Position numbers and translations under genes: made by a program | Shown here: piece by piece, positions 1 through 51,554 of the stretch | How the letters are laid out: each line of letters starts with the position of its first letter | How positions within the stretch are numbered: the stretch's first letter is position 1 | From: a virus | Taxonomy: Duplodnaviria; Heunggongvirae; Uroviricota; Caudoviricetes | Length of the DNA: 51,554 nt | IMG/VR virus record: IMGVR_UViG_2531839664_000034 | Direction: 5' to 3' (one strand) | Notes under the pieces: generated by a model | Database searches by the model: none | Told to the model about the DNA's origin: nothing | What the model saw: the letters and a program-made list of their open reading frames with translations, nothing else

Positions 1-31
1 ATGAAATCATTAACTGCAGTGCGTAAAAAAA

Positions 32-60
32 GTAAGCGTAAACTGACCGCCGTATGTAGC
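32..60. repeat. Extra IS66-family terminal-repeat-like sequence (GTAAGCGTAAACTGACC...), not paired with any element end in the window
   Basis: Starts with the GTAAGCG motif shared by the other IS66-type ends in this window (101, 352, and the reverse complements at 3060 and 5259). Confidence 0.3.
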
Positions 61-171
61 CATCAGACGAGAATTGGTAACTTAGACGCCCATCTGATAT
101 GTAAGCGTACAGCCTGAACCGTCTGGTCAGAATCTGACGAATTAGACAAAGTGGTGTCCACCAAATAAGTA

Positions 172-351
172 GTGGGAACCAAAGTGTCAGATATGCAGAA
201 AAATGTGACTCCCGGCAGGCGAAAAGGCTGCCCTAATTATCCTCCCGAATTTAAACAGCAGCTCGTTGCTGCCTCCTGTGAACCCGGGATATCCATCTCA
301 AAACTTGCTCTTGAAAATGGCATTAACGCCAATCTGTTGTTCAAATGGCGA
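172..351 (+). pseudogene. IS66 TnpA (orfA) of element B, N-terminal fragment, interrupted at 351/352
   Basis: ORF 172..420 is TnpA-like (PEFKQQLVAAS...GINANLLFKWR) up to position 351; the frame is continued exactly after the inserted element at 3061. Confidence 0.7.
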
Positions 352-433
352 GTAAGCGCCCCATCTGCGACGTCTTGTGAAAATTGTCCTGTCTGGCAAC
401 AATCGCGCCCATCTATATAGATGGACACGAACG

Positions 434-1108
434 ATGAATTCCCAGACAAAAAAAGATATTCCCTGCTTCCGTTCTTATTTGCCTGATGCTCTGCGTTTAA
501 GATTTGAAGATAAACTGACCATCCGGGCCATCGCTCAGCGTCTAGGTCTCAGTCATTCCACAATACATACGCTTTTTCAGCGATTTATTGCATCCGGTAT
601 CGCATGGCCATTGCCCGATTCAGTTTCATTAGCTCAGCTTGATGCCATCCTTTATGCCAACAGAAAGAAGGAATTAACAGAGCCTCAAATCAGCGAAGGC
701 ACATGGCGAAAAGAACGGCGAGCCAGCTACAGCCGTGAATTTAAGGTCCGTCTGGCTAAGCAGGCATTACAGCCCGGTGCTGTTGTTGCCCGGATCGCCA
801 GAGAGCACGGTATCAATGATAACCTGCTGTTTAAATGGAAAAGCCAGTACGAGGACGGCTTACTGAGCGATGATGACATACAGGAATGCATGCCTGTCCC
901 GGTGGCTCTGACTGATACGCCAGAGCCGACCAGACCAGTTACAAATCCCTTCTGGCGTAACAAGCCTGATGAGTGCCCTGAGAGTGATCCCGGAAACGTC
1001 CCACGGTGCGAGCTGCATCTTAAATCAGGTGTGGTAAAACTGTTTGACCCTCTCACTCCGGAAATGTTACGGGCGCTAATCCGCGAAATGAAAGGAGGTA
1101 CCCGATGA
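434..1108 (+). CDS. IS66-family accessory protein TnpA (orfA), long form with N-terminal HTH-like region
   Basis: Contains YSREFKVRLAKQALQPGAVVARIAREHGINDNLLFKWKSQY typical of IS66 orfA; ORF track starts at 377 but that ATG lies only 25 bp inside the IR, so 434 (MNSQTKK) preferred; start uncertain. Confidence 0.6.
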   Translation: MNSQTKKDIPCFRSYLPDALRLRFEDKLTIRAIAQRLGLSHSTIHTLFQRFIASGIAWPLPDSVSLAQLDAILYANRKKELTEPQISEGTWRKERRASYSREFKVRLAKQALQPGAVVARIAREHGINDNLLFKWKSQYEDGLLSDDDIQECMPVPVALTDTPEPTRPVTNPFWRNKPDECPESDPGNVPRCELHLKSGVVKLFDPLTPEMLRALIREMKGGTR

Positions 1109-1452
1109 TAACGCTGCCAACCGGTACCAGAATCTGGATCATCGCTGGCATCACAGATATGCGTTGTGGCTTCAACGGCCTGGCTTCGAAGGTGCAGAAC
1201 ACGCTGAAAGATGACCCGTTCTCCGGGCATATCTTCGTCTTCCGGGGCCGCAGTGGCAAAATGGTGAAAATACTGTGGGCCGATCGTGACGGGTTATGCC
1301 TGTTCGCCAAACGCCTGGAACGGGGCCGCTTCGTCTGGCCGGTAACCCGGGAAGGGAAAGTGCACCTGACGCCAGCTCAGTTATCCATGCTACTGGAGGG
1401 GATCGCGTGGCAACATCCCAAACGGACAGAACGGCCTGGCATCCGGATATAA
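1105..1452 (+). CDS. tnpB: IS66-family TnpB (orfB)
   Basis: 115 aa, MITLPTGTRIWIIAGITDMRCGFNGLA...; overlaps orfA stop (ATGA); canonical IS66 orfB size and sequence. Confidence 0.85.
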   Translation: MITLPTGTRIWIIAGITDMRCGFNGLASKVQNTLKDDPFSGHIFVFRGRSGKMVKILWADRDGLCLFAKRLERGRFVWPVTREGKVHLTPAQLSMLLEGIAWQHPKRTERPGIRI

Positions 1453-1471
1453 CCCGTGATAAAACAGGGGA

Positions 1472-3028
1472 ATGAACAACACACTCCCCGACGACATCGA
1501 GCAACTGAAGGCCCTGCTGATCGCACAGCAGGCTGTTATCGTCCGTCTGTCTGGTGAAATAACCGGCTATGCCCGCGAGATCAGCTCACTCAGAGCGCTG
1601 GTCGCTAAACTGCAGAGAATGTTGTTCGGTCGCAGCAGCGAGAAAAGCCGCGAGAAGACAGAAAAGAAGATCGCACGGGCAGAAACGCGTATAACCGAGC
1701 TCCAGAACAGGCTTGGTGAGGCGCAGTTGCAACTCACCTCAATGGCCGGAGAGACAGCGCCGAAAACATCAGACTCTCCCGTCCGCAAAGCACTTCCGGC
1801 AACACTTCCCCGTGACAGGCAGGTTATCTCCCCGGCAGAAACCGAATGCCCCGTCTGCAGCGGCAAACTGAAACCGCTGGGAGAAAGCATCTCTGAACAA
1901 CTGGATATCATCAACACCGCGTTCAGGGTAATCGAAACGGTTCGCCCAAAACTGGCCTGCAGCCGGTGCGACTGTATAGTTCAGGCTCCGCAGCCACCAA
2001 AACCCATCGAGCGCAGTTACGCCAGTCCGGCTCTGCTGGCCCGCATAATCATGGCTAAGTTCGCCGAGCATCTGCCGCTGTACCGTCAGTCGGAAATCTA
2101 TGCCCGCCAGGGCGTGGAGCTGCACCGCAATACGATGGGGCGCTGGGTTGACATCATGGGAGAGCAGCTTCGCCCGCTGTATGATGAACTGAAGCACTAT
2201 GTGCTGATGGCGGGTAAAGTGCATGCCGATGACACGCCGGTAAATGTACTGGAGCCGGGTCAGGGTAAAACCCGTACCGGACGGCTGTGGGTCTATGTTC
2301 GTGACGATCGCAACGCCGGTTCGACCATGCCGGCAGCGGTGTGGTTCTCATACTCTCCCGACCGCAAAGGCATCCACCCACAGCAACATCTGGCGGACTA
2401 CAGAGGTATCCTGCAGGCCGATGCATATGCGGGTTACAATGCTCTTTACGAAAGCGGTCAGGTAACCGAAGCGGCTTGTATGGCACATGCCCGACGCAAG
2501 ATCCACGATGTACATGTCCGCCATCCAACGACAGTAACGGGAGAAGCGCTCCGTCGTATCGGGGAACTGTACGCTATCGAGGCTGAGATCCGCGGCAGTC
2601 CGGCAGAAGAGCGACTGGCGGTCAGAAAAGCCAGAACGGTACCGCTAATGCAGTCGTTGTATGAGTGGCTCCAGGGGCAGATGAGCACGCTGTCGCGCCA
2701 CTCGGATACAGCGAAAGCGTTCACCTATCTGCTGAAGCAATGGGACGCTCTGAACGAATACTGCCGCAATGGCTGGGTGGAGATCGACAATAACCTGTGT
2801 GAAAACGCCCTCCGGGTAGTTGCACTGGGGCGGCGTAACTACATGTTCTTCGGCTCTGATGGTGGAGGCGAGAGTGCGGCAGTGATGTACAGCCTGATCG
2901 GTAGCTGCAAACTTAACGGAATCGAGCCGGAAACGTGGCTACGCCACGTGATCAGTGTAATCAACACCTGGCCTGCCAACCGCGTGAAAGAGTTGTTGCC
3001 CTGGAATGTCACTCAATCTGTAAACTAA
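1472..3028 (+). CDS. tnpC: IS66-family transposase TnpC
   Basis: 518 aa with N-terminal coiled coil/leucine zipper, CxxC...CxxC zinc-finger (CPVCSGKL...CSRCDC) and DDE-region motifs ([14 protein letters not shown]) typical of IS66 TnpC. Confidence 0.85.
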
Positions 3029-3060
3029 TTTTTACCCCACGTCCTTCACGGTGCGCTTAC

Positions 3061-3290
3061 AATGGCGACAACAATGGCGCGAGGGAAAGCTGCTATTACC
3101 TTCTTCAGAGAGCCCCCAGCTACTTCCTGTGACTCTCGATGCAGCTGCCGAACAGCCAGAATCGCTCGCAGAGGACCCGGAAACCCTCAGTATCAGCTGT
3201 GAGGTAACGTTCCGGCACGGGACGCTCCGCTTCAATGGCAATGTCAGCGAAAAGCTCCTGACTCTGCTGATACAGGAACTGAAGCGATGA
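3061..3290 (+). pseudogene. IS66 TnpA (orfA) of element B, C-terminal fragment
   Basis: Reading 349-351 (cga) directly into 3069 onward gives ...LFKWR-QQWREGKLLLPSSE...LLIQELKR in one frame, matching ORF 3051..3290. Confidence 0.7.
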
Positions 3291-3634
3291 TCCCGTTACC
3301 TTCCGGGACCAAAATTTGGCTGGTTGCCGGTATCACCGATATGAGAAATGGCTTCAACGGCCTGGCTGCGAAAGTACAGACGGCGCTGAAAGACGATCCC
3401 ATGTCCGGCCATGTTTTCATTTTCCGGGGCCGCAGCGGCAGTCAGGTTAAACTGCTGTGGTCCACCGGTGACGGACTGTGCCTCCTGACCAAACGGCTGG
3501 AGCGTGGGCGCTTCGCCTGGCCGTCAGCCCGTGATGGCAAAGTATTCCTTACACAGGCGCAGCTGGCGATGCTGCTGGAAGGTATCGACTGGCGACAGCC
3601 TAAGCGGCTGCTGACCTCCCTGACCATGCTGTAA
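3287..3634 (+). CDS. tnpB: IS66-family TnpB (orfB), element B
   Basis: 115 aa [27 protein letters not shown]..., paralogous to 1105..1452. Confidence 0.85.
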
Positions 3635-3683
3635 ATCTCTTTATCCTGGTTGTCACAGAATAAGCCCGGTAAAATACGGGCTT

Positions 3684-5222
3684 ATGAACGACATCTCTTC
3701 TGACGACATCTTCCTGCTGAAACAGCGCCTGGCCGAACAGGAAGCGCTGATCCACGCCCTGCAGGAAAAGCTGAACAACCGGGAGCGCGAAATAGACCAT
3801 CTGCAGGCGCAGCTGGATAAACTCCGCCGGATGAACTTCGGCAGTCGTTCCGAAAAAGTCTCCCGCCGTATCGCACAAATGGAAGCCGATCTGAACCGGC
3901 TTCAGAAAGAGAGCGATACGCTGACTGGTAGGGTGTATGACCCGGCAGTACAGCGTCCGTTGCGTCAGACCCGCCCCCGTAAGCCGTTCCCTGAATCACT
4001 ACCCCGTGACGAAAAGCGACTGTTGCCTGCGGCGCCGTGCTGCCCGAACTGCGGCGGTTCACTGAGCTATCTGGGCGAGGATACCGCCGAACAGCTGGAG
4101 TTGATGCGTAGCGCCTTCCGGGTTATCCGGACGGTACGGGAAAAACATGCCTGTACTCAGTGCGATGCCATCGTGCAGGCACCTGCACCTTCGCGGCCCA
4201 TCGAGCGGGGTATCGCCGGACCGGGGCTGCTGGCCCGCGTGCTGACCTCGAAGTATGCAGAGCACACCCCGCTGTATCGCCAGTCAGAAATATACGGCCG
4301 GCAAGGTGTGGAGCTGAGCCGTTCACTGCTGTCGGGCTGGGTGGATGCATGCTGCCGGCTGCTGTCTCCGCTGGAAGAGGCGCTTCATGGCTATGTCATG
4401 ACTGACGGCAAACTCCATGCCGATGATACCCCGGTCCAGGTACTGCTGCCGGGTAATAAGAAGACGAAGACCGGGCGGTTGTGGGCGTATGTTCGTGATG
4501 ACCGCAATGCCGGGTCAGCGTTGGCACCTGCAGTGAGGTTCGCTTACAGCCCGGACAGAAAAGGCATCCATCCGCAGACTCATCTTGCCTGCTTCAGCGG
4601 TGTGCTGCAAGCGGATGCGTACGCCGGGTTCAACGAGCTGTATCGCAATGGTGGGATAACGGAAGCTGCCTGCTGGGCTCATGCCCGCCGAAAGATCCAC
4701 GATGTGCACGTCCGCATCCCGTCAGCACTGACGGAAGAAGCCCTGGAGCAGATCGGTCAGTTGTACGCCATAGAGGCGGATATAAGGGGAATGCCGGCAG
4801 AGCAGCGGCTTGCTGAACGTCAGCGAAAAACGAAACCGCTGTTGAAATCCCTGGAAAGCTGGTTGCGTGAAAAGATGAAGACCCTGTCGCGACACTCAGA
4901 GTTGGCGAAGGCGTTCGCGTACGCACTTAACCAGTGGCCGGCACTGACGTACTATGCGAACGATGGCTGGGTGGAAATCGACAACAACATCGCTGAAAAT
5001 GCCCTGCGGGCGGTCAGTCTGGGTCGTAAAAACTTCCTGTTCTTCGGCTCTGACCATGGTGGTGAGCGGGGAGCGCTAGTGTACAGCCTGATCGGGACGT
5101 GCAAACTGAATGACGTGGATCCAGAAAGCTACCTTCGCCATGTGCCTGGCGTCATAGCAGACTGGCCGGTCAACCGGGTCAGCGAACTGCTTCCGTGGCG
5201 CATAGCACTGCCAGCTGAATAA
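3684..5222 (+). CDS. tnpC: IS66-family transposase TnpC, element B
   Basis: 512 aa; same architecture as 1472..3028 (CCPNCGG...CTQCD zinc finger, [14 protein letters not shown]). Confidence 0.85.
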
Positions 5223-5261
5223 CACATCCCCGTCAATACGGTTCTTGCTGCACGCTTACCA

Positions 5262-5477
5262 ACAAACCGGCCCACACCAGAAGCGATTATGGCAAACTAC
5301 CAACTGAATGAACAATTACTGGAGGGATGCAGGCCCTGGATTGTTATTTTTGATGACGTTCTTACTGCCGGTAGCCATTTTAAAGCGATGAAAAGCCTGA
5401 TACTACAACATATTCCTGAAGCCTGTATACTGGGACTCTTTGTTGCCCGAACAACCCGGGGAGCTCAAATTATTTAA
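5262..5477 (+). pseudogene. C-terminal fragment of a phosphoribosyltransferase (PRTase)-fold protein, 5-prime end removed by IS66 element B
   Basis: Open frame runs from the IS66 boundary (5259) without a plausible N-terminus; PRTase signature hydrophobic-DD-V-x-T-x-G (WIVIFDDVLTAGSHF) near the C-terminus. Confidence 0.4.
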
Positions 5478-5494
5478 AAAGGGTAAAGTACTCC

Positions 5495-7879
5495 TTAAAA
5501 TGAAAGCCCTTCACCATCAGCCACAATCCTGTACCCCATCGCCTTATAACCCCGCTGGCGTTTATCCCACATTCTGAGCAGCACTGGATACGCGGTATCC
5601 ACAAAATCAATGATCCTGACATCGCTTTTACCGGTATGCTCTCTGTGTAGACGTCCCGCATACTGCTGTAATGTCCCTTTCCATGACACAGGCATGGCAA
5701 GAATCAGCGTATCCAGCGGAGGGTGGTCAAATCCCTCACCAATAAGTCTGCCTGTTGACAACAAAATACGGGGAGAATCAGGAGGAAGAGCATTCAGCCC
5801 GGATATCAGCATCGCACGCTTTTTTTTCGATAGTCGTCCATGGAGAATAAAGGGGGACAATTTCAGTGAATTCATCACTGATGCTATCTCATCCAGATGA
5901 TCTGTACGTTCAGTCAGTACCAGAACTTTTCGCCCCTGCCCGAAAGCTTTCATGGCTTCTTCAGCTATCGCCACCGTTCTGTCATGATCCAGAGCAATTT
6001 CTCTGAAAATATCCTGGATTCTCGCATCCGATGGTAAATGACCAGATGTAAAACGGGAACGGGTCAGTACCTCCAGATTATGTGGGCTTTCCTTCGGGCG
6101 GACCGCTGTATGGCGAATGGCACCACAGTACATAAAAATAATGGGATGCAGACCATCCCGTCGGATTGGTGTTGCCGTCAGGCCAAGCAGATATCTGGCA
6201 TTCGTTTCCTTCAGAATCGCAGAAAATGAAACCGCGCCAATATGATGGCACTCATCCACAATGATTTGCCCATAATTCCTGACCAGAGGTTCAACTTCTC
6301 CGTGTCTGGATATGGACTGCACCACCGCAATATCAATATTGCCACAGGGTTTATGTTTACCTCCCCCGATAATACCAATATTGTCACCAACCTGCAGAAA
6401 CACCGCGAGACGCTCCTGCCACTGCTTCAGCAATTCAGTCCGGTGTACCAGTATCAGTGTATTCACTTTCCGTCTGGCAATCACTGCCGCTGCGGTAACT
6501 GTCTTACCAAAAGCCGTTGGCGCACAAAGCACACCAGTGTCATAACGGAGTAATCCCGAAACGGCCTCTTCCTGCTCCGCTCTGAGGTTTCCCATAAAAA
6601 CGGCATTACATTCCGTCCCGGCAAATCGTTTATCGATTAATTCTGCAGCAATATTGTTGTCCCTAAGGAAAGATAATACGCTGTCCAGACATCCCTGGGG
6701 CAACGCAATGTGTTGCGGGTAATTCTCCGCACAACCTATAACACGGGGCTTATTCCAGACTGACATACGCATTGCCTGAGCCTTATAAAACTCAGGGTTC
6801 GGAAATGCTGCCAGCCGAATAAGTCGGTTAATCAGCACCTGAGGTAATTGCGCTTTTTCGAAATAGATCTGGTTTGCCAGCGTGATTTTCAGCGGTTCTG
6901 CAATAGAAATATTCAGTCTGTTTCCTGATGATTTTTTCCCTTCCCATGGCGTACCCAGGTCTTCTTCGTTGATAAAGTTCACATCCAGAGGATGGATACT
7001 TCCTGTAGCCCGTAATATCGTCGGTTCAATATTCTGCACATTCATCGGGATCACCGATGCAAGAAAAGCCCATTGATCAGAATAAGGCTGGAAATTCATA
7101 TCAACAAAAACACTTCCCCCCGATTCACGCGGTCTTTTTTGCAGAGGTAATGCTATGAGATTACCAAATCCCCCTTTTGGCATCGTATCCTGATTAGGAA
7201 ATAATCGGTCATAAGAACCCAATCGCAGCTGTCGAGTTCGATTACACGTATAACTAATAATAGCAGTCCCCAGACGGCGAGCTTCGCGGGCCGAAACTCG
7301 TGAAGCAAAAAATATCCAGACATGCGCTCCCTGACGTGAACGGGATATTTCCAGCGCAGCGGGTACACCCAGCTCATCACAGGATCGCATGAATGCGGAT
7401 GCATCCTTCTGCCATTCAGCTTCATCAAAATCAACTGCCAGAAAATAACAGGAATCATCTTCCAGCAACGGATACATCCCGACAGTATGGGTACCTGCCA
7501 GATGGTAGTAGATGACGAGATCAGATACAGGAATCAACTGACGGTGAGCGCAGTCCCCACATTTTATCCGGGGCTTACCGCATATTCTCGCCTGCCATTC
7601 GTTAGCGCAGGCAGGAGAGTACCCTGATTTGCCGCTGGTTTTACTTTCCCATCTAAGTGCCCATACATCATCACGCCCGCGAAACAACCGACGAAATAAT
7701 GCAACCTTCTCATTGGTGGATAATACAGAAACGCGCTGCACAGAGATCGGCGGTTTACGTCGCCATTCAATCCCATGAGCTTCAAGTAATGAGACCAGAC
7801 GGGCATTTTCTGCCCTCAATGCAGCTAATTCATCGCTGTCAGATTTATGAACCATATTCGTTACCTGTATCCGATCCAC
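5495..7879 (-). CDS. Primase-like (AEP/PrimPol-like) N-terminal domain fused to SF2 DEAD/DEAH-type helicase
   Basis: Helicase motifs APTAFGKT (I), IIVDECHH (II), GLTATP (III), QQYAGRLHR (VI); N-terminal Cys cluster (CGKPRIKCGDCAH) and AEP-like motifs LAVDFDEAEW and GAHVWIFF. Track start 7879 is GTG; ATG at 7855 (MVHKSDSD) has a better Shine-Dalgarno. Confidence 0.6.
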   Translation of the reverse strand: MDRIQVTNMVHKSDSDELAALRAENARLVSLLEAHGIEWRRKPPISVQRVSVLSTNEKVALFRRLFRGRDDVWALRWESKTSGKSGYSPACANEWQARICGKPRIKCGDCAHRQLIPVSDLVIYYHLAGTHTVGMYPLLEDDSCYFLAVDFDEAEWQKDASAFMRSCDELGVPAALEISRSRQGAHVWIFFASRVSAREARRLGTAIISYTCNRTRQLRLGSYDRLFPNQDTMPKGGFGNLIALPLQKRPRESGGSVFVDMNFQPYSDQWAFLASVIPMNVQNIEPTILRATGSIHPLDVNFINEEDLGTPWEGKKSSGNRLNISIAEPLKITLANQIYFEKAQLPQVLINRLIRLAAFPNPEFYKAQAMRMSVWNKPRVIGCAENYPQHIALPQGCLDSVLSFLRDNNIAAELIDKRFAGTECNAVFMGNLRAEQEEAVSGLLRYDTGVLCAPTAFGKTVTAAAVIARRKVNTLILVHRTELLKQWQERLAVFLQVGDNIGIIGGGKHKPCGNIDIAVVQSISRHGEVEPLVRNYGQIIVDECHHIGAVSFSAILKETNARYLLGLTATPIRRDGLHPIIFMYCGAIRHTAVRPKESPHNLEVLTRSRFTSGHLPSDARIQDIFREIALDHDRTVAIAEEAMKAFGQGRKVLVLTERTDHLDEIASVMNSLKLSPFILHGRLSKKKRAMLISGLNALPPDSPRILLSTGRLIGEGFDHPPLDTLILAMPVSWKGTLQQYAGRLHREHTGKSDVRIIDFVDTAYPVLLRMWDKRQRGYKAMGYRIVADGEGLSF

Positions 7880-8009
7880 TGAGGCACCACGGCAGAAATT
7901 CGGGTCCCCTACACTGATGACAAAGCGCCCCGCCCTCTTCTGCCTATTAACTCAAGCACCTCCCAACAACTTACAGAAACTTAATTCTAATACCTAATAC
8001 AACTGTAAT

Positions 8010-8573
8010 TCAGTTATGTCGTGGTCGGCCCCGGTTGCTTTTTTCGGGAAGCCTGCTACGGCCCAGAATAATACCGTGTTCTTTCTGATCCTGTTTAGCC
8101 AGATAGCTAAGGGCGTAACGTAAGTTGTCTACCGCGGACTTATCACTATAGTGCATCACGTGATCGATACGCACCGGGTATTTGTCTTTAGCCCTGCACA
8201 GGTGAAAATAACCCTCCCCTTCCGTGATCCGCCTCCAGATATCTCCTAGTTGCCTGGATATCTGATAAGATTTCTTGTGACGTTGCCCATCCAGGTAGCC
8301 GACAAAATGAATATGAAGCCCTTTGTCTGGTGTATATTCCATTACCCAGTAATATCCCGCCAGCATCGTCTGGGTTTCGCTAAGTAAACGGTATATTTCC
8401 ATACACATACTGTGCCTACAGGAATGACCAAAACTGGGCGAGTCTTTCCTGTAGGCAAAATCAATTCTGAAAGGTAACAGTTTAGAAAAACGTTGAAACA
8501 TACCGTCCATGTGTTCATTCACGTCTTTCAGAATCATGAAATCCATTTTGTAATTGGGATTGGCATTATACAT
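8010..8573 (-). CDS. YagK/YfjJ-family (inovirus Gp2-like) protein typical of P4/CP4-57-like islands
   Basis: 187 aa; resembles the remembered YfjJ family (e.g. YPVRIDHVMHYSD region) and sits in the yfjI-yfjJ order of CP4-57-like elements. Confidence 0.5.
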   Translation of the reverse strand: MYNANPNYKMDFMILKDVNEHMDGMFQRFSKLLPFRIDFAYRKDSPSFGHSCRHSMCMEIYRLLSETQTMLAGYYWVMEYTPDKGLHIHFVGYLDGQRHKKSYQISRQLGDIWRRITEGEGYFHLCRAKDKYPVRIDHVMHYSDKSAVDNLRYALSYLAKQDQKEHGIILGRSRLPEKSNRGRPRHN

Positions 8574-9585
8574 TTTATAGTCCTTACTTTATAAAACTCA
8601 CAGGAAGAGAGAATTACGTAAATACTGAGAGTAGAGAAACGCCGTACCACGGCATTAATAAACGAAGTAAACCAGCAGCACAGACAACCTGATAAAACTG
8701 TTTTGTATTACCGCATTACTGTAATGAGGTAATACTTCAGAATACAGTGAGACTCTCTTAAACTGAGAACCAGTACGAATTACAATGGAAAAACACACCT
8801 CATAGAATTGAGTTTCAGGAAGCACCACTAAATTCTTTACAGGAAGTAATCTGACATTCACAAAAGTCAGCTATAGAATAGCCACAGACAACATCGCTAT
8901 TAATATTGTCGTACCATTAAGTGAAAACAGCGACTCTGCAGAGAGCAGCCTACAGATATTTAATCAGTAGCATAAAAGAATAATGACATACAGACCATAC
9001 GCTACACACCATAAAAAGATTGTTTCATACAAAAAAGATAATATTTACCCATGCTTATAAACTGTAACGGAGCTATAACGTACGAACTAAAGACAATATA
9101 CTCTAATAGTGTGCTGGTACGTAACCAGTGTTAAATGCAAACCAGACATACATTCAGCGGATTAACTTTCTCAATATTACGCTATGAGTGTAGTAACATA
9201 ATTTACACATAACTAAACTCCATACACCACCACACTGTAGTATATGGGGATAGACGCATTACGCACATACAGAATACTCAGCATAAAGAGGAGTGACATT
9301 ACGATAAAAAGAGACAACATAACAGATAACATAACTTCCACTAATAATACTAATTAACCTTAATTATTTATTGAATACGAAAACAATGAAGTGCCCTCCT
9401 TATCTAAGGCCAAAGCCAGCAATATCCTGTACAACACTCTATCCAATAGTAAATAGTAGTTACACCAGTTATATTTACTGACTGACCTGTACCAGAGTTC
9501 TGTAATACAACACTGACATGGTCATGGCATTAATCTCCTCCGCAAGTAACGGAGGAGACTATATGTTACTCAACGATTAAGTCGT

Positions 9586-11019
9586 TCAGAGGTCAAAGTT
9601 AGGTGCGACACACAACGTTTTTCCCTCAATAACCGGTACAACTCTGTTTTGTTCATACAGTAAATCCAGTAACCAGTTGATTTTATCCTTTTTCCGGAAA
9701 CGGTTCGGACCACGCTGTAAAATGTCATTTTTTTTCATACAGAGGATCCCCTTCTCAATGCAATAGCTTTTTATCCAGTTGAAAAGTTCAAGCTCCTCTG
9801 GAATGAGTCGCACAGGTACGGTCAGAGCAGTGTTGTCAAAAGTTAACGGATTAGACAACCGCATATACTCATTACCGTACCATATTGCTAATTCTCTCGC
9901 CATTTCTGCAGTGTAAGGGGAAATCTCCCCCTCTTCACCGCTCGAATGGTAAATAAGTCCTGCCAGTCTTGCCATATACTCTGCATTTTTGGCAGCATAT
10001 TCCCGACAATGTCTTAAAGGCCCCAATCCCCCCAGTTTCGATTCCACATCGTTGTAATAATCCGTCCAGATTCTGGCAGCCTGAGGAGAAAAGTGAAGGC
10101 AACGTCGTTCACCACTCATCGCCAGACTTTCATCAATAAGTTCATTGATCCTCTTATCAAATAACTCCTGATACTGTGATGAATAATTATCTCCGGTTAT
10201 TATCCTTGTCCCCTGCATTGATGTTGGTTGACACATCAAAAACCTTGCATGATGTCCTGACGTTTTCACAAGTTCTTTTTTTCGCGTACAAAAACCTTTG
10301 TGGTAAACATCAGGCTGAATCATCGCCGACATCGTCAGTCTTGGCTCCTTCAAATTAATTCCGGGAGATGATTTCCTGTCGATGAAAAGAGAACCTCCAT
10401 CCCACAAAGTGTTAATAATTCCCAGTTTACTCATGGCCCGGCTGTCAAAAATTACTCCCCCTTCACTGGATACAAGAGCAAAAGAACGATTGCTATCGGA
10501 GTAATATTTTAACATTCCCTCTATCGTTGTATCATTAAAAATTGTTCGACGTATCTGCGGCGGAACAGGAGAGTTATTCAGATGCGTTTCAAGCTCTGAT
10601 TCTGTTGCCTTGTAATCTTTACCGGCACGAATCTCTTTATGAAATTTTGATTCCAGCGCTTTTTGTTTTTGCTCCCATATTTCCTTTTCTGTACTGTAAT
10701 TCTCAACCAGTTTCGCGTATTCTTCCGCCAGGGCTTCATCCCTGAGATAAAATGCTTTCATAAACACTTTATCCACGGTCGTTTTCCTTTCACCGGAATC
10801 AGCCAGAATCAGAGAGTAAATATTAACGGGCCCACGTAAATTTCCAGGTCTGCACACGTCAATCTGATTCTGACAGGCAATTGACATCGCTGTTAATGCG
10901 GATGTCGCCACCATAGCCAAAGGAGCCTGTGTATTTTGTTGAGTTTCAATTATTGCATTTCTCACCAGCGGTGGTAGTGCATATATCGGATAAGGATTTT
11001 CTGGTGCTAGTAAGCACAT
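9586..11019 (-). CDS. YfjI-like (DUF3987-type) island protein
   Basis: 477 aa; size, position next to AlpA-like gene and remembered similarity to CP4-57 YfjI; function unknown. Confidence 0.5.
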   Translation of the reverse strand: MCLLAPENPYPIYALPPLVRNAIIETQQNTQAPLAMVATSALTAMSIACQNQIDVCRPGNLRGPVNIYSLILADSGERKTTVDKVFMKAFYLRDEALAEEYAKLVENYSTEKEIWEQKQKALESKFHKEIRAGKDYKATESELETHLNNSPVPPQIRRTIFNDTTIEGMLKYYSDSNRSFALVSSEGGVIFDSRAMSKLGIINTLWDGGSLFIDRKSSPGINLKEPRLTMSAMIQPDVYHKGFCTRKKELVKTSGHHARFLMCQPTSMQGTRIITGDNYSSQYQELFDKRINELIDESLAMSGERRCLHFSPQAARIWTDYYNDVESKLGGLGPLRHCREYAAKNAEYMARLAGLIYHSSGEEGEISPYTAEMARELAIWYGNEYMRLSNPLTFDNTALTVPVRLIPEELELFNWIKSYCIEKGILCMKKNDILQRGPNRFRKKDKINWLLDLLYEQNRVVPVIEGKTLCVAPNFDL

Positions 11020-11114
11020 AAAGCCTCCATTTTCATTAATGGGTTAGTAAAGTTGCAGCAATTTCCGCTACAATAGCGAAAATAGCTGCTATTCAGACTG
11101 AAAATACAAACAGT

Positions 11115-11342
11115 TCATCTGGTCTGAATCCACCAGAGAAGGTCACTTAGTAACCAGCCACAAGATTTCTTTCCGATAGTCTTACGCGGTGGGTAGTTTC
11201 CCTCTCGTTCAAGTTTCCAGGCTTGTGAACGGGAAATTGAGGTGATCTCTTTTCGTTCCTTTTCACGTACCAGTCTGTCACCCTCAGTCCCATAGGCTTT
11301 CAAAATTACTGAACGTTGCTCATCTGTTAATGGAACCCACAT
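11115..11342 (-). CDS. AlpA-family small HTH regulator
   Basis: 75 aa with C-terminal ...YPPRKTIGKKSCGWLLSDLLWWIQ pattern resembling AlpA/phage transcriptional regulator. Confidence 0.45.
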   Translation of the reverse strand: MWVPLTDEQRSVILKAYGTEGDRLVREKERKEITSISRSQAWKLEREGNYPPRKTIGKKSCGWLLSDLLWWIQTR

Positions 11343-11978
11343 GACGGCCCTCCTGATATATCAATGATTCTTATCTCAGTTGTGAGCATGAAATGACTGA
11401 ATTTCCTGGACAATCCATAGTGGAGATTCCGTTGTCATATTGCTCACAGAACACCCATGGACAGCAAGGTACATACGAAAACAAATCAAGTCAAGTTAAG
11501 GCAAGTAAAACAATACTTGACTCACAAGTCCACTCATAGGTCAATATGTGTTGATTAGCAACAAAACAACCAATAATGCACATTACAAACAATGATTTTA
11601 AGCCAAGAAGTGGTTTTCACTGTTGACAATGACACAAAATGAATCTAGTATCGACTTCATGTTATGCTCAGATAAACTTCTGACAGTGATAGTAAAGAAG
11701 AGAAGGAGGGGGTTAAATTTGTGACAAAGATCACAAAAATAAATTAATTTTTACTATTCACAATAGGAGGGAAAGAGAGCCAGGCATTTTACCTGTCATT
11801 GAAATGACAACAACAGCTTCAACAGATCGGAATATTCAGGAGGAGGAAGAAGAAGGAGATCTGACGGGTGTTATAATTGTTACAACACGCTGGAGGAAAA
11901 TTATCGTAATAATAGATGCATTCTCAGGTATACCCTGTATCACCCCGAAAACACGGCAGGCATCCGTTTTATTAGTAG

Positions 11979-13685
11979 ATGCAGACTCAGTATCAACGTA
12001 TCCTTTCAGGAGATAACATCGATTTTAACTGCCAGTATCCGGTATGCGGCAAAAGGAAACCTTCTTACATAATGGTAAATCAGACTATGCAACAAAATCA
12101 GTACTATCGTATTTTATCCGGAGAATCCCGCCCATTCCCTGGCATATATGAGGCTGTTTCCGAACAACTCCTTTTGCTCATTTTTAAGGCACGTCAGCTA
12201 TATCAGGATCCAGAATATCGCCCCTGGTTTGAAGAACAGCACAAAGTTCTCTTGGCATTGCGTGATAATACAGAGCTCCAGAAAATTTTTAACAAACAAA
12301 GAAAAGAAAATTTTGCTCTTGGCGCATCTACATCGTCTCAACCCACTGCTCTTACTAATGCGCTTAATGTTATGTGCCATTTATACAATGGCTTTGATGA
12401 AGGAAATATCAGCCTGAAAAGCTGGGGAGCGATGCAAGAGGTACAGACAACACCAGACTTTTTCAGCCTGGGACCAAGAACCTGGAAAACACCTGAACTG
12501 GCAAAGTTTGTAGGAGATGATTTATTTAATATTCTGACTGAATGTAAAGCCTGGAGTTCACCAATTCCAGCAGAAGCCCGGCAGGGGTATTGCCATCAGG
12601 ATCTGTCTGTTGCGCACTCCTGCACCTCAGAGTTGCTGGCACACCTGAAGCAGTATCATGAAATAGATGAATCAACAATACTTGCCATAACCATTGGTCT
12701 GGCGGTCAACGAATTCTACCAGTATAAGCAAAATATTCCAGAATGGCTTTCCTGTTTTGAGAATAAGAACAAATGGCCCTGGGACTGCAGGAAGTCAGAT
12801 ACTGAAGATGTGCACAGACTGAGAGAACGACTATCGATAATCGGATGTACAGAATTCGTAAAAAATATGTTCTCAGTCGCCAGTCAGCATGAAATAAAGA
12901 CAATGTACAATATTTATGTCCATATTTATGCAGCTGAAATCTGCGGTTGGGTAAAAACAAGCATGGCATATTTTAAACCAACAGATTTCATCCAGTACAC
13001 ATGGAAATTCGCAACAGTTACTCCGGATAAAGATGAAAAAACCGAGAATACGACCGCATGGGAAAGGGATTATTGTCAGATAACCATACAACGAGATGAA
13101 CTCCTTAGATTGATTCGCACTAATACTCTGCAGGATGCAGCAATTCATCTTTCAGGCTGCCTGCAATATGCATATCTGGAGTCTGTAAAGAATGATATTG
13201 ACTATCCTGGAATAGCCCCTAATGCTGAAGAAAAGAAAATGAAATACACAGATTCTATTGAATTTTCTGGAATTAGGAATAACATCATAAATGCAGTAAA
13301 ACGGCTGGAATCATTTGAAAAATGGTATGAAACTAATAAAGTTTTGTTGGTAAGTAATAAAACAATACGAACAGAGAAGATTGACGTTGTTGTACGACTT
13401 GCGGGACTGAAAGCCTATGATTTGCAGGAAGGGGTTCCTGATGGTCTGAAATGGAAAGTTAAAGATGGCATAAATGAACGCATCAAAACCGATACCAGTT
13501 TATGCCTGCCTCAGGATATCAGTGATACATCGCTAAACCGTTATCGTCACGCTGTGACGCGCATTGTCAACGACGAAATCGACACATTACTGATGGAACA
13601 GAAGAAAAAAAATAAAAGATTCCCCTACAGCAAAGATCGACATGCGATCCAACCTTTATGGAGCAAATGCGTGATCGAGCAGTAG
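11979..13685 (+). CDS. Hypothetical protein, AT-rich island cargo, no recognisable domain
   Basis: 568-aa ORF, opposite strand to the island backbone, lower GC than neighbours; start uncertain (internal ATGs at 12070, 12088). Confidence 0.5.
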   Translation: MQTQYQRILSGDNIDFNCQYPVCGKRKPSYIMVNQTMQQNQYYRILSGESRPFPGIYEAVSEQLLLLIFKARQLYQDPEYRPWFEEQHKVLLALRDNTELQKIFNKQRKENFALGASTSSQPTALTNALNVMCHLYNGFDEGNISLKSWGAMQEVQTTPDFFSLGPRTWKTPELAKFVGDDLFNILTECKAWSSPIPAEARQGYCHQDLSVAHSCTSELLAHLKQYHEIDESTILAITIGLAVNEFYQYKQNIPEWLSCFENKNKWPWDCRKSDTEDVHRLRERLSIIGCTEFVKNMFSVASQHEIKTMYNIYVHIYAAEICGWVKTSMAYFKPTDFIQYTWKFATVTPDKDEKTENTTAWERDYCQITIQRDELLRLIRTNTLQDAAIHLSGCLQYAYLESVKNDIDYPGIAPNAEEKKMKYTDSIEFSGIRNNIINAVKRLESFEKWYETNKVLLVSNKTIRTEKIDVVVRLAGLKAYDLQEGVPDGLKWKVKDGINERIKTDTSLCLPQDISDTSLNRYRHAVTRIVNDEIDTLLMEQKKKNKRFPYSKDRHAIQPLWSKCVIEQ

Positions 13686-13777
13686 AGTTCTGAGGGGATA
13701 ACCGAGCTGTTATCCCCCGTTTATTCTGCCAACTCTCAGGTCTGTCAGAGTTCCAAGAATACGATGCGGCTGGCAAA

Positions 13778-14374
13778 TTATGCGGCTTTTCCATTAACAG
13801 ATTCGGCCACAAGAACAACACCGTGTTTATTTCGATCAGGATGTTCACTCCAGATTTCTGATTCAGGAATACTTTCCCCGTCATAGCAGATCCGATCGCC
13901 ATCAAACGGATAATACCGTGCGGAATCAGTATCTAAAATAAACACTTTCAGATTCGTTGAACGACGCGCTATATGCTGCCAGAGGGCTTTACCTCCTTCA
14001 TATTGCTCGTTATCACTTAATAGTATAACGCCCGCTTTTGTGGCTACCGTTTCATATACAAACGTCGCAAGGCCAACATCACGTACAGCCCCATCAACAA
14101 CAATCCCTTCAATCTGAGCGACGTCCTGCTCTTCCCAGAATTTCCGGACAAACACCCCTTCAAGCTGTGAGCGACGCTGAAGCTCCAGAGTGGCAACAAC
14201 TTTATGGCGAATATCACCATCAATAACAGAAGGTGCAGCTTCGATTACCGCAGCGAACGGAGTCTTTGGATCCCAGATGATCTGGTAAAGCACGCCCTGA
14301 ATAGTTACTCCATCCAGTATCGAAAAACGACGAGCTACAGTAGCAGGGGAGTAAGACATTGGAATTACAGCCAT
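13778..14374 (-). CDS. Hypothetical protein downstream of integrase
   Basis: ORF 13778..14404; ATG at 14374 (MAVIPMSYS) preceded by GAGGGG Shine-Dalgarno; no recognised motif. Confidence 0.5.
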   Translation of the reverse strand: MAVIPMSYSPATVARRFSILDGVTIQGVLYQIIWDPKTPFAAVIEAAPSVIDGDIRHKVVATLELQRRSQLEGVFVRKFWEEQDVAQIEGIVVDGAVRDVGLATFVYETVATKAGVILLSDNEQYEGGKALWQHIARRSTNLKVFILDTDSARYYPFDGDRICYDGESIPESEIWSEHPDRNKHGVVLVAESVNGKAA

Positions 14375-14503
14375 TTTTGAATCCCCTCTGAGTAATACAG
14401 GCACAAAAATTTACCTCAATAATTATAGTAAACAATACAAGAACTAGGTGCATCAACAATACCCATCAATTGTACGCAATTCGTACAGTAACCAGGAACT
14501 CCC

Positions 14504-15820
14504 TCACCTTCTGCCAAACAGATTGACAACATTATTGCCTGTTTGCTGTTGATAGTTATTAACCCGATCCTCCCAGATCTCAAGTGCTCTGCGTTTTTCT
14601 GGCAAATAATCGTATCGATCATAATGTTTTGAACTGACATCGTTCAACGCATGATTTTGAATACGATCGCGGATTTCCTTACTGATTCCAGCTTCTCCCA
14701 TTAACGTTTTACAGGTCCGACGTAAGTCACGTGCTGTAAAAATTTTAAAGTCAGGATTACAAGCCCGGAAATACATGATAGCGCGAGCCAGACTGTCCGT
14801 ACGAACCGGACGCTTACCATTAGTCGAAAGCGGGAAAATGTAAGGGCTCGATTTTTCTTTTGTTAACTCCTGCACACAGGCTAATTCCTGTAATGCTGAT
14901 TCAGTCAACGGTATCAAATGCTCTCGTTTATTTTTAGAGACATCCGCAGTCACCAGCAGCGTTTTTTGCTGAAAATCAACATCACACCACTGACTGGCGA
15001 TCATTTCAAAGGGACGTTGCCCTCCGGTATAGATACAGAATCGAATCAAATGTTGCATCAATAATCCAACGTTGGTTGCTTCAGCAAAATGTTCCATTAG
15101 AAAACGCAACTCTTCGAGTGTCAGCCAGGTGTCACCGACTTTTTCTGCAGATGACTGTTTCGGTATCACTGATACAGGATTGGCCTCCAGCCCAAAACTA
15201 ATCCCTACACTTGTGTTCATCGGATCGTTATCAGCTTTCAGACCATAGTTAAATGCAGCCATCAGGTAAGAACGGATCCGGTTAGAGTGAACCACAGCAC
15301 CGCGCTGAATGATCCCGGCCAAGATATGTTTAATCTGTCCGGAAGTCACATCTTTAGCTTTAGTCTCACGGGGGATCACTGTATAGCATTCATTTTCAAG
15401 GCGTTTCAGAACATCCTGCCATGTTCTCTTATTATCAATTTTCATTTTGTTAACATAACCATGAATCAATGCTTCAAATGAACCCTGTGATTGATGGAGT
15501 TGTCTCCGCTGCTGTTCTGCAAGCTGTTGTCGCTCCAGTTCTGTCTGGGGATCCTTTCCTTCAATGAGCCAGGCACCATACTTTTTTGCCAGTTCGTTCG
15601 CTGTGGCCAGTTTCATCTCAGGCCATATACCCAATTGAATGAATCTTTCTTTTGTCCCTTTTTCCACGTAATAGCGGAAATAGAAAATTTTGCTGCCAGA
15701 AGACTGAACTTTGACGCCAAGTCGTCCAGTGCCACGTTGAGAGCTATTGCTCCAGACATAGAACGATGTCTTTTTTGCTTTTAATGCTCGAATAGCTGTT
15801 TCAGTTAGATTGACGGCCAT
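14504..15820 (-). CDS. int: P4-type tyrosine integrase
   Basis: 438 aa; N-terminal arm-binding-like region, C-terminal catalytic region with conserved R...HxxR...Y spacing (e.g. HDLRRTCKTLM); lies about 200 bp from a tRNA 3-prime fragment. Confidence 0.85.
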   Translation of the reverse strand: MAVNLTETAIRALKAKKTSFYVWSNSSQRGTGRLGVKVQSSGSKIFYFRYYVEKGTKERFIQLGIWPEMKLATANELAKKYGAWLIEGKDPQTELERQQLAEQQRRQLHQSQGSFEALIHGYVNKMKIDNKRTWQDVLKRLENECYTVIPRETKAKDVTSGQIKHILAGIIQRGAVVHSNRIRSYLMAAFNYGLKADNDPMNTSVGISFGLEANPVSVIPKQSSAEKVGDTWLTLEELRFLMEHFAEATNVGLLMQHLIRFCIYTGGQRPFEMIASQWCDVDFQQKTLLVTADVSKNKREHLIPLTESALQELACVQELTKEKSSPYIFPLSTNGKRPVRTDSLARAIMYFRACNPDFKIFTARDLRRTCKTLMGEAGISKEIRDRIQNHALNDVSSKHYDRYDYLPEKRRALEIWEDRVNNYQQQTGNNVVNLFGRR

Positions 15821-16016
15821 AGAACCTCTTTTCTAAATCAGTAACAATCAAAATAACTCGTAAATTTGGGTCAGGTAATGGGTCAGGTAACGATCGTACA
15901 ATGGAGAAAAAACGGAACCAAGCGGAAACAGAAGAAATTACATAATTAGTTGATTATAAACAATTAATAAAACAATTACGAACAAACCAAAACAATACAG
16001 AATGGACTTGCCTCAT

Positions 16017-16063
16017 GACTCATAATCGCTTGGTCGCTGGTTCAAGTCCAGCAAGGGCCACCA
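16017..16063 (+). tRNA. 3-prime 47-nt fragment of a CAU-anticodon tRNA (tRNA-Ile2/Met-like); probable att core, not an intact gene
   Basis: GACTCATAATCGCTTGGTCGCTGGTTCAAGTCCAGCAAGGGCCACCA: anticodon loop CTCATAA, T-arm GCTGG-TTCAAGT-CCAGC, acceptor 3-prime strand and CCA; no matching 5-prime acceptor strand (GGCCCTT) upstream. Confidence 0.6.
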
Positions 16064-16818
16064 AATCATCATTCATGTATCAGGAAGAGTTAAGGGTACA
16101 AGGGGTACTCGATGGCGGTCTATATTTCATGACTAACGCCATTTCAAGGAAGAAGTGCGGTGGGTGGTTTCGAATGAGGGCTGGTGTTTTGGTACGTGGC
16201 ACGCCACTGCAATGTATTTATTCATCAGTACTCATTCAAAAGTACCTGGAAAAAATGCCCGCTATGCCAAGCGGGCAAATTGCTTACATGTGGAATTAAG
16301 TAATTAACGATAAAGCCAGAGTATTATCATTTATCATGCCTCTTCATTTAATCAGGTTAATTACTCAAATCACTGAACTATTCTCTGTTCGCTCACTGAT
16401 GATAAGTGAGTGTCACAACCACGATTTGTATGCGGGCCAATGCCGTAGAGTAAGGATGAAATGTCTCTGCCACGCCTTAAACATCTACTACTGACCAGAA
16501 TACCCGTCGCAGGCAGATGAGTCTTGTGAGCGTTACAGGAGTCTGGCTTTGCTCATTAATCAACGCTATTTAGATATAAATTTCTAACACTCGAAAAACG
16601 AATTTCACTAATAAATTATAACGGGTGGTTTTTATCATACAGCGAAATAACTTTTTGTTTATTAAATTTAACATTCTTGTGCTAATTTAATTAAAAGTTC
16701 CATGCGTAGCATGTGAAGCAGTTAATGTTAGTAATCGTCTCAAATGAGCGATTTTTTATAGTGACAAACAGTAATAACGTTAAAAATAGCCATGTAGACA
16801 ATAACTGAGGAATAGGCA

Positions 16819-18297
16819 ATGTTAGTTAGTAAAAGTAATGGCCATAACGTTAATACAGTTTTGGGTAGTAGAAGTTGTAATGAAAACAATTCTTCCAACC
16901 CCATGGAGCTACTAGCTTATAGTATTATAAATTTAATTTGTAAGGAAGCTGCCTCAGGGACATATCGCGGTGCTCTTGAAACTTTACAAAAAATGATGTC
17001 TGAATGTATATATCATGAAGGCAACGCCTTTGTCATTATGGGATCTGGAGAGCAATTAAAACGTATTAAATATGATGTTGATGAAAATAACTTAAAAGTA
17101 TTCAACGTATACTTTGATAATAATGAAGAGTTAGTTACTGATGGTGAGCCTGACGTAGTATGTTTAAGCAAGCAGGTCTGGGAAGATCTTCTCATTAAAC
17201 TAAAGCTGGAGAACAAAGAAAATGCGGTTTCTGAAACTGACCTGTCATCGAATAAAAATAATGTTGATCAGTTTATTGAATGCGCTAAGAGAAATGAACA
17301 GACCCTATTCGATAATATAAGAAAAAGTGATTTTCATGTTGATTCATTTAAGCTAGGTAGTACACGTAGTGTTATTTTAGAAACACAACCAAATGTCTGT
17401 ATGGAACCACATAATTTATATGACAACCAAATAGATAAGGTTTCACCTGTAACTAAAAACTCTCAGCAAGTTAAAGGCCACTATGGAGATAAATTTAAAG
17501 AAATGCAGATGTTCCTTAGCTAGATGAGCAATGCACTTCAACAGACTCCATCTTTGTCAGAGTCAAAGGAACACACCATAGATATTCAAAAAATAACGGA
17601 TGCCTTTGTGAAAGAATTCCGGGGGGTATTAATTGATAAAAATGGAAATTGTTCAGAACGTTTATTCAATTTTTATGAGTGCTGCTATAAGTTTTTACCA
17701 AGAGCGCAGCCTCAAGATAAAATCGAAAGCTATAATTCAGCACTACAAGCTTTTTCCATCTTTCGTTCATCTACTTTGAATAATAATGATGTAGGGTTTA
17801 ATTTCAAATTATTCCCAGAAGTCAAGCTGTCTGGTGAAAATCTTGAAACGGTATTCAAATACAAAAAAGGAAGTTTTGTCCGGGAGATAGCCAGAATTAA
17901 CATTACTCTCCAAAAAGAAGAGGATGGTTTATATAATTTAGGTGGATTGGATTTTAAGGGATGCTTCTTTTCTGGACAGAACTTCAGTAACTATGATATT
18001 CAATATGTGAACTGGGGAACGTCATTGTTTGATCTTGATACTCCGTGTATTTTTAATGCGCCTGCTTACAACAAGAGTAATGAAAAATCATTAAAACCTG
18101 TGAGCGAAAACGGTTTAAGTGGAGTCTTGACTGATCGTAATAATAAAATAAAACTCATCACGGGCGTGGCACCATTCGATGATATTTTATCTATGGATGA
18201 TGACTTTGATGATAGTTCCTCTGAGGATGATCCCGTTGAGAATAGTCCTGTTGTGACTAGTCCCGTTGTATCAAGTTCTAAAAGCAGTTTTCAATGA
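16819..18297 (+). pseudogene. Single reading frame of about 491 codons split by one in-frame TAG (17521-17523); hypothetical protein with pentapeptide-repeat-like segment
   Basis: ORFs 16819..17523 and 17524..18297 are in the same frame, separated only by the amber codon; segment GLDFKGCFFSGQNFSNYDIQYVNWGTSLFDLD is pentapeptide-repeat-like. Confidence 0.4.
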
Positions 18298-18548
18298 TTA
18301 ATAAATGGCTATTTTTACAAAGAGATAATAACGTAGATTGAAACAATATGTATTATTGATTGATTAAACGGGATTATTCTTCACACTACATCCATTTTAG
18401 TGTCACTACCAAAGAAAAATGGGCTACATTTTCATGTAACCCCTTGATTTATTTGGTGGGCTGGCAGTGACTGAATTGGTGCTGTAATTGGTTGAAATAT
18501 TTCATCTAATGTCTGGTTCAACTTTCCTTAGCTGCCTGAAAGTTTTTT

Positions 18549-18628
18549 GATCTCACCCAGCAATAACAGCGTTACGGTGCACCACGACTGACTGATGAAC
18601 TGCGTGCTCAGGGTTACCTCTTCAACGT
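18549..18628 (+). mobile_element. Scrambled IS3 remnant (left IR-like TGATCTCACCCAGCAATAA joined to an internal orfB fragment)
   Basis: Terminal sequence nearly identical to the IS3 end at 34288; following codons read [17 protein letters not shown], recalled as an internal IS3 orfB segment. Confidence 0.4.
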
Positions 18629-18703
18629 AAAACCGTGGCAGGAGGTCCGGACTGAAAAAACTGCTCAGGACATTATCGGCGGTGGACGCACGGGTAGTCT
18701 GTA

Positions 18704-18792
18704 AACCGAACCGACTGGGGCGCAGTATGTGGCATCTTGTCGTGCTGTTGGAGGAGCTGTGCAAACGTGGTATTAACTTTCGTGCTCTGGCC
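18704..18792 (+). pseudogene. Serine recombinase (resolvase/invertase) fragment
   Basis: Encodes NRLGRSMWHLVVLLEELCKRGINFRAL, resembling the conserved DRLGRS...G..F region of resolvases; only about 30 codons. Confidence 0.35.
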
Positions 18793-19208
18793 CAATCTAT
18801 ATTTGCCCAACAATGGGGGGACGAATGCTATAAAAGTAAAAGAATCTGCGATCTCAAAGTTATTGTGTGATTTTTATGTGAGCAGAAGATATTCATCAGA
18901 AACGATTATGTAAATCATTTTATTTTGCCGACGGCCTGATTGTCGAAAGAAAAGAATACCCCCGTATTCCCTGAATAGATTGACTTTTTTATCCAACCAT
19001 ACTTCAGCGCACTGCGTTTAAAAAATGCTTCTTTCTTATGTGGAATATCATCATTTCATCATGATGTCTTTGATGAGCGGTGAACACAATACACTTGCGC
19101 TGTCTCTTCAGGATGAATCCCCTGGTCTGGTGCCTGTGGGCTGATGTTGCAGCAGAGCTAAGGTCGCTTAAACGCTACTCAGTATTCACTTTTCAGAGGA
19201 TGAAATTT

Positions 19209-30604: not shown

Positions 30605-31060
30605 TTGTATATCAGGATGACAAAACAAATTGCAAGGATGCATATTATGGAAAAATTAAATATTAATCTCATGGAAAGGTATCTTCTTCTGCTTGATAGA
30701 TTTGTGGATAAACTTACGCAATCAGGTTTTGAAGAGAAAGAAATTATAGAGAACGCATATCTTTTTTGTGCAGGATTTTATATCAAATACCAAAGTGGTA
30801 TCGAAAAAATGACCTTCTCCAACAGGGAGGTTGTTTTAACCTTTCTGCTACTTTCATATTATAGTCATATAAATAAACTGGATGATGATTTGATCAACAA
30901 AGAGCGTATGAAAAATATATATTCTTCATTGATTAACTTTATAGTCAGTAATGGTAGCCGAACAGAGAAAGTCTATGCTAATGAGAAAAGGAAATATGAG
31001 GCTTCAACTCTAAAAAGAGAATTATCGAAAAAGGATAAAAGGAAAAGATATGGGTTGTAG
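30605..31060 (+). CDS. Hypothetical protein (AT-rich cargo)
   Basis: 151-aa ORF; several in-frame ATGs near start; no recognised domain; followed by hairpin AAAGCATC-CTCTAA-GATGCTTT at 31157-31178. Confidence 0.4.
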   Translation: MYIRMTKQIARMHIMEKLNINLMERYLLLLDRFVDKLTQSGFEEKEIIENAYLFCAGFYIKYQSGIEKMTFSNREVVLTFLLLSYYSHINKLDDDLINKERMKNIYSSLINFIVSNGSRTEKVYANEKRKYEASTLKRELSKKDKRKRYGL

Positions 31061-31455
31061 TGTTTGTATGATTTTCATTGAACTTACTTAATCTATAGTC
31101 TAAATTTTAATATTAGATTCGTAAATCTATAATTCCATGAATCTAATTAATGCTTAAAAGCATCCTCTAAGATGCTTTTACTGTTACCATGCATACATAC
31201 CCAGAACCTTTAACAAACGATAATAGAGGGGAGTTGTGTATAACAACTCCCTGACCTTACTAAGGTTAGCGATATTATTCAGCATCGTTCTGTCAAACAT
31301 TTAATTTCTTTGAAAAATACTAATTATACCTCTTAAGTTAATAACTTCTGCTTGATAGTGTATTTTGGTAAGTTGGAGTACAATTTTTTGATTGGATCGT
31401 CAATAAGAAAAAGCTAGAATCCTTAGAAGGACATAGATTTTCATAGGGTTAAGAT

Positions 31456-32352
31456 ATGACGATTGCGAAGGATAGTTCGACTGATGAAATCATTCATGGA
31501 AATGATCTCCGTGGAATGGATGATTTTTACATTAAGACAACGAGTTTTGAATGCCCATATGAGCCTTGTAAAATTAAAGCCACACCTTGTAGTTTTACTA
31601 TGAGACATGTTAATCAATCATATTTTAGATATGGTGATAAACATAAGGATGGATGTGGTATTCATGATCCAAGATATAAAAACAATCATACTTCAAATGA
31701 CGAAAGAAAACATAATTCGCCACCTGCTCCGGTTATATCACTTTTAAAAATTGATGTGAAGCCAAGAGGTGGTGTTAAAAATGCCAGAAGTAGTAAAAAT
31801 GAAAATCACAAGGATGAAAAAAAAGCTAATGAACATCCTGTATCTTCATCAAGTATTAAGCCAGTCGTTGACTATTACATAAATAATAGCAATCATAATG
31901 AACAGCTATCAATCCCTCCATATGGCACGCGATCTTATAAAGATACGTTTCAACTTATTTTTTACAAAAACAACATACGTTATTACAAACCTGCAATTTA
32001 TTATGGTGTAGTCCAGTCTAATATTCGTCTGCATGAAGATTCAGATAAACATTGTATAACTTTCCTCGCAAGGGATAAGAAGACCCAAAAACCATTTACG
32101 CTTGAAATTGATGTTTCTGACTGGAATAAAAGTCAGAAGGATGTGTTTTGGAAAGAATATGAAAAGCAAAGGAAGGAAGCTGATAGGTATTATAAGGGAC
32201 TTAAAGATAAAAGGAATGCTAAAAAATACCTGACGGTTTTCTTTTTTGGGATGCCGGATGAAAATAATAAGTTTCTATTTAAGACAAACCACTTTAAATT
32301 AGTATATGTGGCTTTCTTGGGTAAATTTGAAAGCTCATATAATGATAGTAAT
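31456..32352 (+). pseudogene. Hypothetical Cys-cluster protein with (Glu-Pro)n linker, 5-prime part, interrupted by IS629
   Basis: ORF 31456..32355 takes its stop codon TGA from the first three bases of the IS629 inverted repeat (32353-32355). Confidence 0.6.
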
Positions 32353-32406
32353 TGAACCGCCCCGGAAATCCTGGAGACTAAACTCCCTGAGAAAGAGGTA
32401 AACAGG

Positions 32407-32733
32407 ATGACTAAAAATACTCGTTTTTCCCCCGAAGTCCGTCAGCGGGCGATTCGTATGGTTCTGGAAAGTCAGGATGAATATGACTCACAGTGGGCGG
32501 CAATTTGTTCCATTGCCCCAAAGATTGGCTGTACGCCGGAGACTCTGCGTGTCTGGGTTCGCCAGCATGAGCGGGATACCGGGGGCGGTGATGGTGGGCT
32601 CACCAGCGCTGAACGTCAGCGTCTGAAAGAGCTGGAACGTGAAAATCGTGAACTGCGCCGCAGTAACGATATCCTTCGCCAGGCTTCCGCTTATTTTGCG
32701 AAGGCGGAGTTCGACCGCCTCTGGAAAAAATGA
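32407..32733 (+). CDS. IS629-like OrfA
   Basis: 108 aa [22 protein letters not shown]... with leucine-zipper C-terminus. Confidence 0.85.
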
Positions 32734-33620
32734 TGCCACTGCTGGATAAGCTGCGTGAGCAGTACGGGGTCGGACCGGTATGCAGCGAACTGCATATTGC
32801 CCCGTCAACGTATTACCATTGTCAGCAACAGCGACATCATCCGGATAAACGCAGTGCCCGTGCGCAGCACGATGACTGGCTGAAGAGAGAGATACAGCGC
32901 GTATACGATGAAAATCACCAGGTATACGGTGTGCGTAAAGTCTGGCGTCAGTTGTTACGGGAAGGTATCAGAGTGGCCAGATGCACTGTGGCACGTCTCA
33001 TGGCAGTTATGGGACTTACCGGTGTTCTCCGGGGTAAAAAGGTCCGCACTACCGTCAGCCGGAAAGCCGTTGCCGCAGGCGACCGCGTAAACCGTCAGTT
33101 CGTGGCAGAACGTCCAGACCAGTTGTGGGTGGCTGATTTTACCTGGGTAAGCACATGGCAGGGCTTCGTTTATGTGGCGTTCATCATTGATGTGTTCGCC
33201 GGATACATCGTGGGATGGCGGGTCTCATCATCCATGGAAACGGCATTCGTGCTGGATGCACTGGAGCAGGCGTTGTGGGCCCGTCGGCCGTCCGGCACAA
33301 TCCACCACAGTGATAAAGGTTCTCAGTATGTATCGCTGGCCTACACGCAGCGGCTTAAGGAAGCCGGCTTACTGGCATCAACAGGGAGTACTGGTGACTC
33401 GTATGACAACGCGATGGCGGAGAGCATCAATGGCCTTTACAAAGCGGAGGTAATACACCGTAAGCGCTGGAAAAACCGTGCAGAAGTGGAACTGGCCACA
33501 CTAACGTGGGTGGACTGGTATAACAATCGACGATTGCTGGGAAGGCTGGGCCATACTCCTCCGGCAGAAGCAGAAAAAGCTTATTATGCTTCCATCGGAA
33601 ACAATGATCTGGCAGCCTGA
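32730..33620 (+). CDS. IS629-like OrfB transposase (DDE)
   Basis: 296 aa; DDE region (LWVADFTWV...HHSDKGSQY...[15 protein letters not shown]). Confidence 0.85.
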
Positions 33621-33662
33621 GTTCACAGATAAAACACTCTCCAGGAAACCCGGGGCGGTTCA

Positions 33663-34022
<360 letters not shown>

Positions 34023-34287
34023 TTTATGTTTTCTGTAAAAAAGCCCGTAGGTTTCAACTGCGGGCTGAATTTTCCCTTGATGCTGGTTTTGTCTTTTATC
34101 TAAAAAATGCCAGTCTTCACGTTGCTTGTTCCAGCATTAAAGATGTATGTGCTGACTTTTTCGCCTTTGAAAGAAACTGTCAGAGATTTAGTTTGTGAGT
34201 CTGCTCCACCTGCAAGCAGTCCCACAACGGGGATGAAAGAGGTTGCTTTGGACTGGCTGTTATACATAGTGTATGACCATTGCTCTT

Positions 34288-34424
34288 TGATCTTACCCAG
34301 CAATAGTGGACACGCGGCTAAGTGAGTAAACTCTCAGTCAGAGGTGACTCACATGACAAAAACAGTATCAACCAGTAAAAAACCCCGTAAACAGCATTCG
34401 CCTGAATTTCGCAGTGAAGCCCTG
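34288..34424 (+). mobile_element. IS3 left-end fragment (IRL plus first 24 codons of orfA), truncated by IS629 copy 2
   Basis: TGATCTTACCCAGCAATAGTGGACACGCGG... then MTKTVSTSKKPRKQHSPEFRSEAL (recalled IS3 InsE N-terminus) ends abruptly at the IS629 inverted repeat at 34425. Confidence 0.6.
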
Positions 34425-34466
34425 TGAACCGCCCCGGGTTTCCTGGAGAGTGTTTTATCTGTGAAC

Positions 34467-35357
34467 TCAGGCTGCCAGATCATTGTTTCCGATGGAAGCA
34501 TAATAAGCTTTTTCTGCTTCTGCCGGAGGAGTATGGCCCAGCCTTCCCAGCAATCGTCGATTGTTATACCAGTCCACCCACGTTAGTGTGGCCAGTTCCA
34601 CTTCTGCACGGTTTTTCCAGCGCTTACGGTGTATTACCTCCGCTTTGTAAAGGCCATTGATGCTCTCCGCCATCGCGTTGTCATACGAGTCACCAGTACT
34701 CCCTGTTGATGCCAGTAAGCCGGCTTCCTTAAGCCGCTGCGTGTAGGCCAGCGATACATACTGAGAACCTTTATCACTGTGGTGGATTGTGCCGGACGGC
34801 CGACGGGCCCACAACGCCTGCTCCAGTGCATCCAGCACGAATGCCGTTTCCATGGATGATGAGACCCGCCATCCCACGATGTATCCGGCGAACACATCAA
34901 TGATGAACGCCACATAAACGAAGCCCTGCCATGTGCTTACCCAGGTAAAATCAGCCACCCACAACTGGTCTGGACGTTCTGCCACGAACTGACGGTTTAC
35001 GCGGTCGCCTGCGGCAACGGCTTTCCGGCTGACGGTAGTGCGGACCTTTTTACCCCGGAGAACACCGGTAAGTCCCATAACTGCCATGAGACGTGCCACA
35101 GTGCATCTGGCCACTCTGATACCTTCCCGTAACAACTGACGCCAGACTTTACGCACACCGTATACCTGGTGATTTTCATCGTATACGCGCTGTATCTCTC
35201 TCTTCAGCCAGTCATCGTGCTGCGCACGGGCACTGCGTTTATCCGGATGATGTCGCTGTTGCTGACAATGGTAATACGTTGACGGGGCAATATGCAGTTC
35301 GCTGCATACCGGTCCGACCCCGTACTGCTCACGCAGCTTATCCAGCAGTGGCATCAT
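34467..35357 (-). CDS. IS629-like OrfB transposase
   Basis: Identical 296-aa translation to 32730..33620. Confidence 0.85.
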
Positions 35358-35680
35358 TTTTTCCAGAGGCGGTCGAACTCCGCCTTCGCAAAATAAGCGG
35401 AAGCCTGGCGAAGGATATCGTTACTGCGGCGCAGTTCACGATTTTCACGTTCCAGCTCTTTCAGACGCTGACGTTCAGCGCTGGTGAGCCCACCATCACC
35501 GCCCCCGGTATCCCGCTCATGCTGGCGAACCCAGACACGCAGAGTCTCCGGCGTACAGCCAATCTTTGGGGCAATGGAACAAATTGCCGCCCACTGTGAG
35601 TCATATTCATCCTGACTTTCCAGAACCATACGAATCGCCCGCTGACGGACTTCGGGGGAAAAACGAGTATTTTTAGTCAT
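35354..35680 (-). CDS. IS629-like OrfA
   Basis: Identical 108-aa translation to 32407..32733. Confidence 0.85.
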
Positions 35681-35806
35681 CCTGTTTACCTCTTTCTCAG
35701 GGAGTTTAGTCTCCAGGATTTCCGGGGCGGTTCAAACCGTTTGCGCAAAAACAAGCGTGGAGCACACATCCAAGCTTAGCGCGCACGGGGGAGGTGAAGG
35801 GCTTGT

Positions 35807-36100
35807 ATGTCCCAGAATTATGTTCAGACAGAGATGCCATCTAGGTACTGCCAGGCAGACGAAGAGTGGATTCAGCAGCAGTTACAGGGGCTGCCTCCGT
35901 CACTGAGACGGAAGGTCGCCCTGAAATATGCGGAGGTATACGAAATCACTTTTGACGCTGAGCCTGTTTCATTCCGCAAGGAGAACAGAGCAAGGCGCGA
36001 AGCAAACACAAGGCTCCGCTTGTTTGTGAGAAATCAGGGCAGGGCTTTACAGGGGTATACAACTCAGCCGCCCCTGGCAGGAATGCAATCGCGCTCCTGA
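35807..36100 (+). CDS. Hypothetical phage protein
   Basis: 97-aa ORF with GGAGGTGAAGG Shine-Dalgarno; first gene after the IS629 junction. Confidence 0.35.
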   Translation: MSQNYVQTEMPSRYCQADEEWIQQQLQGLPPSLRRKVALKYAEVYEITFDAEPVSFRKENRARREANTRLRLFVRNQGRALQGYTTQPPLAGMQSRS

Positions 36101-36529
36101 TTGTTTCGGGTTTGAAGGTACCCGAACAGAAGCAGGCTTAAAGGTGCCTGTTCAGGTTGGCAACCAACTGACCCAATTCCTCATATGTACTAGGTAAGTA
36201 GTACGTTTTTATGGGGAAGAGGGAAAGGGGGGTAAGGGGGGATTGGGTGTAGGGGCAGGAATAGGGTCTTTTCCAACAGGAGAGATCCATTGGTTAAGTA
36301 GATCACTGTCTTAAGGGCGCAATTTAAAAAAAACGCTCGTATCAGCAAGGTAGTACAAAGCGCCCAGGCGTTGAGAAACGAAAAGGGTTCTTCTTGGAAG
36401 AGTGATTTTTCAGAAGAGCTGAATCAGAAGGGGGGCTGGCAGCCTTTGGGGAGGCCACCAGCCATGTGAGGGGGAATCCATGAAAACCACATCACGAAAT
36501 TATTATCTCATCAGCACGGGAGCAGCACA

Positions 36530-38188
36530 ATGGAGCTGACGATCACGCCGAATTTTGCACAGGAACGAGCGCTAAACATGTTGCGCCGTGATTGGAAGGC
36601 AAACGACACCTTCATGGTGTATTCGCCAACCGGTAGCGGTAAAACGGGTTTGGCTGCCTTCATCGTTGCCGGGTTTGTCAGCCGTGGTATGCGCGTCCTG
36701 TTCTGTGCACCGTACACCATCCTGATCGGTCAGACGGCTAATCGGTTCGTGGAGTATGGATTACCGGGGGATGAAATCGGTTATATCTGGGCGGATCACC
36801 CGAACTACGATCCGAACCGGAAAATTCAGATTGCCAGCGCTGACACGCTTATTCGTCGTGTTTTTCCTGAAAATATCGATCTGCTGATTATCGACGAAGC
36901 GCACCTGCGTAAAAAACGCATCCTGAAGGATATCGAACGTCTGCGCGGCAAAGGCGTAAAGGTGATTGACCTGTCGGGTACTCCGTTTTCCCCGTTCCTG
37001 GGCAAATACTATGACCGACTGATTAAGCCGACCACAATCGGCGAGTTAATCCAGCGTGGCGATTTGAGTAAATACGAATTTTACGCGCCAACTAAGCCGG
37101 ATCTGAAAGGTGTTAAAACCACATCTTCGCTTGAGTACGGTCGGGATTACAACGAAACGCAGCTGGCTGAAATCATGTGCGGATCTACGCTGGTGGGCGA
37201 CATCGTACAGAACTGGCTGGAGAATGGTCGGGATCTACCTACCATCGCTTTCTGCGTCAACGTAGCCCACGCCAATTACCTGACAATCCAGTTTAACCTC
37301 GCAGGTGTTAACGCTGAGGTAATGACCGCAGACACTCCGGTAGATGAGCGCCAGACCATCATTCACCGCTTTGAAACTGGTGCAACGAAAATCATCGTTA
37401 GTGTGGGCGTGCTGGTGGCCGGCTTCGATAGTGACGTTCGTTGCATCATCTACGCCAGGCCAACAAAAAGCGAAATTCGCTGGTTGCAGGCACTCGGGCG
37501 TGGGCTGCGCACCGCACCGGGTAAAGAGTCCTGCCTCATCTTCGATCATAGCGGCACCGTGCACCGTCTGGGTTATCCGGATTCAATCGAGTACGACGAT
37601 CTTCCCGGTAAGTCTGACGGTATGGAGGAAAGCGCGCGCCGCGCAGTTGAGGAACGGGCCGAAAAACTGCCACATGAATGCCCTCAATGCCACTACATGA
37701 AGCCAGCTGGCGTCTATGTTTGCCCGAAATGTGGACACAAGCCGCTGCGAGGTGAAGACGTTGATACTGACACTAGCCGCAAACTTAATAAGCTGGGTAA
37801 AAATCAGCATCAGTCGACGAAGGCAGAGAAACAGTCCTGGTGGAGTCAGATCAAATTTTATCAGCGCCAGCGTGCTTCGCTGGGGCGTCCAGTCAGTGAT
37901 GGATGGTGTGCTCACACTTTCAGGGAGAAATTCGGTGAATGGCCTGATGGGTTGAGCAGTTTCCCGATGGAAATAAGCCCAGAGGTAAGTAACTACATCA
38001 AACACAAGCTGATTCGGTTTGCCAAAGGCCGTCAGCGGACGCAGAGAACTATAGAAAAATTGCAGGCAACGGTTCCTCTGTCTCAGGAACGAGGTGAGCG
38101 AAGCGAGATGCCAATAGGCACTGAGGCCTGGCGCATCATGCAAGCAAAGCAACAACTCCAGAAAAATATAAACAGTTTGAGTCAGTAA
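36530..38188 (+). CDS. Phage-type SF2 DEAD/DEAH-box helicase (replication module)
   Basis: SPTGSGKTG (Walker A), IIDEAH (DEAH box), SGTP, QALGRGLR; C-terminal CPQCH...CPKCGH zinc ribbon. Confidence 0.75.
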   Translation: MELTITPNFAQERALNMLRRDWKANDTFMVYSPTGSGKTGLAAFIVAGFVSRGMRVLFCAPYTILIGQTANRFVEYGLPGDEIGYIWADHPNYDPNRKIQIASADTLIRRVFPENIDLLIIDEAHLRKKRILKDIERLRGKGVKVIDLSGTPFSPFLGKYYDRLIKPTTIGELIQRGDLSKYEFYAPTKPDLKGVKTTSSLEYGRDYNETQLAEIMCGSTLVGDIVQNWLENGRDLPTIAFCVNVAHANYLTIQFNLAGVNAEVMTADTPVDERQTIIHRFETGATKIIVSVGVLVAGFDSDVRCIIYARPTKSEIRWLQALGRGLRTAPGKESCLIFDHSGTVHRLGYPDSIEYDDLPGKSDGMEESARRAVEERAEKLPHECPQCHYMKPAGVYVCPKCGHKPLRGEDVDTDTSRKLNKLGKNQHQSTKAEKQSWWSQIKFYQRQRASLGRPVSDGWCAHTFREKFGEWPDGLSSFPMEISPEVSNYIKHKLIRFAKGRQRTQRTIEKLQATVPLSQERGERSEMPIGTEAWRIMQAKQQLQKNINSLSQ

Positions 38189-38189
38189 G

Positions 38190-39158
38190 ATGAAAACAGC
38201 AGCTGCAGCGAAAGGCCGCTGGCCTGAAATATTAGAGCACTTCGGCTTGCCGCCGATAACAGGAAAAAATCACTTCAAGGGTGAATGCCCGGTATGCGGT
38301 GCACGTGGCAAGTTCCGAATTGATGACCGCGACGGTGCAGGAACGTGGATCTGTGTATGTGGTAGTGGCGATGGTATGAAACTTGTCACCCTGACACAGG
38401 CGAAGCCATTTAACGAGATTTGTACCGAAATAGACCGCCTGATCGGTAATGATTACCAACGGGTTAAAATTCCGGTAATCAGCAGCGCCACCAGCTTACG
38501 CAAACGGGTATTGAGCAAGTTTTCAAAACTGGAGGCACTGCGTGGTACATCCGGCGCAGCGTATCTTAATTCTCGTGGAATATTCAGTCTTCCTGCTGAG
38601 GCGATCCGGTTCAATGCCAGGCAGAGACACAACGGGAGTGTGTTCCAGTCCCTTTATTCACTTGCTACGGACGATAAAGGGGAGTTGTGCTATCTGCACC
38701 AGACTCTGCTTGATGGTGATAAAAAAGCAGATATCGGTAGCAGTGCAAAGCGCCTCAAATCCCTGCAGGAAGATAACTATTTGGATCACGCTTGTTCTGT
38801 AGCTATCCGCATGTTTCCTGTTGCTAGCACTCTGGGTATCGCCGAAGGCATCGAAACAGCGCTGTCAGCGCACCAGATTTATAACGTGAACACCTGGGCA
38901 ACCATTAACAGCGGCTTTATGAAAAAGTTCCGCGTACCAGCTGGTGTTCTGCACCTGATTATTTTTGCCGACCGTGACGAGAACAGCGCCACCGGGCTGG
39001 CTGCGGCTTGCGAATGTGCTCATGCCAATCTGATGGCAAAGAATGACCTGCAGCGCGTGAGCGTGTACTGGCCGGATCACGATGATTTCAACAATATGCT
39101 CCTGAACGGTGATCTGGTTCGAGAGCTGGTTTTCCATAAGAAAAAGGCGGTTGCGTAA
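38190..39158 (+). CDS. Primase-like protein with zinc-binding and Toprim-like regions
   Basis: CPVCGARGKFR...WICVCGSGDG zinc motif and acidic IIFADRDEN segment; translationally coupled to the helicase (stop-1nt-ATG). Confidence 0.55.
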   Translation: MKTAAAAKGRWPEILEHFGLPPITGKNHFKGECPVCGARGKFRIDDRDGAGTWICVCGSGDGMKLVTLTQAKPFNEICTEIDRLIGNDYQRVKIPVISSATSLRKRVLSKFSKLEALRGTSGAAYLNSRGIFSLPAEAIRFNARQRHNGSVFQSLYSLATDDKGELCYLHQTLLDGDKKADIGSSAKRLKSLQEDNYLDHACSVAIRMFPVASTLGIAEGIETALSAHQIYNVNTWATINSGFMKKFRVPAGVLHLIIFADRDENSATGLAAACECAHANLMAKNDLQRVSVYWPDHDDFNNMLLNGDLVRELVFHKKKAVA

Positions 39159-40018
39159 TGCGTACTGATAACAACGAACATAAAGCACTATTCACCATCC
39201 CGACGGCAGCGTACAGCTCCGCCCTCGCAAACATCAAGCCCCTGCCAGAGCAACGGAGAATCACCGGGCATAAGCAGACTGATGCTTATCTTTGGGTGCT
39301 GGAGGTTATCCGTCTGAATGAACCCGCACATCTGGATGCTGCTGAGGCTGCGCTGGTGAAAATTAAAATTTCCCCAAAAGAGGCCCAGGAACGCTATTCG
39401 CGTTATCTGCTGGCGAATGGTGTCGATCCTTTCCAGATTGCTTTCGGTACCATCGGTATGGATAACCCGGCACAGGCAATCAGAATTGCCCGGGAGAATA
39501 TCAAAAAAGCAGCATCAGTCAGGGCTACGTTTGGTAGCTATGAAGCAGCACTCGAAGATGTGGAAGCCGAGCGAGTGCTCAAGTCTTCCCAGAAATTTAT
39601 CGACGATCATCTCTGGGGCTGGACTGCAGCCGAGAAGAAAGCGGGCAGAATTGACGGCATCCGTATGAATGAAATTGATGATCAGCGTCGTGCATATGTT
39701 GATGGCTATCGTGATGTACTGCCAGAGCCTCATACATTGTCAGACGTAGTTCGTGAGTTTGTTTACTGGGACTGGCTCTACAGTGTTCGCCACACTGCAA
39801 CTAAAGAACAGGGCGATAAGTTTGGTTACTCTGAGCATCACGAATCGGTATATGACCGCGAGCGCTACCTTGAAAAATTGCTGATGACCATCAAACCGGT
39901 GACACGGGCTGAAGCTGTGGAGGTGTGTCGCTGGTTCCTGGCTAGTGGTAAGGGGGAGTACATGAAAGATGACGGCGCTGCAGTCATACTCAATCTGGTT
40001 GGGGAGTGTGAACAATGA
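39158..40018 (+). CDS. Hypothetical phage protein
   Basis: 286-aa ORF overlapping upstream stop (TAATG); no motif recognised. Confidence 0.45.
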   Translation: MRTDNNEHKALFTIPTAAYSSALANIKPLPEQRRITGHKQTDAYLWVLEVIRLNEPAHLDAAEAALVKIKISPKEAQERYSRYLLANGVDPFQIAFGTIGMDNPAQAIRIARENIKKAASVRATFGSYEAALEDVEAERVLKSSQKFIDDHLWGWTAAEKKAGRIDGIRMNEIDDQRRAYVDGYRDVLPEPHTLSDVVREFVYWDWLYSVRHTATKEQGDKFGYSEHHESVYDRERYLEKLLMTIKPVTRAEAVEVCRWFLASGKGEYMKDDGAAVILNLVGECEQ

Positions 40019-40248
40019 AGCCTGAGGCATCGCTAAAATACTTCCGCCATCAGTGCATCGCGGAAATCAATATAACGAAACAACGTAACGGTTCTCTGGG
40101 AACGATTTACCGGCGTTTTTATAACGGACATTTTCTGCCCGTAGACCAGGAAAGCGCACAGGTTCTTTCCACCCCAATGCGGCCATCCCAGCCGCGCAGA
40201 TACAGCAACAAACGAACTGACAGCAGTAAGATGGAGCGCTTCTTTTGA
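40015..40248 (+). CDS. Small hypothetical phage protein
   Basis: 77-aa ORF with overlapping start/stop (translational coupling) in an operon-like run. Confidence 0.3.
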   Translation: MKPEASLKYFRHQCIAEINITKQRNGSLGTIYRRFYNGHFLPVDQESAQVLSTPMRPSQPRRYSNKRTDSSKMERFF

Positions 40249-40502
40249 ACAACCAGACAATGACTTTTACCCCTGAACAATTGCGTAAACAGGCACAGGA
40301 AATGTTGCGACAGGCGGAACAACTGGAAAAAACAGGTGTAACAAAAGATGCCATTCGTCGGGATATGGTGCCGGCGCTCAGGGAACTGATGCAGGCGAAG
40401 CACCGCGCACAAAAAGCAGTGGATGAGATGGTGGATTGTGTGGCAGAACTGGAAACCAAAGTTGGTAAGTTTGAAAAACTGGTGCAGGAGGTACTGCGCT
40501 GA
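40245..40502 (+). CDS. Small coiled-coil phage protein
   Basis: 85-aa ORF, overlapping stops/starts on both sides. Confidence 0.35.
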   Translation: MNNQTMTFTPEQLRKQAQEMLRQAEQLEKTGVTKDAIRRDMVPALRELMQAKHRAQKAVDEMVDCVAELETKVGKFEKLVQEVLR

Positions 40503-40852
40503 TGCGTGATATGTACGAAGTTTTAGATCGTTGGGGGGCTTGGGCTGCAGCAGAAAATAGTGGTGTCGACTGGCAGTCGATAGCGGCAGGCTTCAAGGGG
40601 CTTCTATCACACGGTAAAAAGTCACGTCTCCAGTGCGATGATGATGAAGGAATTATGATTGATGGATGTGTGGCCCGGTTGCGGAAATATAAACCAGAAG
40701 AATATGAGCTGATCATTGCTCACTTTGTTATCGGGATTTCTCTCCGTACAATTGCAAAAAAGCGGAAGTGTTCAGATGGCACAATCAGAAAAGAACTACA
40801 AACAGCATTGGGGTTCGTTGATGGGATGCTATTTATACTTTCAGATAACTGA
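40502..40852 (+). CDS. Late-gene antiterminator Q (QuuD/YbcQ-like short form)
   Basis: 116 aa with ...LDRWGAWAA...IAAGFKGL...QCDDD...CSDGTIRKELQ..GMLF pattern recalled from the about 127-aa Q family of DLP12-like prophages. Confidence 0.6.
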   Translation: MRDMYEVLDRWGAWAAAENSGVDWQSIAAGFKGLLSHGKKSRLQCDDDEGIMIDGCVARLRKYKPEEYELIIAHFVIGISLRTIAKKRKCSDGTIRKELQTALGFVDGMLFILSDN

Positions 40853-40939
40853 ATTTTAATACTGTTAATTTAGTTATTTAGAATTGATGTGATTTAGGGT
40901 AAAATGCATTTAATTTCCTGGTTTTGTATGAGGTTCAGC

Positions 40940-41794
40940 ATGACTACATTTTTTACCCCATTACGTTATCCCGGTGGAAAAGGGAGGATGGGGCCTTGGT
41001 TATCAGAACTGCTGAGGTATAACGGAATTAGTGGTGGGTATTATGTGGAGCCATATGCTGGCGGCGCAGGAGCTGCATTGTATTTGCTAATGCATGGATA
41101 TGTAGATCATGTCATTATTAATGATTTGGATCCTGTTGTTTACTCATTTTGGTGGTCAGTGTTAAATGAGAATGATAAATTTATTTCATTGATAAATGAA
41201 ACAGAAGTAACAATGGATAATTGGTATAAGCAAAAAGATGTAATAAACAATTATACTAAATATGATATTTTATCTATTGGTTTTGCTACGTTTTTTCTCA
41301 ATCGAACCAATCGTTCTGGAATCTTATCAGGTGGGGTTATAGGAGGAAAAGAACAGAGTGGTAAATATAAGATTGATGCTAGGTATAATAAGAAGAAACT
41401 ATGTGAAAGAGTAAAAAAAATAGGTGGAATGAAAAAATTTATTGATCTTTATAATTTGGATGCCTGTGAGTTGATTGGTAGTATAAAAAATACACTACCA
41501 AAAAAATCTCTAATTTATCTTGATCCTCCATATTATGAAAAAGGTAGCCAGCTTTATAGAAATCATTATAAACCTCATGATCATAAATTAATTTCTGAAA
41601 AGGTTAAGGATATTTCCACTCCGATAATTGTTACATATGATAATTGTGAAGAAATCAGGAAGTTATATAAAGACGAAAAAATTGTGGAGTTTTCTTTACA
41701 TTACTCAACTCATTTGACAAGGCCAAGAGTTACAGAACTTATGGTATATAAAAATTTAAATATTCATAGCATTCCCTCTATGAAGAAGAAATGA
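40940..41794 (+). CDS. DNA N6-adenine methyltransferase, Dam-like (D12 class)
   Basis: N-terminal PLRYPGGKG (AdoMet-binding) and catalytic YLDPPY motifs; GAGG Shine-Dalgarno before ATG 40940 (track ORF starts 40904); strongly AT-rich. Confidence 0.7.
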   Translation: MTTFFTPLRYPGGKGRMGPWLSELLRYNGISGGYYVEPYAGGAGAALYLLMHGYVDHVIINDLDPVVYSFWWSVLNENDKFISLINETEVTMDNWYKQKDVINNYTKYDILSIGFATFFLNRTNRSGILSGGVIGGKEQSGKYKIDARYNKKKLCERVKKIGGMKKFIDLYNLDACELIGSIKNTLPKKSLIYLDPPYYEKGSQLYRNHYKPHDHKLISEKVKDISTPIIVTYDNCEEIRKLYKDEKIVEFSLHYSTHLTRPRVTELMVYKNLNIHSIPSMKKK

Positions 41795-41840
41795 AAACTG
41801 TACGCTGGACTAATTTATTAGTCCAGCGTGGTATATCATT

Positions 41841-43244
41841 TTAATCTTTCCAACAAGCCCGAACAAAACAACCTATATTGTCCCAAAAAACATTAATTGA
41901 GATATAATCTGGGTGATGTGTCTCTCTGTGAATTAATTTTTGTAAAGTTTCAATGTGCACAGTTCCTTGCTCGCCGCGAGTATAAGCTGATATTATATGG
42001 TGTTCTGAGTCAGTGATTAGATTATTTTTCAACATATGATCTGCGCTATTAGCAATATTTTTAGCTAAGGCTTTTTTATCTTGCAACTTGTTAATTGTTC
42101 TATATTCTTTATCACTTAACTCCAGCAGTGCCCGAAGAAGAAATGCAGTTGCAAGAGTTGTTTTTTTTACATCTAATTGCCTAAGTTCTGAGATTATAGT
42201 TCTTATTTTAGTCTCATCTTCAGGAATCGTAATTCCAGGCTTTCCTCTACCAAAAATTTTATTTCGCTCTGCTGGTATTTTTTTAGGTGTAACTCCTCTA
42301 CCTGCGTGTTTTTTTAGTAGTACAGGTGCGTCACTCTTACTATCTGATTGCGCATTATTGTTATCCACCTCAGATGGAGAGGAATATTTATTTGTTTCTT
42401 CTTTTTTATTATTTTCTTGTTCTGTGTCATCACTATTGTAAGCAAAATCATCTATTATTCCTGCATACTTTCTTACCGAGCAAAGATATTTCTTTGCATC
42501 GCTAGGATTAAAGACGGTGTTAACATCAACTATTTTTGAAGAAAAGTCGCTATTAATTTTTGAGGCCATTTTTATTATTTTTTCTTTTGAGAGTATTGGC
42601 TTCAATTTATCATTTTCCACTTCAAATCCTAACAATAGAAGATTATCTCTAGTAAAGAATCTGGCTACACTAGTGATTGGGAAATCATCATCTACATCAA
42701 TACCTTCTTGTTCAGCCCAACACATATATTGACCAGCTCTTTTATAATCAGTTGGATGTCCATTATTTAATAGATAAATTGTTCGCATATATGCAAACCA
42801 GTCATATTGACCAGCACCATTACGTGCTCCAGAATGCCTTGCTATTATCTCTTTAAATACTGCTTCAAAATTGTCACTTGATAAACAGTCAACAGTAGTA
42901 GGTATGTTGTCATGATATTTTTCTTTTATTTTTTTTATTTTCGGAATTAAATGTGGCTCCGGGCAACTATCTGGGTTATTTAATAGTTTTAAAGCTGTTA
43001 TTCGTCTATTACCATCTTTAACTACCCATTTACCTTCTGAGTGAGGCATAACCAATATGGGCATGGTTGTAAGTCCGTTTTCTGCAATATCTTCCATCAA
43101 TACAAGCATCTGGTTTTCTTGACGCAATATCCTCGAAATGCAGTTGTTTTGATCTCTACCTGCGCGGATTCTGGCATTTTCAGTATCGAGGAGGATATTT
43201 TGAATTGGAATGTCTATTTGCTGAGTGAAATCTTTACGAGCCAT
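41841..43244 (-). CDS. ParB/sulfiredoxin-fold (ParB-like nuclease domain) protein with acidic low-complexity linker
   Basis: N-terminal pattern IQNILLDTENARIR ... LMEDIAENGLTTMPILV ... WVVKDGNRRITALKLL (GxRR box); convergent with the methyltransferase, 46 bp between stops. Confidence 0.5.
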   Translation of the reverse strand: MARKDFTQQIDIPIQNILLDTENARIRAGRDQNNCISRILRQENQMLVLMEDIAENGLTTMPILVMPHSEGKWVVKDGNRRITALKLLNNPDSCPEPHLIPKIKKIKEKYHDNIPTTVDCLSSDNFEAVFKEIIARHSGARNGAGQYDWFAYMRTIYLLNNGHPTDYKRAGQYMCWAEQEGIDVDDDFPITSVARFFTRDNLLLLGFEVENDKLKPILSKEKIIKMASKINSDFSSKIVDVNTVFNPSDAKKYLCSVRKYAGIIDDFAYNSDDTEQENNKKEETNKYSSPSEVDNNNAQSDSKSDAPVLLKKHAGRGVTPKKIPAERNKIFGRGKPGITIPEDETKIRTIISELRQLDVKKTTLATAFLLRALLELSDKEYRTINKLQDKKALAKNIANSADHMLKNNLITDSEHHIISAYTRGEQGTVHIETLQKLIHRETHHPDYISINVFWDNIGCFVRACWKD

Positions 43245-43485
43245 ATAATATATCCTTGTTTTAAAATCAACCCATCGATTAATTTTACAAAATCATTAAC
43301 GCGTACGCAAAAACTATTGTATTGTGTTAAGGATAGTCGCTTCGCCACACAGCTTAAACCTGCCGCCGAGCGGGTTTTTTTGTGCCTGAAAAGTGGCGCA
43401 GTACGTTAAACGCGCTGGTGGTTGCGAATACCGGTCTTTCAGCTTGCTGGCTTTTTCGACAAGAGTTATTGGTGTGTCACGTTAA

Positions 43486-43878
43486 CCGGAAAAAGGAAAG
43501 TTTGAGAAACGCGATCTGGCACAGGCGGTTATTAATGCTGCCTACCTGGTGGCCTGTGCAGATGGTGAATGTGAGGCTTCCTAGAAAGCGAAGATCGAAC
43601 AGGTACTGCGTAATCAGCCTGCGCTGTCCGCGTTTACGTCAGAAATTAATGCGATTAGCGCAACCATTATCGGTCAGCTGGATACGAACTTTAAAATTGG
43701 TCGTCGTGCGGCGTTACGTGAGATCGAGGATGTGAAACACGATACGCGTGAAGCGGAAGATGTGCTGGATGTGGCGGTGGCCATTGCGGAGGCAGACGGC
43801 GAAATTGAGCCGGAAGAGCGCAAGGTGCTGGAAGAGATTGCCGGTGTTCTGGGTCTTCGTCTGGAGAATCACCTGTGA
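43486..43878 (+). pseudogene. TerB-like (tellurite-resistance TerB fold) gene remnant with in-frame TAG at 43582-43584 and no start codon
   Basis: Frame reads ...AVINAAYLVACADGECEAS*KAKIEQ...VAVAIAEADGEIEPEERKVLEEIAGVLGL, TerB-like ADGE...EE repeats; the ORF-track frames here (43382..43735, 43748..44035) are not the coding frame. Confidence 0.4.
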
Positions 43879-44006
43879 CGGTAAAACTGCGCCTGGCTGT
43901 GGCTGCACTCCTGCTGTTTCTGGTGGTGATGGTGGATTTCACCAGCAGAATCATGTCGGTGCTGGCGGATGGGGTGCTGGTCTGCGGCATTGTGGTATTG
44001 CTGTAG
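43875..44006 (+). CDS. Possible small hydrophobic peptide (43 codons)
   Basis: GTG start overlapping the TerB-like stop; encodes VTVKLRLAVAALLLFLVVMVDFTSRIMSVLADGVLVCGIVVLL; below the ORF-track size cutoff. Confidence 0.2.
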   Translation: MTVKLRLAVAALLLFLVVMVDFTSRIMSVLADGVLVCGIVVLL

Positions 44007-44207
44007 CCGGTGATAAAAAGAAACAGCCTGCATAATGCTTGATTTTTTTATTTGCTGTTTATTAAAAATACTACTGCATGGTGAATCCCCCTGTGCGGAG
44101 GGGCAATCAGCAACCAGGTATATGTGATAATCGCGGATTCAGGTGCTGATACTGAATTCACCGGGAGGCACCCGGCACCATGCAAGAAAAAGAATGTGCA
44201 TGCAAAA

Positions 44208-44235
44208 ATGCCCCTCTCCGGAGGGGCATTTTTTA
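44208..44235 (+). terminator. Strong rho-independent terminator (possible tR-prime-like late terminator)
   Basis: ATGCCCCTC-TCCG-GAGGGGCAT perfect hairpin followed by TTTTTT, about 210 bp upstream of the esterase gene. Confidence 0.65.
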
Positions 44236-44448
44236 TGGGTAAAAAATGCCCGAATGGGTTCGGGCAATAGCATGAGATACTGATATTGTTGTGTTGTTAT
44301 CGTGTGGATTTTAACCAGGGTTTATCAGGCTGCGCAACTGCGTGGCCTTCTTCATTTCTTGGGCTGTAGTCCCCGTGTGTCATTCAGGCTTCCGGACTAC
44401 AGCCCACTCCATATCTGATTTAATACACTATCCCGGCCGGGAGGAATA

Positions 44449-46302
44449 ATGACATTTAAACATTATGATGTTGTCAGGGCGGCGTCGCCGTCAGACCTTG
44501 CGGAAAAGCTGACACACAAACTGAAAGAGGGCTGGCAGCCGTTTGGTAGTCCGGTGGCCATAACCCCTTATACCCTGATGCAGGCGATTACAGCAGAAGG
44601 TGATGTGGTGGTCAGTGGTGCAACTGAGCCGGATTGGTACTACGTCATCGTACTGGCCGGGCAGTCCAATGCCATGGCTTACGGTGAAGGGCTTCCGCTG
44701 CCGGATTCATACGATGCTCCGGATCCGCGCATTAAACAGCTGGCGCGCCGCAGTACAGTGACGCCGGGTGGGGCTGCCTGCAGATATAACGATATTATTC
44801 CGGCCGACCACTGCCTGCATGATGTGCAGGATATGAGTACGCTGAATCATCCGAAGGCAGACCTGAGCAAAGGGCAGTACGGCTGTGTCGGCCAGGGGTT
44901 ACATATTGCCAAAAAACTGCTCCCGTATATCCCGAATAACGCGGGGATCCTGCTGGTACCATGCTGTCGTGGTGGTTCGGCATTTACCCTGGGCGCGGAG
45001 GGGACATTCAGTGCGGACACGGGGGCCAGCCAGGATTCGGCGCGCTGGGGTGTGGGTAAACCGTTATATCAGGACCTGATTGTGCGCACCAAAGCTGCAT
45101 TACAGAAGAACCAGAAAAATGTGTTGCTGGCGGTGTGCTGGATGCAGGGAGAGTTTGACATGAGCGCCGCCACCTACGCACAGCAACCTGCGCTGTTTAC
45201 AGCCATGCTGAAGCAGTTTCGTGCTGACCTCACTGTGTTTAACGCGCAGTGTCATGGTGGCAGTGCTGTAAATGTGCCGTGGATTTGTGGTGACACGACG
45301 TATTACTGGAAAAACACCTACGGCACGCAGTACAACACCATTTACGGGGCGTACAAAAACAGGGAGAGTGAGGGCGTTTATTTTGTGCCGTTCATGACAG
45401 ACGGTAACGGCGTCAATACCGCCACTAATGTGCCGGCAGAAGATCCAGATATTCCGGCATCAGGATATTACGGTGCGGCATCGAGAACGAATGGAAACCA
45501 GGTATCATCAAACCGCCCGACACATTTTAGTTCATGGGCGCGCAGGAGCATTATTTCGGATCGCCTGGCAACCGCTATTCTGAACGCAGCCGGGCGCACC
45601 TCAGCCTTCATCAGTGGTAAGGCACCGGAAATCAACCCCTCGCCCGGCGGCGATACGCCATCGGGGCCGTCTGATAGCGAAACATCCGTCCGCACAGTCT
45701 CCCTGCTGCCGGCAGACGGAGAGGCTGCTACGCAGGGCTGGACTATTAAAGATGGCGGAATTCAGCTGGCAGATGGTGTATTTAAGATCACCAAGCAGAG
45801 CAATAAAACCTGGTCCCTGGCGCATCCGGTGGATGACGCAATTACCCTGCTGACACAGGGCGGCAGACTGACCTGTAAGTTCCGCCTGTCAGGCGCACTG
45901 ACCAACAATCAGTTCGGGCTGGGGATTTATCTGTATACGGATGCTCCCGTTCCTGATGGTGTGGCGATGACGGGTACCGGTAATCCGTTCCTGATGTCGT
46001 ACTTCACTCAGACCACTGACGGCAGAGTGAATCTGATGCATCACAGGAAAGCCGGAAACACGAAGCTGGGGGAATTCGGGGGCTACAGTAACGACTGGCA
46101 GACGCTGGAGCTGGTGTTCACCGCCGGCAGTGCCACGGTTACTCCGAAACTGAATGGAGTGGCTGGCCCGGCATTCCAGGTTATAAAAGACAGTCTGACA
46201 CTGGGACTGAATGCGCTGACGCTGACGGATGTTACAAAAAATGCAGCGTATGGCGTTGAGATAGAAAGTCTGGTGCTGGAGATAAATGCACCGGCAGCAT
46301 AA
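44449..46302 (+). CDS. Prophage esterase resembling NanS-p (sialate O-acetylesterase-like)
   Basis: 617 aa, GGAGG Shine-Dalgarno; N-terminus MTFKHYDVVRAASPSDLAEKL and overall size/position between Q and holin recall NanS-p of lambdoid/Stx prophages; GQSN motif (LAGQSNAMAYGEG). Confidence 0.55.
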   Translation: MTFKHYDVVRAASPSDLAEKLTHKLKEGWQPFGSPVAITPYTLMQAITAEGDVVVSGATEPDWYYVIVLAGQSNAMAYGEGLPLPDSYDAPDPRIKQLARRSTVTPGGAACRYNDIIPADHCLHDVQDMSTLNHPKADLSKGQYGCVGQGLHIAKKLLPYIPNNAGILLVPCCRGGSAFTLGAEGTFSADTGASQDSARWGVGKPLYQDLIVRTKAALQKNQKNVLLAVCWMQGEFDMSAATYAQQPALFTAMLKQFRADLTVFNAQCHGGSAVNVPWICGDTTYYWKNTYGTQYNTIYGAYKNRESEGVYFVPFMTDGNGVNTATNVPAEDPDIPASGYYGAASRTNGNQVSSNRPTHFSSWARRSIISDRLATAILNAAGRTSAFISGKAPEINPSPGGDTPSGPSDSETSVRTVSLLPADGEAATQGWTIKDGGIQLADGVFKITKQSNKTWSLAHPVDDAITLLTQGGRLTCKFRLSGALTNNQFGLGIYLYTDAPVPDGVAMTGTGNPFLMSYFTQTTDGRVNLMHHRKAGNTKLGEFGGYSNDWQTLELVFTAGSATVTPKLNGVAGPAFQVIKDSLTLGLNALTLTDVTKNAAYGVEIESLVLEINAPAA

Positions 46303-46594
46303 TAAAAAAAGCCAGCGCCCACTCTGAAGGACGCTGGCTAAAACGGGTAGATGTACTTCACATGATACTTATATTTGGCAGTACATTTTCTGACAGACAG
46401 TGACGGATGTTGTCAAGATATTGTGTCATTTATAACCTGAATCAGGGGTTGGTCGGAATGTTATCTGGCATTTTTAGCAGAGCCTGAATGCCATAATCAC
46501 GGCTCCCGGAGTTGGCCGTCAGTGGGTGACACTGGCGGCTTTTTGTTTTCCTTTACTTTCATTTTCTGTCGGCGGTGACGGAGACATACATCAG

Positions 46595-46801
46595 ATGGAA
46601 AAAATCACAACGGGTGTGTCATACACCACGTCAGCGGTGGGGACGGGATACTGGCTACTGCAGTTGCTGGACAAAGTCTCTCCGTCCCTGTGGGTGGCAA
46701 TAGGTGTACTGGGGAGTCTGCTGTTTGGCCTGCTGACGTATCTGACAAACCTTTATTTCAAGATTAAAGAAGATAAGCGTAAGGCGGCGCGGGGAGAGTA
46801 A
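46595..46801 (+). CDS. Class I phage holin (S-like)
   Basis: [68 protein letters not shown]: hydrophobic helices and basic C-terminus; track ORF starts upstream at 46526 in same frame. Confidence 0.75.
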
Positions 46802-46805
46802 AGCG

Positions 46806-47150
46806 ATGAAGAAAAAATACGAACTGGTTGTTAAAGGGATAAATAATTACCCGGATAAGATTACTGTTACTGTGGCACTGGAAATTGGTGGGTATCCGTC
46901 ACTGTTGTTGCCAGATGTGGCGATTAGTCTTGACCGTACTGAAGGTGCCACGCTGGAGTTTTACGAAGCTGAGGCGAAAAAGCAGGCGAAGCAGTTTTTC
47001 ATGGATGTTGCTGCCGGGTTATGTGAAGGGGATGGTCCGTTGCCGGAAAAGCGGCCCATCATTTTAGAGGCGCAGGATGTGTTGATAACCTACAGAGGAA
47101 AACTACCGGGAATAATTACTGGTTCTCTGAAGACTCCACCGCTGGCCTGA
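46806..47150 (+). CDS. Hypothetical protein between holin and endolysin
   Basis: 114-aa ORF starting 5 bp after holin stop; no motif recognised. Confidence 0.4.
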   Translation: MKKKYELVVKGINNYPDKITVTVALEIGGYPSLLLPDVAISLDRTEGATLEFYEAEAKKQAKQFFMDVAAGLCEGDGPLPEKRPIILEAQDVLITYRGKLPGIITGSLKTPPLA

Positions 47151-47200
47151 AGACTTAATATATCCAGGGATGTGAAATCGATAAACCCTGATAAATATCC

Positions 47201-47734
47201 ATGAACGCAAAAATCAGATACGGCCTGTCGGCTGCCGTTCTGGCGCTGATTGGTGCAGGGGCGTCTGCGCCTGAAATCCTCGACCAGTTTCTTGACGAAA
47301 AAGAAGGTAACCACACCACGGCATACCGTGATGGTGCGGGTATCTGGACCATCTGCCGCGGTGCCATCCTGGTGGATGGTAAACCTGTCGTCCCGGGCAT
47401 GAAGTTGTCGAAGGAAAAATGCGACCAGGTTAACGCCATTGAACGTGATAAGGCGCTGGCATGGGTGGAGAAAAACATCAGAGTGCCACTGACCGAACCC
47501 CAGAAAGCGGGGATTGCGTCATTCTGTCCGTACAACATTGGCCCCGGTAAGTGTTTCCCGTCGACGTTTTACAGACGGATTAATGCTGGTGACCGCAGGG
47601 GAGCATGCGAGGCGATTCGCTGGTGGATTAAGGACGGTGGCAGAGACTGCCGTATTCGCTCAAACAACTGCTACGGTCAGGTCTCACGGCGTGACCAGGA
47701 GAGCGCGCTGGCGTGCTGGGGAATTGACAGATAA
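47201..47734 (+). CDS. SAR-type endolysin (lysozyme R, GH24-like)
   Basis: N-terminal signal-anchor-release segment (LSAAVLALIGAGASA) and lysozyme core; recalled as near-identical to R of 933W-type phages. Confidence 0.8.
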   Translation: MNAKIRYGLSAAVLALIGAGASAPEILDQFLDEKEGNHTTAYRDGAGIWTICRGAILVDGKPVVPGMKLSKEKCDQVNAIERDKALAWVEKNIRVPLTEPQKAGIASFCPYNIGPGKCFPSTFYRRINAGDRRGACEAIRWWIKDGGRDCRIRSNNCYGQVSRRDQESALACWGIDR

Positions 47735-48031
47735 GCAGAATATTTTGCTGAAAAATGCGGTTTGCTCACACGGGCGGATAACACGAAATCCTGCGAACTG
47801 GCAAAAACTAAGTGAATAAAAGTAAAACCCCGTTTGTTGGCCGCAAGCGGGGTTTTGTGTTTCCTGACTCCGGAAAAGTCAAAGGAGAAAGTGTGTTTGA
47901 TTTTAGCAAACTGATTCGGGAGATTCGAATGATGGCTGAAAAATTATCCACCTGGAAGTTCATCCTTATCTGGCTGGTGTTTGTGATTATGGCTTCCGGT
48001 TATTTCATTGGTCAGATACGCTGGTGGTGAA

Positions 48032-48526
48032 ATGAACCGCGTACTGTGCGTGGTCATCATTGCCCTGCTGGTGGCCTGTGGTGCGCTTAGTCTGGGGCTG
48101 AATCATTACCGTGATAACGCCATAACCTACAAAGAGCAGCGCGATAAAAAAGTCAGTGAGCTGGAGCTGGCAAATGCAACCATTACTGATATGCAGCAGC
48201 GCCAGCGTGATGTTGCTGCACTTGATGCCAGATACTCGAGGGAATTAGCCGATGCGAGAGCTGAAAATGAAACTCTGCGCGCTGATGTTGCCGCTGGTCG
48301 TAAGCGCCTGCGGATCAACGCCACCTGCCCCGGTACCGTGCGTGAAGCCACCGGCACCTCCGGCGTGGATAATGCAACCGGCCCCCGACTGGCAGACACC
48401 GCTGAACGGGATTATTTCATCCTCAGAGAACGATTGATGACAATGCAGAAGCAGGTGGAAGGGGCACAGGACTATATCCGCACTCAGTGTACTAAGCAGG
48501 CTTTTTATTATCCGGAGGATGTATGA
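48032..48526 (+). CDS. i-spanin Rz
   Basis: N-terminal TMD (VLCVVIIALLVACGALSL) then coiled coil ...NHYRDNAITYKEQRDK...; ATG at 48032 within track ORF 48008..48526. Confidence 0.7.
   Translation: MNRVLCVVIIALLVACGALSLGLNHYRDNAITYKEQRDKKVSELELANATITDMQQRQRDVAALDARYSRELADARAENETLRADVAAGRKRLRINATCPGTVREATGTSGVDNATGPRLADTAERDYFILRERLMTMQKQVEGAQDYIRTQCTKQAFYYPEDV
48267..48437 (+). CDS. o-spanin Rz1 (lipoprotein) embedded in Rz in +1 frame
   Basis: MKLCALMLPLVVSACGS lipobox LVVSAC followed by proline-rich segment; lies fully inside Rz. Confidence 0.6.
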   Translation: MKLCALMLPLVVSACGSTPPAPVPCVKPPAPPAWIMQPAPDWQTPLNGIISSSEND

Positions 48527-48747
48527 AGAAATTACAGGTAACGGTAAAACCTTTTCAGGGAACAATTCCGTTCCGTGTTTTGCAACATGGCCGTGTTCTG
48601 CTTGAAGAGGTGTTCAGAGGTAAATGCACTGAATGTTATTCACGAACATATGAAGTGAATGCCACGCATGAAGAATTCACCGTTGAGTGCGTGATGAATA
48701 CTGATAAATGCCGAATGGTATCCGCTGAATTACAGCCAGTGTGTTGA
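48523..48747 (+). CDS. Small Cys-rich hypothetical protein after Rz
   Basis: 74-aa ORF coupled to Rz stop (ATGA overlap); contains CTEC and ECVMNTDKC clusters. Confidence 0.35.
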   Translation: MKKLQVTVKPFQGTIPFRVLQHGRVLLEEVFRGKCTECYSRTYEVNATHEEFTVECVMNTDKCRMVSAELQPVC

Positions 48748-49115
48748 GCGACCTTATTATCCATGCGCGGTATTGTCGCCGTATTCCTGCATTAACAGAG
48801 ACCGCAGCCCGACAGGGAGACTCCTCTGCGAGAGTGTGCGGGGATAATCAAAAACGATACACACCGGGGTTTACCGCGTAAACGGAGCGCGGCGTTCTCC
48901 CCTCATGGTCGCCCATCCGGTGCGATGGTGGAAGAAACTGGAATCTGTTCAATAAAAAAACTGCCGTGTTGGAGTCACAGCAGTAATGTACTGATTGGGT
49001 AGAAGATTATTTTTGTTATGCTTTATTTTTATTCTATATGGCTGATTACTTCAATTCGGAACTAATACAGCTAATGTCTGTGATTTTTTATAAATTCAGC
49101 AATATAAAGAAATAG

Positions 49116-49343
49116 TTATATGAACAGCCATCGCAGAGCATACTGTGTATCATTCTTTTTTATAGTCAACTGACGGGCATATTTTATGTCTGCTGCCAGC
49201 TCCCGGCGGCAAGATTCAATGACCCACGCAGAAAAATTTTCTGAACCTTTCTGGTCAAGAGCGATGTTAATTTGTTCAATCATCTGGTTTGGAAATCGGA
49301 TGTTGCGGGTTGTTGTTCTGCGGGTCCGGTTTTTCGATGACAT
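49116..49343 (-). CDS. Small ribbon-helix-helix-like protein (YlcI/YnfO-like position)
   Basis: 75 aa, basic N-terminus; same position and strand as small RHH genes between lysis and terminase genes in DLP12-like prophages. Confidence 0.3.
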   Translation of the reverse strand: MSSKNRTRRTTTRNIRFPNQMIEQINIALDQKGSENFSAWVIESCRRELAADIKYARQLTIKKNDTQYALRWLFI

Positions 49344-49384
49344 TTTCTTTCCTCTGGTGACAAGTTATATGGCGAGGATTTTAC

Positions 49385-49846
49385 ATGGCTGTGCTTCGTA
49401 CGTTACCGGGCAGAATCAAAACTCTGAACACCCGGCGGGTGAATGTTCTGAAGGGTGAACAGCGTCGGGTCAGTGGTAGTGCCCGGGTTTCCCTCAAGCG
49501 CCGTATCTGGCTCAGGGATGCCGGACAGTGCTGTCTCTGTGGGCGTGTGGTTGACCTTTGTGACAGTGAACTCGATCACCGAATTGCACTTCAGTTCGGT
49601 GGTGGTAATGAGGAGACGAATCTCTGGACGCTCTGTACCGAATGCCATCGCCAGAAGTCAGTCAGTGAAACGGCGAGTGGTATGCCGGACCCGACGCTGC
49701 CGGAGGTCATGGCAGGGCAGACGATATCATCGGACTGTGACCCGCCCCGGGGGGGGATCATCCGGCGAAAAAAACGATCGCCCCGGACACCGCCCCCCGT
49801 CTCATGCAGAGAAAAAATTCCTGTTTCAGGCCAGTTAACATGTTAA
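49385..49846 (+). CDS. Phage HNH endonuclease (packaging-associated); C-terminal 40-50 codons doubtful
   Basis: CCLCGR...DHRIALQFGGGNEETNLWTLCTECHRQK is a canonical HNH motif; proline/arginine-rich tail looks like read-through. Confidence 0.6.
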   Translation: MAVLRTLPGRIKTLNTRRVNVLKGEQRRVSGSARVSLKRRIWLRDAGQCCLCGRVVDLCDSELDHRIALQFGGGNEETNLWTLCTECHRQKSVSETASGMPDPTLPEVMAGQTISSDCDPPRGGIIRRKKRSPRTPPPVSCREKIPVSGQLTC

Positions 49847-49966
49847 CTGGCTGCCCGGGCATTTTTTCGGTTTTTATCTTTATTATTCAGTTTGTTGTGC
49901 GAAAAAAATGTTAACTGGCTTTTTCAGCAAATGTTAACCAGGCAGCAGTTAACATTTGCGGCATGA
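49831..49966. repeat. Cluster of GTTAAC-containing palindromic repeats upstream of terminase small subunit (cos/pac-like region)
   Basis: CCAGTTAACATGTTAACTGG (49831-49850), ATGTTAACTGGC (49918-49929), AATGTTAACCAGGCAGCAGTTAACATT (49940-49966). Confidence 0.4.
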
Positions 49967-50029
49967 GACGCCGGGAAAAATGGGCTGAACCATACCCGGC
50001 TGAGTGCGTTATGGACCCGGGAGGAGGCT

Positions 50030-50593
50030 GTGCTGACAACGCAAAAACGAAAATTTGCGCTGGCGCTCATGTCCGGGAAAAACAAAACAGCGTCAGCCAT
50101 TGCCGCCGGTTATTCGGCGAAGACCGCCAGGGTTAAAGGCTCGCAGCTGGCAAAAGATCCGGAGGTGCTCGCGTTTATAGCCCGTAAACAGTGCGAAACG
50201 GTGGAGGTGGATGAGGTTCCTGTTTACCGGCAGAAAAAATCAGAGCAGGAGGATAAACCCCGTCGCCGTGAGGTGGCTGCAATACCACAGCCGGACGAAA
50301 ACAATCCGGAGATGCCACCGCCCGCGGTGATGTCTCATGGTATTGAATATATGGAGGATGGTCTTCCCGATCCGGTGAAAGCTATGGGGCAGATCCTGGT
50401 GGAAAACCTCAGCATTGATCCGAAACTGGCACTGGATGCGGCCTGGCGACTGGCGCAGTTCACACACCATAAAAAAGGCGATGCCGGTAAAAAATCGGCA
50501 AAAGGTGATGCCGCGAAAAAAGCGGCTAACCGTTTTGCGGTACCACCACCACCACGACTGGTGGTGAATAACGATAATGAGGGCAACGGATGA
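50030..50593 (+). CDS. Terminase small subunit
   Basis: 187 aa with N-terminal HTH-like region (ALALMSGKNKTASAIAAGYSAKTARVKGSQL) and basic C-terminus; directly upstream of terminase large subunit. Confidence 0.6.
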   Translation: MLTTQKRKFALALMSGKNKTASAIAAGYSAKTARVKGSQLAKDPEVLAFIARKQCETVEVDEVPVYRQKKSEQEDKPRRREVAAIPQPDENNPEMPPPAVMSHGIEYMEDGLPDPVKAMGQILVENLSIDPKLALDAAWRLAQFTHHKKGDAGKKSAKGDAAKKAANRFAVPPPPRLVVNNDNEGNG

Positions 50594-51554
50594 TACCTGT
50601 ATGGAGCACGGCCTGCCCGGACTGGGCAGAGCGCCTGAAAAAGGGGCTGTCGATTATTCCGGCTCCGATTTATCCGGACCAGGCCGCACATGCCCTGGCG
50701 ATTTTTAAACAACTGCGGATTGTGGATGCACCGGGTAGCCCGACGTTCGGGGAGTCCTGTGCACAGTGGGTGTTTGACCTGGTGGCGGCTCTGTTTGGCT
50801 CCTACGATGCGCAGACCGGTGTCCGCCATATCAAGGAAGTGTTCATTCTGATACCCAAAAAAACAGCAAGTCCACACTGGCCGCCGGGATCATGATGACG
50901 GCGCTGTTACTGAACTGGCGGCAGGCGGCGGGTTACACGATTCTGGCCCCGACTGTGGAGGTGGCAGCCAACGCCTTCAATCCTGCCAGGGATATGGTAC
51001 GACGGGACGATGATCTGGATGACCTCTGTCAGGTGCAGACACATATCCGGACCATCACCCACCGGGTGACGGACACCACCCTGAAGGTGGTGGCAGCCGA
51101 TCCGAATACGGTGTCCGGTATCAAGTCCGTGGGGACGCTGATTGATGAGTTGTGGCTGTTTGGCAAGCAGTACAAGGCGGAGGACATGTTACGTGAAGCC
51201 ATCGGCGGGCTTGCCTCCCGCCCGGAAGGGTTTGTGGTGTATACGACCACCCAGTCGAATGAACCGCCAGCCGGGGTGTTCAGACAGAAACTGCAGTACG
51301 CCCGGGATGTGCGCGACGGCAAAATTAATGATCCGCACTTTCTGCCGGTGATATTTGAACACCCTCCTGAAATGGTGGAAAGCGGGGCTCACCTGCTGAT
51401 GGAAAACCTCGCCATGGTCAATCCGAATCTCGGCTATTCAGTGGATGAGGCCTTTCTGTACCGGGAGTACCGTAAAGCCCGGGAAGCCGGGGAAGAGACA
51501 TTCCGGGGGTTCATGTCAAAACACGCCAATGTGGAAATTGGTCTTGCCCTGCGC
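50590..51554 (+). pseudogene. Terminase large subunit, partial (runs off window end), frameshifted in an A7 tract at 50857-50863
   Basis: Frame 1 gives ...IKEVFILIPKK then stops at 50895; the -1 frame from the A-run reads NSKSTLAAGIMMTALLLNWRQAAGYTILAPT... open to the window end; one extra A restores ...IPKKNSKSTLAAG... Confidence 0.7.

Follow-up and report, generated by a model that had tools for sequence, protein, structure and literature searches.

Insertion sequences (ISs) can delete the DNA next to them while being retained themselves, an established behaviour that also occurs without an IS-excision enhancer (IEE), was described for several ISs from the 1970s onward and has been demonstrated experimentally for IS3 (PMC8860574). 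The locus described here shares with this adjacent or "creeping" deletion an intact IS with a flush end, an unchanged flank on the other side, the loss of the target-site duplication (TSD) and a nested series of deletions carried by related strains, but differs from it in that the IS belongs to the IS66 family and the deleted DNA is itself an IS66-family element. IEE has been reported to give rise to deletions flanking an IS as well as to excision (PMC9397093; bioRxiv 10.1101/2023.06.07.543989), and an intact iee gene is adjacent to the locus; however, the documented IEE substrates are members of the IS3, IS1 and IS30 families and the joints contain microhomology, whereas here an IS66-family element is retained and microhomology is lacking. 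Nested ISs and IS remnants in islands and plasmids of Escherichia coli and Shigella are comparable in that the present locus lies in a SpLE1-like island and contains one TSD-flanked nested insertion and IS fragments. Contrary to simple nesting, the three stubs found here are all left ends in one orientation, each of them butts against the terminus of the element that follows, and they have no matching right-hand remainders. Full-length ISEc23 provides a further comparison, as positions 32-100 of the analysed DNA are identical to its positions 1-69, with both the GTAAGCG terminus and the left inverted repeat, but lack genes, a right end and a TSD. Members of the IS66 family are characterised by termini that start 5'-GTAAGCG, by imperfect terminal inverted repeats of about 20-30 bp and by a tnpA-tnpB-tnpC set with a DDE-type TnpC, and 8-bp duplications are expected for their insertions. 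Nothing specific on the transposition mechanism, adjacent deletion or end targeting of this family was found in the literature searched, and because its mechanism is not established there, the strand-transfer step proposed below is drawn by analogy.

In the parts compared, the analysed stretch of 51,554 nucleotides (the window) is 100% identical to chromosomal DNA of E. coli O121 RM8352 (L001; L numbers denote the fetched loci). The locus lies in a SpLE1-like island (ure, espI, iha, iee), downstream of espI, which encodes a protease autotransporter; the features at the left side of the window are listed in Table 1. A tyrosine recombinase/integrase gene is located at about 14504-15820 on the minus strand and is followed by core genes (among others nfeF, nfeR, aer, ygjG, the ebg operon and uxaCA). 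Because these core genes follow the integrase gene, the island boundary is placed near 16 kb, with most of the window representing E. coli backbone.

Table 1. Features at the left side of the window, with positions counted from its first base.
Feature	Position	Strand	Basis or remark
Tail of a shortened ISEc22 left end (ISEc22 82-112)	1..31	+	BLAST to full ISEc22 (L007): 82-113, 1 mismatch
Orphaned left end of ISEc23 (1-69), with terminal inverted repeat and subterminal sequence	32..100	+	69/69 to full-length ISEc23
ISEc8-like element, left part (1-251); left inverted repeat 101-122	101..351	+	100% to ISEc8 of O103:H2 12009
TSD AATGGCGA, 8 bp, left copy	344..351		Read directly
Nested complete 2,709-bp IS66-family element	352..3060	+	34-nt inverted repeats, Pfam
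tnpA of the nested element	434..1108	+	
tnpB of the nested element	1105..1452	+	
tnpC of the nested element	1472..3028	+	
TSD AATGGCGA, 8 bp, right copy	3061..3068		TSD check
ISEc8-like element, right part (244-2442); right inverted repeat 5238-5259	3061..5259	+	BLAST, Pfam
tnpB of the ISEc8-like right part	3287..3634	+	
tnpC of the ISEc8-like right part	3684..5222	+	
CAACAAAC, first 8 bp of the right flank	5260..5267		Inside the intact 208-aa gene in IS-free strains; no left match
62-aa ORF, C-terminal remnant of the interrupted 208-aa gene	5289..5477	+	By-eye alignment to L016 4592-5218
iee, IS-excision enhancer, 786 aa	5495..7855	-	Length and D142, D144, H178, D216, K451, R735

The window contains no more than two exact copies of GTAAGCGTA, on the plus strand at 32-40 and 101-109, with starts 69 bp apart, matching the two IS66-type left ends that a first-pass annotation had proposed from the letters alone. 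The start of the window reads atgaaatcattaactgcagtgcgtaaaaaaa / GTAAGCGTAAACTGACC...CTGATAT / GTAAGCGTACAGCC..., with slashes between the pieces. The left end at 101 pairs with the inverted right end at 5238-5259 at 19 of 22 positions (a 22-nt, 86% inverted repeat) vs 14 of 22 for the end at 32, which bears out the earlier view that only the second left end suits the right end at 5259. Motif counts by themselves are weak evidence for an end at 32: the GTAAGCG 7-mer is present ten times in the window where 4.2 copies are expected (a count reached by 1 of 100 shuffles), and the GTAAGCGTA 9-mer with up to one mismatch is present 11 times where 7.2 are expected. The end at 32 nevertheless goes beyond chance, because positions 32-100 are 100% identical to ISEc23 1-69.

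This identity holds for 69/69 positions against full-length ISEc23 copies, for which the name ISEc23 is the PGAP label "ISEc23 family transposase" of full-length relatives and serves as a proxy for the ISfinder type sequence. In strain CE0021a, for example, the complete element comprises 2,532 bp, starts with GTAAGCGTAAACTGACC, encodes tnpA, tnpB and tnpC and has an 8-bp duplication at its flanks; full ISEc23 copies with 8-bp TSDs are those of L006 (GAAAAATG) and L013 (CACAAATG). Of 5,426 complete E. coli genomes, 2,946 contain the ISEc23 left-end sequence. Between the end at 32 and the right end of ISEc23 itself, 19 of 22 positions pair (23 of 30 for 32-61), and the first seven bases of the end at 32 (32-38, GTAAGCG) are the start shared by five of five IS66-family ends examined. 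The window has kept 69 of 2,532 bp, and the lost remainder amounts to about 2.46 kb; BLAST identified no further ISEc23 sequence in the window, which also lacks a right end to partner the stub. The stub is devoid of coding capacity, as it stops ahead of the ISEc23 tnpA start. These matches identify positions 32-100 as the orphaned left end of a separate member of the IS66 family, a fragment and not a complete element. The earlier suggestion of a scar left by a mostly deleted further IS66-type copy holds in so far as a separate family end is present, but this end comes from a different member, ISEc23, and not from another copy of the same IS. When it was asked whether the sequence at 32 aligns inside the same element, it matched the terminus of the separate one instead.

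The reading of GTAAGCGTA at 32 as a chance motif in a small open reading frame at 1-117 or as a part of ISEc8 itself is extremely improbable and is refuted by the alignment to full-length ISEc23: the short motif is not significantly enriched and the ATG-initiated frame passes through it, but the match to the ISEc23 terminus is complete, ISEc8 starts at 101 in all copies, and the frame is a fusion over three IS fragments. Its 38 codons (MKSLTAVRKKSKRKL / MKSLTAVRKK...) read across the ISEc22, ISEc23 and ISEc8 pieces, match no Pfam family and are absent from the RefSeq annotation.

The stub belongs to a stack of left ends downstream of espI. In both O121 RM8352 and O103:H2 12009 the order is espI, ISEc8 1-47, ISEc22 1-112, ISEc23 1-69 and full ISEc8, and all four IS66-family left ends share one orientation. 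The ISEc22 stub starts 81 bp to the left of the window (the whole 112-bp stub lies at L001 5920-6031), and position 1 of the window is the ATG of ISEc22 tnpA, which starts at offset 82 in L007. The fourth left end, the 47-bp ISEc8 stub, is located just upstream of the window in the matching genomes. [quoted passage not shown] The stub at 32-100 and the whole left-end stack are inert and have no function of their own. Across three lineages (L002, L013 and L001), IS66-family left ends downstream of the espI stop codon fall within about 135 bp in the same orientation: an ISEc8 stub at +155, a complete ISEc23 with the TSD CACAAATG at +208 and an ISEc23 variant at +289.

To the right of the stack, the ISEc8-like element is interrupted by a complete IS66-family element in the same orientation, which encodes proteins with HTH_Tnp_1, TnpB_IS66 and DDE_Tnp_IS66 domains (Pfam); TnpB_IS66 proteins and DDE_Tnp_IS66/zf-IS66/LZ_Tnp_IS66 proteins are encoded by both elements. 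Copies 100% identical to the nested element are found on virulence plasmids of O121 strains, including plasmid NZ_CP028111 of the same strain. The nested element is missing at this site in O103:H2 12009 (L008), which marks it as a recent insertion. While the nested element is flanked by a perfect TSD, there is none around the outer ISEc8-like element, where TCTGATAT on the left is opposed to CAACAAAC on the right. As a control, simple insertions of IS66-family elements were examined, and seven of seven are flanked by a perfect 8-bp TSD.

Related strains share the arrangement espI, 47 bp of ISEc8, 112 bp of ISEc22, ISEc23 stub, ISEc8, 62-aa ORF and iee, with three different lengths of the ISEc23 stub. 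The stub comprises 1,340/1,341 bp in CFSAN004176 (L011), 326 bp in five genomes including SJ7 (L009) as well as in two derivatives disrupted by IS3-family elements (L010, L012), and 69 bp in O103:H2 12009 and its relatives (L008) and in O121 (L001). In each case ISEc23 breaks off (at 69, 326 or 1,340/1) directly before base 1 of an ISEc8 that is complete at 2,442 bp. The junctions at 69 and 326 contain 0 bp of microhomology, and those at 1,340 and at ISEc22 112 contain 1 bp (G). The ISEc8 copies of L008 and L009 are 100% identical. A private SNP (TTAGGC) is present in the upstream ISEc8 stub of the 326-bp lineage, and because of it the 326-bp state is not the direct ancestor of the 69-bp state. 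The 69- and 326-bp states are most readily taken as separate deletions, each starting from a longer ancestor, so that the series comprises at least two independent events and not one line. This natural deletion series of 1,341/326/69 bp could be a lineage marker for SpLE1-like islands.

Opposite the variable left side, the right junction GCACGCTTAC/CAACAAACCGGCCC is identical in L001, L008, L009 and L011, including 47 bp of right flank, and in SCPM-O-B-9427 the identical junction (L015 7078/7079) is occupied by ISEc22 and not by ISEc8. Up to about position 2,396, the ISEc8 of the window shows the ISEc8 type at essentially all informative sites (494), with the exception of five scattered ISEc22-type sites, whereas the last four informative sites (element positions 2,425-2,434) are of the ISEc22 type; in this informative-site analysis, the switch falls inside a 27-bp block that is identical in ISEc8 and ISEc22. 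The right tip at 5236-5259 is identical to that of ISEc22 and shows 4 differences from the common tip, which most E. coli ISEc8 copies carry. The ISEc8 beside iee is chimeric in that it ends with an ISEc22 tip. Elsewhere, too, an ISEc8 right end has an ISEc22-type tip (plasmid hit H158), and because of this hit and a crossover block of only 27 bp, the tip could be a pre-existing variant. Together, the ISEc22-type tip and the presence of ISEc22 at the same junction suggest that an older nested structure was collapsed by recombination.

The empty site is preserved in SI-NP020 (L016), where the 208-aa gene is intact and located between a dprA-like gene and a primase-helicase gene. No Pfam or NCBIfam match was obtained for the 62-aa ORF that remains of this gene in the window; IVIFDDVLTAGSH within it resembles a phosphoribosyltransferase motif.

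With a probability of roughly 0.8, we consider positions 32-100 to be the scar of an IS-mediated adjacent deletion by ISEc8, preceded by the history outlined further below. At this locus the endpoint is flush with an intact IS, the opposite flank is unchanged and the TSD is lost. As the endpoint falls exactly at 101, where the left inverted repeat begins, the deletion was probably made by the ISEc8 transposition machinery, and the lack of microhomology at the 69 and 326 junctions is as expected for transposase strand transfer. Two routes would yield the same product. In a one-step route, the left end of ISEc8 would attack a nearby leftward target and the intervening DNA would be lost; in a two-step route, ISEc8 would make a local hop in the same orientation into ISEc23, followed by homologous recombination between the direct ISEc8 copies. 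The resulting stub is ordinary IS decay, a scar of an already known kind.

A quite unlikely alternative is an independent primary insertion of ISEc8 into a full ISEc23 at position 69, with the right remainder lost through a separate recombination or deletion. Insertions of this kind with proper TSDs do occur, as exemplified by ISEc8 in ISEc23 at 76 (CAGACGGA, L002), ISEc23 in ISEc8 at 105 (L006), ISEc23 in ISEc23 at 94 (L004) and the nested element of the window. However, this scenario requires three independent insertions plus deletions that converge on one right junction and on the ISEc22-type tip, and is far less parsimonious than a single inherited junction; a TSD is also missing. The complete identity of ISEc8 between L008 and L009 and the common right junction already go a long way towards refuting it. 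It is also very improbable that the stub acts as a functional outer left end and moves with ISEc8 as a composite unit. ISEc23 left-end sequence directly precedes the ISEc8 left end in L002, L005, L009 and L011, but the stub lengths vary with context (76, 204, 326 and 1,341 bp), which argues for different events and not for copies of one unit. Furthermore, the exact 69-bp junction was seen only at the espI-iee locus, the ISEc23 end pairs poorly, at 14/22 positions, with the end at 5259, and no 69-bp stub plus ISEc8 with an 8-bp TSD was found at unrelated sites.

The earlier history that we infer for the preferred reading, an adjacent deletion by ISEc8, would begin with the insertion of ISEc22 at CAACAAAC in the 208-aa gene beside iee. 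The left side of ISEc22 would have become joined to the ISEc8 stub downstream of espI, for which one further rearrangement is needed. ISEc23 would have inserted into ISEc22 at about 112 and ISEc8 then into ISEc23 at about 1,341, and recombination between the 3' regions of ISEc8 and ISEc22 would have removed the right-hand remainders and left the ISEc22-type tip, giving the structure of CFSAN004176. Left-flush deletions would have left 326 bp of ISEc23 in one lineage and 69 bp in the O103:H2/O121 lineage, and in O121 a further IS66-family element would then have entered ISEc8 (352-3060). The predicted ancestral junction, consisting of the left half of the 208-aa gene, CAACAAAC and the ISEc22 left end, was found in 0 of 5,426 genomes. 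It was also considered whether the inner ISEc8 had recombined once with what was left of the outermost ISEc8 and all right remainders had been removed in this way; this was rejected on account of the right flank, because CAACAAAC is neither espI-downstream DNA nor the TSD partner of ACTCATCC.

An ISEc23-like right part (1319-2532, about 93% identical) is located about 5.5 kb leftward, upstream of espI (L008 397-1610), and there is an overlap of about 22 bp between its breakpoint and the end of the 1,341-bp ISEc23 stub downstream of espI in CFSAN004176 (L011 3811-5151). The ISEc23-like parts around espI are in permuted order, with the right part first, as after integration of a circle or a tandem duplication, although this is perhaps a coincidence.

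The gene to the right of the locus lies 236 bp from the right end of ISEc8 and was identified as iee by its length and all six published catalytic residues (PMC9943667). In the IS-free strain SI-NP020 (L016 3702-5218), iee is preceded by the dprA-like gene and the intact 208-aa gene. SCPM-O-B-9427 (L015), the window lineage and, apparently, O157 (L017) retain a short remnant of the latter, and the left-side DNA examined in them contains no dprA-like gene. IS66-family activity has cost iee its neighbouring genes in these strains, and the iee gene studied in STEC may be the orphan of a multi-gene system. A literature search for a "TOTE" system returned nothing.

As iee adjoins this ISEc8 in every strain of the series, IEE, encoded 236 bp to its right, might have acted with the ISEc8 transposase to promote the flanking deletions. 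We regard this as having a slim chance of being correct. Both the identity of the gene and the deletions reported for IEE speak for it, but the documented substrates belong to the IS3, IS1 and IS30 families, with IS66 unmentioned in a review of IEE substrates, IEE uses microhomology-mediated end joining whereas the 69 and 326 junctions have 0 bp, and adjacent deletions with the IS retained happen without IEE (PMC8860574). Any involvement of IEE in the deletions is speculative; if true, the substrate range of IEE would extend to the IS66 family.

Nesting of IS66-family elements in each other is common among the fetched loci (L002, L004, L006 and the window), and the stub and insertion points are at 46, 47, 105, 237 and 251 in ISEc8, at 69, 76, 94 and 204 in ISEc23 and at 112 in ISEc22. 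The first 50-250 bp or so of IS66-family elements are possibly preferred, orientation-biased targets for members of the family, although the sample was drawn with left-end queries and its ascertainment bias invalidates inference of target preference from these insertions. It is unlikely, if worth considering, that IS66-family elements habitually remodel the DNA at their left ends and keep the right end in place, so that stacks of orphaned GTAAGCG stubs are left, perhaps promoted by iee. A left-end bias or a dependence on IEE, if true, would give a first clue to the mechanism of an IS family that has been little studied. Searches with ISEc8 46-mers located the left tip at 9,649 places, a right-internal segment at 9,490 and a left-internal segment at 4,919; the low left-internal count is an artefact of a common G-to-A SNP in O157-type copies that breaks the 28-base megablast seed. 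With about as many left-tip as right-internal places, the counts do not point to any large excess of left stubs of ISEc8 across the genomes.

Shortened IS ends and deletions flush with an IS are commonplace in pathogenicity islands, and the stub is of little general significance. Stacked end stubs of the IS66 family also occur elsewhere (L003 3002-3506, L004 3005-3335, L005 3005-3208 and L014 5006-5051) and comprise ISEc23 and ISEc8 left ends as well as a 60-bp ISEc23 right end. In O55:H7 (L014), near efa1/lifA, a 46-bp ISEc8 stub lies beside an ISEc23-like element and is cut at nearly the same point as the 47-bp stub downstream of espI.

Follow-up and report, generated by a model that had tools for sequence, protein, structure and literature searches.

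The window analysed here, a stretch of 51,554 nucleotides taken as a whole, is E. coli O121:H19 chromosome and carries, beside the iee gene, one IS66-family element lying inside the tnpA gene of another (Table 1). The inner element has the IS66 gene order tnpA-tnpB-tnpC, with tnpC following 19 bp after the end of tnpB, and the domains of its TnpC are PF03050 (at 7e-103), PF13005, PF13007 and PF13817; the full IS66 domain set is present in both the inner and the outer element. Its termini are of the IS66 type (5'-GTAAGCG), a 5' start that it shares with ISEc8, ISEc23 and a further family member, X2. The sequence GTAAGCGC stands at both ends, and the inverted repeats, which match at 8/8 terminal bases, are imperfect beyond (~24/34 overall). 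The earlier note's description of a 2709-bp IS66-family insert with inverted ends stands.

Table 1. Features of the nested structure, and junctions of the inner element with ISEc8. Positions are those of the window unless marked as ISEc8 coordinates; TSD, target-site duplication.
Feature	Position	Strand	Details
X2 left-end fragment, last 31 of 112 bp	1..31	+	further IS66-family element; starts GTAAGCGTCGTCTCAG... upstream of the window
ISEc23 left end, 69 bp	32..100	+	GTAAGCGTAAACTGACC...; joined directly to outer ISEc8 IRL
Outer ISEc8, left part	101..351	+	ISEc8 1-251; IRL GTAAGCGTACAGCC...; tnpA 5' part (GTG 172 / ATG 193 to 351)
TSD, left copy, AATGGCGA	344..351	+	ISEc8 244-251; single-copy at empty site (locus L002, 3472-3479)
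Inner element, IS66 family, IS683-like, 2709 bp	352..3060	+	imperfect terminal inverted repeats GTAAGCGC.../...GCGCTTAC
Inner tnpA	434..1108	+	224 aa from ATG; HTH_23 and HTH_Tnp_1; stop overlaps tnpB start (ATGA)
Inner tnpB	1105..1452	+	115 aa; TnpB_IS66, PF05717 (4e-39)
Inner tnpC, DDE transposase	1472..3028	+	518 aa; LZ_Tnp_IS66, zf-IS66, DDE_Tnp_IS66, DDE_Tnp_IS66_C
TSD, right copy, AATGGCGA	3061..3068	+	abuts right end of inner element
Outer ISEc8, right part	3069..5259	+	ISEc8 252-2442; IRR end ...GCACGCTTAC at 5259
Outer tnpA, 3' part	3069..3290	+	
Outer tnpB	3287..3634	+	
Outer tnpC	3684..5222	+	
Inner element in ISEc8	ISEc8 30-37		TSD GAATCTGA, perfect; locus L027
Inner element in ISEc8	ISEc8 244-251		TSD AATGGCGA, perfect; this window
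Inner element in ISEc8	ISEc8 263-270		TSD CGAGGGAA, perfect, inferred from two plasmids; ~92 EHEC virulence-plasmid records
Inner element in ISEc8	ISEc8 163/321		157-bp deletion; locus L017
Inner element in ISEc8	ISEc8 310/841		reversed; locus L009
Inner-element IRL joined to reverse complement of ISEc8 251-2442	ISEc8 251-258 (breakpoint)		E2348/69 and relatives

The TnpA of the inner element is identical in sequence to a UniRef entry labelled 'Transposase Orf1 of IS683' from E2348/69, whose copy of the element shares 99.6% identity with ours over 2491 bp (locus L026). A close variant of this TnpA is listed in UniRef as 'ISSfl3 orfB', elements on Shigella plasmids that are annotated ISSfl3 match the first 1151 bp of the element at ~95-97% identity, and NCBI labels the tnpC product generically as 'IS66 family transposase'. 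The name IS683, taken from one source's label of an identical TnpA, is accordingly provisional, and we write IS683-like throughout. The element also resembles IS679, which reportedly (Han et al., in 2001) is ~2.7 kb long, has three ORFs and generates 8-bp duplications.

Removal of the insert together with one copy of AATGGCGA leaves a 2442-bp element (101-351 joined to 3069-5259) that aligns colinearly from position 1 to 2442, at 99.9-100% identity, with full-length ISEc8 copies in thousands of E. coli records; we looked for a non-colinear alignment to ISEc8 and found none. In its interrupted state the outer tnpA frame continues past the junction and meets a stop within the insert at 420. Joining 172..351 to 3069..3290, as the earlier note had proposed, does restore one TnpA frame of 133 open codons (...NLLFKWRQQWREGKLLL...), which from the ATG at 193 is identical to the 126-aa ISEc8 TnpA WP_001171554.1 of strain 12009. 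The excised element has the tnpA/tnpB/tnpC layout and the GTAAGCGT... ends of the copies whose transposase bears the NCBI label 'IS66-like element ISEc8 family transposase', and its ORFs match in size the ISEc8 ORFs of E. coli O157:H7, L0013 (133 aa), L0014 (115 aa) and L0015 (512 aa) (PMC2762410). Among ISEc8 copies the one in the window is distinguished by a tnpA broken at coordinate 251, by the lack of a TSD of its own and by an ISEc23 end on its left. In one O157:H7 genome, each of the seven ISEc8 copies that aligned end to end has a length of 2442 bp and a perfect 8-bp duplication, and a look-up by TnpB likewise found the O157:H7 copies all uninterrupted; the exact TnpC of the ISEc8 in the window, looked up in the same way, matched only this locus.

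The two copies of AATGGCGA that flank the insert form a perfect repeat of exactly 8 bp, since the preceding bases (A343 and C3060) and the following bases (G352 and C3069) differ; the repeat is thus not part of a longer duplicated segment, which the earlier note had named as something that would count against its reading. The mere presence of this 8-mer is uninformative, because the window holds 6 occurrences where 2.2 would be expected. What gives the repeat its weight is its exact position at both ends of the element, where by rough arithmetic a chance match of 8 bp has a probability of ~4^-8 = 1.5e-5, and the existence of the empty site. In O103:H2 strain 12009 the order is espI, an IS stack, an intact ISEc8 and iee; the ISEc8 there contains AATGGCGA once and encodes the identical TnpA. 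The excised window (1-351 joined to 3069-9000) is colinear with that locus over 6283 bases, of which 6282 are identical and one is mismatched. Every intact ISEc8 that we checked has the single AATGGCGA at 244-251.

Origins other than transposition were also considered, namely an 8-bp repeat arisen by chance, a chimeric assembly, or a mosaic left when diverged IS66 copies underwent homologous recombination. The 8-mer recurs in the window, and in tnpB and tnpC the inner and outer elements are 67-73% identical, which makes recombination conceivable in principle. The junctions, however, lie in tnpA and at the insert termini, where no similarity between the two elements is detectable, and the insert keeps base-for-base identical ends at more than 10 other loci. 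An assembly artefact is excluded by the identical junction in nine independently assembled complete O121 genomes, all matching at 100%. Since sister copies exist and the orthologous site is known in its empty state, we reject chance, artefact and mosaic alike, and consider an origin other than by transposition extremely improbable.

The sister copies also speak for the inner element as a unit. Full-length copies that are 100% identical over the 2709 bp are found in O121:H19 chromosomes and plasmids, with full or partial matches at ~10-15 places per O121 chromosome and several on plasmids. At the window site and at 10 further sites, each with both junctions on one locus, the copies are bounded by perfect 8-bp duplications that differ from one another (GGATGTTG, GATTTCTG, TTGCTGTG, AAAAAAAG, GTAGGTCA, TTGTTTTC, AGTGCACC, GAAAAACG, CGATTTTC and GAATCTGA at the further sites). 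We checked for sister copies with different termini or without 8-bp duplications that would argue against clean insertion, and found none. The inner element thus appears to be a discrete mobile unit, with its activity indicated indirectly by identical copies at different sites and by an empty orthologous site. As the insert equals its sister copies, the junction is common to the nine O121 genomes and the O103:H2 locus is empty, the event is recent and lineage-specific.

We therefore favor, at a probability of about 97%, a simple transposition of the IS683-like element into tnpA of a resident ISEc8. An element encoding TnpA, TnpB and the DDE transposase TnpC would have entered ISEc8 in the same orientation, within the iee-bearing island; cuts staggered by 8 bp would have been made at AATGGCGA, the element ends joined there, and the gaps repaired to leave the 8-bp duplication. 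We infer the staggered cut and gap repair on two grounds, the way DDE transposases normally act and the 8-bp duplications at every clean copy, IS66-family transposition being, to our knowledge, poorly characterised biochemically.

The insertion splits the ISEc8 TnpA after Arg60 (in the 133-aa numbering), inside the HTH_Tnp_1 domain, and cuts the ATGA overlap of tnpA and tnpB off from the 5' part of the outer tnpA. All three ORFs of IS679 are reportedly needed (Han et al., in 2001), and with its tnpA split the outer ISEc8 has therefore probably lost its autonomy. It could still be movable in trans, since it keeps both ends, tnpB and tnpC, and intact ISEc8 copies are present in the same genomes.

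The left flank points to a less simple history. The outer ISEc8 lies directly against a series of truncated left ends of IS66-family elements, in which the X2 fragment is itself preceded by a 47-bp ISEc8 IRL fragment (locus L001, 2873-3100), and we found no 8-bp TSD of its own, the flanking bases being TCTGATAT on the left and CAACAAAC on the right. Because other ISEc8 copies do have duplications, the outer element was rearranged after its insertion, a part of its history that the reading as simple nesting leaves unexplained. Prior work (PMC2762410) notes only that ISEc8 and ISEc8-like elements have made 'multiple insertions' next to one another, and a bioRxiv overview of IEE contains no mention of IS66 or ISEc8. 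The earlier note had called the locus a clean record of one IS66 copy transposing into another; the nesting into tnpA holds, with no observation speaking against it, whereas the outer ISEc8 lacks its own TSD and the nesting is not a one-off.

Junctions of the inner element with IS66-family DNA recur at other loci, in ISEc8 (Table 1) and beyond it. It lies 24 bp upstream of the IRL of an intact ISEc8 in O121 genomes (loci L008/L018), 27 bp upstream of an ISEc23 IRL (locus L059), at coordinate 573 of an ISEc23-like element with TSD GTAAATCC (locus L039), and in tnpB of another copy of itself (locus L007). Relative to the resident element it points the same way in 8 cases and the opposite way in 2. 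In O121:H19 strain 16-9255, 3 of the 10 full copies are inside ISEc8 and one adjoins it, for which a rough binomial estimate gives P ~1e-5 with ISEc8 at ~0.3-0.4% of the genome, and all six ISEc8 breakpoints fall within the first 330 of 2442 bp ((0.135)^6 ~6e-6, again rough arithmetic). Other members show the same pattern: X2 at ISEc8 47, an ISEc23-like element at ISEc8 46, ISEc23 at X2 112 and ISEc8 at ISEc23 69. The inner element seems to insert into related elements with unusual frequency.

One reading is that IS683-like elements, and perhaps IS66-family elements in general, prefer as targets the ~330 bp at the left, tnpA-proximal end of IS66-family elements already in place, or the few tens of bp upstream of their IRL, usually in the same orientation, and that the nesting in the window is one hit in this hot region. 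This would extend, and does not replace, the explanation by simple transposition, and we put it at about even odds, if anything slightly better. A possible cause is that a resident left end with bound transposition proteins captures the incoming element. IS911 and IS30 are reported to insert next to resident IS ends by IR targeting, the closest analogue known to us for repeated, orientation-biased insertion near related ends, but they belong to other IS families, and most hits here lie 150-330 bp inside the resident tnpA rather than abutting an IR. Independent junctions of the inner element in ISEc8, in the ISEc23-like element, in itself and 24-27 bp upstream of left ends argue for a preference, as do the clustering in 16-9255, the six breakpoints and the similar left-end junctions among X2, ISEc23, ISEc23-like and ISEc8 elements.

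Several points weigh the other way. The junctions are few, were gathered opportunistically and are set against rough estimates rather than a genome-wide null model, and the deletion-type junctions (L009, L017 and E2348/69) may be secondary rearrangements. Insertions of one IS into another are selectively neutral and persist better, although this does not explain the clustering within ISEc8. In a metagenome scan of right ends, 0 of 22 distinct right flanks lay directly in ISEc8, a count to be read in light of the poor assembly of nested repeats and of hosts many of which may lack ISEc8; the scan yielded one clean insertion into an ISEc23-like element and one beside an ISEc23 IRL. The ISEc8 copies of one O157:H7 genome are at ordinary non-IS sites. 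An IR-like attractor inside ISEc8 is unsupported, as the region 60-450 gave only weak matches (best local score 10). Apart from these points, 12 clean target sites, too few to support a conclusion, have little in common beyond T at +1 in 7/12 and TGAC right after the duplication in 3/12. Our search of the literature on IS66 target specificity, nesting or IR targeting returned nothing relevant.

The clustering near ISEc8 might also reflect local hopping, or intramolecular rearrangement from an adjacent donor, with no recognition of IS66 DNA. The copy that precedes an intact ISEc8 by 24 bp in O121 genomes would fit such a donor, and the junctions at L009, L017 and of the E2348/69 type, which are without duplications and have adjacent deletions or inversions, are what intramolecular transposition gives. 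IS-mediated inversion is moreover active in this lineage: in strains 16-9255 and 2015C-3107 an inversion of ~46 kb between copies of the insert has split the nested structure. The clean insertions with perfect TSDs (ISEc8 30-37, 244-251 and 263-270, the ISEc23-like element at 573, and the element in itself), however, differ in locus, replicon and lineage, and each would require its own adjacent donor, so that we hold local hopping to be unlikely. The preference for related elements is the reading at which the repeated hits hint, in that they suggest, without proving, that the left part of such elements is favored.

Nesting of one IS in another with a target-site duplication is ordinary, textbook behavior; neither of the elements is new, nor is the phenomenon, and the exact nested structure is already present in nine public annotated O121:H19 genomes. 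The insertion can nonetheless serve as a lineage marker, being present in O121:H19 genomes and absent at the O103:H2 locus, and the ~46-kb inversion illustrates rearrangement driven by IS copies. If the preference for related elements is true, it would constitute a new target-choice behavior for the poorly understood IS66 family, and would help explain the stacked IS66-family remnants in E. coli islands and virulence plasmids.

The octamer AATGGCGA occurs at 344-351 and 3061-3068, on either side of an element of 2709 bp (352-3060) that starts with GTAAGCGC and ends with GCGCTTAC. The earlier note had proposed an 8-bp target duplication at this position; it is present and, because the bases flanking its two copies differ, its length is 8 bp exactly, with no larger duplicated segment extending beyond it. 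The description of the insert as an IS66-family element held for its size, three ORFs and domains, but the inverted ends called proper match at 8/8 terminal bases and at only ~24/34 overall. The inner tnpA stop and tnpB start share ATGA, and tnpC begins 19 bp after tnpB. The outer element has the same tnpA-tnpB-tnpC arrangement; identity between the two (67-73%) is confined to tnpB and tnpC, and in a comparison of the two elements neither tnpA nor the junctions showed detectable similarity.

Features of the nested IS66-family elements and of the truncated left ends beside them
Feature	Position in window	Remarks
Inner tnpA	434-1108	same strand as inner tnpB and tnpC; 224 aa; HTH_23 and HTH_Tnp_1
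Inner tnpB	1105-1452	same strand as inner tnpA and tnpC; TnpB_IS66
Inner tnpC	1472-3028	same strand as inner tnpA and tnpB; LZ, zinc-finger, DDE_Tnp_IS66 and C-terminal domains
Outer IRL	starts 101	GTAAGCGTACAGCC
Outer tnpA, 5' part	172/193-351	
Outer tnpA, 3' part	3069-3290	
Outer tnpB	3287-3634	
Outer tnpC	3684-5222	
Outer IRR	ends 5259	21/26 matches to IRL (own count)
Stack part 1, ISEc8 IRL 1-47	upstream of window	
Stack part 2, IS66-family element X2	last 31 bp = 1-31	112 bp (GTAAGCGTCGTCTCAG...)
Stack part 3, ISEc23 1-69	32-100	
Stack part 4, full outer ISEc8	from 101	

In-silico excision of 352-3068 leaves a 2442-bp element that is colinear with, and 99.9-100% identical to, full-length copies whose transposase is annotated 'IS66-like element ISEc8 family transposase'. 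Together with the sizes of the ORFs L0013/L0014/L0015 (PMC2762410), this NCBI annotation identifies the outer element as ISEc8. Excision also restores a single TnpA frame, as had been claimed, with a product identical to WP_001171554.1. The first 9 kb of the window match several complete O121 genomes at 100%, and we assign the window on sequence grounds to an E. coli O121:H19 chromosome, in which the nested locus has espI on one side and, on the other, a gene annotated 'TOTE conflict system archaeo-eukaryotic primase'. In O103:H2 strain 12009, ISEc8 at the corresponding locus is uninterrupted, its TnpA is intact (126 aa), and the site reads ...GTTCAAATGGCGACAACAATGG..., with a single AATGGCGA. 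The excised window (1-351 + 3069-9000, 6283 bp) aligns gaplessly with this locus, with a single mismatch; the strain 12009 locus is an exact empty site for the insertion.

The search for further copies of both elements that the earlier note suggested recovered them, with perfect 8-bp duplications. Copies of the 2709-bp insert with 100% identity are present in O121:H19 genomes, and matches, partial ones included, number 10-15 per chromosome and several per plasmid. Sister copies elsewhere have the same ends to the base and each its own perfect duplication (GGATGTTG, AGTGCACC, TTGTTTTC; GATTTCTG, TTGCTGTG, AAAAAAAG, GTAGGTCA; GAAAAACG, CGATTTTC, GAATCTGA), and the insert is a discrete, active-looking element. 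In one O157:H7 genome, seven ISEc8 copies aligned over their whole length; all of these are 2442 bp long with perfect 8-bp duplications. Excision, empty site and sister-copy duplications together support the proposal that one IS66 element transposed into the tnpA of another. The inner TnpA has exactly the sequence of the E2348/69 protein that carries the label 'Transposase Orf1 of IS683' and differs slightly from one called 'ISSfl3 orfB', and the E2348/69 copy is 99.6% identical to the insert across 2491 bp; we call the insert IS683-like from this label and identity rather than from an ISfinder reference. The same junction in nine independently assembled O121 genomes excludes an assembly error and implies that the insertion is older than their divergence.

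The insertion lies at ISEc8 244-251 in the orientation of ISEc8, and integration would have proceeded by staggered DDE cleavage followed by gap repair. It breaks the ISEc8 TnpA (133-aa frame) after Arg60, within the HTH_Tnp_1 match (residues 23-93); the 5' fragment runs on into the insert to a stop at 420 and is annotated as a small 'transposase'. With tnpA interrupted and no longer coupled to tnpB, the outer ISEc8 has presumably lost autonomy, a reading that leans on work in which Han et al. in 2001 reportedly found all three IS679 ORFs essential. Mobilisation in trans is possible because the element retains its two ends and an intact tnpB and tnpC, and the same genomes carry an intact ISEc8 (locus L018).

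The outer ISEc8 itself has no target duplication (flanks TCTGATAT versus CAACAAAC). Directly to its left lie stacked, truncated IS66-family left ends in one orientation, at window 1-100 and extending upstream in L001, the same locus with upstream sequence (2873-3100; 3001-3228 in L002, the strain 12009 locus). Their right-hand parts are missing, which argues that deletions or recombination came after the insertions. In strain N5D43 and its relatives this locus (L019 500-3100, NZ_CP074750.1) has a full inverted ISEc23 between ISEc23 1-28 and the ISEc8 IRL, as well as ISEc23 20-69 in inverted orientation, an arrangement that looks like an intramolecular IS-mediated inversion.

Directly adjoining the nested elements, 236 bp downstream of the outer ISEc8, a 794-codon ORF (5495-7879, minus strand) encodes a primase-polymerase/helicase annotated 'TOTE conflict system'. 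We identify it from sequence matches as the IS-excision enhancer gene iee: the published primers used to delete iee in O121:H19 (PMC9397093) correspond to window 5426-5479 and to the beginning of the ORF, MDRIQVTNM. A tyrosine integrase gene (14504-15820, minus strand) ends the island, core chromosome (nfeF, aer, ebg, ygj and uxa genes) follows beyond ~16 kb, and the window contains no tRNA gene. Strains 16-9255 and 2015C-3107 carry the nested structure in two pieces, its left and right junctions lying ~46 kb apart in opposite orientation (L011 and L012, CP022407.1 4495873-4502429 and 4454401-4460957), which points to inversion by recombination between two insert copies. The L012 copy lacks its first 20 bp and sits beside an IS3-family element.

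A left-junction probe also hit ~92 records of EHEC virulence plasmids, at 91% identity and offset by 19 bp. In pO26_1 (L003 6100-6130) the insert follows ISEc8 coordinate 270 and the remainder of ISEc8 to its right is lost; in pO103_129_1 (L004 260-275 / 2960-2985) the sequence after its right end is CGAGGGAAAGCTG.... Pieced together from the left junction of the former and the right junction of the latter, the plasmid site would be another insertion of this IS in ISEc8 tnpA, independent of the first, at 263-270, with duplication CGAGGGAA, in the same orientation and 19 bp further downstream than the one in the window. In pO103_129_1 the left end (L004 265-275) is missing the initial six bases, GTAAGC, through either a small deletion at the terminus or an error of assembly; the right end is intact.

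Other loci place the insert at ISEc8 30-37 in the same orientation with perfect duplication GAATCTGA (L027), between ISEc8 1-163 and 321-2442 (L017), reversed between 1-310 and 841-2220 (L009), and 24 bp upstream of an intact ISEc8 IRL (L008/L018); in E2348/69 and relatives its IRL joins the reverse complement of ISEc8 251-2442. A full copy has also inserted in the tnpB of a second copy of the element (L007, NZ_CP027435.1, 595700-599208; coordinates 1008-1015, duplication AGTGCACC, same orientation). Metagenome contigs yielded zero direct ISEc8 hits for the insert, a clean insertion at coordinate 573 of an ISEc23-like element and another copy 27 bp upstream of an ISEc23 IRL. About half of the clean perfect-duplication sites lie inside an IS66-family element or no more than 27 bp from one. 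Three of the ten full copies in strain 16-9255 are inside ISEc8 and one abuts it, where ISEc8 makes up ~0.3-0.4% of the genome by our own rough estimate; all six ISEc8 breakpoints fall within its first 330 bp. Rough binomial probabilities are ~1e-5 each for this copy excess and breakpoint clustering, from a small, unsystematic sample. These figures point to a target preference for the left ends of relatives, to which local rearrangement and the survival of neutral insertions are partial alternatives; we put the odds of such a preference at about even. No sequence attracting the insert was found, nor any literature report of such an IS66-family preference. The target-site signal is weak: T directly follows the duplication in 7 of 12 compiled sites and TGAC in three (L007, L008, L025), with GTCA or TCA at times on the opposite side, a hint that the preference may be loosely palindromic.

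The nesting is a known kind of event between known elements; only the insert's apparent habit of landing in the left ends of its relatives is possibly new, and it would be of moderate interest if true.

Follow-up and report, generated by a model that had tools for sequence, protein, structure and literature searches.

The window, by which I mean the whole stretch of 51,554 nucleotides that was analysed, contains an island of the P4/CP4-57 type, the relevant features of which are collected in Table 1. Between the integrase gene of the island and its AlpA gene lie two open reading frames that the initial annotation took for cargo of this slot, a view that I share. Both are real and intact, at 11979..13685 (plus strand, 568 aa) and 13778..14374 (minus strand, 198 aa), and they are convergent, as described, with a hairpin of 9-bp stem between them (13694-13717) that is likely the terminator of the large gene. 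The length of the smaller protein is counted from its ATG; the version extended to a GTG has 208 aa. A spacer of 729 nt separates the AlpA gene from the large gene, which is transcribed divergently from it. The large gene had been called markedly AT-rich, but the bias is only modest: its GC content is 40.7%, as compared to 45.6% in the window and 43.4% in the integrase gene.

Table 1. Coordinates (in the window) of the features at the cargo locus and its surroundings. A dot marks a feature with no strand assigned.
Feature	Position	Strand	Remarks
DUF3987/YfjI gene	9586..11019		island backbone beside the AlpA gene
AlpA-family regulator (context)	11115..11342	-	Pfam Phage_AlpA, E = 2e-13
Sigma-70-like promoter, TTGACA-17-TAGTAT, upstream of the palindrome	11623..11651	+	10/12 consensus positions; predicted
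Perfect palindrome TGTGACAAAGATCACA, CRP-box core TGTGA-N6-TCACA	11720..11735	.	upstream of most family genes examined
In-frame upstream extension, decayed copy of the gene's N-terminal coding end (QYQRILSGDNIDF)	11979..12071	+	non-coding relic
Large cargo gene, 537 aa	12072..13685	+	soluble, mostly alpha-helical orphan-family protein
Hairpin GGGGATAAC-N6-GTTATCCCC, followed by a T-rich tail	13694..13717	+	terminator scan and sequence
GNAT-fold acyltransferase gene, 198 aa, PmgF-like beta-rich N-terminus	13778..14374	-	
Shine-Dalgarno sequence AGAGGGGA, 7 nt before the ATG of the 198-aa gene	14382..14389	-	read from the sequence
P4-type tyrosine integrase (context)	14504..15820	-	Pfam Arm-DNA-bind_3, Phage_int_M, Phage_integrase
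tRNA 3' fragment, CAU anticodon loop through CCA; att-site end of the island	16017..16063	+	read from the sequence

Identity with the O121 reference island ends exactly at 16063, the last nucleotide of a tRNA fragment that I take to be ileX; ARAGORN found no complete tRNA in the window. None of the canonical P4 genes psu, delta and sid was seen in the island, which is thus not a canonical P4. A search of Rfam with positions 11000-16500 gave only a chance snoRNA match (E = 0.22). The slot was expected to be variable, and between islands this holds: in a related island, whose integrase is 77% identical and which occupies the same chromosomal site, a Fic/DOC gene and two other hypothetical genes take their place. 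Within E. coli, however, the pair does not behave as a cassette that varies freely: the same block is fixed beside this integrase type and beside tRNA-Thr in 678 complete genomes.

The reading frame of 568 codons is longer than the gene it contains. All of the 31 homologues begin at the equivalent of position 12072, as does the PGAP annotation, giving a protein of 537 aa, and the upstream stretch that would encode QYQRILSG is missing from every homologue. It had been pointed out that this stretch is nearly duplicated a short distance downstream, with two suggestions: either the true start lies downstream and the upstream site is a duplicate, or the N-terminus has been tandemly duplicated over a short length. 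At the level of protein the duplication stands up (QTQYQRILSGDNIDF compared to QNQYYRILSGESRPF scores 44, a value reached by none of 5000 shuffles), but at the level of DNA the match of 20 of 27 nucleotides does not by itself reach significance, 97 of 2000 shuffles doing as well. Of the two suggestions, the downstream start is borne out: in the allele found at locus L009, stop codons break up the upstream copy. The boundaries of megablast blocks, at 11982/11986 or 12101, coincide with the positions of the two copies. The upstream stretch does not code for protein and represents a degenerate copy of the 5' end of the large gene.

Upstream of the gene lies the perfect palindrome, whose core, TGTGA-N6-TCACA, occurs just once in the window as an exact match (0.07 expected). 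It was found in 18 of the 27 loci fetched (from Escherichia, Proteus, Aeromonas, Atlantibacter, Citrobacter and Phytobacter) and also in the Klebsiella and Enterobacter loci fetched later. The palindrome is invariant amongst E. coli alleles whose leaders have otherwise diverged, and promoter-like hexamers recur at the same place in the diverged alleles, as read by eye from the alignment. The exact core and its A/T-rich flanks are those of CRP sites, and the genera with the palindrome all possess CRP. If it serves as a CRP site, the palindrome would directly link nutritional state to the expression of a cargo gene of a mobile element. In most genera, however, it does not occupy the position of an activator site but lies 12-17 nt before the start codon, a placement that fits repression, or an operator for the family protein itself, better than classical CRP activation. 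It is a putative CRP site, and one that the family protein might instead bind as its own operator. There is no support for a riboswitch or other structured leader, as the 433-nt leader RNA does not exceed shuffled sequence in stability (z = +0.44). Small open reading frames in the 729-nt spacer show no conservation, and the one of 70 aa (11804-12016) is frameshifted in the L006 allele.

The large protein was described as having no recognisable motif, and broader searches agree. It has no match in Pfam, PADLOC, NCBIfam, PHROGs or PDB sequences, the last also by sequence profile, and neither cargo protein matches any model of PADLOC-DB v2 at E ≤ 1. Pfam gave no match to four fragments of the protein and no consistent weak family over all 32 family members at E ≤ 10. 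No fold match was found: comparison with viral structures by Foldseek returned nothing below E = 0.008, with TM-scores of about 0.1, and the structural matches to helix-turn-helix and winged-helix domains are weak. The family has only 41 representatives in 1.84 billion protein clusters, all of them proteins of a single domain architecture and about 490-560 aa, and none of the 50,697 deposited phage genomes contains a member. The idea that the protein is membrane-bound or secreted was rejected, since it has no hydrophobic segment. The large protein is thus a soluble cytoplasmic protein, mostly alpha-helical, from a rare orphan family. A full-text search of the literature with 12 protein accessions matched no paper, and the sites of the block go unmentioned in the paper on E. 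coli defence islands.

Residues E31, Q32, R41, D109, R170, Y173 and H175 are invariant in the family down to 19% overall identity. The pair R170-x4-H175, which conforms to the R-x(4-6)-H motif of HEPN proteins, is invariant in the 32 close members and in 19 highly divergent ones. Neither sequence profile nor structure comparison detected the four-helix HEPN fold in the 537-aa protein.

The 198-aa gene had likewise been said to lack a motif, and here the description was mistaken. Its product has the GNAT fold, with a mixed beta-sheet and the acyl-CoA-binding core beta4-alpha3-beta5-alpha4, and the pyrophosphate-binding motif Q/R-x-x-G-x-G/A, which lies between beta4 and alpha3, appears as R98-D99-V-G101-L102-A103 (RDVGLA), invariant in 22 homologues. 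The weak match to Pfam Acetyltransf_1 spans residues 70-114, exactly the region of this motif, while none of the curated GNAT models gives a significant match (Acetyltransf_1, E = 0.059, 14.1 bits as against a cut-off of 20.7); NCBIfam and the PDB sequence-profile search gave no match. I conclude that the protein is a divergent GNAT-fold acyltransferase, one that probably acylates some host or phage target.

Its relatives are found in phage-plasmids. PHROG 7349 matches residues 3-66 (E = 1.3e-11), P1 PmgF shares 44% identity with residues 4-66, and over its full length the 198-aa protein is 89% identical to the proteins in the pmgF slot of RCS47 and SJ46. In RCS47 this homologue occupies the slot from bplB to rlfB; in the window, by contrast, the gene does not reside in a P1 genome. 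The homologues in P1-like phage-plasmids lie in a non-essential, variable region (PMC10695390; PMC9603915), and P1 pmgF is itself non-essential and of no known function (PMC10695390). A structural role in the phage was rejected on this ground and because the fold is that of an enzyme. The GNAT gene is found without the large gene in more than 100 P1-like phage-plasmids, beside a lambdoid integrase, and in one F-like plasmid, where 3.5 kb separate it from traM/oriT and an ArdA-type antirestriction gene adjoins it on the opposite strand. Neither the window nor any of the P1-like, F-like and prophage contexts has an open reading frame for an RHH/DUF1778 antitoxin next to the GNAT gene. The same accessory enzyme evidently moves between P1-like phage-plasmids, conjugative plasmids, prophages and islands.

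Of 5426 complete E. coli genomes, 678 carry the block of two genes; it occupies two different tRNA sites, is seen in all allele classes, and its carriers include O121 STEC and ST131. E. albertii and Salmonella have the two genes arranged in this way too. Those E. coli records labelled as plasmids that contain the pair also contain chromosomal flanks (proA/proB or nfeF) and so provide no evidence that the pair moves on plasmids. The large gene is intact in all 678 genomes, with dN/dS of 0.24-0.52, and the 198-aa gene is under strong purifying selection. Pseudogenes or decaying reading frames were rejected, since both genes are intact in the 678 genomes and have dN/dS below 1. The alleles of the large protein are 58-93% identical (97% in one near-identical pair), as compared to 93-99.5% for the neighbouring GNAT, and the divergence of the large gene is concentrated in codons ~200-420. 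Synonymous divergence is 0.3-1.15 in the large gene against 0.04-0.2 in the GNAT gene, about 2- to 6-fold apart in most allele pairs, which indicates that the two genes have had different histories.

Outside Escherichia and Salmonella, all loci examined have the large-family gene without the GNAT. In K. pneumoniae it lies in a P2-like prophage between gpS and gpV, in Enterobacter at the end of a lambdoid prophage beside umuDC-like and colicin genes, in Proteus next to a PvuRts1I-like restriction enzyme, and in an IncFII plasmid it is flanked by IS elements and has a Dcm methylase and a DUF4145 protein in its vicinity. Integrase-proximal examples occur in Vibrio (where the gene is not adjacent to alpA), Aeromonas and E. 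coli, and one locus is a chromosomal site adjacent to mnmE without island genes. Nearly all of the family loci examined outside Escherichia and Salmonella have a divergently transcribed partner, either an acidic protein of 137-149 aa or a glycine-zipper protein together with a protein of 88 aa. The acidic partner (64-77% identity) diverges along with the large protein (58-73%), across a fixed spacer of 336-348 nt. Escherichia-type loci have no divergent partner, and tblastn found no relic of a lost acidic, glycine-zipper or 88-aa partner in the window. The vehicles of the family in Gammaproteobacteria are thus prophages, plasmids and integrative islands, and it mostly travels as a compact module that includes a small divergent partner.

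These addresses are hotspots for defence and accessory genes with variable neighbours, as hotspots are defined in PMC9122126 and PMC13586616, though such evidence is circumstantial. P4 cargo loci and the hotspots in P2 tail genes are documented reservoirs of defence systems, and in one study six of eight randomly chosen, unannotated P4 cargo loci protected against phages (PMC13586616; PMC9122126). It is from location only that an anti-phage role for the large gene is drawn, and the gene may plausibly be considered a credible and undescribed candidate for anti-phage function or conflict.

How the two genes are to be understood together is a separate matter. The explanation I prefer, with a confidence that falls somewhat short of even, is that they are two separate cargo genes of mobile elements, linked in the islands of Escherichia and Salmonella, the large one most likely engaged in anti-phage or inter-element conflict. 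Against it must be counted that the two are never found apart on the E. coli chromosome. This constant adjacency, at both tRNA sites, in all allele classes, and in E. albertii and Salmonella as well, is what one would expect if they made up a single two-component system, in which the 537-aa protein would be the sensor or regulator and the GNAT would stand in for the acidic or glycine-zipper protein of other genera and might, for instance, be an acetyltransferase effector that shuts down translation on activation. The divergent partner is missing precisely from the Escherichia-type loci and present in nearly all others examined, and defence systems are often built from a conserved core whose partners can be exchanged. 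I nonetheless think a single system unlikely. The genes are convergent and so belong to separate transcription units, their synonymous divergences differ as noted, the large family does without any GNAT in all other genera, and the solitary occurrence of the GNAT in P1-like plasmids, an F-like plasmid and a lambdoid prophage is hard to square with a dedicated toxic effector.

Prophage morons can serve functions other than defence, which weighs against the defence part of the preferred reading. One or both genes might serve the element in some other way, the GNAT as an enzyme of anti-defence or host takeover, the large protein in superinfection exclusion or as a virulence or metabolic moron. 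The neighbourhood of the GNAT homologue in the F-like plasmid and the non-essential region it inhabits in P1-like phage-plasmids speak for this, as does the virulence gene espI, carried by the window's island in the reference genome. The antirestriction gene, however, is on the opposite strand, neither protein is linked to a known virulence or metabolic family, and the large family is absent from deposited phage genomes, so that I judge such service quite improbable. Least probable of all, and by my reckoning very much so, is that the large protein is the master regulator of the island, sensing a helper phage and controlling the divergent alpA-yfjI operon in the manner of Stl in SaPI-type satellites. 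Its gene does lie near the integrase and diverges from alpA across a spacer that holds promoter-like sites and the conserved palindrome. Like satellite repressors it is mosaic and hypervariable, and there are the weak matches to helix-turn-helix and winged-helix structures. But a Stl-like repressor would be expected to belong always to the regulatory region of its satellite, divergent from the replication or excision operon, an arrangement the large family shows in E. coli islands and not in the P2-like (there within the tail operon), lambdoid, plasmid or mnmE-adjacent loci, where it has its own divergent partner rather than the alpA operon; nor is the Vibrio gene beside alpA.

To return to two separate cargo genes, one may imagine how the large one would work. 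The invariant polar cluster, including R170-x4-H175 (an HEPN-type RNase motif), might form an active site directed at nucleic acid, with the helix-turn-helix-like region near the C-terminus possibly binding it. The mosaic, hypervariable middle (~residues 200-420) could determine what the protein recognises, and the conserved palindrome could place its expression under cAMP-CRP. Taken to its full extent, the proposal would make the 537-aa family the conserved core of a new anti-phage or conflict system, having a fold with no solved relative, an Rx4H-type catalytic centre, a recognition region shuffled by recombination, interchangeable partners (acidic; glycine-zipper membrane protein plus 88-aa protein; GNAT) and gating by a CRP box. 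I offer this full version tentatively, as possible but on the whole doubtful.

About one in eight complete E. coli genomes has the block, at the position where mobile elements keep conflict genes, and neither protein has a known function. Should the large protein prove to be a defence protein, it would add to the known repertoire a family without recognisable domains, and its natural partner swaps and mosaic alleles would allow one to map which part senses what.

From the GNAT superfamily, which includes the AtaT/TacT toxins, the smaller protein differs in several respects: besides falling below Pfam thresholds, it has a beta-rich, PmgF-like N-terminus in place of the usual alpha1-alpha2 helices, and unlike the AtaT/TacT genes, which have an RHH/DUF1778 antitoxin adjacent, its gene has none beside it. 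It shares sequence with the slot proteins of P1 (PmgF), RCS47 and SJ46 (PHROGs 7349, 7522), but PmgF has only 98 aa and lacks the GNAT core, and the P1-like slot genes reside on phage-plasmids whereas the 198-aa gene is found in the chromosome, on the downstream side of an island integrase or tRNA-Thr. The large protein does not fit Crouga, Bandua, Aernus, Toga, Reve or Hailong (PMC13586616), being set apart by their domain descriptions. It resembles the HEPN RNases (RnlA/LsoA, AbiD/F, Cas13, Csm6) in that its family is all-alpha, with an invariant R170...H175 and invariant E, Q and R upstream; by analogy with them, the small partner of the family could act as an antitoxin, in a context typical of defence genes. 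With the anti-phage systems of P2/P4 hotspots and integrase-proximal sites (Rousset et al. 2022; Moura de Sousa et al. 2026), the large family shares its addresses (the integrase-side slot, the P2-like tail slot, prophage ends and an IS-flanked plasmid region), and likewise a patchy distribution, small module size and the swapping of partners.

The initial annotation had placed two cargo genes between an integrase and the alpA backbone, and its coordinates and gene order for the open reading frames, integrase and backbone are correct. The two reading frames stand as observed; the start codon of the larger, the fold of the smaller and the degree of AT-richness required correction. Nucleotides 1-16063 of the window are 99.99% identical to an island that E. 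coli O121:H19 shares with related strains. The match to this reference breaks off exactly at the CCA end of the partial tRNA (16063), beyond which the reference has nfeF and the window has other, low-GC DNA (31-36% GC around 16400-18000), suggesting that the same att site received a second element in tandem. The 794-aa protein may be the island's replicative primase or a component of another conflict system.

Features of the island, other positions of the conserved palindrome, and loci of the large-gene family
Feature	Position	Strand	Remarks
Partial tRNA	16017-16063		47-nt 3' fragment, CAU anticodon loop, CCA end; island end
P4-type tyrosine integrase	14504-15820	minus	first gene inward from the tRNA-fragment end
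198-aa ORF	13778-14374	minus	good Shine-Dalgarno sequence
Hairpin, likely terminator	13694-13717		between 198-aa and large ORFs
Large ORF	stop at 13685	plus
Spacer			729 nt, between large ORF and alpA
Palindrome in window	11720-11735
alpA	11115-11342		island backbone
Further backbone genes			beyond alpA: yfjI/DUF3987; inovirus Gp2-type gene; PGAP-labelled TOTE-conflict-system primase
794-aa protein	5495-7879	minus	PGAP: 'TOTE conflict system archaeo-eukaryotic primase domain-containing protein'
Palindrome elsewhere	L005 8034-8049; L010 6968-6983; L012 6971-6986; L014 2907-2922; L021 6955-6970; L024 6931-6946
Type A, Vibrio parahaemolyticus and Aeromonas			adjoining integrases
Type A, Proteus mirabilis			island also with PvuRts1I-like restriction enzyme
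Type A, Siccibacter
Type A, K. pneumoniae IncFII plasmid			flanked by IS elements
Type A, K. pneumoniae P2-like prophages	L031-L033, 4040-6438		between gpS and gpV
Type A, Enterobacter lambdoid prophages			cargo end
Type B			Atlantibacter; Citrobacter murliniae; one metagenomic contig

The large gene, first read as 568 aa from 11979, encodes a protein of 537 aa, since every one of the 31 homologues found among 5.8 billion proteins starts at the position equivalent to 12072 (MVNQTM...), as does the PGAP annotation. The 31 in-frame codons upstream contain QTQYQRILSGDNIDF, whose likeness to residues 8-22 of the real protein, QNQYYRILSGESRPF, exceeds that of all 5000 shuffles. The DNA match of the two copies (20/27) is not significant by itself, and the mismatches fall mostly at third codon positions, a combination that fits a copy of the gene's 5' end that has since decayed, and not a recent tandem duplication. 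The upstream copy is retained in a 79%-identical allele (L006) and interrupted by stop codons in a 69%-identical one (L009), and I conclude that it is a non-coding relic. Megablast blocks from other E. coli genomes start where one or the other of the two copies lies (11982/11986 or 12101), which suggests a past recombination junction.

Neither the whole protein nor four fragments of it matched Pfam, NCBIfam, PADLOC or PHROGs, and nothing consistent emerged over the 32 family members. A profile search of all PDB sequences gave no match, and HMMER, run exhaustively with a profile against 1.84 billion cluster representatives, found only 41 proteins, all of the family, the full-length ones being about 490-560 aa without added domains. 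No transmembrane segment is predicted, and AlphaFold2, given the family alignment, returns a mostly helical, fairly confident model (pLDDT 77.9, pTM 0.78). Residues E31, Q32, R41, D109, R170, Y173, H175, L178, W311, I339, D450, S484, R490, P528 and W530 are invariant down to 19% identity. None of the deposited phage genomes encodes a member.

The genomic contexts of the family fall into three types. In type A, the large gene lies across an AT-rich spacer of 336-348 nt from a divergent gene for an acidic protein (137-149 aa, pI about 4.05). The large protein (58-73% identity) and the acidic protein (64-77%) diverge in step, as expected of a functional pair, which they would then constitute. In the contig index, the acidic protein of the K. 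pneumoniae prophage locus has entries in 122 blocks. Within the first ~45 nt of the spacer on the acidic-partner side, directly upstream of that partner's start codon, type A loci (L004, L012, L028, L035) carry a conserved GC-rich inverted repeat, e.g., GCGAGGCAACA..CCTCGC, which could be an operator or form a hairpin in the 5' UTR. In type B, the divergent position is held by genes for a glycine-zipper protein (104-107 aa) and an 88-aa protein. E. coli, E. albertii and Salmonella have type C, that of the window, in which there is neither a divergent partner nor a relic of one and the 198-aa gene is convergent at the large gene's 3' end. One island, with a 68%-identical allele (L009, 1-2871), also has a gene for a protein of 1652 aa or more that combines NERD, kinase-like and UvrD/AAA_11/AAA_12 helicase domains, likely another defence gene.

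A palindrome, TGTGACAAAGATCACA, is the sole TGTGA-N6-TCACA in the 51.5-kb window (0.07 expected). Of the 27 loci fetched, 18, from various genera, have this core ahead of the family gene, as do additional loci from Klebsiella and Enterobacter. It fits the core of the CRP consensus, and all hosts concerned have CRP, making it a putative CRP box. Its end lies 12-17 nt ahead of the start codon in types A and B, just before the ribosome-binding site, a position that looks more like that of an operator or repressor site than of a site for class I or II activation. In the Escherichia alleles it is invariant, yet lies ~300-375 nt upstream of the gene, separated from it by an insertion that includes the 5'-end relic; in E. 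coli, an alignment read by eye places a -10-like hexamer downstream at activator-like spacing. No unusual structure and no Rfam match was found for the leader RNA.

The 198-aa protein, in which no motif had at first been recognised, is a GNAT-fold enzyme. Its one Pfam match, Acetyltransf_1, is below threshold and covers an invariant loop, R98-D-V-G101-L-A103, that fits the Q/RxxGxG/A acyl-CoA motif. Its N-terminal 66 residues are 44% identical to PmgF of P1 (PHROG 7349), and over its full length the protein shares 89% identity with the product of the pmgF-slot gene in the P1-like phage-plasmids RCS47 and SJ46 and in about 130 plasmid records. In P1, pmgF is dispensable (PMC10695390), and rlfA-rlfB-pmgF is among eight variable regions of P1-like elements (PMC9603915). 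Further homologues (68-75% identity) sit next to a lambdoid prophage integrase and, on an F-like plasmid, beside an ArdA-type gene at a distance of 3.5 kb from traM. On this Enterobacter plasmid (L018, 3036-6606) the 75%-identical GNAT gene is near SLT, DUF5983 and ArdA-type antirestriction genes, on the strand opposite to the antirestriction gene and across traM from the tra genes, the expected leading-region side. The GNAT protein is, to judge by this distribution, a promiscuous accessory enzyme of mobile elements.

Do the two genes form one system? Of 5426 complete E. coli genomes, 678 have the 2.4-kb block containing both (11986-14377) at a coverage of at least 80%. It occurs at two sites, the tRNA next to nfeF, where the integrase accompanies it, and the tRNA-Thr next to proA, where there is no integrase, and on the E. 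coli chromosome the two genes are effectively never apart. This speaks for an obligate pair, but the genes are convergent, each is found on its own elsewhere, in other elements and genera, and their histories differ sharply, so that such a pair seems unlikely. Between alleles, the GNAT is 93-99.5% identical (dS 0.04-0.20, dN/dS about 0.03-0.18), whereas the large protein, one near-identical pair excepted, is 58-93% identical (dS 0.3-1.15, dN/dS 0.24-0.52), with near-identical N- and C-terminal stretches around a highly divergent middle (codons ~200-420). Judging from these comparisons, the large gene is thus a mosaic of old alleles produced by recombination, next to a conserved gene. I favour, tentatively, two independent cargo genes over the obligate pair; the GNAT may also have replaced the large gene's missing divergent partner in role.

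At the tRNA-Thr/proA site (E. coli 2-1 and K-15KW01; L015, L016; ~8811-9796), the tRNA and the GNAT gene are ~310 nt apart, without an intervening integrase, and in strain 2-1 an IS3 element takes the place of the remaining island, the two-gene block being kept.

The suggestion that the integrase-proximal slot is variable is supported by a related island, that of E. coli NCTC9064, at the same chromosomal site. Its integrase is 77% identical to the window's, and the integrase-alpA interval (L037, 4936-6956) holds instead a Fic/DOC-family gene, a 52-aa ORF and a gene for a 337-aa hypothetical protein, so the slot varies between island lineages. Despite this, the block of GNAT and large gene is fixed within the window's lineage. 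The Fic/DOC-family gene, directly downstream of the integrase, occupies the GNAT's position, and both islands thus have a protein-modifying enzyme immediately after the integrase.

The context suggests an anti-phage role for the cargo genes. In P2, P4 and related elements, defence systems are found at genomic addresses like those of this family, and six of eight randomly chosen unannotated P4 cargo loci gave phage protection in a recent study (PMC9122126; PMC13586616). The 537-aa family, uncharacterised, without detectable relatives and with a distribution typical of conflict genes, is a reasonable anti-phage or conflict candidate. Compared by domain description, none of the systems named in that P4 cargo study (PMC13586616) fits the protein; among many comparable candidates, the large gene is set apart by how common it is in E. 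coli, and by its partner swapping, mosaic hypervariability and conserved CRP-type palindrome.

Follow-up and report, generated by a model that had tools for sequence, protein, structure and literature searches.

The 47 nt at positions 16017–16063 (+ strand) of the analysed DNA are the displaced 3′ half of the tRNA gene ileY and represent attR of a ~ 71 kb tellurite/urease island. The analysed DNA, a stretch of 51,554 nt, is referred to below as the window. The 47-mer, GACTCATAATCGCTTGGTCGCTGGTTCAAGTCCAGCAAGGGCCACCA, is identical in 47 of 47 positions to positions 30–76 of Escherichia coli K-12 ileY, tRNA-Ile2(CAU). It begins with the last two bases of the anticodon-stem 5′ strand and continues through the anticodon loop (CTCATAA, 16019–16025) and the variable region to the T arm and the CCA end. 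When aligned to K-12 ileY, the 29 bases to its left show no likeness to the 5′ half of the tRNA. Judged from comparison of the junctions, the fragment is very probably the original 3′ portion of ileY, displaced by ~ 71 kb through integrase-mediated integration of a SpLE1-like island. The adenine at 16054 (A67) is the signature of ileY, as ileX carries G67. The initial annotation had described an orphan 3′ tRNA fragment from which the 5′ half is absent, and this description is confirmed; the single mismatch it named concerns ileX, while the match to ileY is perfect.

A complete cloverleaf overlapping 16017–16063 would contradict the proposed fragment status, and it could be ruled out by three approaches. 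ARAGORN called zero tRNAs in the whole window, Rfam returned zero tRNAs in the whole window at gathering score and zero between 15800 and 16300 at E ≤ 10, and the 76 nt at the would-be gene position did not form a cloverleaf on folding (z = −1.5). The sole Rfam match over the fragment, an antisense match to Plastid-ycf2, scored 19.8 bits against a cut-off of 65.7 bits and was treated as noise. Even when up to 3 mismatches were tolerated, the window proved to contain a single copy of the 47-mer, and equally a single copy of its 5′ 20-mer and of its 3′ 25-mer. None of the three was matched in 100 shuffles (0 matches), which excludes a chance origin of the 47-mer. The case also illustrates that an island border is recognisable from a tRNA half, without tools. 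An open reading frame of 94 aa (16015–16299, + strand), listed in RefSeq as hypothetical protein WP_000149518.1, starts with an ATG that straddles the junction of island and tRNA fragment and is formed only by this junction. Its reading frame runs through the tRNA half and no Pfam family was detected in it, and it is probably an annotation artefact, not a gene.

The nearest complete genome is the chromosome of E. coli 2015C-3107 (NZ_CP027317.1, reverse strand), a strain that the literature assigns to STEC O121:H19. Identity amounts to 100% in 4 kb around the site and to 99.99% over window positions 372–32353. The window differs in carrying an extra 1311-bp IS3-family copy at 32352–33662, and in its first ~ 370 bases, which join a different IS66 flank than in NZ_CP027317.1. 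It is therefore not literally this chromosome, and statements about sequences outside the window rest on the nearest complete genome. Bases 101–371 correspond, on the opposite strand, to sequence flanking a further IS66 copy near espI. This suggests that in the source genome of the window a ~ 40 kb part of the island, which holds ter/ure and is delimited by two IS66 copies in inverted orientation, was flipped.

The partner of the fragment was found in NZ_CP027317.1, where a tRNA-Ile(CAU) gene is located at 1881242–1881317 and the fragment at 1809844–1809890, on the same strand. In window orientation, this regenerated tRNA precedes the fragment by 71.4 kb, counted from the 3′ end of the tRNA, and falls beyond the left end of the window; both point in the same direction. 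Outwards, it neighbours the ygaQ-like amylase gene, glaH, lhgO and gabDTP, which corresponds to the neighbourhood of ileY in K-12. Complete tRNA gene and cognate fragment thus occupy one replicon in the same orientation, the 3′ fragment downstream of the tRNA gene and the gene of a tyrosine integrase (14504–15820, − strand) between them. The suggestion in the initial annotation that the fragment is the distal repeat and not the primary junction is borne out by the regenerated tRNA and the integrase-bearing island in between.

To delimit the insertion, K-12 ileY was taken as the empty site and aligned with both junctions. At attL, agreement with K-12 extends from the upstream flank to the end of tRNA position 49, whereas at attR it sets in at tRNA position 30 and continues onward, with homology starting exactly at 16017. 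Intact ileY of K-12, in which the island is absent and the gene is followed by ypjC-ypjB-pinH-ypjA, is accordingly composed of the left part of attL and the right part of attR, with the switch within positions 30–49, as in a precise insertion into a clean empty site. The first difference between attL and attR is at tRNA position 50. Their perfect identity is limited to 20 bases, GACTCATAATCGCTTGGTCG (16017–16036, + strand), which is below many tRNA-island repeats, and the remainder is homologous and diverged. As attL follows K-12 to position 49 and attR from position 30, the crossover lies inside this segment. Sequence on the island side shows conservation as far as ...ATGAC in 30 related loci. 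In addition, upstream of the integrase gene in Tenebrionibacter intestinalis (L024), the tRNA match ends right after GACTCATAAT and is followed by complete divergence, a junction suggestive of insertion into a secondary site that is not a tRNA gene, or of subsequent rearrangement. Combining these two features narrows the crossover site toward the anticodon loop, and we suggest that strand exchange probably occurs there, within tRNA positions 30–49.

In RM8352, a sister strain of serotype O121:H19, an identical integrase and island reside at ileX. In RM8352, attL combines the ileX 5′ half with the very 3′ half that the island supplies at ileY in 2015C-3107, and the terminator-like hairpin and the motif downstream of it are also unchanged. 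At attR, the unchanged island arm meets the 3′ half native to ileX, followed by the nfeF flank. The ileX gene of 2015C-3107 is empty; it is intact and native, with nfeF directly after it. Since the island occupies ileX in RM8352 and ileX is restored in 2015C-3107, the junctions indicate precise excision and reintegration in which the element retained its own tRNA half; on this comparison, the island left ileX precisely and entered ileY precisely. The two strains offer a worked example of an element that carries along a tRNA 3′ half of its own when it changes sites, and of how the stranded host half discriminates between two near-identical target genes (A67 for ileY, G67 for ileX).

Features of both loci were also considered with regard to a transfer from ileX to ileY by homologous (RecA-type) recombination or a larger rearrangement, not mediated by the integrase. 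Both junctions are purely ileY, in the flank as well as in the diagnostic positions T6 and A67, ileX was restored exactly within its own flanks, and ileX and ileY keep the relative orientation they have in K-12; moreover, homologous exchange would be needed twice, within segments of 20–29 nt. All this counts against such a transfer, in spite of the 74 of 76 positions identical between ileX and ileY and of 'a genome rearrangement' that, according to PMC8767318, accompanied the translocation in this strain. We regard it as very unlikely, and favour integrase-mediated excision and integration, although the history of the move may be more complex. Translocation by an inversion between ileX and ileY was rejected, because each locus has K-12-like flanks and a K-12-like orientation.

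Earlier publications cover the island itself, its borders with direct repeats, and its transfer from ileX to ileY (Nishida 2021, PMC8767318; Carter 2022, PMC9729726), and the finding is therefore real but ordinary. In PMC8767318, nearly identical SpLE1-like elements are described at ileX in eight O121:H19 lineage-1 (L1) strains, while in strain 1E (= 2015C-3107) the element is translocated to ileY, ileX and ileY sharing one attB. The tellurite resistance island (TRI) of 2015C-3107 is given with coordinates 1,881,241–1,809,856, a length of 71,386 bp, and direct repeats at its borders (PMC9729726). The element studied here is the same one in strain, coordinates, length (~ 71.4 kb), ter and ure genes, direct repeats and the shared ileX/ileY attB. 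No substantive difference was found, except that Table 5 of PMC9729726 labels the insertion site in 2015C-3107 as ileX. This label was rejected: the flanks glaH/gabDTP and ypjCB, together with the empty ileX, identify the site as ileY, in agreement with PMC8767318. The practical gain of the present analysis is a corrected site label in one published table, and the flagging of the 94-aa junction ORF as probably spurious.

The regenerated tRNA gene is chimeric, with a 5′ half from ileY and a 3′ half supplied by the island. Its T stem reads GTTGG/CCAAC against GCTGG/CCAGC in the fragment, the changes being paired, and the T loop differs as well. At position 67, the attL half carries G and the fragment carries A. 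A67 of the fragment pairs with the resident T6, whereas the chimera at ileY has a T6-G67 wobble; with the same island at ileX in RM8352, the pair is a perfect C6-G67. The chimeric gene is still called by ARAGORN and folds as well as the native one. The 3′ half at attL is thus non-host sequence, the same at ileX and at ileY, in line with the description of tRNA-gene islands as repairing the interrupted gene with sequence of their own, with the displaced fragment at the opposite end (PMC4383910).

The island-borne half of E. coli, GTTGGTTCAAACCCAACAGGGGCC, is identical to displaced host halves upstream of the integrase gene in six related loci (L009, L014, L015, L022, L035 and L048), which belong to Kluyvera, Atlantibacter, Chimaeribacter, an Enterobacter sp. 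and Escherichia sp. ESNIH1. This identity may point to the source from which the attP copy was acquired. In the acceptor stem, U6-G67 adjoins base pairs that are identity elements for TilS and IleRS. It could be imagined that the foreign 3′ half, with its U6-G67 wobble and new T arm, alters the amount of tRNA-Ile2 or its modification with lysidine, and hence decoding of AUA, in a different manner at ileY (wobble) than at ileX (C6-G67); we consider such an effect very improbable. If true, the choice between ileY and ileX would carry a phenotypic cost or benefit.

The island integrase (14504–15820, − strand; 438 aa) is a P4-type tyrosine recombinase with its start codon 196 nt to the left of the fragment. 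It combines an N-terminal arm-binding domain (PF13356, Arm-DNA-bind_3; 1.6e-14, 54.2 bits) with a C-terminal catalytic domain (PF00589, Phage_integrase; 2.1e-10, 41.1 bits), both above cut-off, while PF22022 with 23.6 bits stayed under its cut-off of 27. Reading by eye, the stretches TGGQRPFE, DLRRT and NHALNDVSSKHYDRY in the translation resemble box I, box II and the Tyr region, respectively. Its DNA sequence is 100% identical in O121, O145, O103, O45 and O111 STEC. The integrase module was detected in 455 of 5426 complete E. coli genomes, in 77 of them at ≥ 99% identity, including strains of O145:H28, O103:H2, O45:H2 and O111:H8. In the same complete-genome collection, a related element adjoins the ileY flank in 82 genomes.

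Between the integrase gene and the core, a tandem GGGTCAGGTAA-T-GGGTCAGGTAA (15868–15890, + strand) was observed, and no exact occurrence of the 11-mer GGGTCAGGTAA was found elsewhere in the window. The arrangement GGGTCAGGTAA(Y)GGGTCAGGTAA is near-invariant in 30 related loci, exceptions being one locus without the second copy (L028) and one with a mismatched first copy, AGGTCAGGTAA (L029). The same tandem is located ~ 60 nt downstream of the regenerated tRNA at attL, so that the motif is present on both arms. We infer that the tandems are putative arm-type sites on the P and P′ arms, bound by the N-terminal domain of the integrase. Most relatives (L007–L033) have a third, inverted copy, TTACCTGACCC, which precedes the tandem by ~ 10 bp (~ 23 bp between the two starts). 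In the window (15821–15866) and in E. albertii (L006), unrelated sequence is found at the corresponding place.

The proposed integration of the SpLE1-like tellurite/urease island into ileY would proceed by site-specific recombination of the tyrosine-recombinase type. In this scheme, attP brings its own copy of tRNA positions 30–76 with a terminator-like hairpin behind it, and in the circular form it is expected to read ...CTTGCCTCATGAC|TCATAATCGCTTGGTCGTTGG...ACCATATACAAC. The integrase, its N-terminal domain bound to the tandem GGGTCAGGTAA on both arms, would exchange strands in or beside the 7-nt anticodon loop. After the crossover, the chromosomal 5′ half would be joined to the attP copy, giving a functional chimeric tRNA at attL, and the old 3′ half of ileY would be pushed ~ 71 kb away to attR, with 196 nt separating it from the start codon of the integrase. 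A helix-turn-helix protein of the AlpA family (75 aa; 11115–11342, − strand; Pfam Phage_AlpA, 2e-13) is a candidate excision regulator or directionality factor and could act as excision factor. This assignment follows the analogy with AlpA of CP4-57.

The position of the integrase was addressed in a scan of its relatives, using one genome per species, which yielded 79 loci with 37–100% identity to the integrase. In about 50 of the 79, an Ile2-type 3′ fragment starting from tRNA position 29 or 30 is situated 170–260 nt upstream of the integrase gene and on the opposite strand. These loci span Enterobacterales and Vibrionaceae, and ARAGORN found no intact tRNA beside the integrase gene in any of them. 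T arms and acceptor ends vary from host to host in a paired fashion, as would be expected for displaced host halves. The initial annotation had placed the integrase beside the fragment, which is correct, and termed the geometry atypical, which is an overstatement given these related loci and CP4-6 at thrW. In many E. coli islands, for instance CP4-57 at ssrA, the integrase directly follows the intact tRNA. The evidence available in the sequences indicates that an integrase adjoining the fragment is a clade trait with precedents and not an anomaly, because it is shared by ~ 50 of the 79 loci, by K-12 CP4-6 and, according to PMC3064760, by OI-43/48. The locus can serve as a worked example in which the integrase position relative to the intact tRNA characterizes a clade.

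Some loci of the scan deviate in their composition. Two of them (L028 and L046) have an intact tRNA(CAT) ~ 2–2.3 kb beyond the end of the integrase gene, in fragment orientation. In L028, both ends of a small island of the same layout are present, implying a complete island of ~ 3.9 kb, and in L046 no fragment was found and the integrase gene is truncated. Remoter relatives carry halves of other tRNAs, with anticodon loops that read Arg-CCU, Thr-UGU and Ser-CGA. In a gammaproteobacterial MAG (L084, integrase identity 38%), an apparently intact tRNA-Ser(CGA) at 3775–3861 is located directly upstream of the integrase gene, on the opposite strand, an arrangement that none of the Ile2-type loci shows.

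The regularity of the breakpoint also bears on the explanation that the fragment is a tRNA pseudogene, formed by deletion of the ileY 5′ half, for example mediated by an IS element, with the integrase being unrelated to it. In E. coli W and B, the tRNA that precedes ypjC was removed by IS-mediated deletions (PMC3032704), and the island is rich in IS elements. Nevertheless, one breakpoint, at tRNA position 30, recurs in ~ 50 independent loci of many genera at a conserved distance to the integrase gene, the missing 5′ half exists 71 kb away, joined to island sequence, and the same junction is present at ileX in RM8352. No IS end or target-site duplication was seen abutting 16016. The probability of such a deletion is practically negligible, and displacement of the 3′ half by island integration is retained as the explanation.

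Among known systems, CP4-6 of K-12 at thrW resembles the studied element in the succession of tRNA, yeeU/cbtA-type toxin-antitoxin module, cargo, integrase on the opposite strand, and a displaced 3′ fragment that starts around position 28. Both att sites of CP4-6 are likewise accompanied by a repeated motif. It differs in its target, tRNA-Thr (CGU), and in its integrase. IntF was rejected as a close relative, being ~ 24% identical to the island integrase over the catalytic domain only, and the common layout therefore does not derive from close kinship.

Islands OI-43/OI-48 (SpLE1, TAI) of O157:H7, inserted at serW/serX, have similar cargo (ter, ure), an integrase of the P4 family and spontaneous precise excision (PMC3064760). 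According to the text of that paper, their integrase is likewise at the island end opposite serW/serX. In contrast to the anticodon loop of tRNA-Ile2, their att site is the last 14 bp of tRNA-Ser, and their integrase is SRL-PAI-like. Limited overall similarity between the O121 island and OI-43/OI-48 has been stated (PMC9729726).

Coliphage 186 uses the same two tRNA-Ile2 genes, ileY and ileX, as attB (PMC3448106), but it is a P2-like phage with a P2-type integrase and not a ter/ure island. All components of the Islander signature of tDNA islands (Hudson, Lau and Williams 2015; PMC4383910), i.e. the regenerated tDNA, the downstream 3′ fragment in the same orientation and the tyrosine integrase between them, are present in the studied element. 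No difference from it was noted, the position of the integrase inside the island not being part of the definition.

Between the tRNA and the fragment, the island comprises, in this order, a yeeU/cbtA-type toxin-antitoxin module, espI, the urease operon and ter genes, and many IS elements, followed by an AEP-TOTE primase-helicase, a YfjI/DUF3987 protein, the AlpA-family protein and the integrase. Genes of the terZABCDE type, terW and ureDABCEFG are annotated between the att sites, as characteristic of SpLE1-like tellurite islands, most of them to the left of the window. The window itself contains the right-hand ~ 16 kb (1–16016), with IS66 copies, the primase-helicase, a Gp2-like protein, YfjI/DUF3987, AlpA and the integrase, based on the RefSeq annotation of NZ_CP027317.1 and Pfam, and on the extent in PMC9729726. 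The primase-helicase is a protein of 786 aa (5495–7855, − strand; RefSeq annotation, Pfam) in which the AEP-TOTE primase is fused to a ResIII/DEAD helicase. It belongs to the integrase-proximal module, near the YfjI/DUF3987 and Gp2-like proteins.

To the right of the fragment, the native flank downstream of ileY continues with the pseudogenes ypjCB, pinH and ypjA (16064–22634, 6.6 kb, + strand), collinear with K-12 positions 2785808–2777981. The K-12 ypjA-pinH neighbourhood named in the initial annotation is confirmed by this alignment, in which 16017–22634 follows ileY-ypjC-ypjB-pinH-ypjA with 92–97% identity. Collinearity stops at 22634, which is the position of the right end of CP4-57 (psaA) in K-12. 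The same annotation had offered a tandem-island junction as another option: two successive elements would have entered ileY, ypjCB-pinH-ypjA being the second, older island. Decayed genes of mobile appearance are indeed found in this flank (the pinH recombinase remnant, an autotransporter pseudogene), and a prophage at ssrA starts at about 22634. Further copies of the 47-mer, for which a search had been proposed, are lacking in the window, as are those of its 20-mer core and 25-mer with 3 mismatches allowed. Island-free K-12 has the same gene order, ileY-ypjC-ypjB-pinH-ypjA, right after intact ileY, and the ypjCB-pinH-ypjA segment is without its own integrase next to a fragment. With one fragment in the window and a native flank of K-12 type on its right side, a tandem array is extremely unlikely, and a single island bordered by the displaced ileY half remains the preferred interpretation.

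Right of 22634, a lambdoid prophage integrated at ssrA carries espK, espN and nleL, and it is a separate element with a separate target. Two adjacent tyrosine recombinase genes (24390–26957) were observed near the distal end of this prophage, which appears to be another element with recombinase genes far from the intact target gene. At gathering score, Rfam reported two ALIL frameshift pseudoknots (32688–32804 and 35283–35399) in IS3-family copies, and STnc100 and AgvB (anti-GcvB sRNA) side by side at 44050–44302 in the prophage region.

Follow-up and report, generated by a model that had tools for sequence, protein, structure and literature searches.

Evidence for an IS629-bounded deletion across an island and the early region of an effector-carrying prophage in Escherichia coli O121:H19

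The window analysed here (the whole stretch of 51,554 nucleotides, IMGVR_UViG_2531839664_000034) was found to contain a complete IS629 located between the left end of an IS3 and the 3′ remnant of a cro-like prophage gene. The chromosomes of E. coli O121:H19 matched the region at 99.3-100% identity, and the window was assigned to the ypjA-ssrA region of this serotype, between ileY/ypjA and ssrA. The sequence supports an IS629-bounded deletion that removed the rest of the IS3 and the prophage early region and left no integrase, repressor, or att. It is very likely that IS3 was inserted into a bamE-like gene and that an IS629-mediated deletion then extended across the island and the prophage.

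Results

Organisation of the locus

In the O121 genome RM8352, the locus was found to contain glaH, ileY, and ypjA followed by an island with two tyrosine recombinases, an IS600, hypotheticals, and a Pro-Glu-repeat protein. The island was followed by the truncated bamE-like gene, the IS3 fragment, IS629, a hypothetical, a helicase, a toprim primase, Q, and a methylase, and then by the lysis, terminase, head, and tail genes, nleL, espN, espK, a DinI-like gene, and ssrA. The tail/effector end of the prophage was found to adjoin ssrA, and the locus kept the gene order of O157, O55, and A16 on either side. This order suggests that two mobile elements formerly stood in tandem, an integrative mobilizable island followed by a lambdoid, effector-carrying prophage. 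The island would have measured at least 24 kb and would have contained tyrosine recombinases, the PE-repeat protein, the bamE-like lipoprotein, a relaxase, cargo, and its own integrase. Many insertion sequences were found at the locus, namely an IS600, an IS3, a pair of IS629 copies, and elements of the IS66 family.

The following features of the left part of the window and of the island are referred to below.

5495-7879, minus strand: iee (IS-excision enhancer; PrimPol and SF2 helicase), intact, 794 codons, with NCBIfam PrimPol and helicase matches
31456-34022, plus strand: Pro-Glu repeat protein gene of the island, split by IS629 copy 1, with an intact 1314-nt homologue in RM8352
32353-33662, plus strand: IS629 copy 1, 1310 bp, with an AAT target duplication at 32350-32352 and 33663-33665

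Positions 1-16016 were found to contain the end of a SpLE1-like element (junction at ~16017), which held IS66-family genes (377-5222), iee, and a P4-type integrase (14504-15820, minus strand). The element abuts just the 3′ part of the tRNA-Ile gene ileY, and no tRNA was found in the window by ARAGORN. Among the nine complete O121 genomes, the junction of this element with ileY was shared by 2015C-3107 only. In RM8352, the sole genome read at this locus among the other eight, ileY was intact and contained no element, so the iee element appears at differing sites between O121 strains. The IS66-family genes were found to form two tandem units, with an accessory tnpA (377-1108) and transposase ORFs at 1472-3028 and 3684-5222. 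The units were 72-73% identical over their repeated segments and therefore represent two different family members side by side.

The iee gene sits 27 kb upstream of the junction, on the SpLE1-like element. The O121:H19 iee primers Viee-F, Viee-R, iee-H1-F2, and iee-H1-R2 (PMC9397093) matched exactly and were found to bracket the ORF, with flanks at 5358-8729. O121:H19 has been described to carry iee together with multiple IS629 copies and many IS3-family copies (PMC9397093).

Within the island, an IS600 copy (~27898-29053, minus strand) was found after the two tyrosine-recombinase genes, splitting a large gene that O157, O55, and GmM066 carry undivided, as one 1632-nt 'DNA-binding protein' gene. 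This is thus a second place of damage in the island. The Pro-Glu repeat of the island gene was found to be encoded by a perfect hexanucleotide array, (GCCAGA)x22.7, at 33791-33926. The matched region varied from -30 to +84 bp in length across the complete O121 genomes, which probably represents variation in repeat number.

The IS3 fragment and the left endpoint

The left side of the joint was found to contain the following features.

34100-34287, minus strand: 3′ end of a bamE-like lipoprotein gene (SEN1984 family), interrupted by IS3, with the final 61 of its 100 codons left
34288-34424, plus strand: IS3 left end (left inverted repeat and 24 orfA codons), 137 bp, with the ATG at 34353
34425-35734, minus strand: IS629/IS1203-type element of the IS3 family, copy 2, 1310 bp, complete with both termini; orfA 35354-35680, orfB 34467-35357

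The similarity to intact bamE-like genes of other E. coli stopped exactly at 34287, where IS3 starts, which indicates that IS3 interrupted the bamE-like gene. The remnant is annotated in RM8352 as 'incomplete, missing N-terminus'. The IS3 fragment was identical at 137 of 137 positions to positions 1-137 of a full-length 1258-bp IS3 in two other genomes (L004 and L005). It contained the left inverted repeat and 5′ region followed by the 24 orfA codons (MTKTVSTSKKPRKQHSPEFRSEAL, running from 34353 to 34424); the right inverted repeat and the transposase genes of a complete IS3 were not present, and the remaining 1121 bp was absent. Intact IS3 continues with AAGCTTGCTGAACGC, whereas the window after IS629 reads AACCGTTTGCGC instead. 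The earlier note had described an IS3 left end with 24 orfA codons that stops at IS629 copy 2, which proved exact to the base (34424/34425), and its statement that no IS3 continuation lies past IS629 was confirmed by the phage sequence of the right flank. An intact IS3 inside the bamE-like gene, which would be the ancestral O121 form, was not found in the complete genomes.

The two IS629 copies

The two IS629 copies were found to be 100% identical, inverted, and 762 bp apart. The arms reported by the repeat finder were 1311 nt, compared with the 1310 bp of IS629, because one flanking base pairs by chance. The imperfect terminal inverted repeats starting with TGAACCGCCCCGG that are expected for IS629 were present, and the copy ends were TGAACCGCCCCGGAAATCC... 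and ...CCCGGGGCGGTTCA. The ORFs of 108 and 296 aa were found to overlap, and their proteins were matched by Pfam HTH_Tnp_1 and rve. In RM8352, copy 2 is annotated by RefSeq as 'IS3 family transposase, programmed frameshift', with the AL1L pseudoknot noted. IS629 was 96.4% identical to the O157 copy (IS1203 family in RefSeq) and 98.9% and 98.0% identical to the L004 and L005 copies, respectively.

Of the 3-4 bp target duplication expected for IS629, copy 1 contained a matching pair (AAT/AAT) whereas copy 2 was flanked by CTG (34422-34424) and AAC (35735-35737). The unmatched flanks, the exact junction at 35734/35735, and the inverted copy 1 with its intact duplication had all been read correctly beforehand, the last of these being borne out by both the sequence and the repeat search. 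The lack of a matching duplication at copy 2 argues for a rearrangement after insertion and leaves the identity of IS629 unaffected.

Copy 1 represents a simple insertion into the PE-repeat gene, specific to a sublineage. It was found in none of the 5,426 complete E. coli genomes, RM8352 with its intact PE-repeat gene being one of them, and it was present in the draft GCA_000194395.2 (contig AEZX02000027.1) and in several read-set assemblies. An exchange of flanks by inversion between copies 1 and 2 was considered and rejected, as in RM8352 copy 1 is missing and both sides are colinear.

The right endpoint and the prophage

The right side of the joint was found to contain the following features.

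35735-35843, plus strand: 3′ remnant of a cro-like (Cro/CI family) gene, 109 bp, last 36 of 93 codons
35807-36100, plus strand: 97-aa phage ORF, phrog_852 (E = 4e-41), the first intact prophage gene past the junction, conserved in KC-Dl-1 and STEC308
36530-40018, plus strand: prophage replication module, from RefSeq annotation and PHROG profile matches
36530-38188, plus strand: DEAD/DEAH helicase (PHROG helicase, E = 1e-102)
38190-39158, plus strand: toprim primase (PHROG primase, E = 7e-128)
39158-40018, plus strand: conserved hypothetical of the replication module (RefSeq annotation)

The similarity to intact prophages was found to begin exactly at 35735, within the cro-like gene. The first 76 bp (35735-35810) showed 92% identity to the Cro/CI gene of STEC306-308 in a sensitive search and alignment, and the remnant contained a 2-bp indel when compared with the nearest allele. 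Related prophages mostly matched from 35764/35765 onward, the preceding 30 bases being the 3′ end of a Cro/CI-family gene. The PHROG 409 transcriptional regulator profile spans residues 1-65 of the intact cro-like protein, so the DNA-binding (HTH) part of this protein was lost. Of an immunity region with a CI-type repressor, cro, and PR/OR, the last 36 of the 93 cro-like codons alone remained.

The replication block was 97% identical to that of phage phi467 and was followed by a Q-like antiterminator (PHROG). The replication, Q, lysis, terminase, head, and tail modules were found to be present (PHROG; RefSeq of RM8352), with several genes as pseudogenes. No integrase, excisionase, or repressor was annotated by RefSeq between the junction and ssrA in RM8352, and the search for a repeat of the ssrA 3′ end (att) in the window and in the RM8352 locus gave a chance 13-mer only. 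A consensus scan, which is weak evidence, found no sigma-70-like promoter at 35600-36600, from IS629 to the helicase gene. The earlier note had described a phage side that starts with replication genes and contains no integrase, repressor, or att; its second part agreed with the annotation and the att search whereas its first did not, the 109-bp cro-like remnant coming first.

Decay was also found further along the prophage (40057-51554; RM8352 loci), with a replicative DNA helicase gene reduced to a 192-nt fragment, a terB with an internal stop, a partial HNH endonuclease gene, and frameshifts in the portal, lom, and tail-fibre genes. By contrast with these, nleL, espN, and espK were intact effector genes beside ssrA.

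Undeleted relatives and the extent of the loss

At the same chromosomal position, O55:H7 CB9615 was found to contain ileY, ypjA, the island, a small gene, the prophage integrase, the xis-side genes, and an exonuclease. Its island runs from the PE-repeat gene and the bamE-like gene to a relaxase, cargo, hxsDBCA, and the island integrase. The undamaged islands of GmM066, NWU_3, and A16 contained the bamE-like gene followed by a hypothetical, the relaxase, variable cargo (hxsDBCA and defence-like genes), and the integrase. In A16, the island occupies the same ypjA-ssrA locus over ~24 kb, up to ssrA, with 14.8 kb from the bamE-like gene to ssrA. O55:H7 and O157 strain 493/89 were found to keep more of the island. 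Alignment to related genomes, which the earlier note had proposed as a check, thus gave an undeleted layout in CB9615, and the flanks of the joint ended at 34287 and 35735.

Judged by these layouts, the island lost 39 codons of the bamE-like gene and its ssrA-proximal half, with the relaxase, cargo, and island integrase. The prophage lost attL, int, xis, the early-left operon, the repressor, PR/OR, and the HTH part of cro. The loss may be put at ~20-25 kb, of which ~17.5 kb would be island and ~5.8 kb the stretch from int to the cro breakpoint (STEC308), a size extrapolated from other lineages whose island cargo differs. The extent had been given beforehand as the rest of IS3 and the prophage left arm; both of these were lost, but the loss was larger and included the bamE-like codons and half of the island.

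Distribution of the junction and the search for reciprocal junctions

The genome searches covered complete RefSeq genomes, and the O121 lineages L2-L4 (PMC8767318) were not among the matches. The junction of the IS3 fragment, IS629, and the prophage was identical in 9/9 complete O121 genomes carrying the region.

The closest match to the window is a draft contig (GCA_000194395.2), and an inverted pair of identical IS copies separated by 762 bp makes assembly difficult, so a false join over a collapsed IS629 repeat was considered. The same junction was found, however, in nine independently finished chromosomes. It is therefore not an assembly error, and the probability of such an artefact is close to nil. 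Nor is it a chance resemblance, the exact matches spanning 137 bp and 1310 bp.

The IS629 end followed by CTG and the IS3 continuation gave no contiguous match in the 5,426 complete E. coli genomes, O121 included, and no match in metagenome contigs. Five places at which this query appeared to be fully covered turned out to be either separate pieces that had been joined or a different element matched at 88%. In the same 5,426 genomes, no record covered 80% or more of a query made of the cro 5′ part, AAC, and the IS629 end; the cro 5′ allele itself was seen in six genomes only, all of them non-O121. For the part of the island that should follow IS3 on the right, no O121 genome was found among the best 60 of the 382 holders. 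Two apparent co-matches of IS3 and IS629 were examined and were found to be unrelated neighbouring elements, not this nested insertion.

IS629-mediated inversions are known in STEC generally. Inversions also occur among O121 chromosomes (PMC8767318), and an inversion or translocation between the inverted IS629 copies would have placed the rest of IS3 and the prophage left arm elsewhere in the chromosome. Against this stand the lack of a reciprocal junction in any O121 or other complete genome, the restriction of the cro 5′ allele to the six non-O121 genomes, and the colinearity with O157, O55, and A16 on both sides, and such an event is extremely improbable. The lack of reciprocal junctions in the 5,426 genomes indicates a deletion and not an inversion and, together with the island segment unseen in O121, indicates that the missing DNA is gone. 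The IS629-adjacent deletion of the prophage early region put forward in the earlier note is thus upheld by endpoints that coincide with the IS termini, by the presence of the joint in all of the complete O121 genomes with the region, and by the absence of reciprocal junctions.

Discussion

Route of the deletion

In the proposed sequence of events, IS3 would first have been inserted into the bamE-like gene. An IS629-mediated deletion would then have connected codon 58 of the cro-like gene in the prophage with IS3 position 137, perhaps in a single step, and would have left one complete IS629 at the joint. Both deletion ends are the intact termini of one IS629, which indicates an IS-dependent event over random illegitimate recombination.

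Three histories are equally compatible with the joint, namely (a) an insertion of IS629 into IS3 with rightward loss, (b) an insertion of IS629 into cro with leftward loss, and (c) the recombination of two copies. The order given in the earlier note, IS629 into IS3 followed by rightward loss, is compatible with the data as one of these three.

On plausibility, recombination between two direct copies is favoured as the route, with about an even chance of being correct. A second IS629 would have arisen nearby by local transposition, giving copies in the same orientation, one in IS3 (with a CTG duplication) and one in cro (with an AAC duplication). Homologous recombination would then have excised the interval, and the hybrid IS629 would have kept one flank from each copy. 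This route is favoured because copy-out-paste-in transposition regenerates the donor, so that no flank deletion is expected from it (bioRxiv 10.1101/2023.06.07.543989), because IS629 hops locally here, as seen from the identical copy 1 at 762 bp in a subset of assemblies, because only 21/47 of the O157 IS629 sites have matching duplications (PMC3271280), and because the described IEE-linked deletions remove the IS whereas IS629 is retained here. No genome with the two-copy intermediate, an intact IS3::IS629, or a cro::IS629 was found among the complete genomes, nor was the IS3::IS629 junction found in the metagenome contigs. The two IS629 copies of the window do not differ at any position, so they offer no signature by which a hybrid could be recognised.

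A one-ended event is a possible but less probable route. A single IS629 in IS3 or in cro would have deleted the interval through an aberrant strand transfer, possibly aided by IEE, with the IS kept. The deletion stops exactly at an intact IS terminus, an intact iee lies within the same window, and a 'sloppy strand transfer' model has been put forward (bioRxiv 10.1101/2023.06.07.543989). Deletions beside the IS, from a few nucleotides to >40,000, are also reported for IEE with transposase (PMC9943667, citing Kusumoto 2011). The route is nevertheless opposed by the same points that favour two copies, the flank deletions unexpected from copy-out-paste-in transposition and the IS loss in the described IEE-linked deletions, IS629 being complete here, and the sequence does not indicate on which side the original insertion stood.

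Stepwise decay, in which several independent deletions or recombinations (e.g. through IS3 or another IS and then IS629) would have made IS629 the last actor, is improbable. The crowding of the locus with IS600, IS3, two IS629, and IS66-family elements is in keeping with it, as is the gradual loss of the island in the O157 lineage, where O55:H7 and O157 strain 493/89 keep the relaxase region and typical O157:H7 is without it. On the other side, no O121 intermediate was found, and the nine complete genomes all contain the identical joint.

Consequences of the deletion

The IS629-mediated deletion would have left a prophage unable to excise, with its immunity and early-promoter region lost, fixed in place and keeping nleL, espN, and espK. 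From its gene content, it is very plausible that the prophage is cryptic and non-inducible, and this state would be over-determined. The portal, tail-fibre, lom, terB, and HNH pseudogenes indicate that the deletion would be sufficient for non-inducibility and would not be its only cause. The junction accounts for the lack of an integrase, a repressor, and an attachment site in the effector-carrying prophage of O121:H19, which is thus probably immobile and vertically inherited. The joints of IS3 position 137 with IS629 and of IS629 with cro provide a lineage-wide PCR or k-mer marker, and IS629 copy 1 provides a sublineage marker, usable in typing.

Comparison with known systems

No description of the O121 junction of the IS3 fragment, IS629, and cro was found in the literature searched. 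The event is of a known kind, textbook IS629-driven erosion of EHEC prophages, of which it is one further example. Its most interesting aspect is a parallel with O157 at the same border of island and prophage; otherwise it is of modest importance and raises no new question.

In O157:H7 strain 4276 (L003, 9278-10587), an IS629 was found at the border of island and prophage, in the same orientation as in O121 and again without a duplication (AGG/GAT). The same island lies beside a prophage at ssrA, IS629 abuts a fragment of another IS, and effectors are kept, espW and espM2 being retained by ssrA. The event is independent, the IS629 variant being 96.4% identical to the O121 copy. The left partner is an IS30 fragment just past an intact bamE-like gene, whereas in O121 it is an IS3 fragment within the bamE-like gene. 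The right endpoint lies in a tail-fibre gene, with nearly the whole prophage gone, whereas in O121 it lies in the cro-like gene.

This parallel could be a coincidence, given the abundance of IS629. It is tentatively suggested, as a rather unlikely reading, that, at the border by ssrA, IS629 repeatedly mediates the 'locking-in' of prophages that carry effectors. The O121 and O157 deletions would each have stripped both tandem elements of their mobility and immunity functions and spared the type III effectors. If this is true, and selection for domestication and not coincidence is the cause, it would represent a convergent IS-driven route by which effector loci are fixed in EHEC lineages.

In O157, matching duplications were described at 21/47 IS629 sites, and 62% of the sites were in prophages or prophage-like elements (Rump 2011, PMC3271280). 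IS629 has been linked with deletions in EHEC O157:H7 (Ooka 2009 and Kusumoto 2011, as cited in PMC9943667). The O121 joint shares with these cases the IS type, the preference for prophages, the iee-positive host, and a complete IS bordering a truncated element with non-matching 3-bp flanks. It differs in the serotype and lineage (O121:H19), in the site, in the nesting of IS629 in an IS3 fragment, and in a deletion that spans two tandem mobile elements.

The IEE-promoted excision described by Kusumoto 2011 and Calvo 2023 (PMC9943667), and seen in the O121 lacZ::IS600 reversion (PMC9397093), is alike in combining an IS3-family element and an intact iee in one genome with a large deletion from the IS end. 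In the window, iee was found to be present and intact, and the joints were IS termini, with no removal of the IS and no microhomology joint. In IEE-promoted excision, the IS is removed and a microhomology joint is left, whereas here IS629 is whole with both termini.

Follow-up and report, generated by a model that had tools for sequence, protein, structure and literature searches.

The closest described relative of the gene pair studied here is PD-lambda-5 of E. coli ECOR7, which Vassallo et al. reported in 2022 as a broad anti-phage defence made of two genes and labelled 'ParB/HEPN, methyltransferase' (PMC9519451). HHpred assigned to this prototype a ParBc domain (96.4%, residues 6-89) and a D12 methyltransferase (99.9%), and its protection is strongest against T-even phages, whose intrinsic resistance to most restriction-modification systems the same authors point out (PMC9519451). 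Cloning of the prototype required an mrr-deleted host (PMC9519451), which, in view of the known targets of Mrr, implies that it actively methylates adenines at non-Dam sites. PD-lambda-5 is thus validated as a defence system.

Our study concerns a window of 51,554 nucleotides from a lambda-like, decaying or defective prophage of E. coli O121:H19. Two convergent genes lie there with the antiterminator gene Q to their left and a nanS-p-like esterase and lysis genes to their right; we call the methyltransferase gene B and its partner gene A. The most probable reading of our results is that they are a divergent PD-lambda-5 pair, a moron of the defective lambdoid prophage, working broadly by the mechanism proposed below. 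The initial annotation had seen the layout as restriction-modification-like, with a partner of an unconventional kind and a possible defence role, and the match to PD-lambda-5 supports this. It had also raised the possibility that the module is novel, which we can no longer maintain: as a system the pair is not new, PD-lambda-5 having already been found, validated (PMC9519451) and modelled in PADLOC. Both PADLOC and DefenseFinder list it under the name 'PD-Lambda-5'.

The gene pair and its relatives

The reading frame of gene B spans 40904..41794 (+), and the ATG at 40904 would give a protein of 296 aa. Translation more likely begins at the ATG at 40940: RefSeq uses it as well (WP_001370700.1, 'DNA adenine methylase'), a GAGG lies 6 nt before it, and homologues align from residue 4. 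The assignment to the D12 class of N6-adenine methyltransferases, first made from motifs, is confirmed by Pfam (D12, PF02086, 8.7e-18), by the PADLOC model PDLC04018 PD-Lambda-5_B (1.4e-114, 380 bits, residues 13-289 of the 296-aa frame) and by phrog_56 (DNA methyltransferase, 5.8e-50). Among solved structures its sole match at E<=0.001 is 7m6b, an adenine-specific DNA methyltransferase (2.6e-12). Catalytic and SAM-binding motifs can be read from the sequence (LRYPGGKG, LDPPYY). The enzyme had been called Dam-like, but a Dam (GATC) orthologue is rejected, since it scores 52.3 bits on TIGR00571 'dam', for which the cut-off is 114.85.

Protein A (WP_000101315.1 in RefSeq, 'ParB/Srx family N-terminal domain-containing protein') matches the PADLOC model PDLC03998 PD-Lambda-5_A at 4e-74 and 248 bits, its residues 9-466 covering positions 4-465 of the 466 in the model. 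It also matches 25 further PD-Lambda-5_A models of PADLOC and phrog_9592 (unknown function, 1.7e-38). As a stand-in for ECOR7 we used the P2-hotspot pair of E. coli MSI001, chosen by its size (2460 bp, against 2461 bp for the prototype) and best PADLOC model (557.6 bits on the same A model). The two A proteins are 24% identical from end to end (E 3e-20) and the methyltransferases 46% identical; on the best PADLOC model the window protein reaches under half of the 558 bits of the P2-hotspot type. Both systems associate a D12 adenine methyltransferase with an adjacent protein of ~450-500 aa that is ParB-like at its N-terminus and HEPN-like at its C-terminus. Both are prophage-borne and AT-rich, and both PADLOC models are matched at full length. 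They differ in orientation, the genes being convergent in the window and co-directional in the P2-hotspot type, and in site, a lambdoid Q/late-promoter junction here and the P2 hotspot there.

The association of the two genes is tight. In the window 46 bp separate their convergent stop codons, and of 33 near-full-length A loci from bacteria and archaea, 32 have a methyltransferase next to A (21 convergent, 10 co-directional, one upstream); at locus L042, no methyltransferase lies within 6 kb of the full-length A homologue. An orphan Dam homologue, found in most relatives without the partner, was the reading that the initial annotation had set against its own; we reject it, given this adjacency and the score below the TIGR00571 cut-off. 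The methyltransferase is better conserved than A in all 32 paired loci (median identity 54% vs 38%), an asymmetry typical of modification and restriction partners. The family is large, with 714 cluster representatives matching the A profile at E<=1e-30, and the pair occurs in prophage accessory slots, in the P2 hotspot, on an ICE and in many non-phage chromosomal contexts, including archaea. The clade of the methyltransferase has other partners: it is found with the ParB-HEPN protein alone, with an OLD-like AAA ATPase/nuclease alone, or with both, and related E. coli methyltransferases that lack the ParB protein are accompanied by an AAA ATPase or an ATP-dependent nuclease. This is evidence that the methyltransferase is a conserved core with swappable partners. 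Some pairs enclose a third ORF, with an N-terminus that, judged by eye only, resembles DUF3800.

Cassette, prophage setting and expression

The pair was described from the start as AT-rich and convergent, between Q and the lysis genes, and the frames, motifs and GC drop are all as described. The cassette (Table 1) has 32.9% GC, against 45.6% in the whole window, and the profile runs at 28-37% over about 40800-43300 between flanks of ~50%. We set its left limit at the end of the 90%-identity homology to Q-bearing prophages (H60, query 156-925, window 40055-40824) and its right limit where homology begins to the post-Q block of the Stx2 prophage CB6837, which there comes right after the Q stop codon, both with a precision of ~+/-30 bp. 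The AT-rich DNA includes the last ~9 codons of Q, and the same Q C-terminus is found in a prophage of an enterobacterial MAG (L005). The order Q, methyltransferase, convergent A, with Q next to the methyltransferase, recurs in this prophage and in Serratia (L073).

Table 1. Position of the cassette, its genes, protein domains and signals in the window
Feature	Position	Strand	Basis or detail
Q antiterminator gene, 116 aa	40502..40852	+	PF06530, 1.4e-45
AT-rich cassette, two genes, ~2.46 kb	40825..43283	.	between the Q gene and the conserved post-Q block, which holds the late promoter/terminator
Two overlapping weak promoter-like sites	40856..40905	+	TTAATA-17-TAGAAT and TTTAGA-17-TAAAAT; consensus scan
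PD-lambda-5_B (gene B), D12-class N6-adenine DNA methyltransferase, 284 aa	40940..41794	+	Pfam, PADLOC, RefSeq
Hairpin between the convergent stops, 13-bp stem	41801..41830	.	RNA fold -22.4 kcal/mol, z = -7.1
PD-lambda-5_A (gene A), ParB/Srx-HEPN protein, 467 aa	41841..43244	-	PADLOC, RefSeq, AlphaFold
A ~340-467, HEPN-fold helical domain	41844..42227	-	fold comparison
A 268-318, acidic Ser/Asn-rich low-complexity linker	42291..42443	-	pLDDT <50, predicted disordered
A ~151-267, helical middle domain with two short beta-hairpins	42444..42794	-	model, pLDDT 81-93
A ~1-150, ParB/Srx-fold (ParB-CTPase-like) domain	42795..43244	-	NxR (N23, R25), DGNRR (77-81), [RK]HxG..GxG..W (136-149)
AAGGA ribosome-binding site of gene A	43258-43254	-	read from sequence
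Candidate sigma-70 promoter of gene A	43282..43310	-	-35 TTGCGT (43310-43305), 17-nt spacer, -10 TAAAAT (43287-43282)
Intrinsic terminator-like hairpin and T-run, post-Q block	43356..43377	+	terminator scan

The pair was initially placed in the very slot that carries stx in Stx phages, and here our results differ. The cassette lies upstream of the conserved post-Q block and stx downstream of it, ~2 kb further downstream than the cassette and past a PF01555-type methyltransferase gene and tRNA genes; tRNA genes such as those of the Stx-phage slot were not found in the window. The hairpin of the post-Q block, presumably a tR'-like element, is kept in four prophages with substitutions in its stem, and directly follows Q in CB6837 and in O103 RM8385. 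The Q/late-promoter junction of lambdoid prophages is a cargo slot separate from that of stx; in O121 and in Serratia its cargo is PD-lambda-5, in ETEC1749 it is ompC.

Expression of the pair can be sketched from inspection and limited conservation, since the promoter scan is at chance level, with 10 promoter-like sites in the region against 12.9 expected from shuffles. Gene A would be expressed from its own promoter, abutting the late-promoter block, with a predicted start near 43275 on the minus strand. The scanner missed this candidate because its -35 matches the consensus at only 3/6 positions; the promoter block is conserved in Serratia and in the enterobacterial MAG prophage (-10 TAAAAT, TATTAT and TATCAT), but the three loci share a phage backbone and so are not independent evidence. 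The hairpin between the convergent stops, whose stability none of 200 shuffles equals, has no clean U-run and is a candidate bidirectional terminator. Gene B could be served by weak promoters close by and also by read-through out of Q, which is possible because the scan reported no terminator-like hairpin in the 87 bp that separate the two genes.

This last arrangement could also suit a phage-centred role, since a methyltransferase 87 bp past Q on the same strand could be delayed-early on induction and methylate progeny DNA. The pair would then be an anti-defence or epigenetic moron, with a methyltransferase that shields phage DNA or reprograms the host and an A protein acting as a ParB-type regulator like KorB or DndB. 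An anti-defence role has been suggested for phage-borne proteins that fuse a ParB fold with a methyltransferase (PMC12704722). Still, the prototype was selected and validated for protecting the cell against external phages (PMC9519451), and the pair is also found on an ICE and in non-phage chromosomal contexts, including archaea. Moreover, A has a HEPN fold with invariant polar residues, typical of effector modules, and diverges faster in every locus, as expected of an arms-race effector and not of a housekeeping regulator. We thus see very little chance that this role is the right one, and keep to defence of the host cell.

The state of the prophage is also informative. It has gathered IS elements and pseudogenes (a portal frameshift, a truncated helicase, an internal stop in TerB), and both cassette frames are intact. 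We found no near-identical DNA in sequenced phages, and the phage homologues given by tblastn are all distant (<=34% identity, mostly in the N-terminus only). Of 5426 complete E. coli genomes, nine have the cassette, all O121 wherever the serotype is recorded, with both frames intact and 100% identical among them. Intact genes in a decaying prophage might be expected of a selfish addiction module, in which, much like the post-segregational killing known from restriction-modification systems, loss of the cassette dilutes methylation, A kills the cell, the cassette and prophage are thereby stabilised and defence is secondary. The cassette does move as a unit among prophages, P2 hotspots and ICEs, and the special host needed for cloning shows that the methyltransferase is not without cost or effect for the cell. 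However, nine carriers in 5426 genomes do not suggest strong selfish spread, and addiction is compatible with defence and does not exclude it; as the primary function we find it most improbable. The pair is probably useful to its O121:H19 host as PD-lambda-5, and anti-phage activity is predicted for this allele by analogy with the prototype. Two generically named genes of this outbreak lineage can now be named as a PD-lambda-5-type defence system, which, from within a defective prophage, may shape which phages, Stx phages included, infect the lineage.

Domains of protein A and proposed mechanism

Domain searches with the sequence of A are nearly blank, with no Pfam match at E<=0.01 and, for the A profile against PDB sequences, only marginal matches to SbnI and PadC (E 0.012-0.22), so that fold comparison was needed. 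The AlphaFold model (pLDDT 78.6) divides the protein into the four parts of Table 1, and the ParB/Srx fold and acidic linker proposed initially are both recovered, the former by fold search. In the N-terminal domain KDGNRRITAL can be read directly. Box I (NxR) keeps N23 and R25 in 21 of 21 alignable family members, and the box II GxRR element, with the P-motif arginines, keeps G78, N79, R80 and R81 in 22 of 22, D77 being E in one. Neither sequence nor AlphaFold models allow the nucleotide specificity of ParB-CTPase folds to be predicted (PMC12704722). The middle domain is spanned by Foldseek alignments of ~265-280 columns to the N-terminal and HTH parts of ParB, Noc and KorB, which makes it a possible DNA-binding module. 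The linker varies in length and sequence among homologues and is not alignable in our alignment (A1). The label nuclease-like, which the initial annotation gave to the ParB domain, is not supported. To our knowledge, no diagnostic motif defines nuclease activity in ParB folds.

The domain search that the initial annotation proposed for the C-terminal half of A gives a HEPN four-helix fold, with the non-catalytic HEPN of Roquin as best structural match; no Pfam HEPN family was detected by sequence among the family members searched. Three residues are invariant family-wide, from Proteobacteria to archaea and Patescibacteria: R371 and E375, both on helix 2, and H439, which precedes the last helix. 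The domain has no canonical Rx4-6H RNase motif. Around the histidine the sequence is LQKLIH(439)RETH, R440 varies among members (R, K, N, S, A), and the sole invariant arginine, R371, is 68 residues upstream of the conserved histidine. Hence RNase activity is not implied, and the domain may be a binding or dimerisation module.

A non-catalytic HEPN domain, serving for dimerisation or for binding DNA or RNA, would also fit a plain type II-like restriction-modification system, where A is the endonuclease, its ParB/Srx domain cuts unmarked DNA and there is no abortive infection. The tight convergent pairing with a faster-evolving partner, as in many type II systems, and the closeness of the motif-less HEPN domain to Roquin speak for it. 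Yet Pfam, the PDB profile search and the fold search reveal no PD-(D/E)xK, HNH, GIY-YIG or PLD fold in A, the invariance of R371, E375 and H439 argues that the HEPN domain does more than scaffolding, and the prototype is at its best against T-even phages, which resist most such systems (PMC9519451). We consider this scheme unlikely. A ParABS partition system is rejected, because RefSeq annotates no ParA-type ATPase beside the pair and the C-terminus is HEPN; A scores 17.9 bits on RepB (TIGR03454), with a cut-off at 201.5.

Under the PD-lambda-5 reading that we favour, the methyltransferase would mark the DNA of host and prophage at an adenine motif other than that of Dam. Protein A would load on or scan DNA through its ParB-like, nucleotide-gated domain and its middle domain, and unmarked incoming DNA, or loss of the mark, would trigger its effector activity. 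Either domain could supply this activity, HEPN acting as an RNase or toxic module and ParB as a nuclease or NTPase, or the two might act together, and the result may combine restriction-like with abortive-infection-like protection. More speculatively, PD-lambda-5 as a whole might be restriction-modification-like without a restriction endonuclease: a nucleotide-gated ParB clamp would read adenine methylation and, on unmarked DNA, trigger a non-canonical HEPN effector with an R...E...H site instead of Rx4-6H, and the D12 clade would serve as a self-marking hub that mobile elements join to interchangeable effectors. We offer this generalisation tentatively. A prophage D12 methyltransferase of ST131, M.EcoMIV, was reported to be transcriptionally silent and without detectable motif (PMC4659465), and it may be a relative from the clade of the window enzyme; if the latter too were silent in lysogens, self-marking would not take place. 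We found no O121:H19 methylome in the literature.

The invariant residues N23, R25, R80/R81, H137, R371, E375 and H439 are worth mutating. For PD-lambda-5, our analysis gives the domain boundaries of A and the fold-level assignment of a HEPN domain without its canonical catalytic motif. New are the conservation of the ParB motifs, the adjacency of the methyltransferase and its higher conservation, the recurrent arrangement next to Q and the position of the cassette upstream of the late-promoter block.

Comparison with other known systems

In type II restriction-modification systems, as in the pair, a methyltransferase that stands alone is closely linked to a partner that evolves faster, often in convergent orientation; horizontal mobility and AT-richness are also shared, and self-marking by methylation is the likely logic. 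The difference lies in A, which is a ParB/Srx plus HEPN protein without a known restriction-endonuclease fold. GmrSD, BrxU and SspE (a DUF262 ParB-like NTPase with a DUF1524 HNH) resemble A in their N-terminal domain of the ParB/Srx superfamily with a DGxxR-type motif, followed by a C-terminal effector, and GmrSD_N is the most frequent, though weak, Pfam match in the A family (23 of 39 members). Their effector is however HNH/DUF1524, not a HEPN fold, and they attack or sense modified DNA without a dedicated methyltransferase, whereas A has one as an obligate neighbour.

The CTP-dependent clamps ParB, Noc and KorB have the same N-terminal fold as A, with NxR and GxRR-type motifs, and align to it by Foldseek over the N-terminal and middle domains. 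In contrast to them, A has no parA neighbour, none of 39 family members matches a Pfam family of ParB C-terminal dimerisation domains, a family-specific [RK]HxG..GxG..W motif stands in place of box III, the C-terminus is HEPN and the setting is defence, not segregation. HEPN proteins of abortive infection and HEPN toxins (AbiV, the AbiA C-terminus, RnlA, MNT-HEPN, Csm6) differ from A, which lacks Rx4-6H and has R371, E375 and H439 on different helices. Finally, phage fusions of a ParB fold to a methyltransferase (PF02195 + PF01555) likewise tie a ParB-CTPase fold to adenine methylation on prophages (PMC12704722). They are single polypeptides with an N6_N4 methyltransferase and a proposed anti-defence role (PMC12704722), whereas the window has two convergent genes, a D12-class methyltransferase and a ParB protein with a HEPN domain.

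Identity and divergence of the pair

Our results place the two convergent genes in a known and validated family. Both products matched PADLOC PD-lambda-5 models over their full length: the D12-class methyltransferase the B model (1.4e-114) and the ParB/Srx-HEPN protein, hereafter A, the A model (4e-74). PD-lambda-5 was found by functional selection from E. coli ECOR7 by Vassallo et al. 2022, who tabulated it as 'ParB/HEPN, methyltransferase', obtained HHpred assignments of ParBc to residues 6-89 of A (96.4%) and D12 to B (99.9%), and observed the broadest protection within their panel, strongest for T-even phages (PMC9519451). That the pair belongs to this family and serves in defence is, taken jointly, very probable. 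The initial annotation had described the layout as restriction-modification-like, though with an unusual partner, and had offered a novel defence module as one possible reading; this reading was right in spirit, but the novelty is lost since the system is already named. We found no mechanistic study of PD-lambda-5, and later papers only restate the prototype data or include the system in survey counts.

The initial description of the feature was correct, and the feature is real. Both convergent ORFs are present and intact, every motif quoted for them (YPGGKG, DPPY, DGNRRITAL) occurs in the translations, and the acidic linker of A corresponds to residues 268-318, which are Ser/Asn-rich and disordered in the AlphaFold model. 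The pair is indeed very AT-rich, with 28-37% GC over ~40800-43300 (32.9% in the cassette) against ~50% in both flanks. The ATG at 40940 is most likely the start of the methyltransferase, because the RefSeq start is the same, it is preceded by a GAGG at a distance of 6 nt and the alignment of homologues begins at residue 4. The two stop codons are 46 bp apart, and a hairpin with a 13-bp stem occupies this gap.

Within PD-lambda-5, the pair is a new, rather divergent member. As comparison allele we used the P2-hotspot pair of E. coli MSI001, a stand-in for ECOR7 by its length (2460 bp in total vs 2461 bp for the prototype) and best PADLOC model (557.6 bits for its 501-aa A on that same model). 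The window's A is 24% identical to that of MSI001 in an end-to-end alignment (E 3e-20) and its methyltransferase 46% identical; the MSI001 pair is co-directional, whereas that of the window is convergent. The nearest kin of the window's A (76-81% identity) are in metagenomic or metagenome-assembled genome (MAG) prophages, and those in Yersinia, Serratia, Klebsiella and Xenorhabdus have 65-70% identity.

Insertion site, host prophage and expression

Homology with other Q-bearing prophages stops at ~40824, within the final Q codons, and returns at ~43283 with a block that directly follows the Q stop codon in the Stx2 prophage CB6837. The cassette thus separates Q from the late promoter/terminator block and lies upstream of the stx position. 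It is outside the stx slot proper, in which the initial annotation had placed it, since stx lies further downstream in CB6837, where a small ORF, a PF01555 methyltransferase gene and three tRNA genes separate the block from stx2A (no tRNA genes were found within the window). A terminator-like hairpin of the post-Q block, kept with stem substitutions in four different prophages and located directly 3' of two unrelated Q/antiterminator genes (CB6837, O103 RM8385), is probably the late-operon tR'-type terminator; pR' may lie in the same block, judging from its position after Q. In an E. coli ETEC1749 prophage with a related Q gene (L065 4019-5116), a reverse-strand ompC porin gene occupies the site between Q and the post-Q block, so that this junction looks like a hotspot for cargo, separate from the stx slot. 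Prophages of Serratia marcescens and of an enterobacterial MAG show the identical order of Q, methyltransferase, convergent A and late block or lysis genes.

Among 5426 complete E. coli genomes, nine carry the 2.4-kb region at 100% identity, and every serotype on record among these carriers is O121 or O121:H19 (RM8352, 16-9255, FWSEC0006, GTVSS-020); the phage collection held no high-identity copy. The annotation of RM8352 calls the pair no more than 'DNA adenine methylase' and 'ParB/Srx family N-terminal domain-containing protein'. The prophage around the cassette is lambdoid (Q, cassette, TerB pseudogene, DUF3927, SASA/nanS-p esterase, holin, lysozyme, terminase) and is defective and decaying, yet the defence pair is intact. 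In the RM8352 record the prophage contains copies of IS600 and IS3, its helicase is truncated, an HNH gene is partial and the portal gene is frameshifted; the TerB-family gene right of the cassette (43516-43878) has an internal stop, and the portal frameshift and HNH truncation lie further right. Two IS3-family ALIL pseudoknots correspond to IS copies within the prophage early region. The sRNAs STnc100 and AgvB (anti-GcvB) lie back to back, flanked by DUF3927 and the nanS-p-like esterase gene.

The strand of A carries a promoter-like element and an AAGGA ribosome-binding site. The -35 is identical in the Serratia and MAG loci, where the -10 is TATTAT or TATCAT, a conservation that is suggestive only, because all three loci have a phage backbone in common. 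The methyltransferase gene lies 87 bp 3' of Q. The gap has two weak promoter-like sites and the scan reported no terminator-like hairpin in it, so the enzyme could be produced constitutively and, on induction, also together with the delayed-early genes. Promoter-like sites in the consensus scan showed no excess over shuffled sequence, and the expression model for the pair is therefore tentative.

Linkage and exchange of partners

A scan with the family profile, covering one genome for each species, yielded 60 loci. They show that the methyltransferase is no orphan, as the initial annotation had allowed it might be: a D12 homologue adjoins near-full-length A in 32 of 33 loci (21 convergent, 10 co-directional, 1 upstream), usually across a gap of <110 bp. 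It is better conserved than A in all 32 pairs (median identity 54% vs 38%). Relatives of A are numerous and diverse: among 1.84 billion representatives searched with a profile, 714 reach E<=1e-30 and 2476 reach E<=1e-10.

The clade of the cassette methyltransferase (pairwise identity at least 44% among eight representatives compared; PD-Lambda-5_B matches of 1e-114 to 1e-124 for the four scanned) extends beyond such pairs. About 110 complete E. coli genomes have a methyltransferase ~50% identical to that of the window, and in the four such loci inspected the partner is a ~570-aa AAA_15/AAA_21 'ATP-dependent nuclease' or OLD-like ATPase, not ParB. These ATPases form two subfamilies with ~25% mutual identity, and the pairs occur in P2 hotspots, at prophage integrase ends and in an ICE. 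PADLOC gave only weak matches for them (PtuA, AriA, GajA, HEC-04), so the methyltransferase-ATPase pairing may be an unnamed system. A Klebsiella ICE has all three genes, in the order ATPase, A, convergent methyltransferase. Several betaproteobacterial loci (L015, L014, L022, L023, L024) have an extra 0.9-2.4 kb between A and the convergent methyltransferase; in L015 this holds an ORF whose N-terminus looks DUF3800-like by eye. Such varied partners suggest a modular family centred on the methyltransferase.

Coordinates of features in the window and in homologous loci (L numbers)
Feature	Coordinates	Strand	Basis or detail
Methyltransferase ORF	40904..41794	+	ORF reading
A ORF, 467 aa	41841..43244	-	ORF reading
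Hairpin, 13-bp stem	41801-41830		-22.4 kcal/mol, z -7.1
Promoter-like TTGCGT-17-TAAAAT for A	43310-43282	-	sequence reading
Hairpin + T-run, terminator-like, post-Q block	43356-43377	+	terminator scan, conserved
IS3-family frameshift pseudoknot ALIL	32688-32804	+	121.5 bits
IS3-family frameshift pseudoknot ALIL	35283-35399	-	121.5 bits
sRNA STnc100	44050-44240	+	146 bits
Anti-GcvB sRNA AgvB	44241-44302	-	96.5 bits
Methyltransferase-clade locus, L002	4091-6803		
Methyltransferase-clade locus, L003	5900-8460		
Methyltransferase-clade locus, L004	3888-6527		
Methyltransferase-clade locus, L068	2017-4666		
Methyltransferase-clade locus, L070	5321-9246		
261-aa ORF in L015 gap	7528-8313		N-terminus LYLDESGS...

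Domain architecture and possible mechanism

In the AlphaFold model of A (39 homologues as input, pLDDT 78.6), a disordered linker connects two ordered parts. Foldseek related residues ~1-267 to ParB, Noc, KorB, sulfiredoxin, PadC and SbnI, with probabilities up to 1.0 and weak E-values (best 5e-3), and Pfam matched the family only below threshold (GmrSD_N in 23 of 39 members, ParB_N in 13). A partition system was excluded, there being no parA. P2-like phage records (H94-H109: P2, Wphi, L-413C, HQ103 and the vB_EcoM-12474 series) encode, near the genome ends, proteins with A-like N-termini (27-34% identity to the ParB domain over ~110-150 residues), which look like a different ParB-domain cargo family of P2 hotspots. 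The domain analysis of the C-terminal half suggested in the initial annotation, run as a separate model of residues ~340-467, gave a HEPN fold (pLDDT 86, pTM 0.84).

In a family alignment extending to archaea and Patescibacteria, the conserved residues are N23, R25, G78, N79, R80, R81 (D77 becomes E in one member), H137, G139 and W149, to which the HEPN domain adds R371, E375 and H439. Because R440 varies, the canonical Rx4-6H motif of HEPN RNases is absent, and the domain, although HEPN in fold, is not callable as a catalytic HEPN RNase. A plain type II system, with the ParB nuclease as endonuclease, is possible, but A has no endonuclease fold and the invariant HEPN residues would be left without explanation. 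What the data show directly is how A is built from domains, which of its residues are invariant, that the methyltransferase is its obligate neighbour and that A evolves faster.

Dam GATC methylation is tolerated by Mrr. Cloning of the prototype required mrr-deleted MG1655 (PMC9519451), and these two facts together point to a non-Dam adenine motif as the likely methylation target; according to the literature, the methyltransferase of the other allele is active and its product is not tolerated by Mrr. That allele confers broad defence (PMC9519451). The strong effect of the prototype on T-even phages speaks against a simple restriction of unmodified DNA and for a component that would not depend on cutting cytosine-modified DNA. 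An anti-defence or epigenetic moron with A as regulator is contradicted by the prototype phenotype, by the effector type of the A domain and by non-phage contexts such as an ICE. An addiction module would be compatible with defence.

We tentatively propose, at somewhat less than even odds, a methylation-gated sensor-effector scheme in which methylation would mark self DNA. The D12 methyltransferase M.EcoMIV of prophage Phi2 in ST131 EC958/JJ1886, reported as transcriptionally silent and with no detectable SMRT motif (PMC4659465), may be the JJ1887-type relative that occurs in the methyltransferase-clade locus L002; should silence in lysogens be the rule for this clade, the simple self-marking model would need revision. 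The interest left in the pair lies in its mechanism and in a methyltransferase clade that swaps partners. In the proposed scheme, the effect would come from either the HEPN-fold or the ParB domain, or from both, and the ParB-like domain, its arginine motifs intact, would be a nucleotide-gated DNA-loading or sensing module, akin to ParB, KorB and Noc and to the DUF262 domains of GmrSD, BrxU and SspE.

Follow-up and report, generated by a model that had tools for sequence, protein, structure and literature searches.

The large terminase subunit gene (terL) of a prophage in Escherichia coli O121:H19 strain 5.0959 is divided between two reading frames at a run of seven adenines (A7), which most likely represents a homopolymer-length miscall in the draft consensus of this strain, the true state being A8. 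The run lies in a stretch of 51,554 nucleotides, analysed here as a whole and referred to as the window. The prophage is lambdoid, defective and effector-carrying, and its terL encodes an HK97-type large terminase, intact as 553 aa with A8; we propose that one A was dropped from the consensus, which would split the gene on paper only. The break is thus most probably a feature of the deposited record that is absent from the organism. The analysis establishes the anatomy of the break, its source contig, the A8 of all sister copies compared and how poor the consensus is locally, and from there we infer A8 in the reads or in the organism. A first-pass annotation had left two alternatives, a homopolymer sequencing error and real pseudogenisation; the former is favoured and the latter disfavoured, A7 being private to one draft of 2011.

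Anatomy of the break and identity of the gene

The A7 homopolymer occupies exactly 50857..50863 on the plus strand, in the context ATACCC-A7-CAGCAAG, with CCC on its 5' and C on its 3' side. The upstream terL piece, an ORF at 50590..50895 (+), encodes 101 aa with the C-terminal end EVFILIPKKTASPHWPPGS before the stop, i.e. 91 native N-terminal residues followed by 10 out-of-frame ones (TASPHWPPGS). The frame starting from 50592, -1 relative to the upstream ORF, reads KNSKSTLAAGIMMT and has no stop between 50862 and 51554 (+), the last position of the window; this downstream piece starts in the Walker A motif (NSKST) and has its first ATG at 50892. Codons begin at 50857, 50860 and 50863 in the upstream frame and at 50862 in the downstream one, and the switch is accordingly -1. 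Codon positions and translations therefore bear out the earlier claim that the run splits the terminase by a -1 switch, and the expectation that A8 would give one protein also held, the A8 orthologues encoding a single, uninterrupted 553-aa TerL that reads ILIPKKNSKSTLAAGIMMT. With the consensus one A short, the gene falls into two, the 101-aa product and a remainder of approx. 452 aa; the run is 693 nt away from the contig end. Runs of this length are not enriched in the window (36 A7/T7 matches observed vs 26.1 ± 6.9 expected): the A-run alone is within chance, and the site derives its meaning from the interruption of a conserved reading frame.

The A8-restored protein is identical to WP_001399696.1, annotated as 'terminase large subunit' in complete O121 genomes. 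It matches the Pfam families TerL_ATPase (PF03354, E = 2.2e-11) and TerL_nuclease (PF20441, E = 1.5e-9) and so carries both domains of an HK97-type TerL; the sequence of the nuclease part, located past the end of the window, was taken from the identical orthologue. The sole solved relative found by sequence search was the HK97 large terminase, PDB 6Z6D (E = 1.3e-9, residues 85-534 aligned). In this comparison FILIPKKNSKSTLAAGI aligned with ILSIARKNGKTGLIAGI at the Walker A P-loop, PKKNSKST of the restored protein facing ARKNGKTG of 6Z6D, and it is this motif that the frame break divides in the window. Since the A-run encodes the KKN of the P-loop (AAA AAA AAC), the break interrupts the ATPase in the loop that binds the nucleotide. 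Taken separately, the 101-aa piece had no Pfam match, and the downstream piece matched TerL_ATPase from profile position 43 onward only, below the curated cutoff.

The window thus lacks the single uninterrupted ORF of a TerL (broken at 50857-50863) but retains synteny with terS and the head genes. The terminase small subunit gene (terS, 50030..50593, +) is intact at 187 aa, carries the annotation WP_000958402.1 and overlaps the terL start with its stop by 4 nt. The HNH endonuclease of the packaging module (49385..49846, +; 153 aa here) has an intact catalytic core and a C-terminal tail altered in the O121 lineage. The occurrence of terS and an HNH endonuclease 5' of terL is the usual arrangement of an HK97-type packaging module. 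The O121 HNH allele has 10 nt fewer than that of phage YYZ-2008, which changes the C-terminal tail, and is labelled 'incomplete' by PGAP; the G-run that follows the catalytic core (49749-49756) is G8 in the window and in 2014C-4423, and G7 in RM8352 and 2015C-3107. An antisense ORF at 50335-50877 had no Pfam match, and a scan for promoters and terminators returned hits at shuffle level.

Source contig, sister copies and consensus quality

Over 4,965 nt (4965/4965, no gaps), the window matches the end of contig AEZX02000027.1 (GCA_000194395.2) at 100% identity; this contig stops 2 nt past the window, inside terL. The assembly AEZX is that of strain 5.0959 (E. coli O121:H19), which the J. Craig Venter Institute (JCVI) sequenced and which was in use by 2012 (PMC3359367); the sequencing platform was not found in the literature, which names only the sequencing centre.

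Nine complete genomes are identical to window positions 50590-51554 except for a one-base gap, each spanning 966 nt vs 965, and A8 was read directly in RM8352 and 2015C-3107. Among the complete O121-type copies, terL is intact with A8 in nine of ten, the tenth (2014C-4423) having A9. O121-type draft contigs carrying the 153-aa HNH protein of the window, taken as representatives of groups with approx. 19 contigs in total, were all A8. The exact 452-aa downstream product occurred in strain 5.0959 only, and the intact 553-aa protein on 816 contigs. The comparison with orthologous terminase genes proposed in the first-pass annotation thus gave A8 for the sister copies of the prophage allele, and in the sequences compared the A7 in this terL allele is private to one assembly, that of strain 5.0959. 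Five contigs with a 451-aa form were considered as further instances of A7 in the same allele and rejected: they represent CC+A8, A10, a 223-nt deletion or a start just past the tract. A chimeric contig was ruled out, as 2015C-3107 is collinear with the whole window.

The left 16 kb of the window (1-16066, vs 16017 onward) is an island that carries an integrase, IS66 elements, YfjI and, at 5495-7879, a 'TOTE conflict system' primase-domain protein. In 2015C-3107 the island adjoins the rest of the window, and in RM8352 approx. 570 kb separate the two. The difference resembles a large rearrangement polymorphism, the sites involved having approx. 50 bp in common (the 3' part of tRNA-Ile); the window itself contains no predicted complete tRNA.

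Differences private to the window were counted against three complete O121 genomes over its 51.5 kb. There were seven, five substitutions (3775, 47172, 49012, 49049 and 49062) and two indels, and five of the seven fall in the terminal 4,383 nt, next to the contig end (binomial P = 8e-5, or P = 5e-3 when the three clustered SNPs are taken as one event). The cluster in these last 4.4 kb consists of the A7 and the four substitutions at 47172..49062, none of which is present in any fetched sister or paralogue locus. Three of them (49012, 49049 and 49062) are intergenic and lie within 51 bp. The 126-bp segment that contains them occurs at 1,113 places across 544 complete genomes, and the best place of each of 545 matching records was 97.6% identical, consistent with these three differences only. 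This suggests a low-quality consensus by the contig end. Recombination as the origin of the clustered SNPs was rejected, no paralogue or complete genome carrying any of them.

Both private indels are one-base contractions of A/T runs of at least seven. The second one affects the programmed-frameshift run of an IS600 copy located at about 27898-29053, which reads A6G in the window (28796..28801, minus strand) and A7G in the three complete O121 genomes. The A6 puts the transposase orfB in the +1 frame, not -1, and the normal -1 shift would therefore be unable to make OrfAB; this is probably another homopolymer undercall.

Another contig of the same assembly, AEZX02000013.1 (12110-20415), repeats window positions 49063-51554 with zero substitutions and also has A7. 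A further 7 bases are missing there from 5 homopolymers, including A6 reduced to A4 twice inside terS, which is broken at 152 aa, and its homopolymer state had no match among complete genomes. Five homopolymer indel events with zero substitutions are unlike real divergence and show that the assembly drops homopolymer bases in exactly this repeated phage DNA. We rejected this contig as an independent call of A7: it has corrupt homopolymers itself, and the 1 kb at its left is without a complete-genome match of at least 99%. The best such match of this first 1 kb was 98.3%, and the contig may be a mosaic or collapsed-repeat consensus.

A miscall is thus favoured because A7 is private to one assembly while the sister genomes agree on A8, because suspect calls cluster significantly by the contig end, because the same assembly undercalls homopolymers in the same sequence, and because the second private indel, in IS600, is of the same type. 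The tract is, moreover, a known trouble spot, read as A7 in JNE132847 and as A9 in 2014C-4423, both assemblies with many other spurious frameshifts. Two marks of an artefact, a state private to one assembly and independent nearby signs of poor consensus, were both found here. The counterpoints are that the tract truly mutates, that the prophage is already defective and that both AEZX contigs read A7.

Variation of the tract and decay of the prophage

The tract-bearing allele was found in 90 of 5,426 complete E. coli genomes, at 125 places, with exact CCC-A8 in 82 of the 90 records; about 97% of the 125 places have the intact length, and of the four places that deviate, two belong to noisy assemblies. 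The only exact CCC-A7 among the complete genomes is that of JNE132847, which was rejected as independent support for A7, given that its HNH, terS, terL, capsid and portal genes are all 'frameshifted', pointing to assembly-wide indel noise. CC+A8 and CC+A9 were absent from the complete genomes searched. CCC-A9 occurred three times, in 2014C-4423, whose assembly shows homopolymer insertions elsewhere and a frameshift in the core gene ygaP, and in the O26-type genomes 2014C-3057 and 03_3469 (L031:3764-5426 and L032:3764-5426). The latter two carry the same prophage with a 'frameshifted' terL and intact HNH, terS and capsid genes. As these are two independent complete genomes with intact neighbours, the +1 expansion is real.

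In draft and metagenome assemblies (MEGAHIT, Logan and NCBI), other prophage backgrounds showed CCC-A7 (loci L007-L009, L011 and L013), CC+A8 (L006, L010, L012 and L016) and A10 (L017), and the 101-aa product was present on 50 contigs. The CC+A8 variant reads ATA CCA AAA AAA ACA, gives the same 101-aa product and forms a canonical A-AAA-AAA heptamer; an intact CC+A9 parent of this state was not found. Other lesions at or near terL in drafts were a deletion of approx. 223 nt in its 5' part (L015) and contigs starting 14 nt past the tract (L018 and L019), and in one group of O121 drafts (L023) TerL is split at residue 384.

Phage YYZ-2008 reads AAGAAAAAC (CCC AAG AAA AAC), the same residues without a long run, and the tract probe matched 125 of 3,001 terL places. 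The uninterrupted run is therefore a minority, non-conserved encoding of KKN. These data can also be read as those of a contingency locus, with the A8 tract switching prophage packaging between on and off by phase variation, an idea prompted by the presence of A7, A8, A9 and A10 among closely related sequences. We give it practically no credence. A contingency locus is a conserved DNA repeat of which the ON and OFF states are both common; here nearly all complete-genome places have the ON length, and most terL alleles are without the tract, which implies no selection to keep the repeat. The A8 tract is a fragile allele, with repeated miscalls as well as repeated true mutations across E. coli genomes, and not a selected repeat.

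That the tract truly mutates bears directly on the second alternative, in which a strain-specific one-base deletion, produced by slipped-strand mispairing in A8, inactivated terL of strain 5.0959 and cut the Walker A lysine and everything downstream of it from the N-terminus, in a prophage already non-inducible. We regard this as unlikely, though deserving serious consideration. Besides the real A9 variants with intact flanking genes, A7, CC+A8 and A10 are all present in short-read-based assemblies; lineage-wide decay of the prophage implies relaxed selection, under which a terL deletion would be neutral; the private SNPs place strain 5.0959 on its own branch; and the other 8-nt A/T runs of the window were called the same as in the references. 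Against it, A7 is confined to one draft and falls within the cluster of private differences by the contig end, where three substitutions are unseen in 1,113 other copies, and the same assembly drops homopolymer bases in the same sequence. Two private homopolymer indels vs roughly three substitution events would, furthermore, be indel-rich for real divergence.

The defects of the prophage were inspected in complete O121 genomes and comprise IS insertions, a truncated replication gene, a missing left arm, a frameshifted Lom-family gene and a tail-fibre gene with a frameshift and an internal stop. The TerB-family gene (43516-43878) has an in-frame TAG at 43582-43584 and is annotated with an 'internal stop' in RM8352, 2014C-4423 and 2015C-3107; its presence in all three complete O121 genomes inspected makes it a real, lineage-wide lesion. 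The first-pass annotation had linked the frame break with this decay. The link did not hold up, as the lesions are common to complete O121 genomes, which mostly retain an intact A8 terL, and lesions shared with such genomes lend no support to one in terL.

The portal gene, outside the window and 3' of terL and the capsid gene, is also labelled 'frameshifted', with an identical extent of 2,585 nt in O121 (L030:4221-6805) and in both O26-type genomes (L031 and L032, from 7639); a conserved feature or a fault of the gene model may account for this better than sporadic decay. Further 3' of the window, the right arm in RM8352 (L030:22256-30335) extends to ssrA and includes nleL, espN and espK, which are type III effector genes, as well as the damaged Lom-family and tail-fibre genes.

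If the A7 were real, the terminase of a dead prophage would have lost its ATPase P-loop, which is a routine event, and no effect on the host or on the prophage-carried effector genes would be expected. In practical terms, the reads should be checked before terL of strain 5.0959 is classed as a pseudogene or cited as a sign of prophage decay, and the same caution in annotation applies to the change in the slippery run of IS600 and to the SNP cluster near the contig end.

Recoding and comparison with known systems

A further possibility is that the two-frame terL is used or tolerated, full-length TerL being obtained from the A7 allele either through a -1 ribosomal frameshift at C-AAA-AAA or through an extra A added when RNA polymerase slips. 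We consider it extremely improbable. As read from the window, a -1 slip at the zero-frame heptamer C-AAA-AAA (50856..50862, +) regenerates the wild-type PKKNSKST exactly, so that a real A7 allele might be leaky. Against this, the RNA downstream offers no convincing stimulatory structure (MFE -38.8 kcal/mol vs -33.2 ± 3.3 for shuffles, z = -1.7; 12 of 200 shuffles were as good as the native sequence), and the closest Shine-Dalgarno-like element, AAGGAAG, lies 19-25 nt upstream. That spacing is too far by comparison with dnaX. TerL is encoded in one frame in functional phages and in nearly all prophages, with KKN as AAG AAA AAC in YYZ-2008. Nor is the two-frame layout conserved, the great majority of complete-genome records having exact A8 and all phage records among the matches listed having the intact length. 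The identical heptamer has been shown to be slippery in E. coli: although non-canonical, in pDEST17 constructs it directs 25-60% -1 frameshifting that does not involve transcriptional slippage, and it rescues one-base deletions there (PMC1851650). Runs of about 9 have been analysed as prone to transcriptional slippage (PMC1088944), and A7 is below this length.

We found nothing that would support the use of programmed recoding here. A broader proposal would take the A7 as real and the 'frameshifted' terminase genes as alive, with wild-type TerL produced by -1 frameshifting on C-AAA-AAA, and would make the CC+A8 alleles (L010 and L016, from other E. coli prophages whose late operons are otherwise intact) recoded, low-expression genes and not pseudogenes; we see only a slight chance that it is correct.

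One close counterpart of the window locus is the terL of complete O121:H19 genomes (e.g. RM8352) that encodes WP_001399696.1, with the same gene order (HNH, terS, terL and capsid) and nucleotides identical over 50590-51554 except in the tract, which is A8 within one 553-aa ORF in these genomes and A7 in the window. The HK97 large terminase (6Z6D) has its P-loop, ARKNGKTG, at the position of the break, but is a distant relative without a homopolymer at this motif. The pDEST17 attB1 site (Belfield et al. 2007, PMC1851650) shares the identical zero-frame heptamer, and there too a -1 shift restores the downstream frame; that result was, however, obtained in the context of an over-expression vector. 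The A9 pseudogenes of the O26-type genomes 2014C-3057 and 03_3469 involve the same gene and the same tract, but are +1 expansions seen in two independent assemblies, unlike the A7 of the window, a contraction without independent support. There is also a likeness with homopolymer consensus errors of draft and long-read assemblies, in which, as here, a one-base change affects the longest A-run of the region, is private and is accompanied by other homopolymer discrepancies; analogous errors are found at this very tract in JNE132847 and 2014C-4423.
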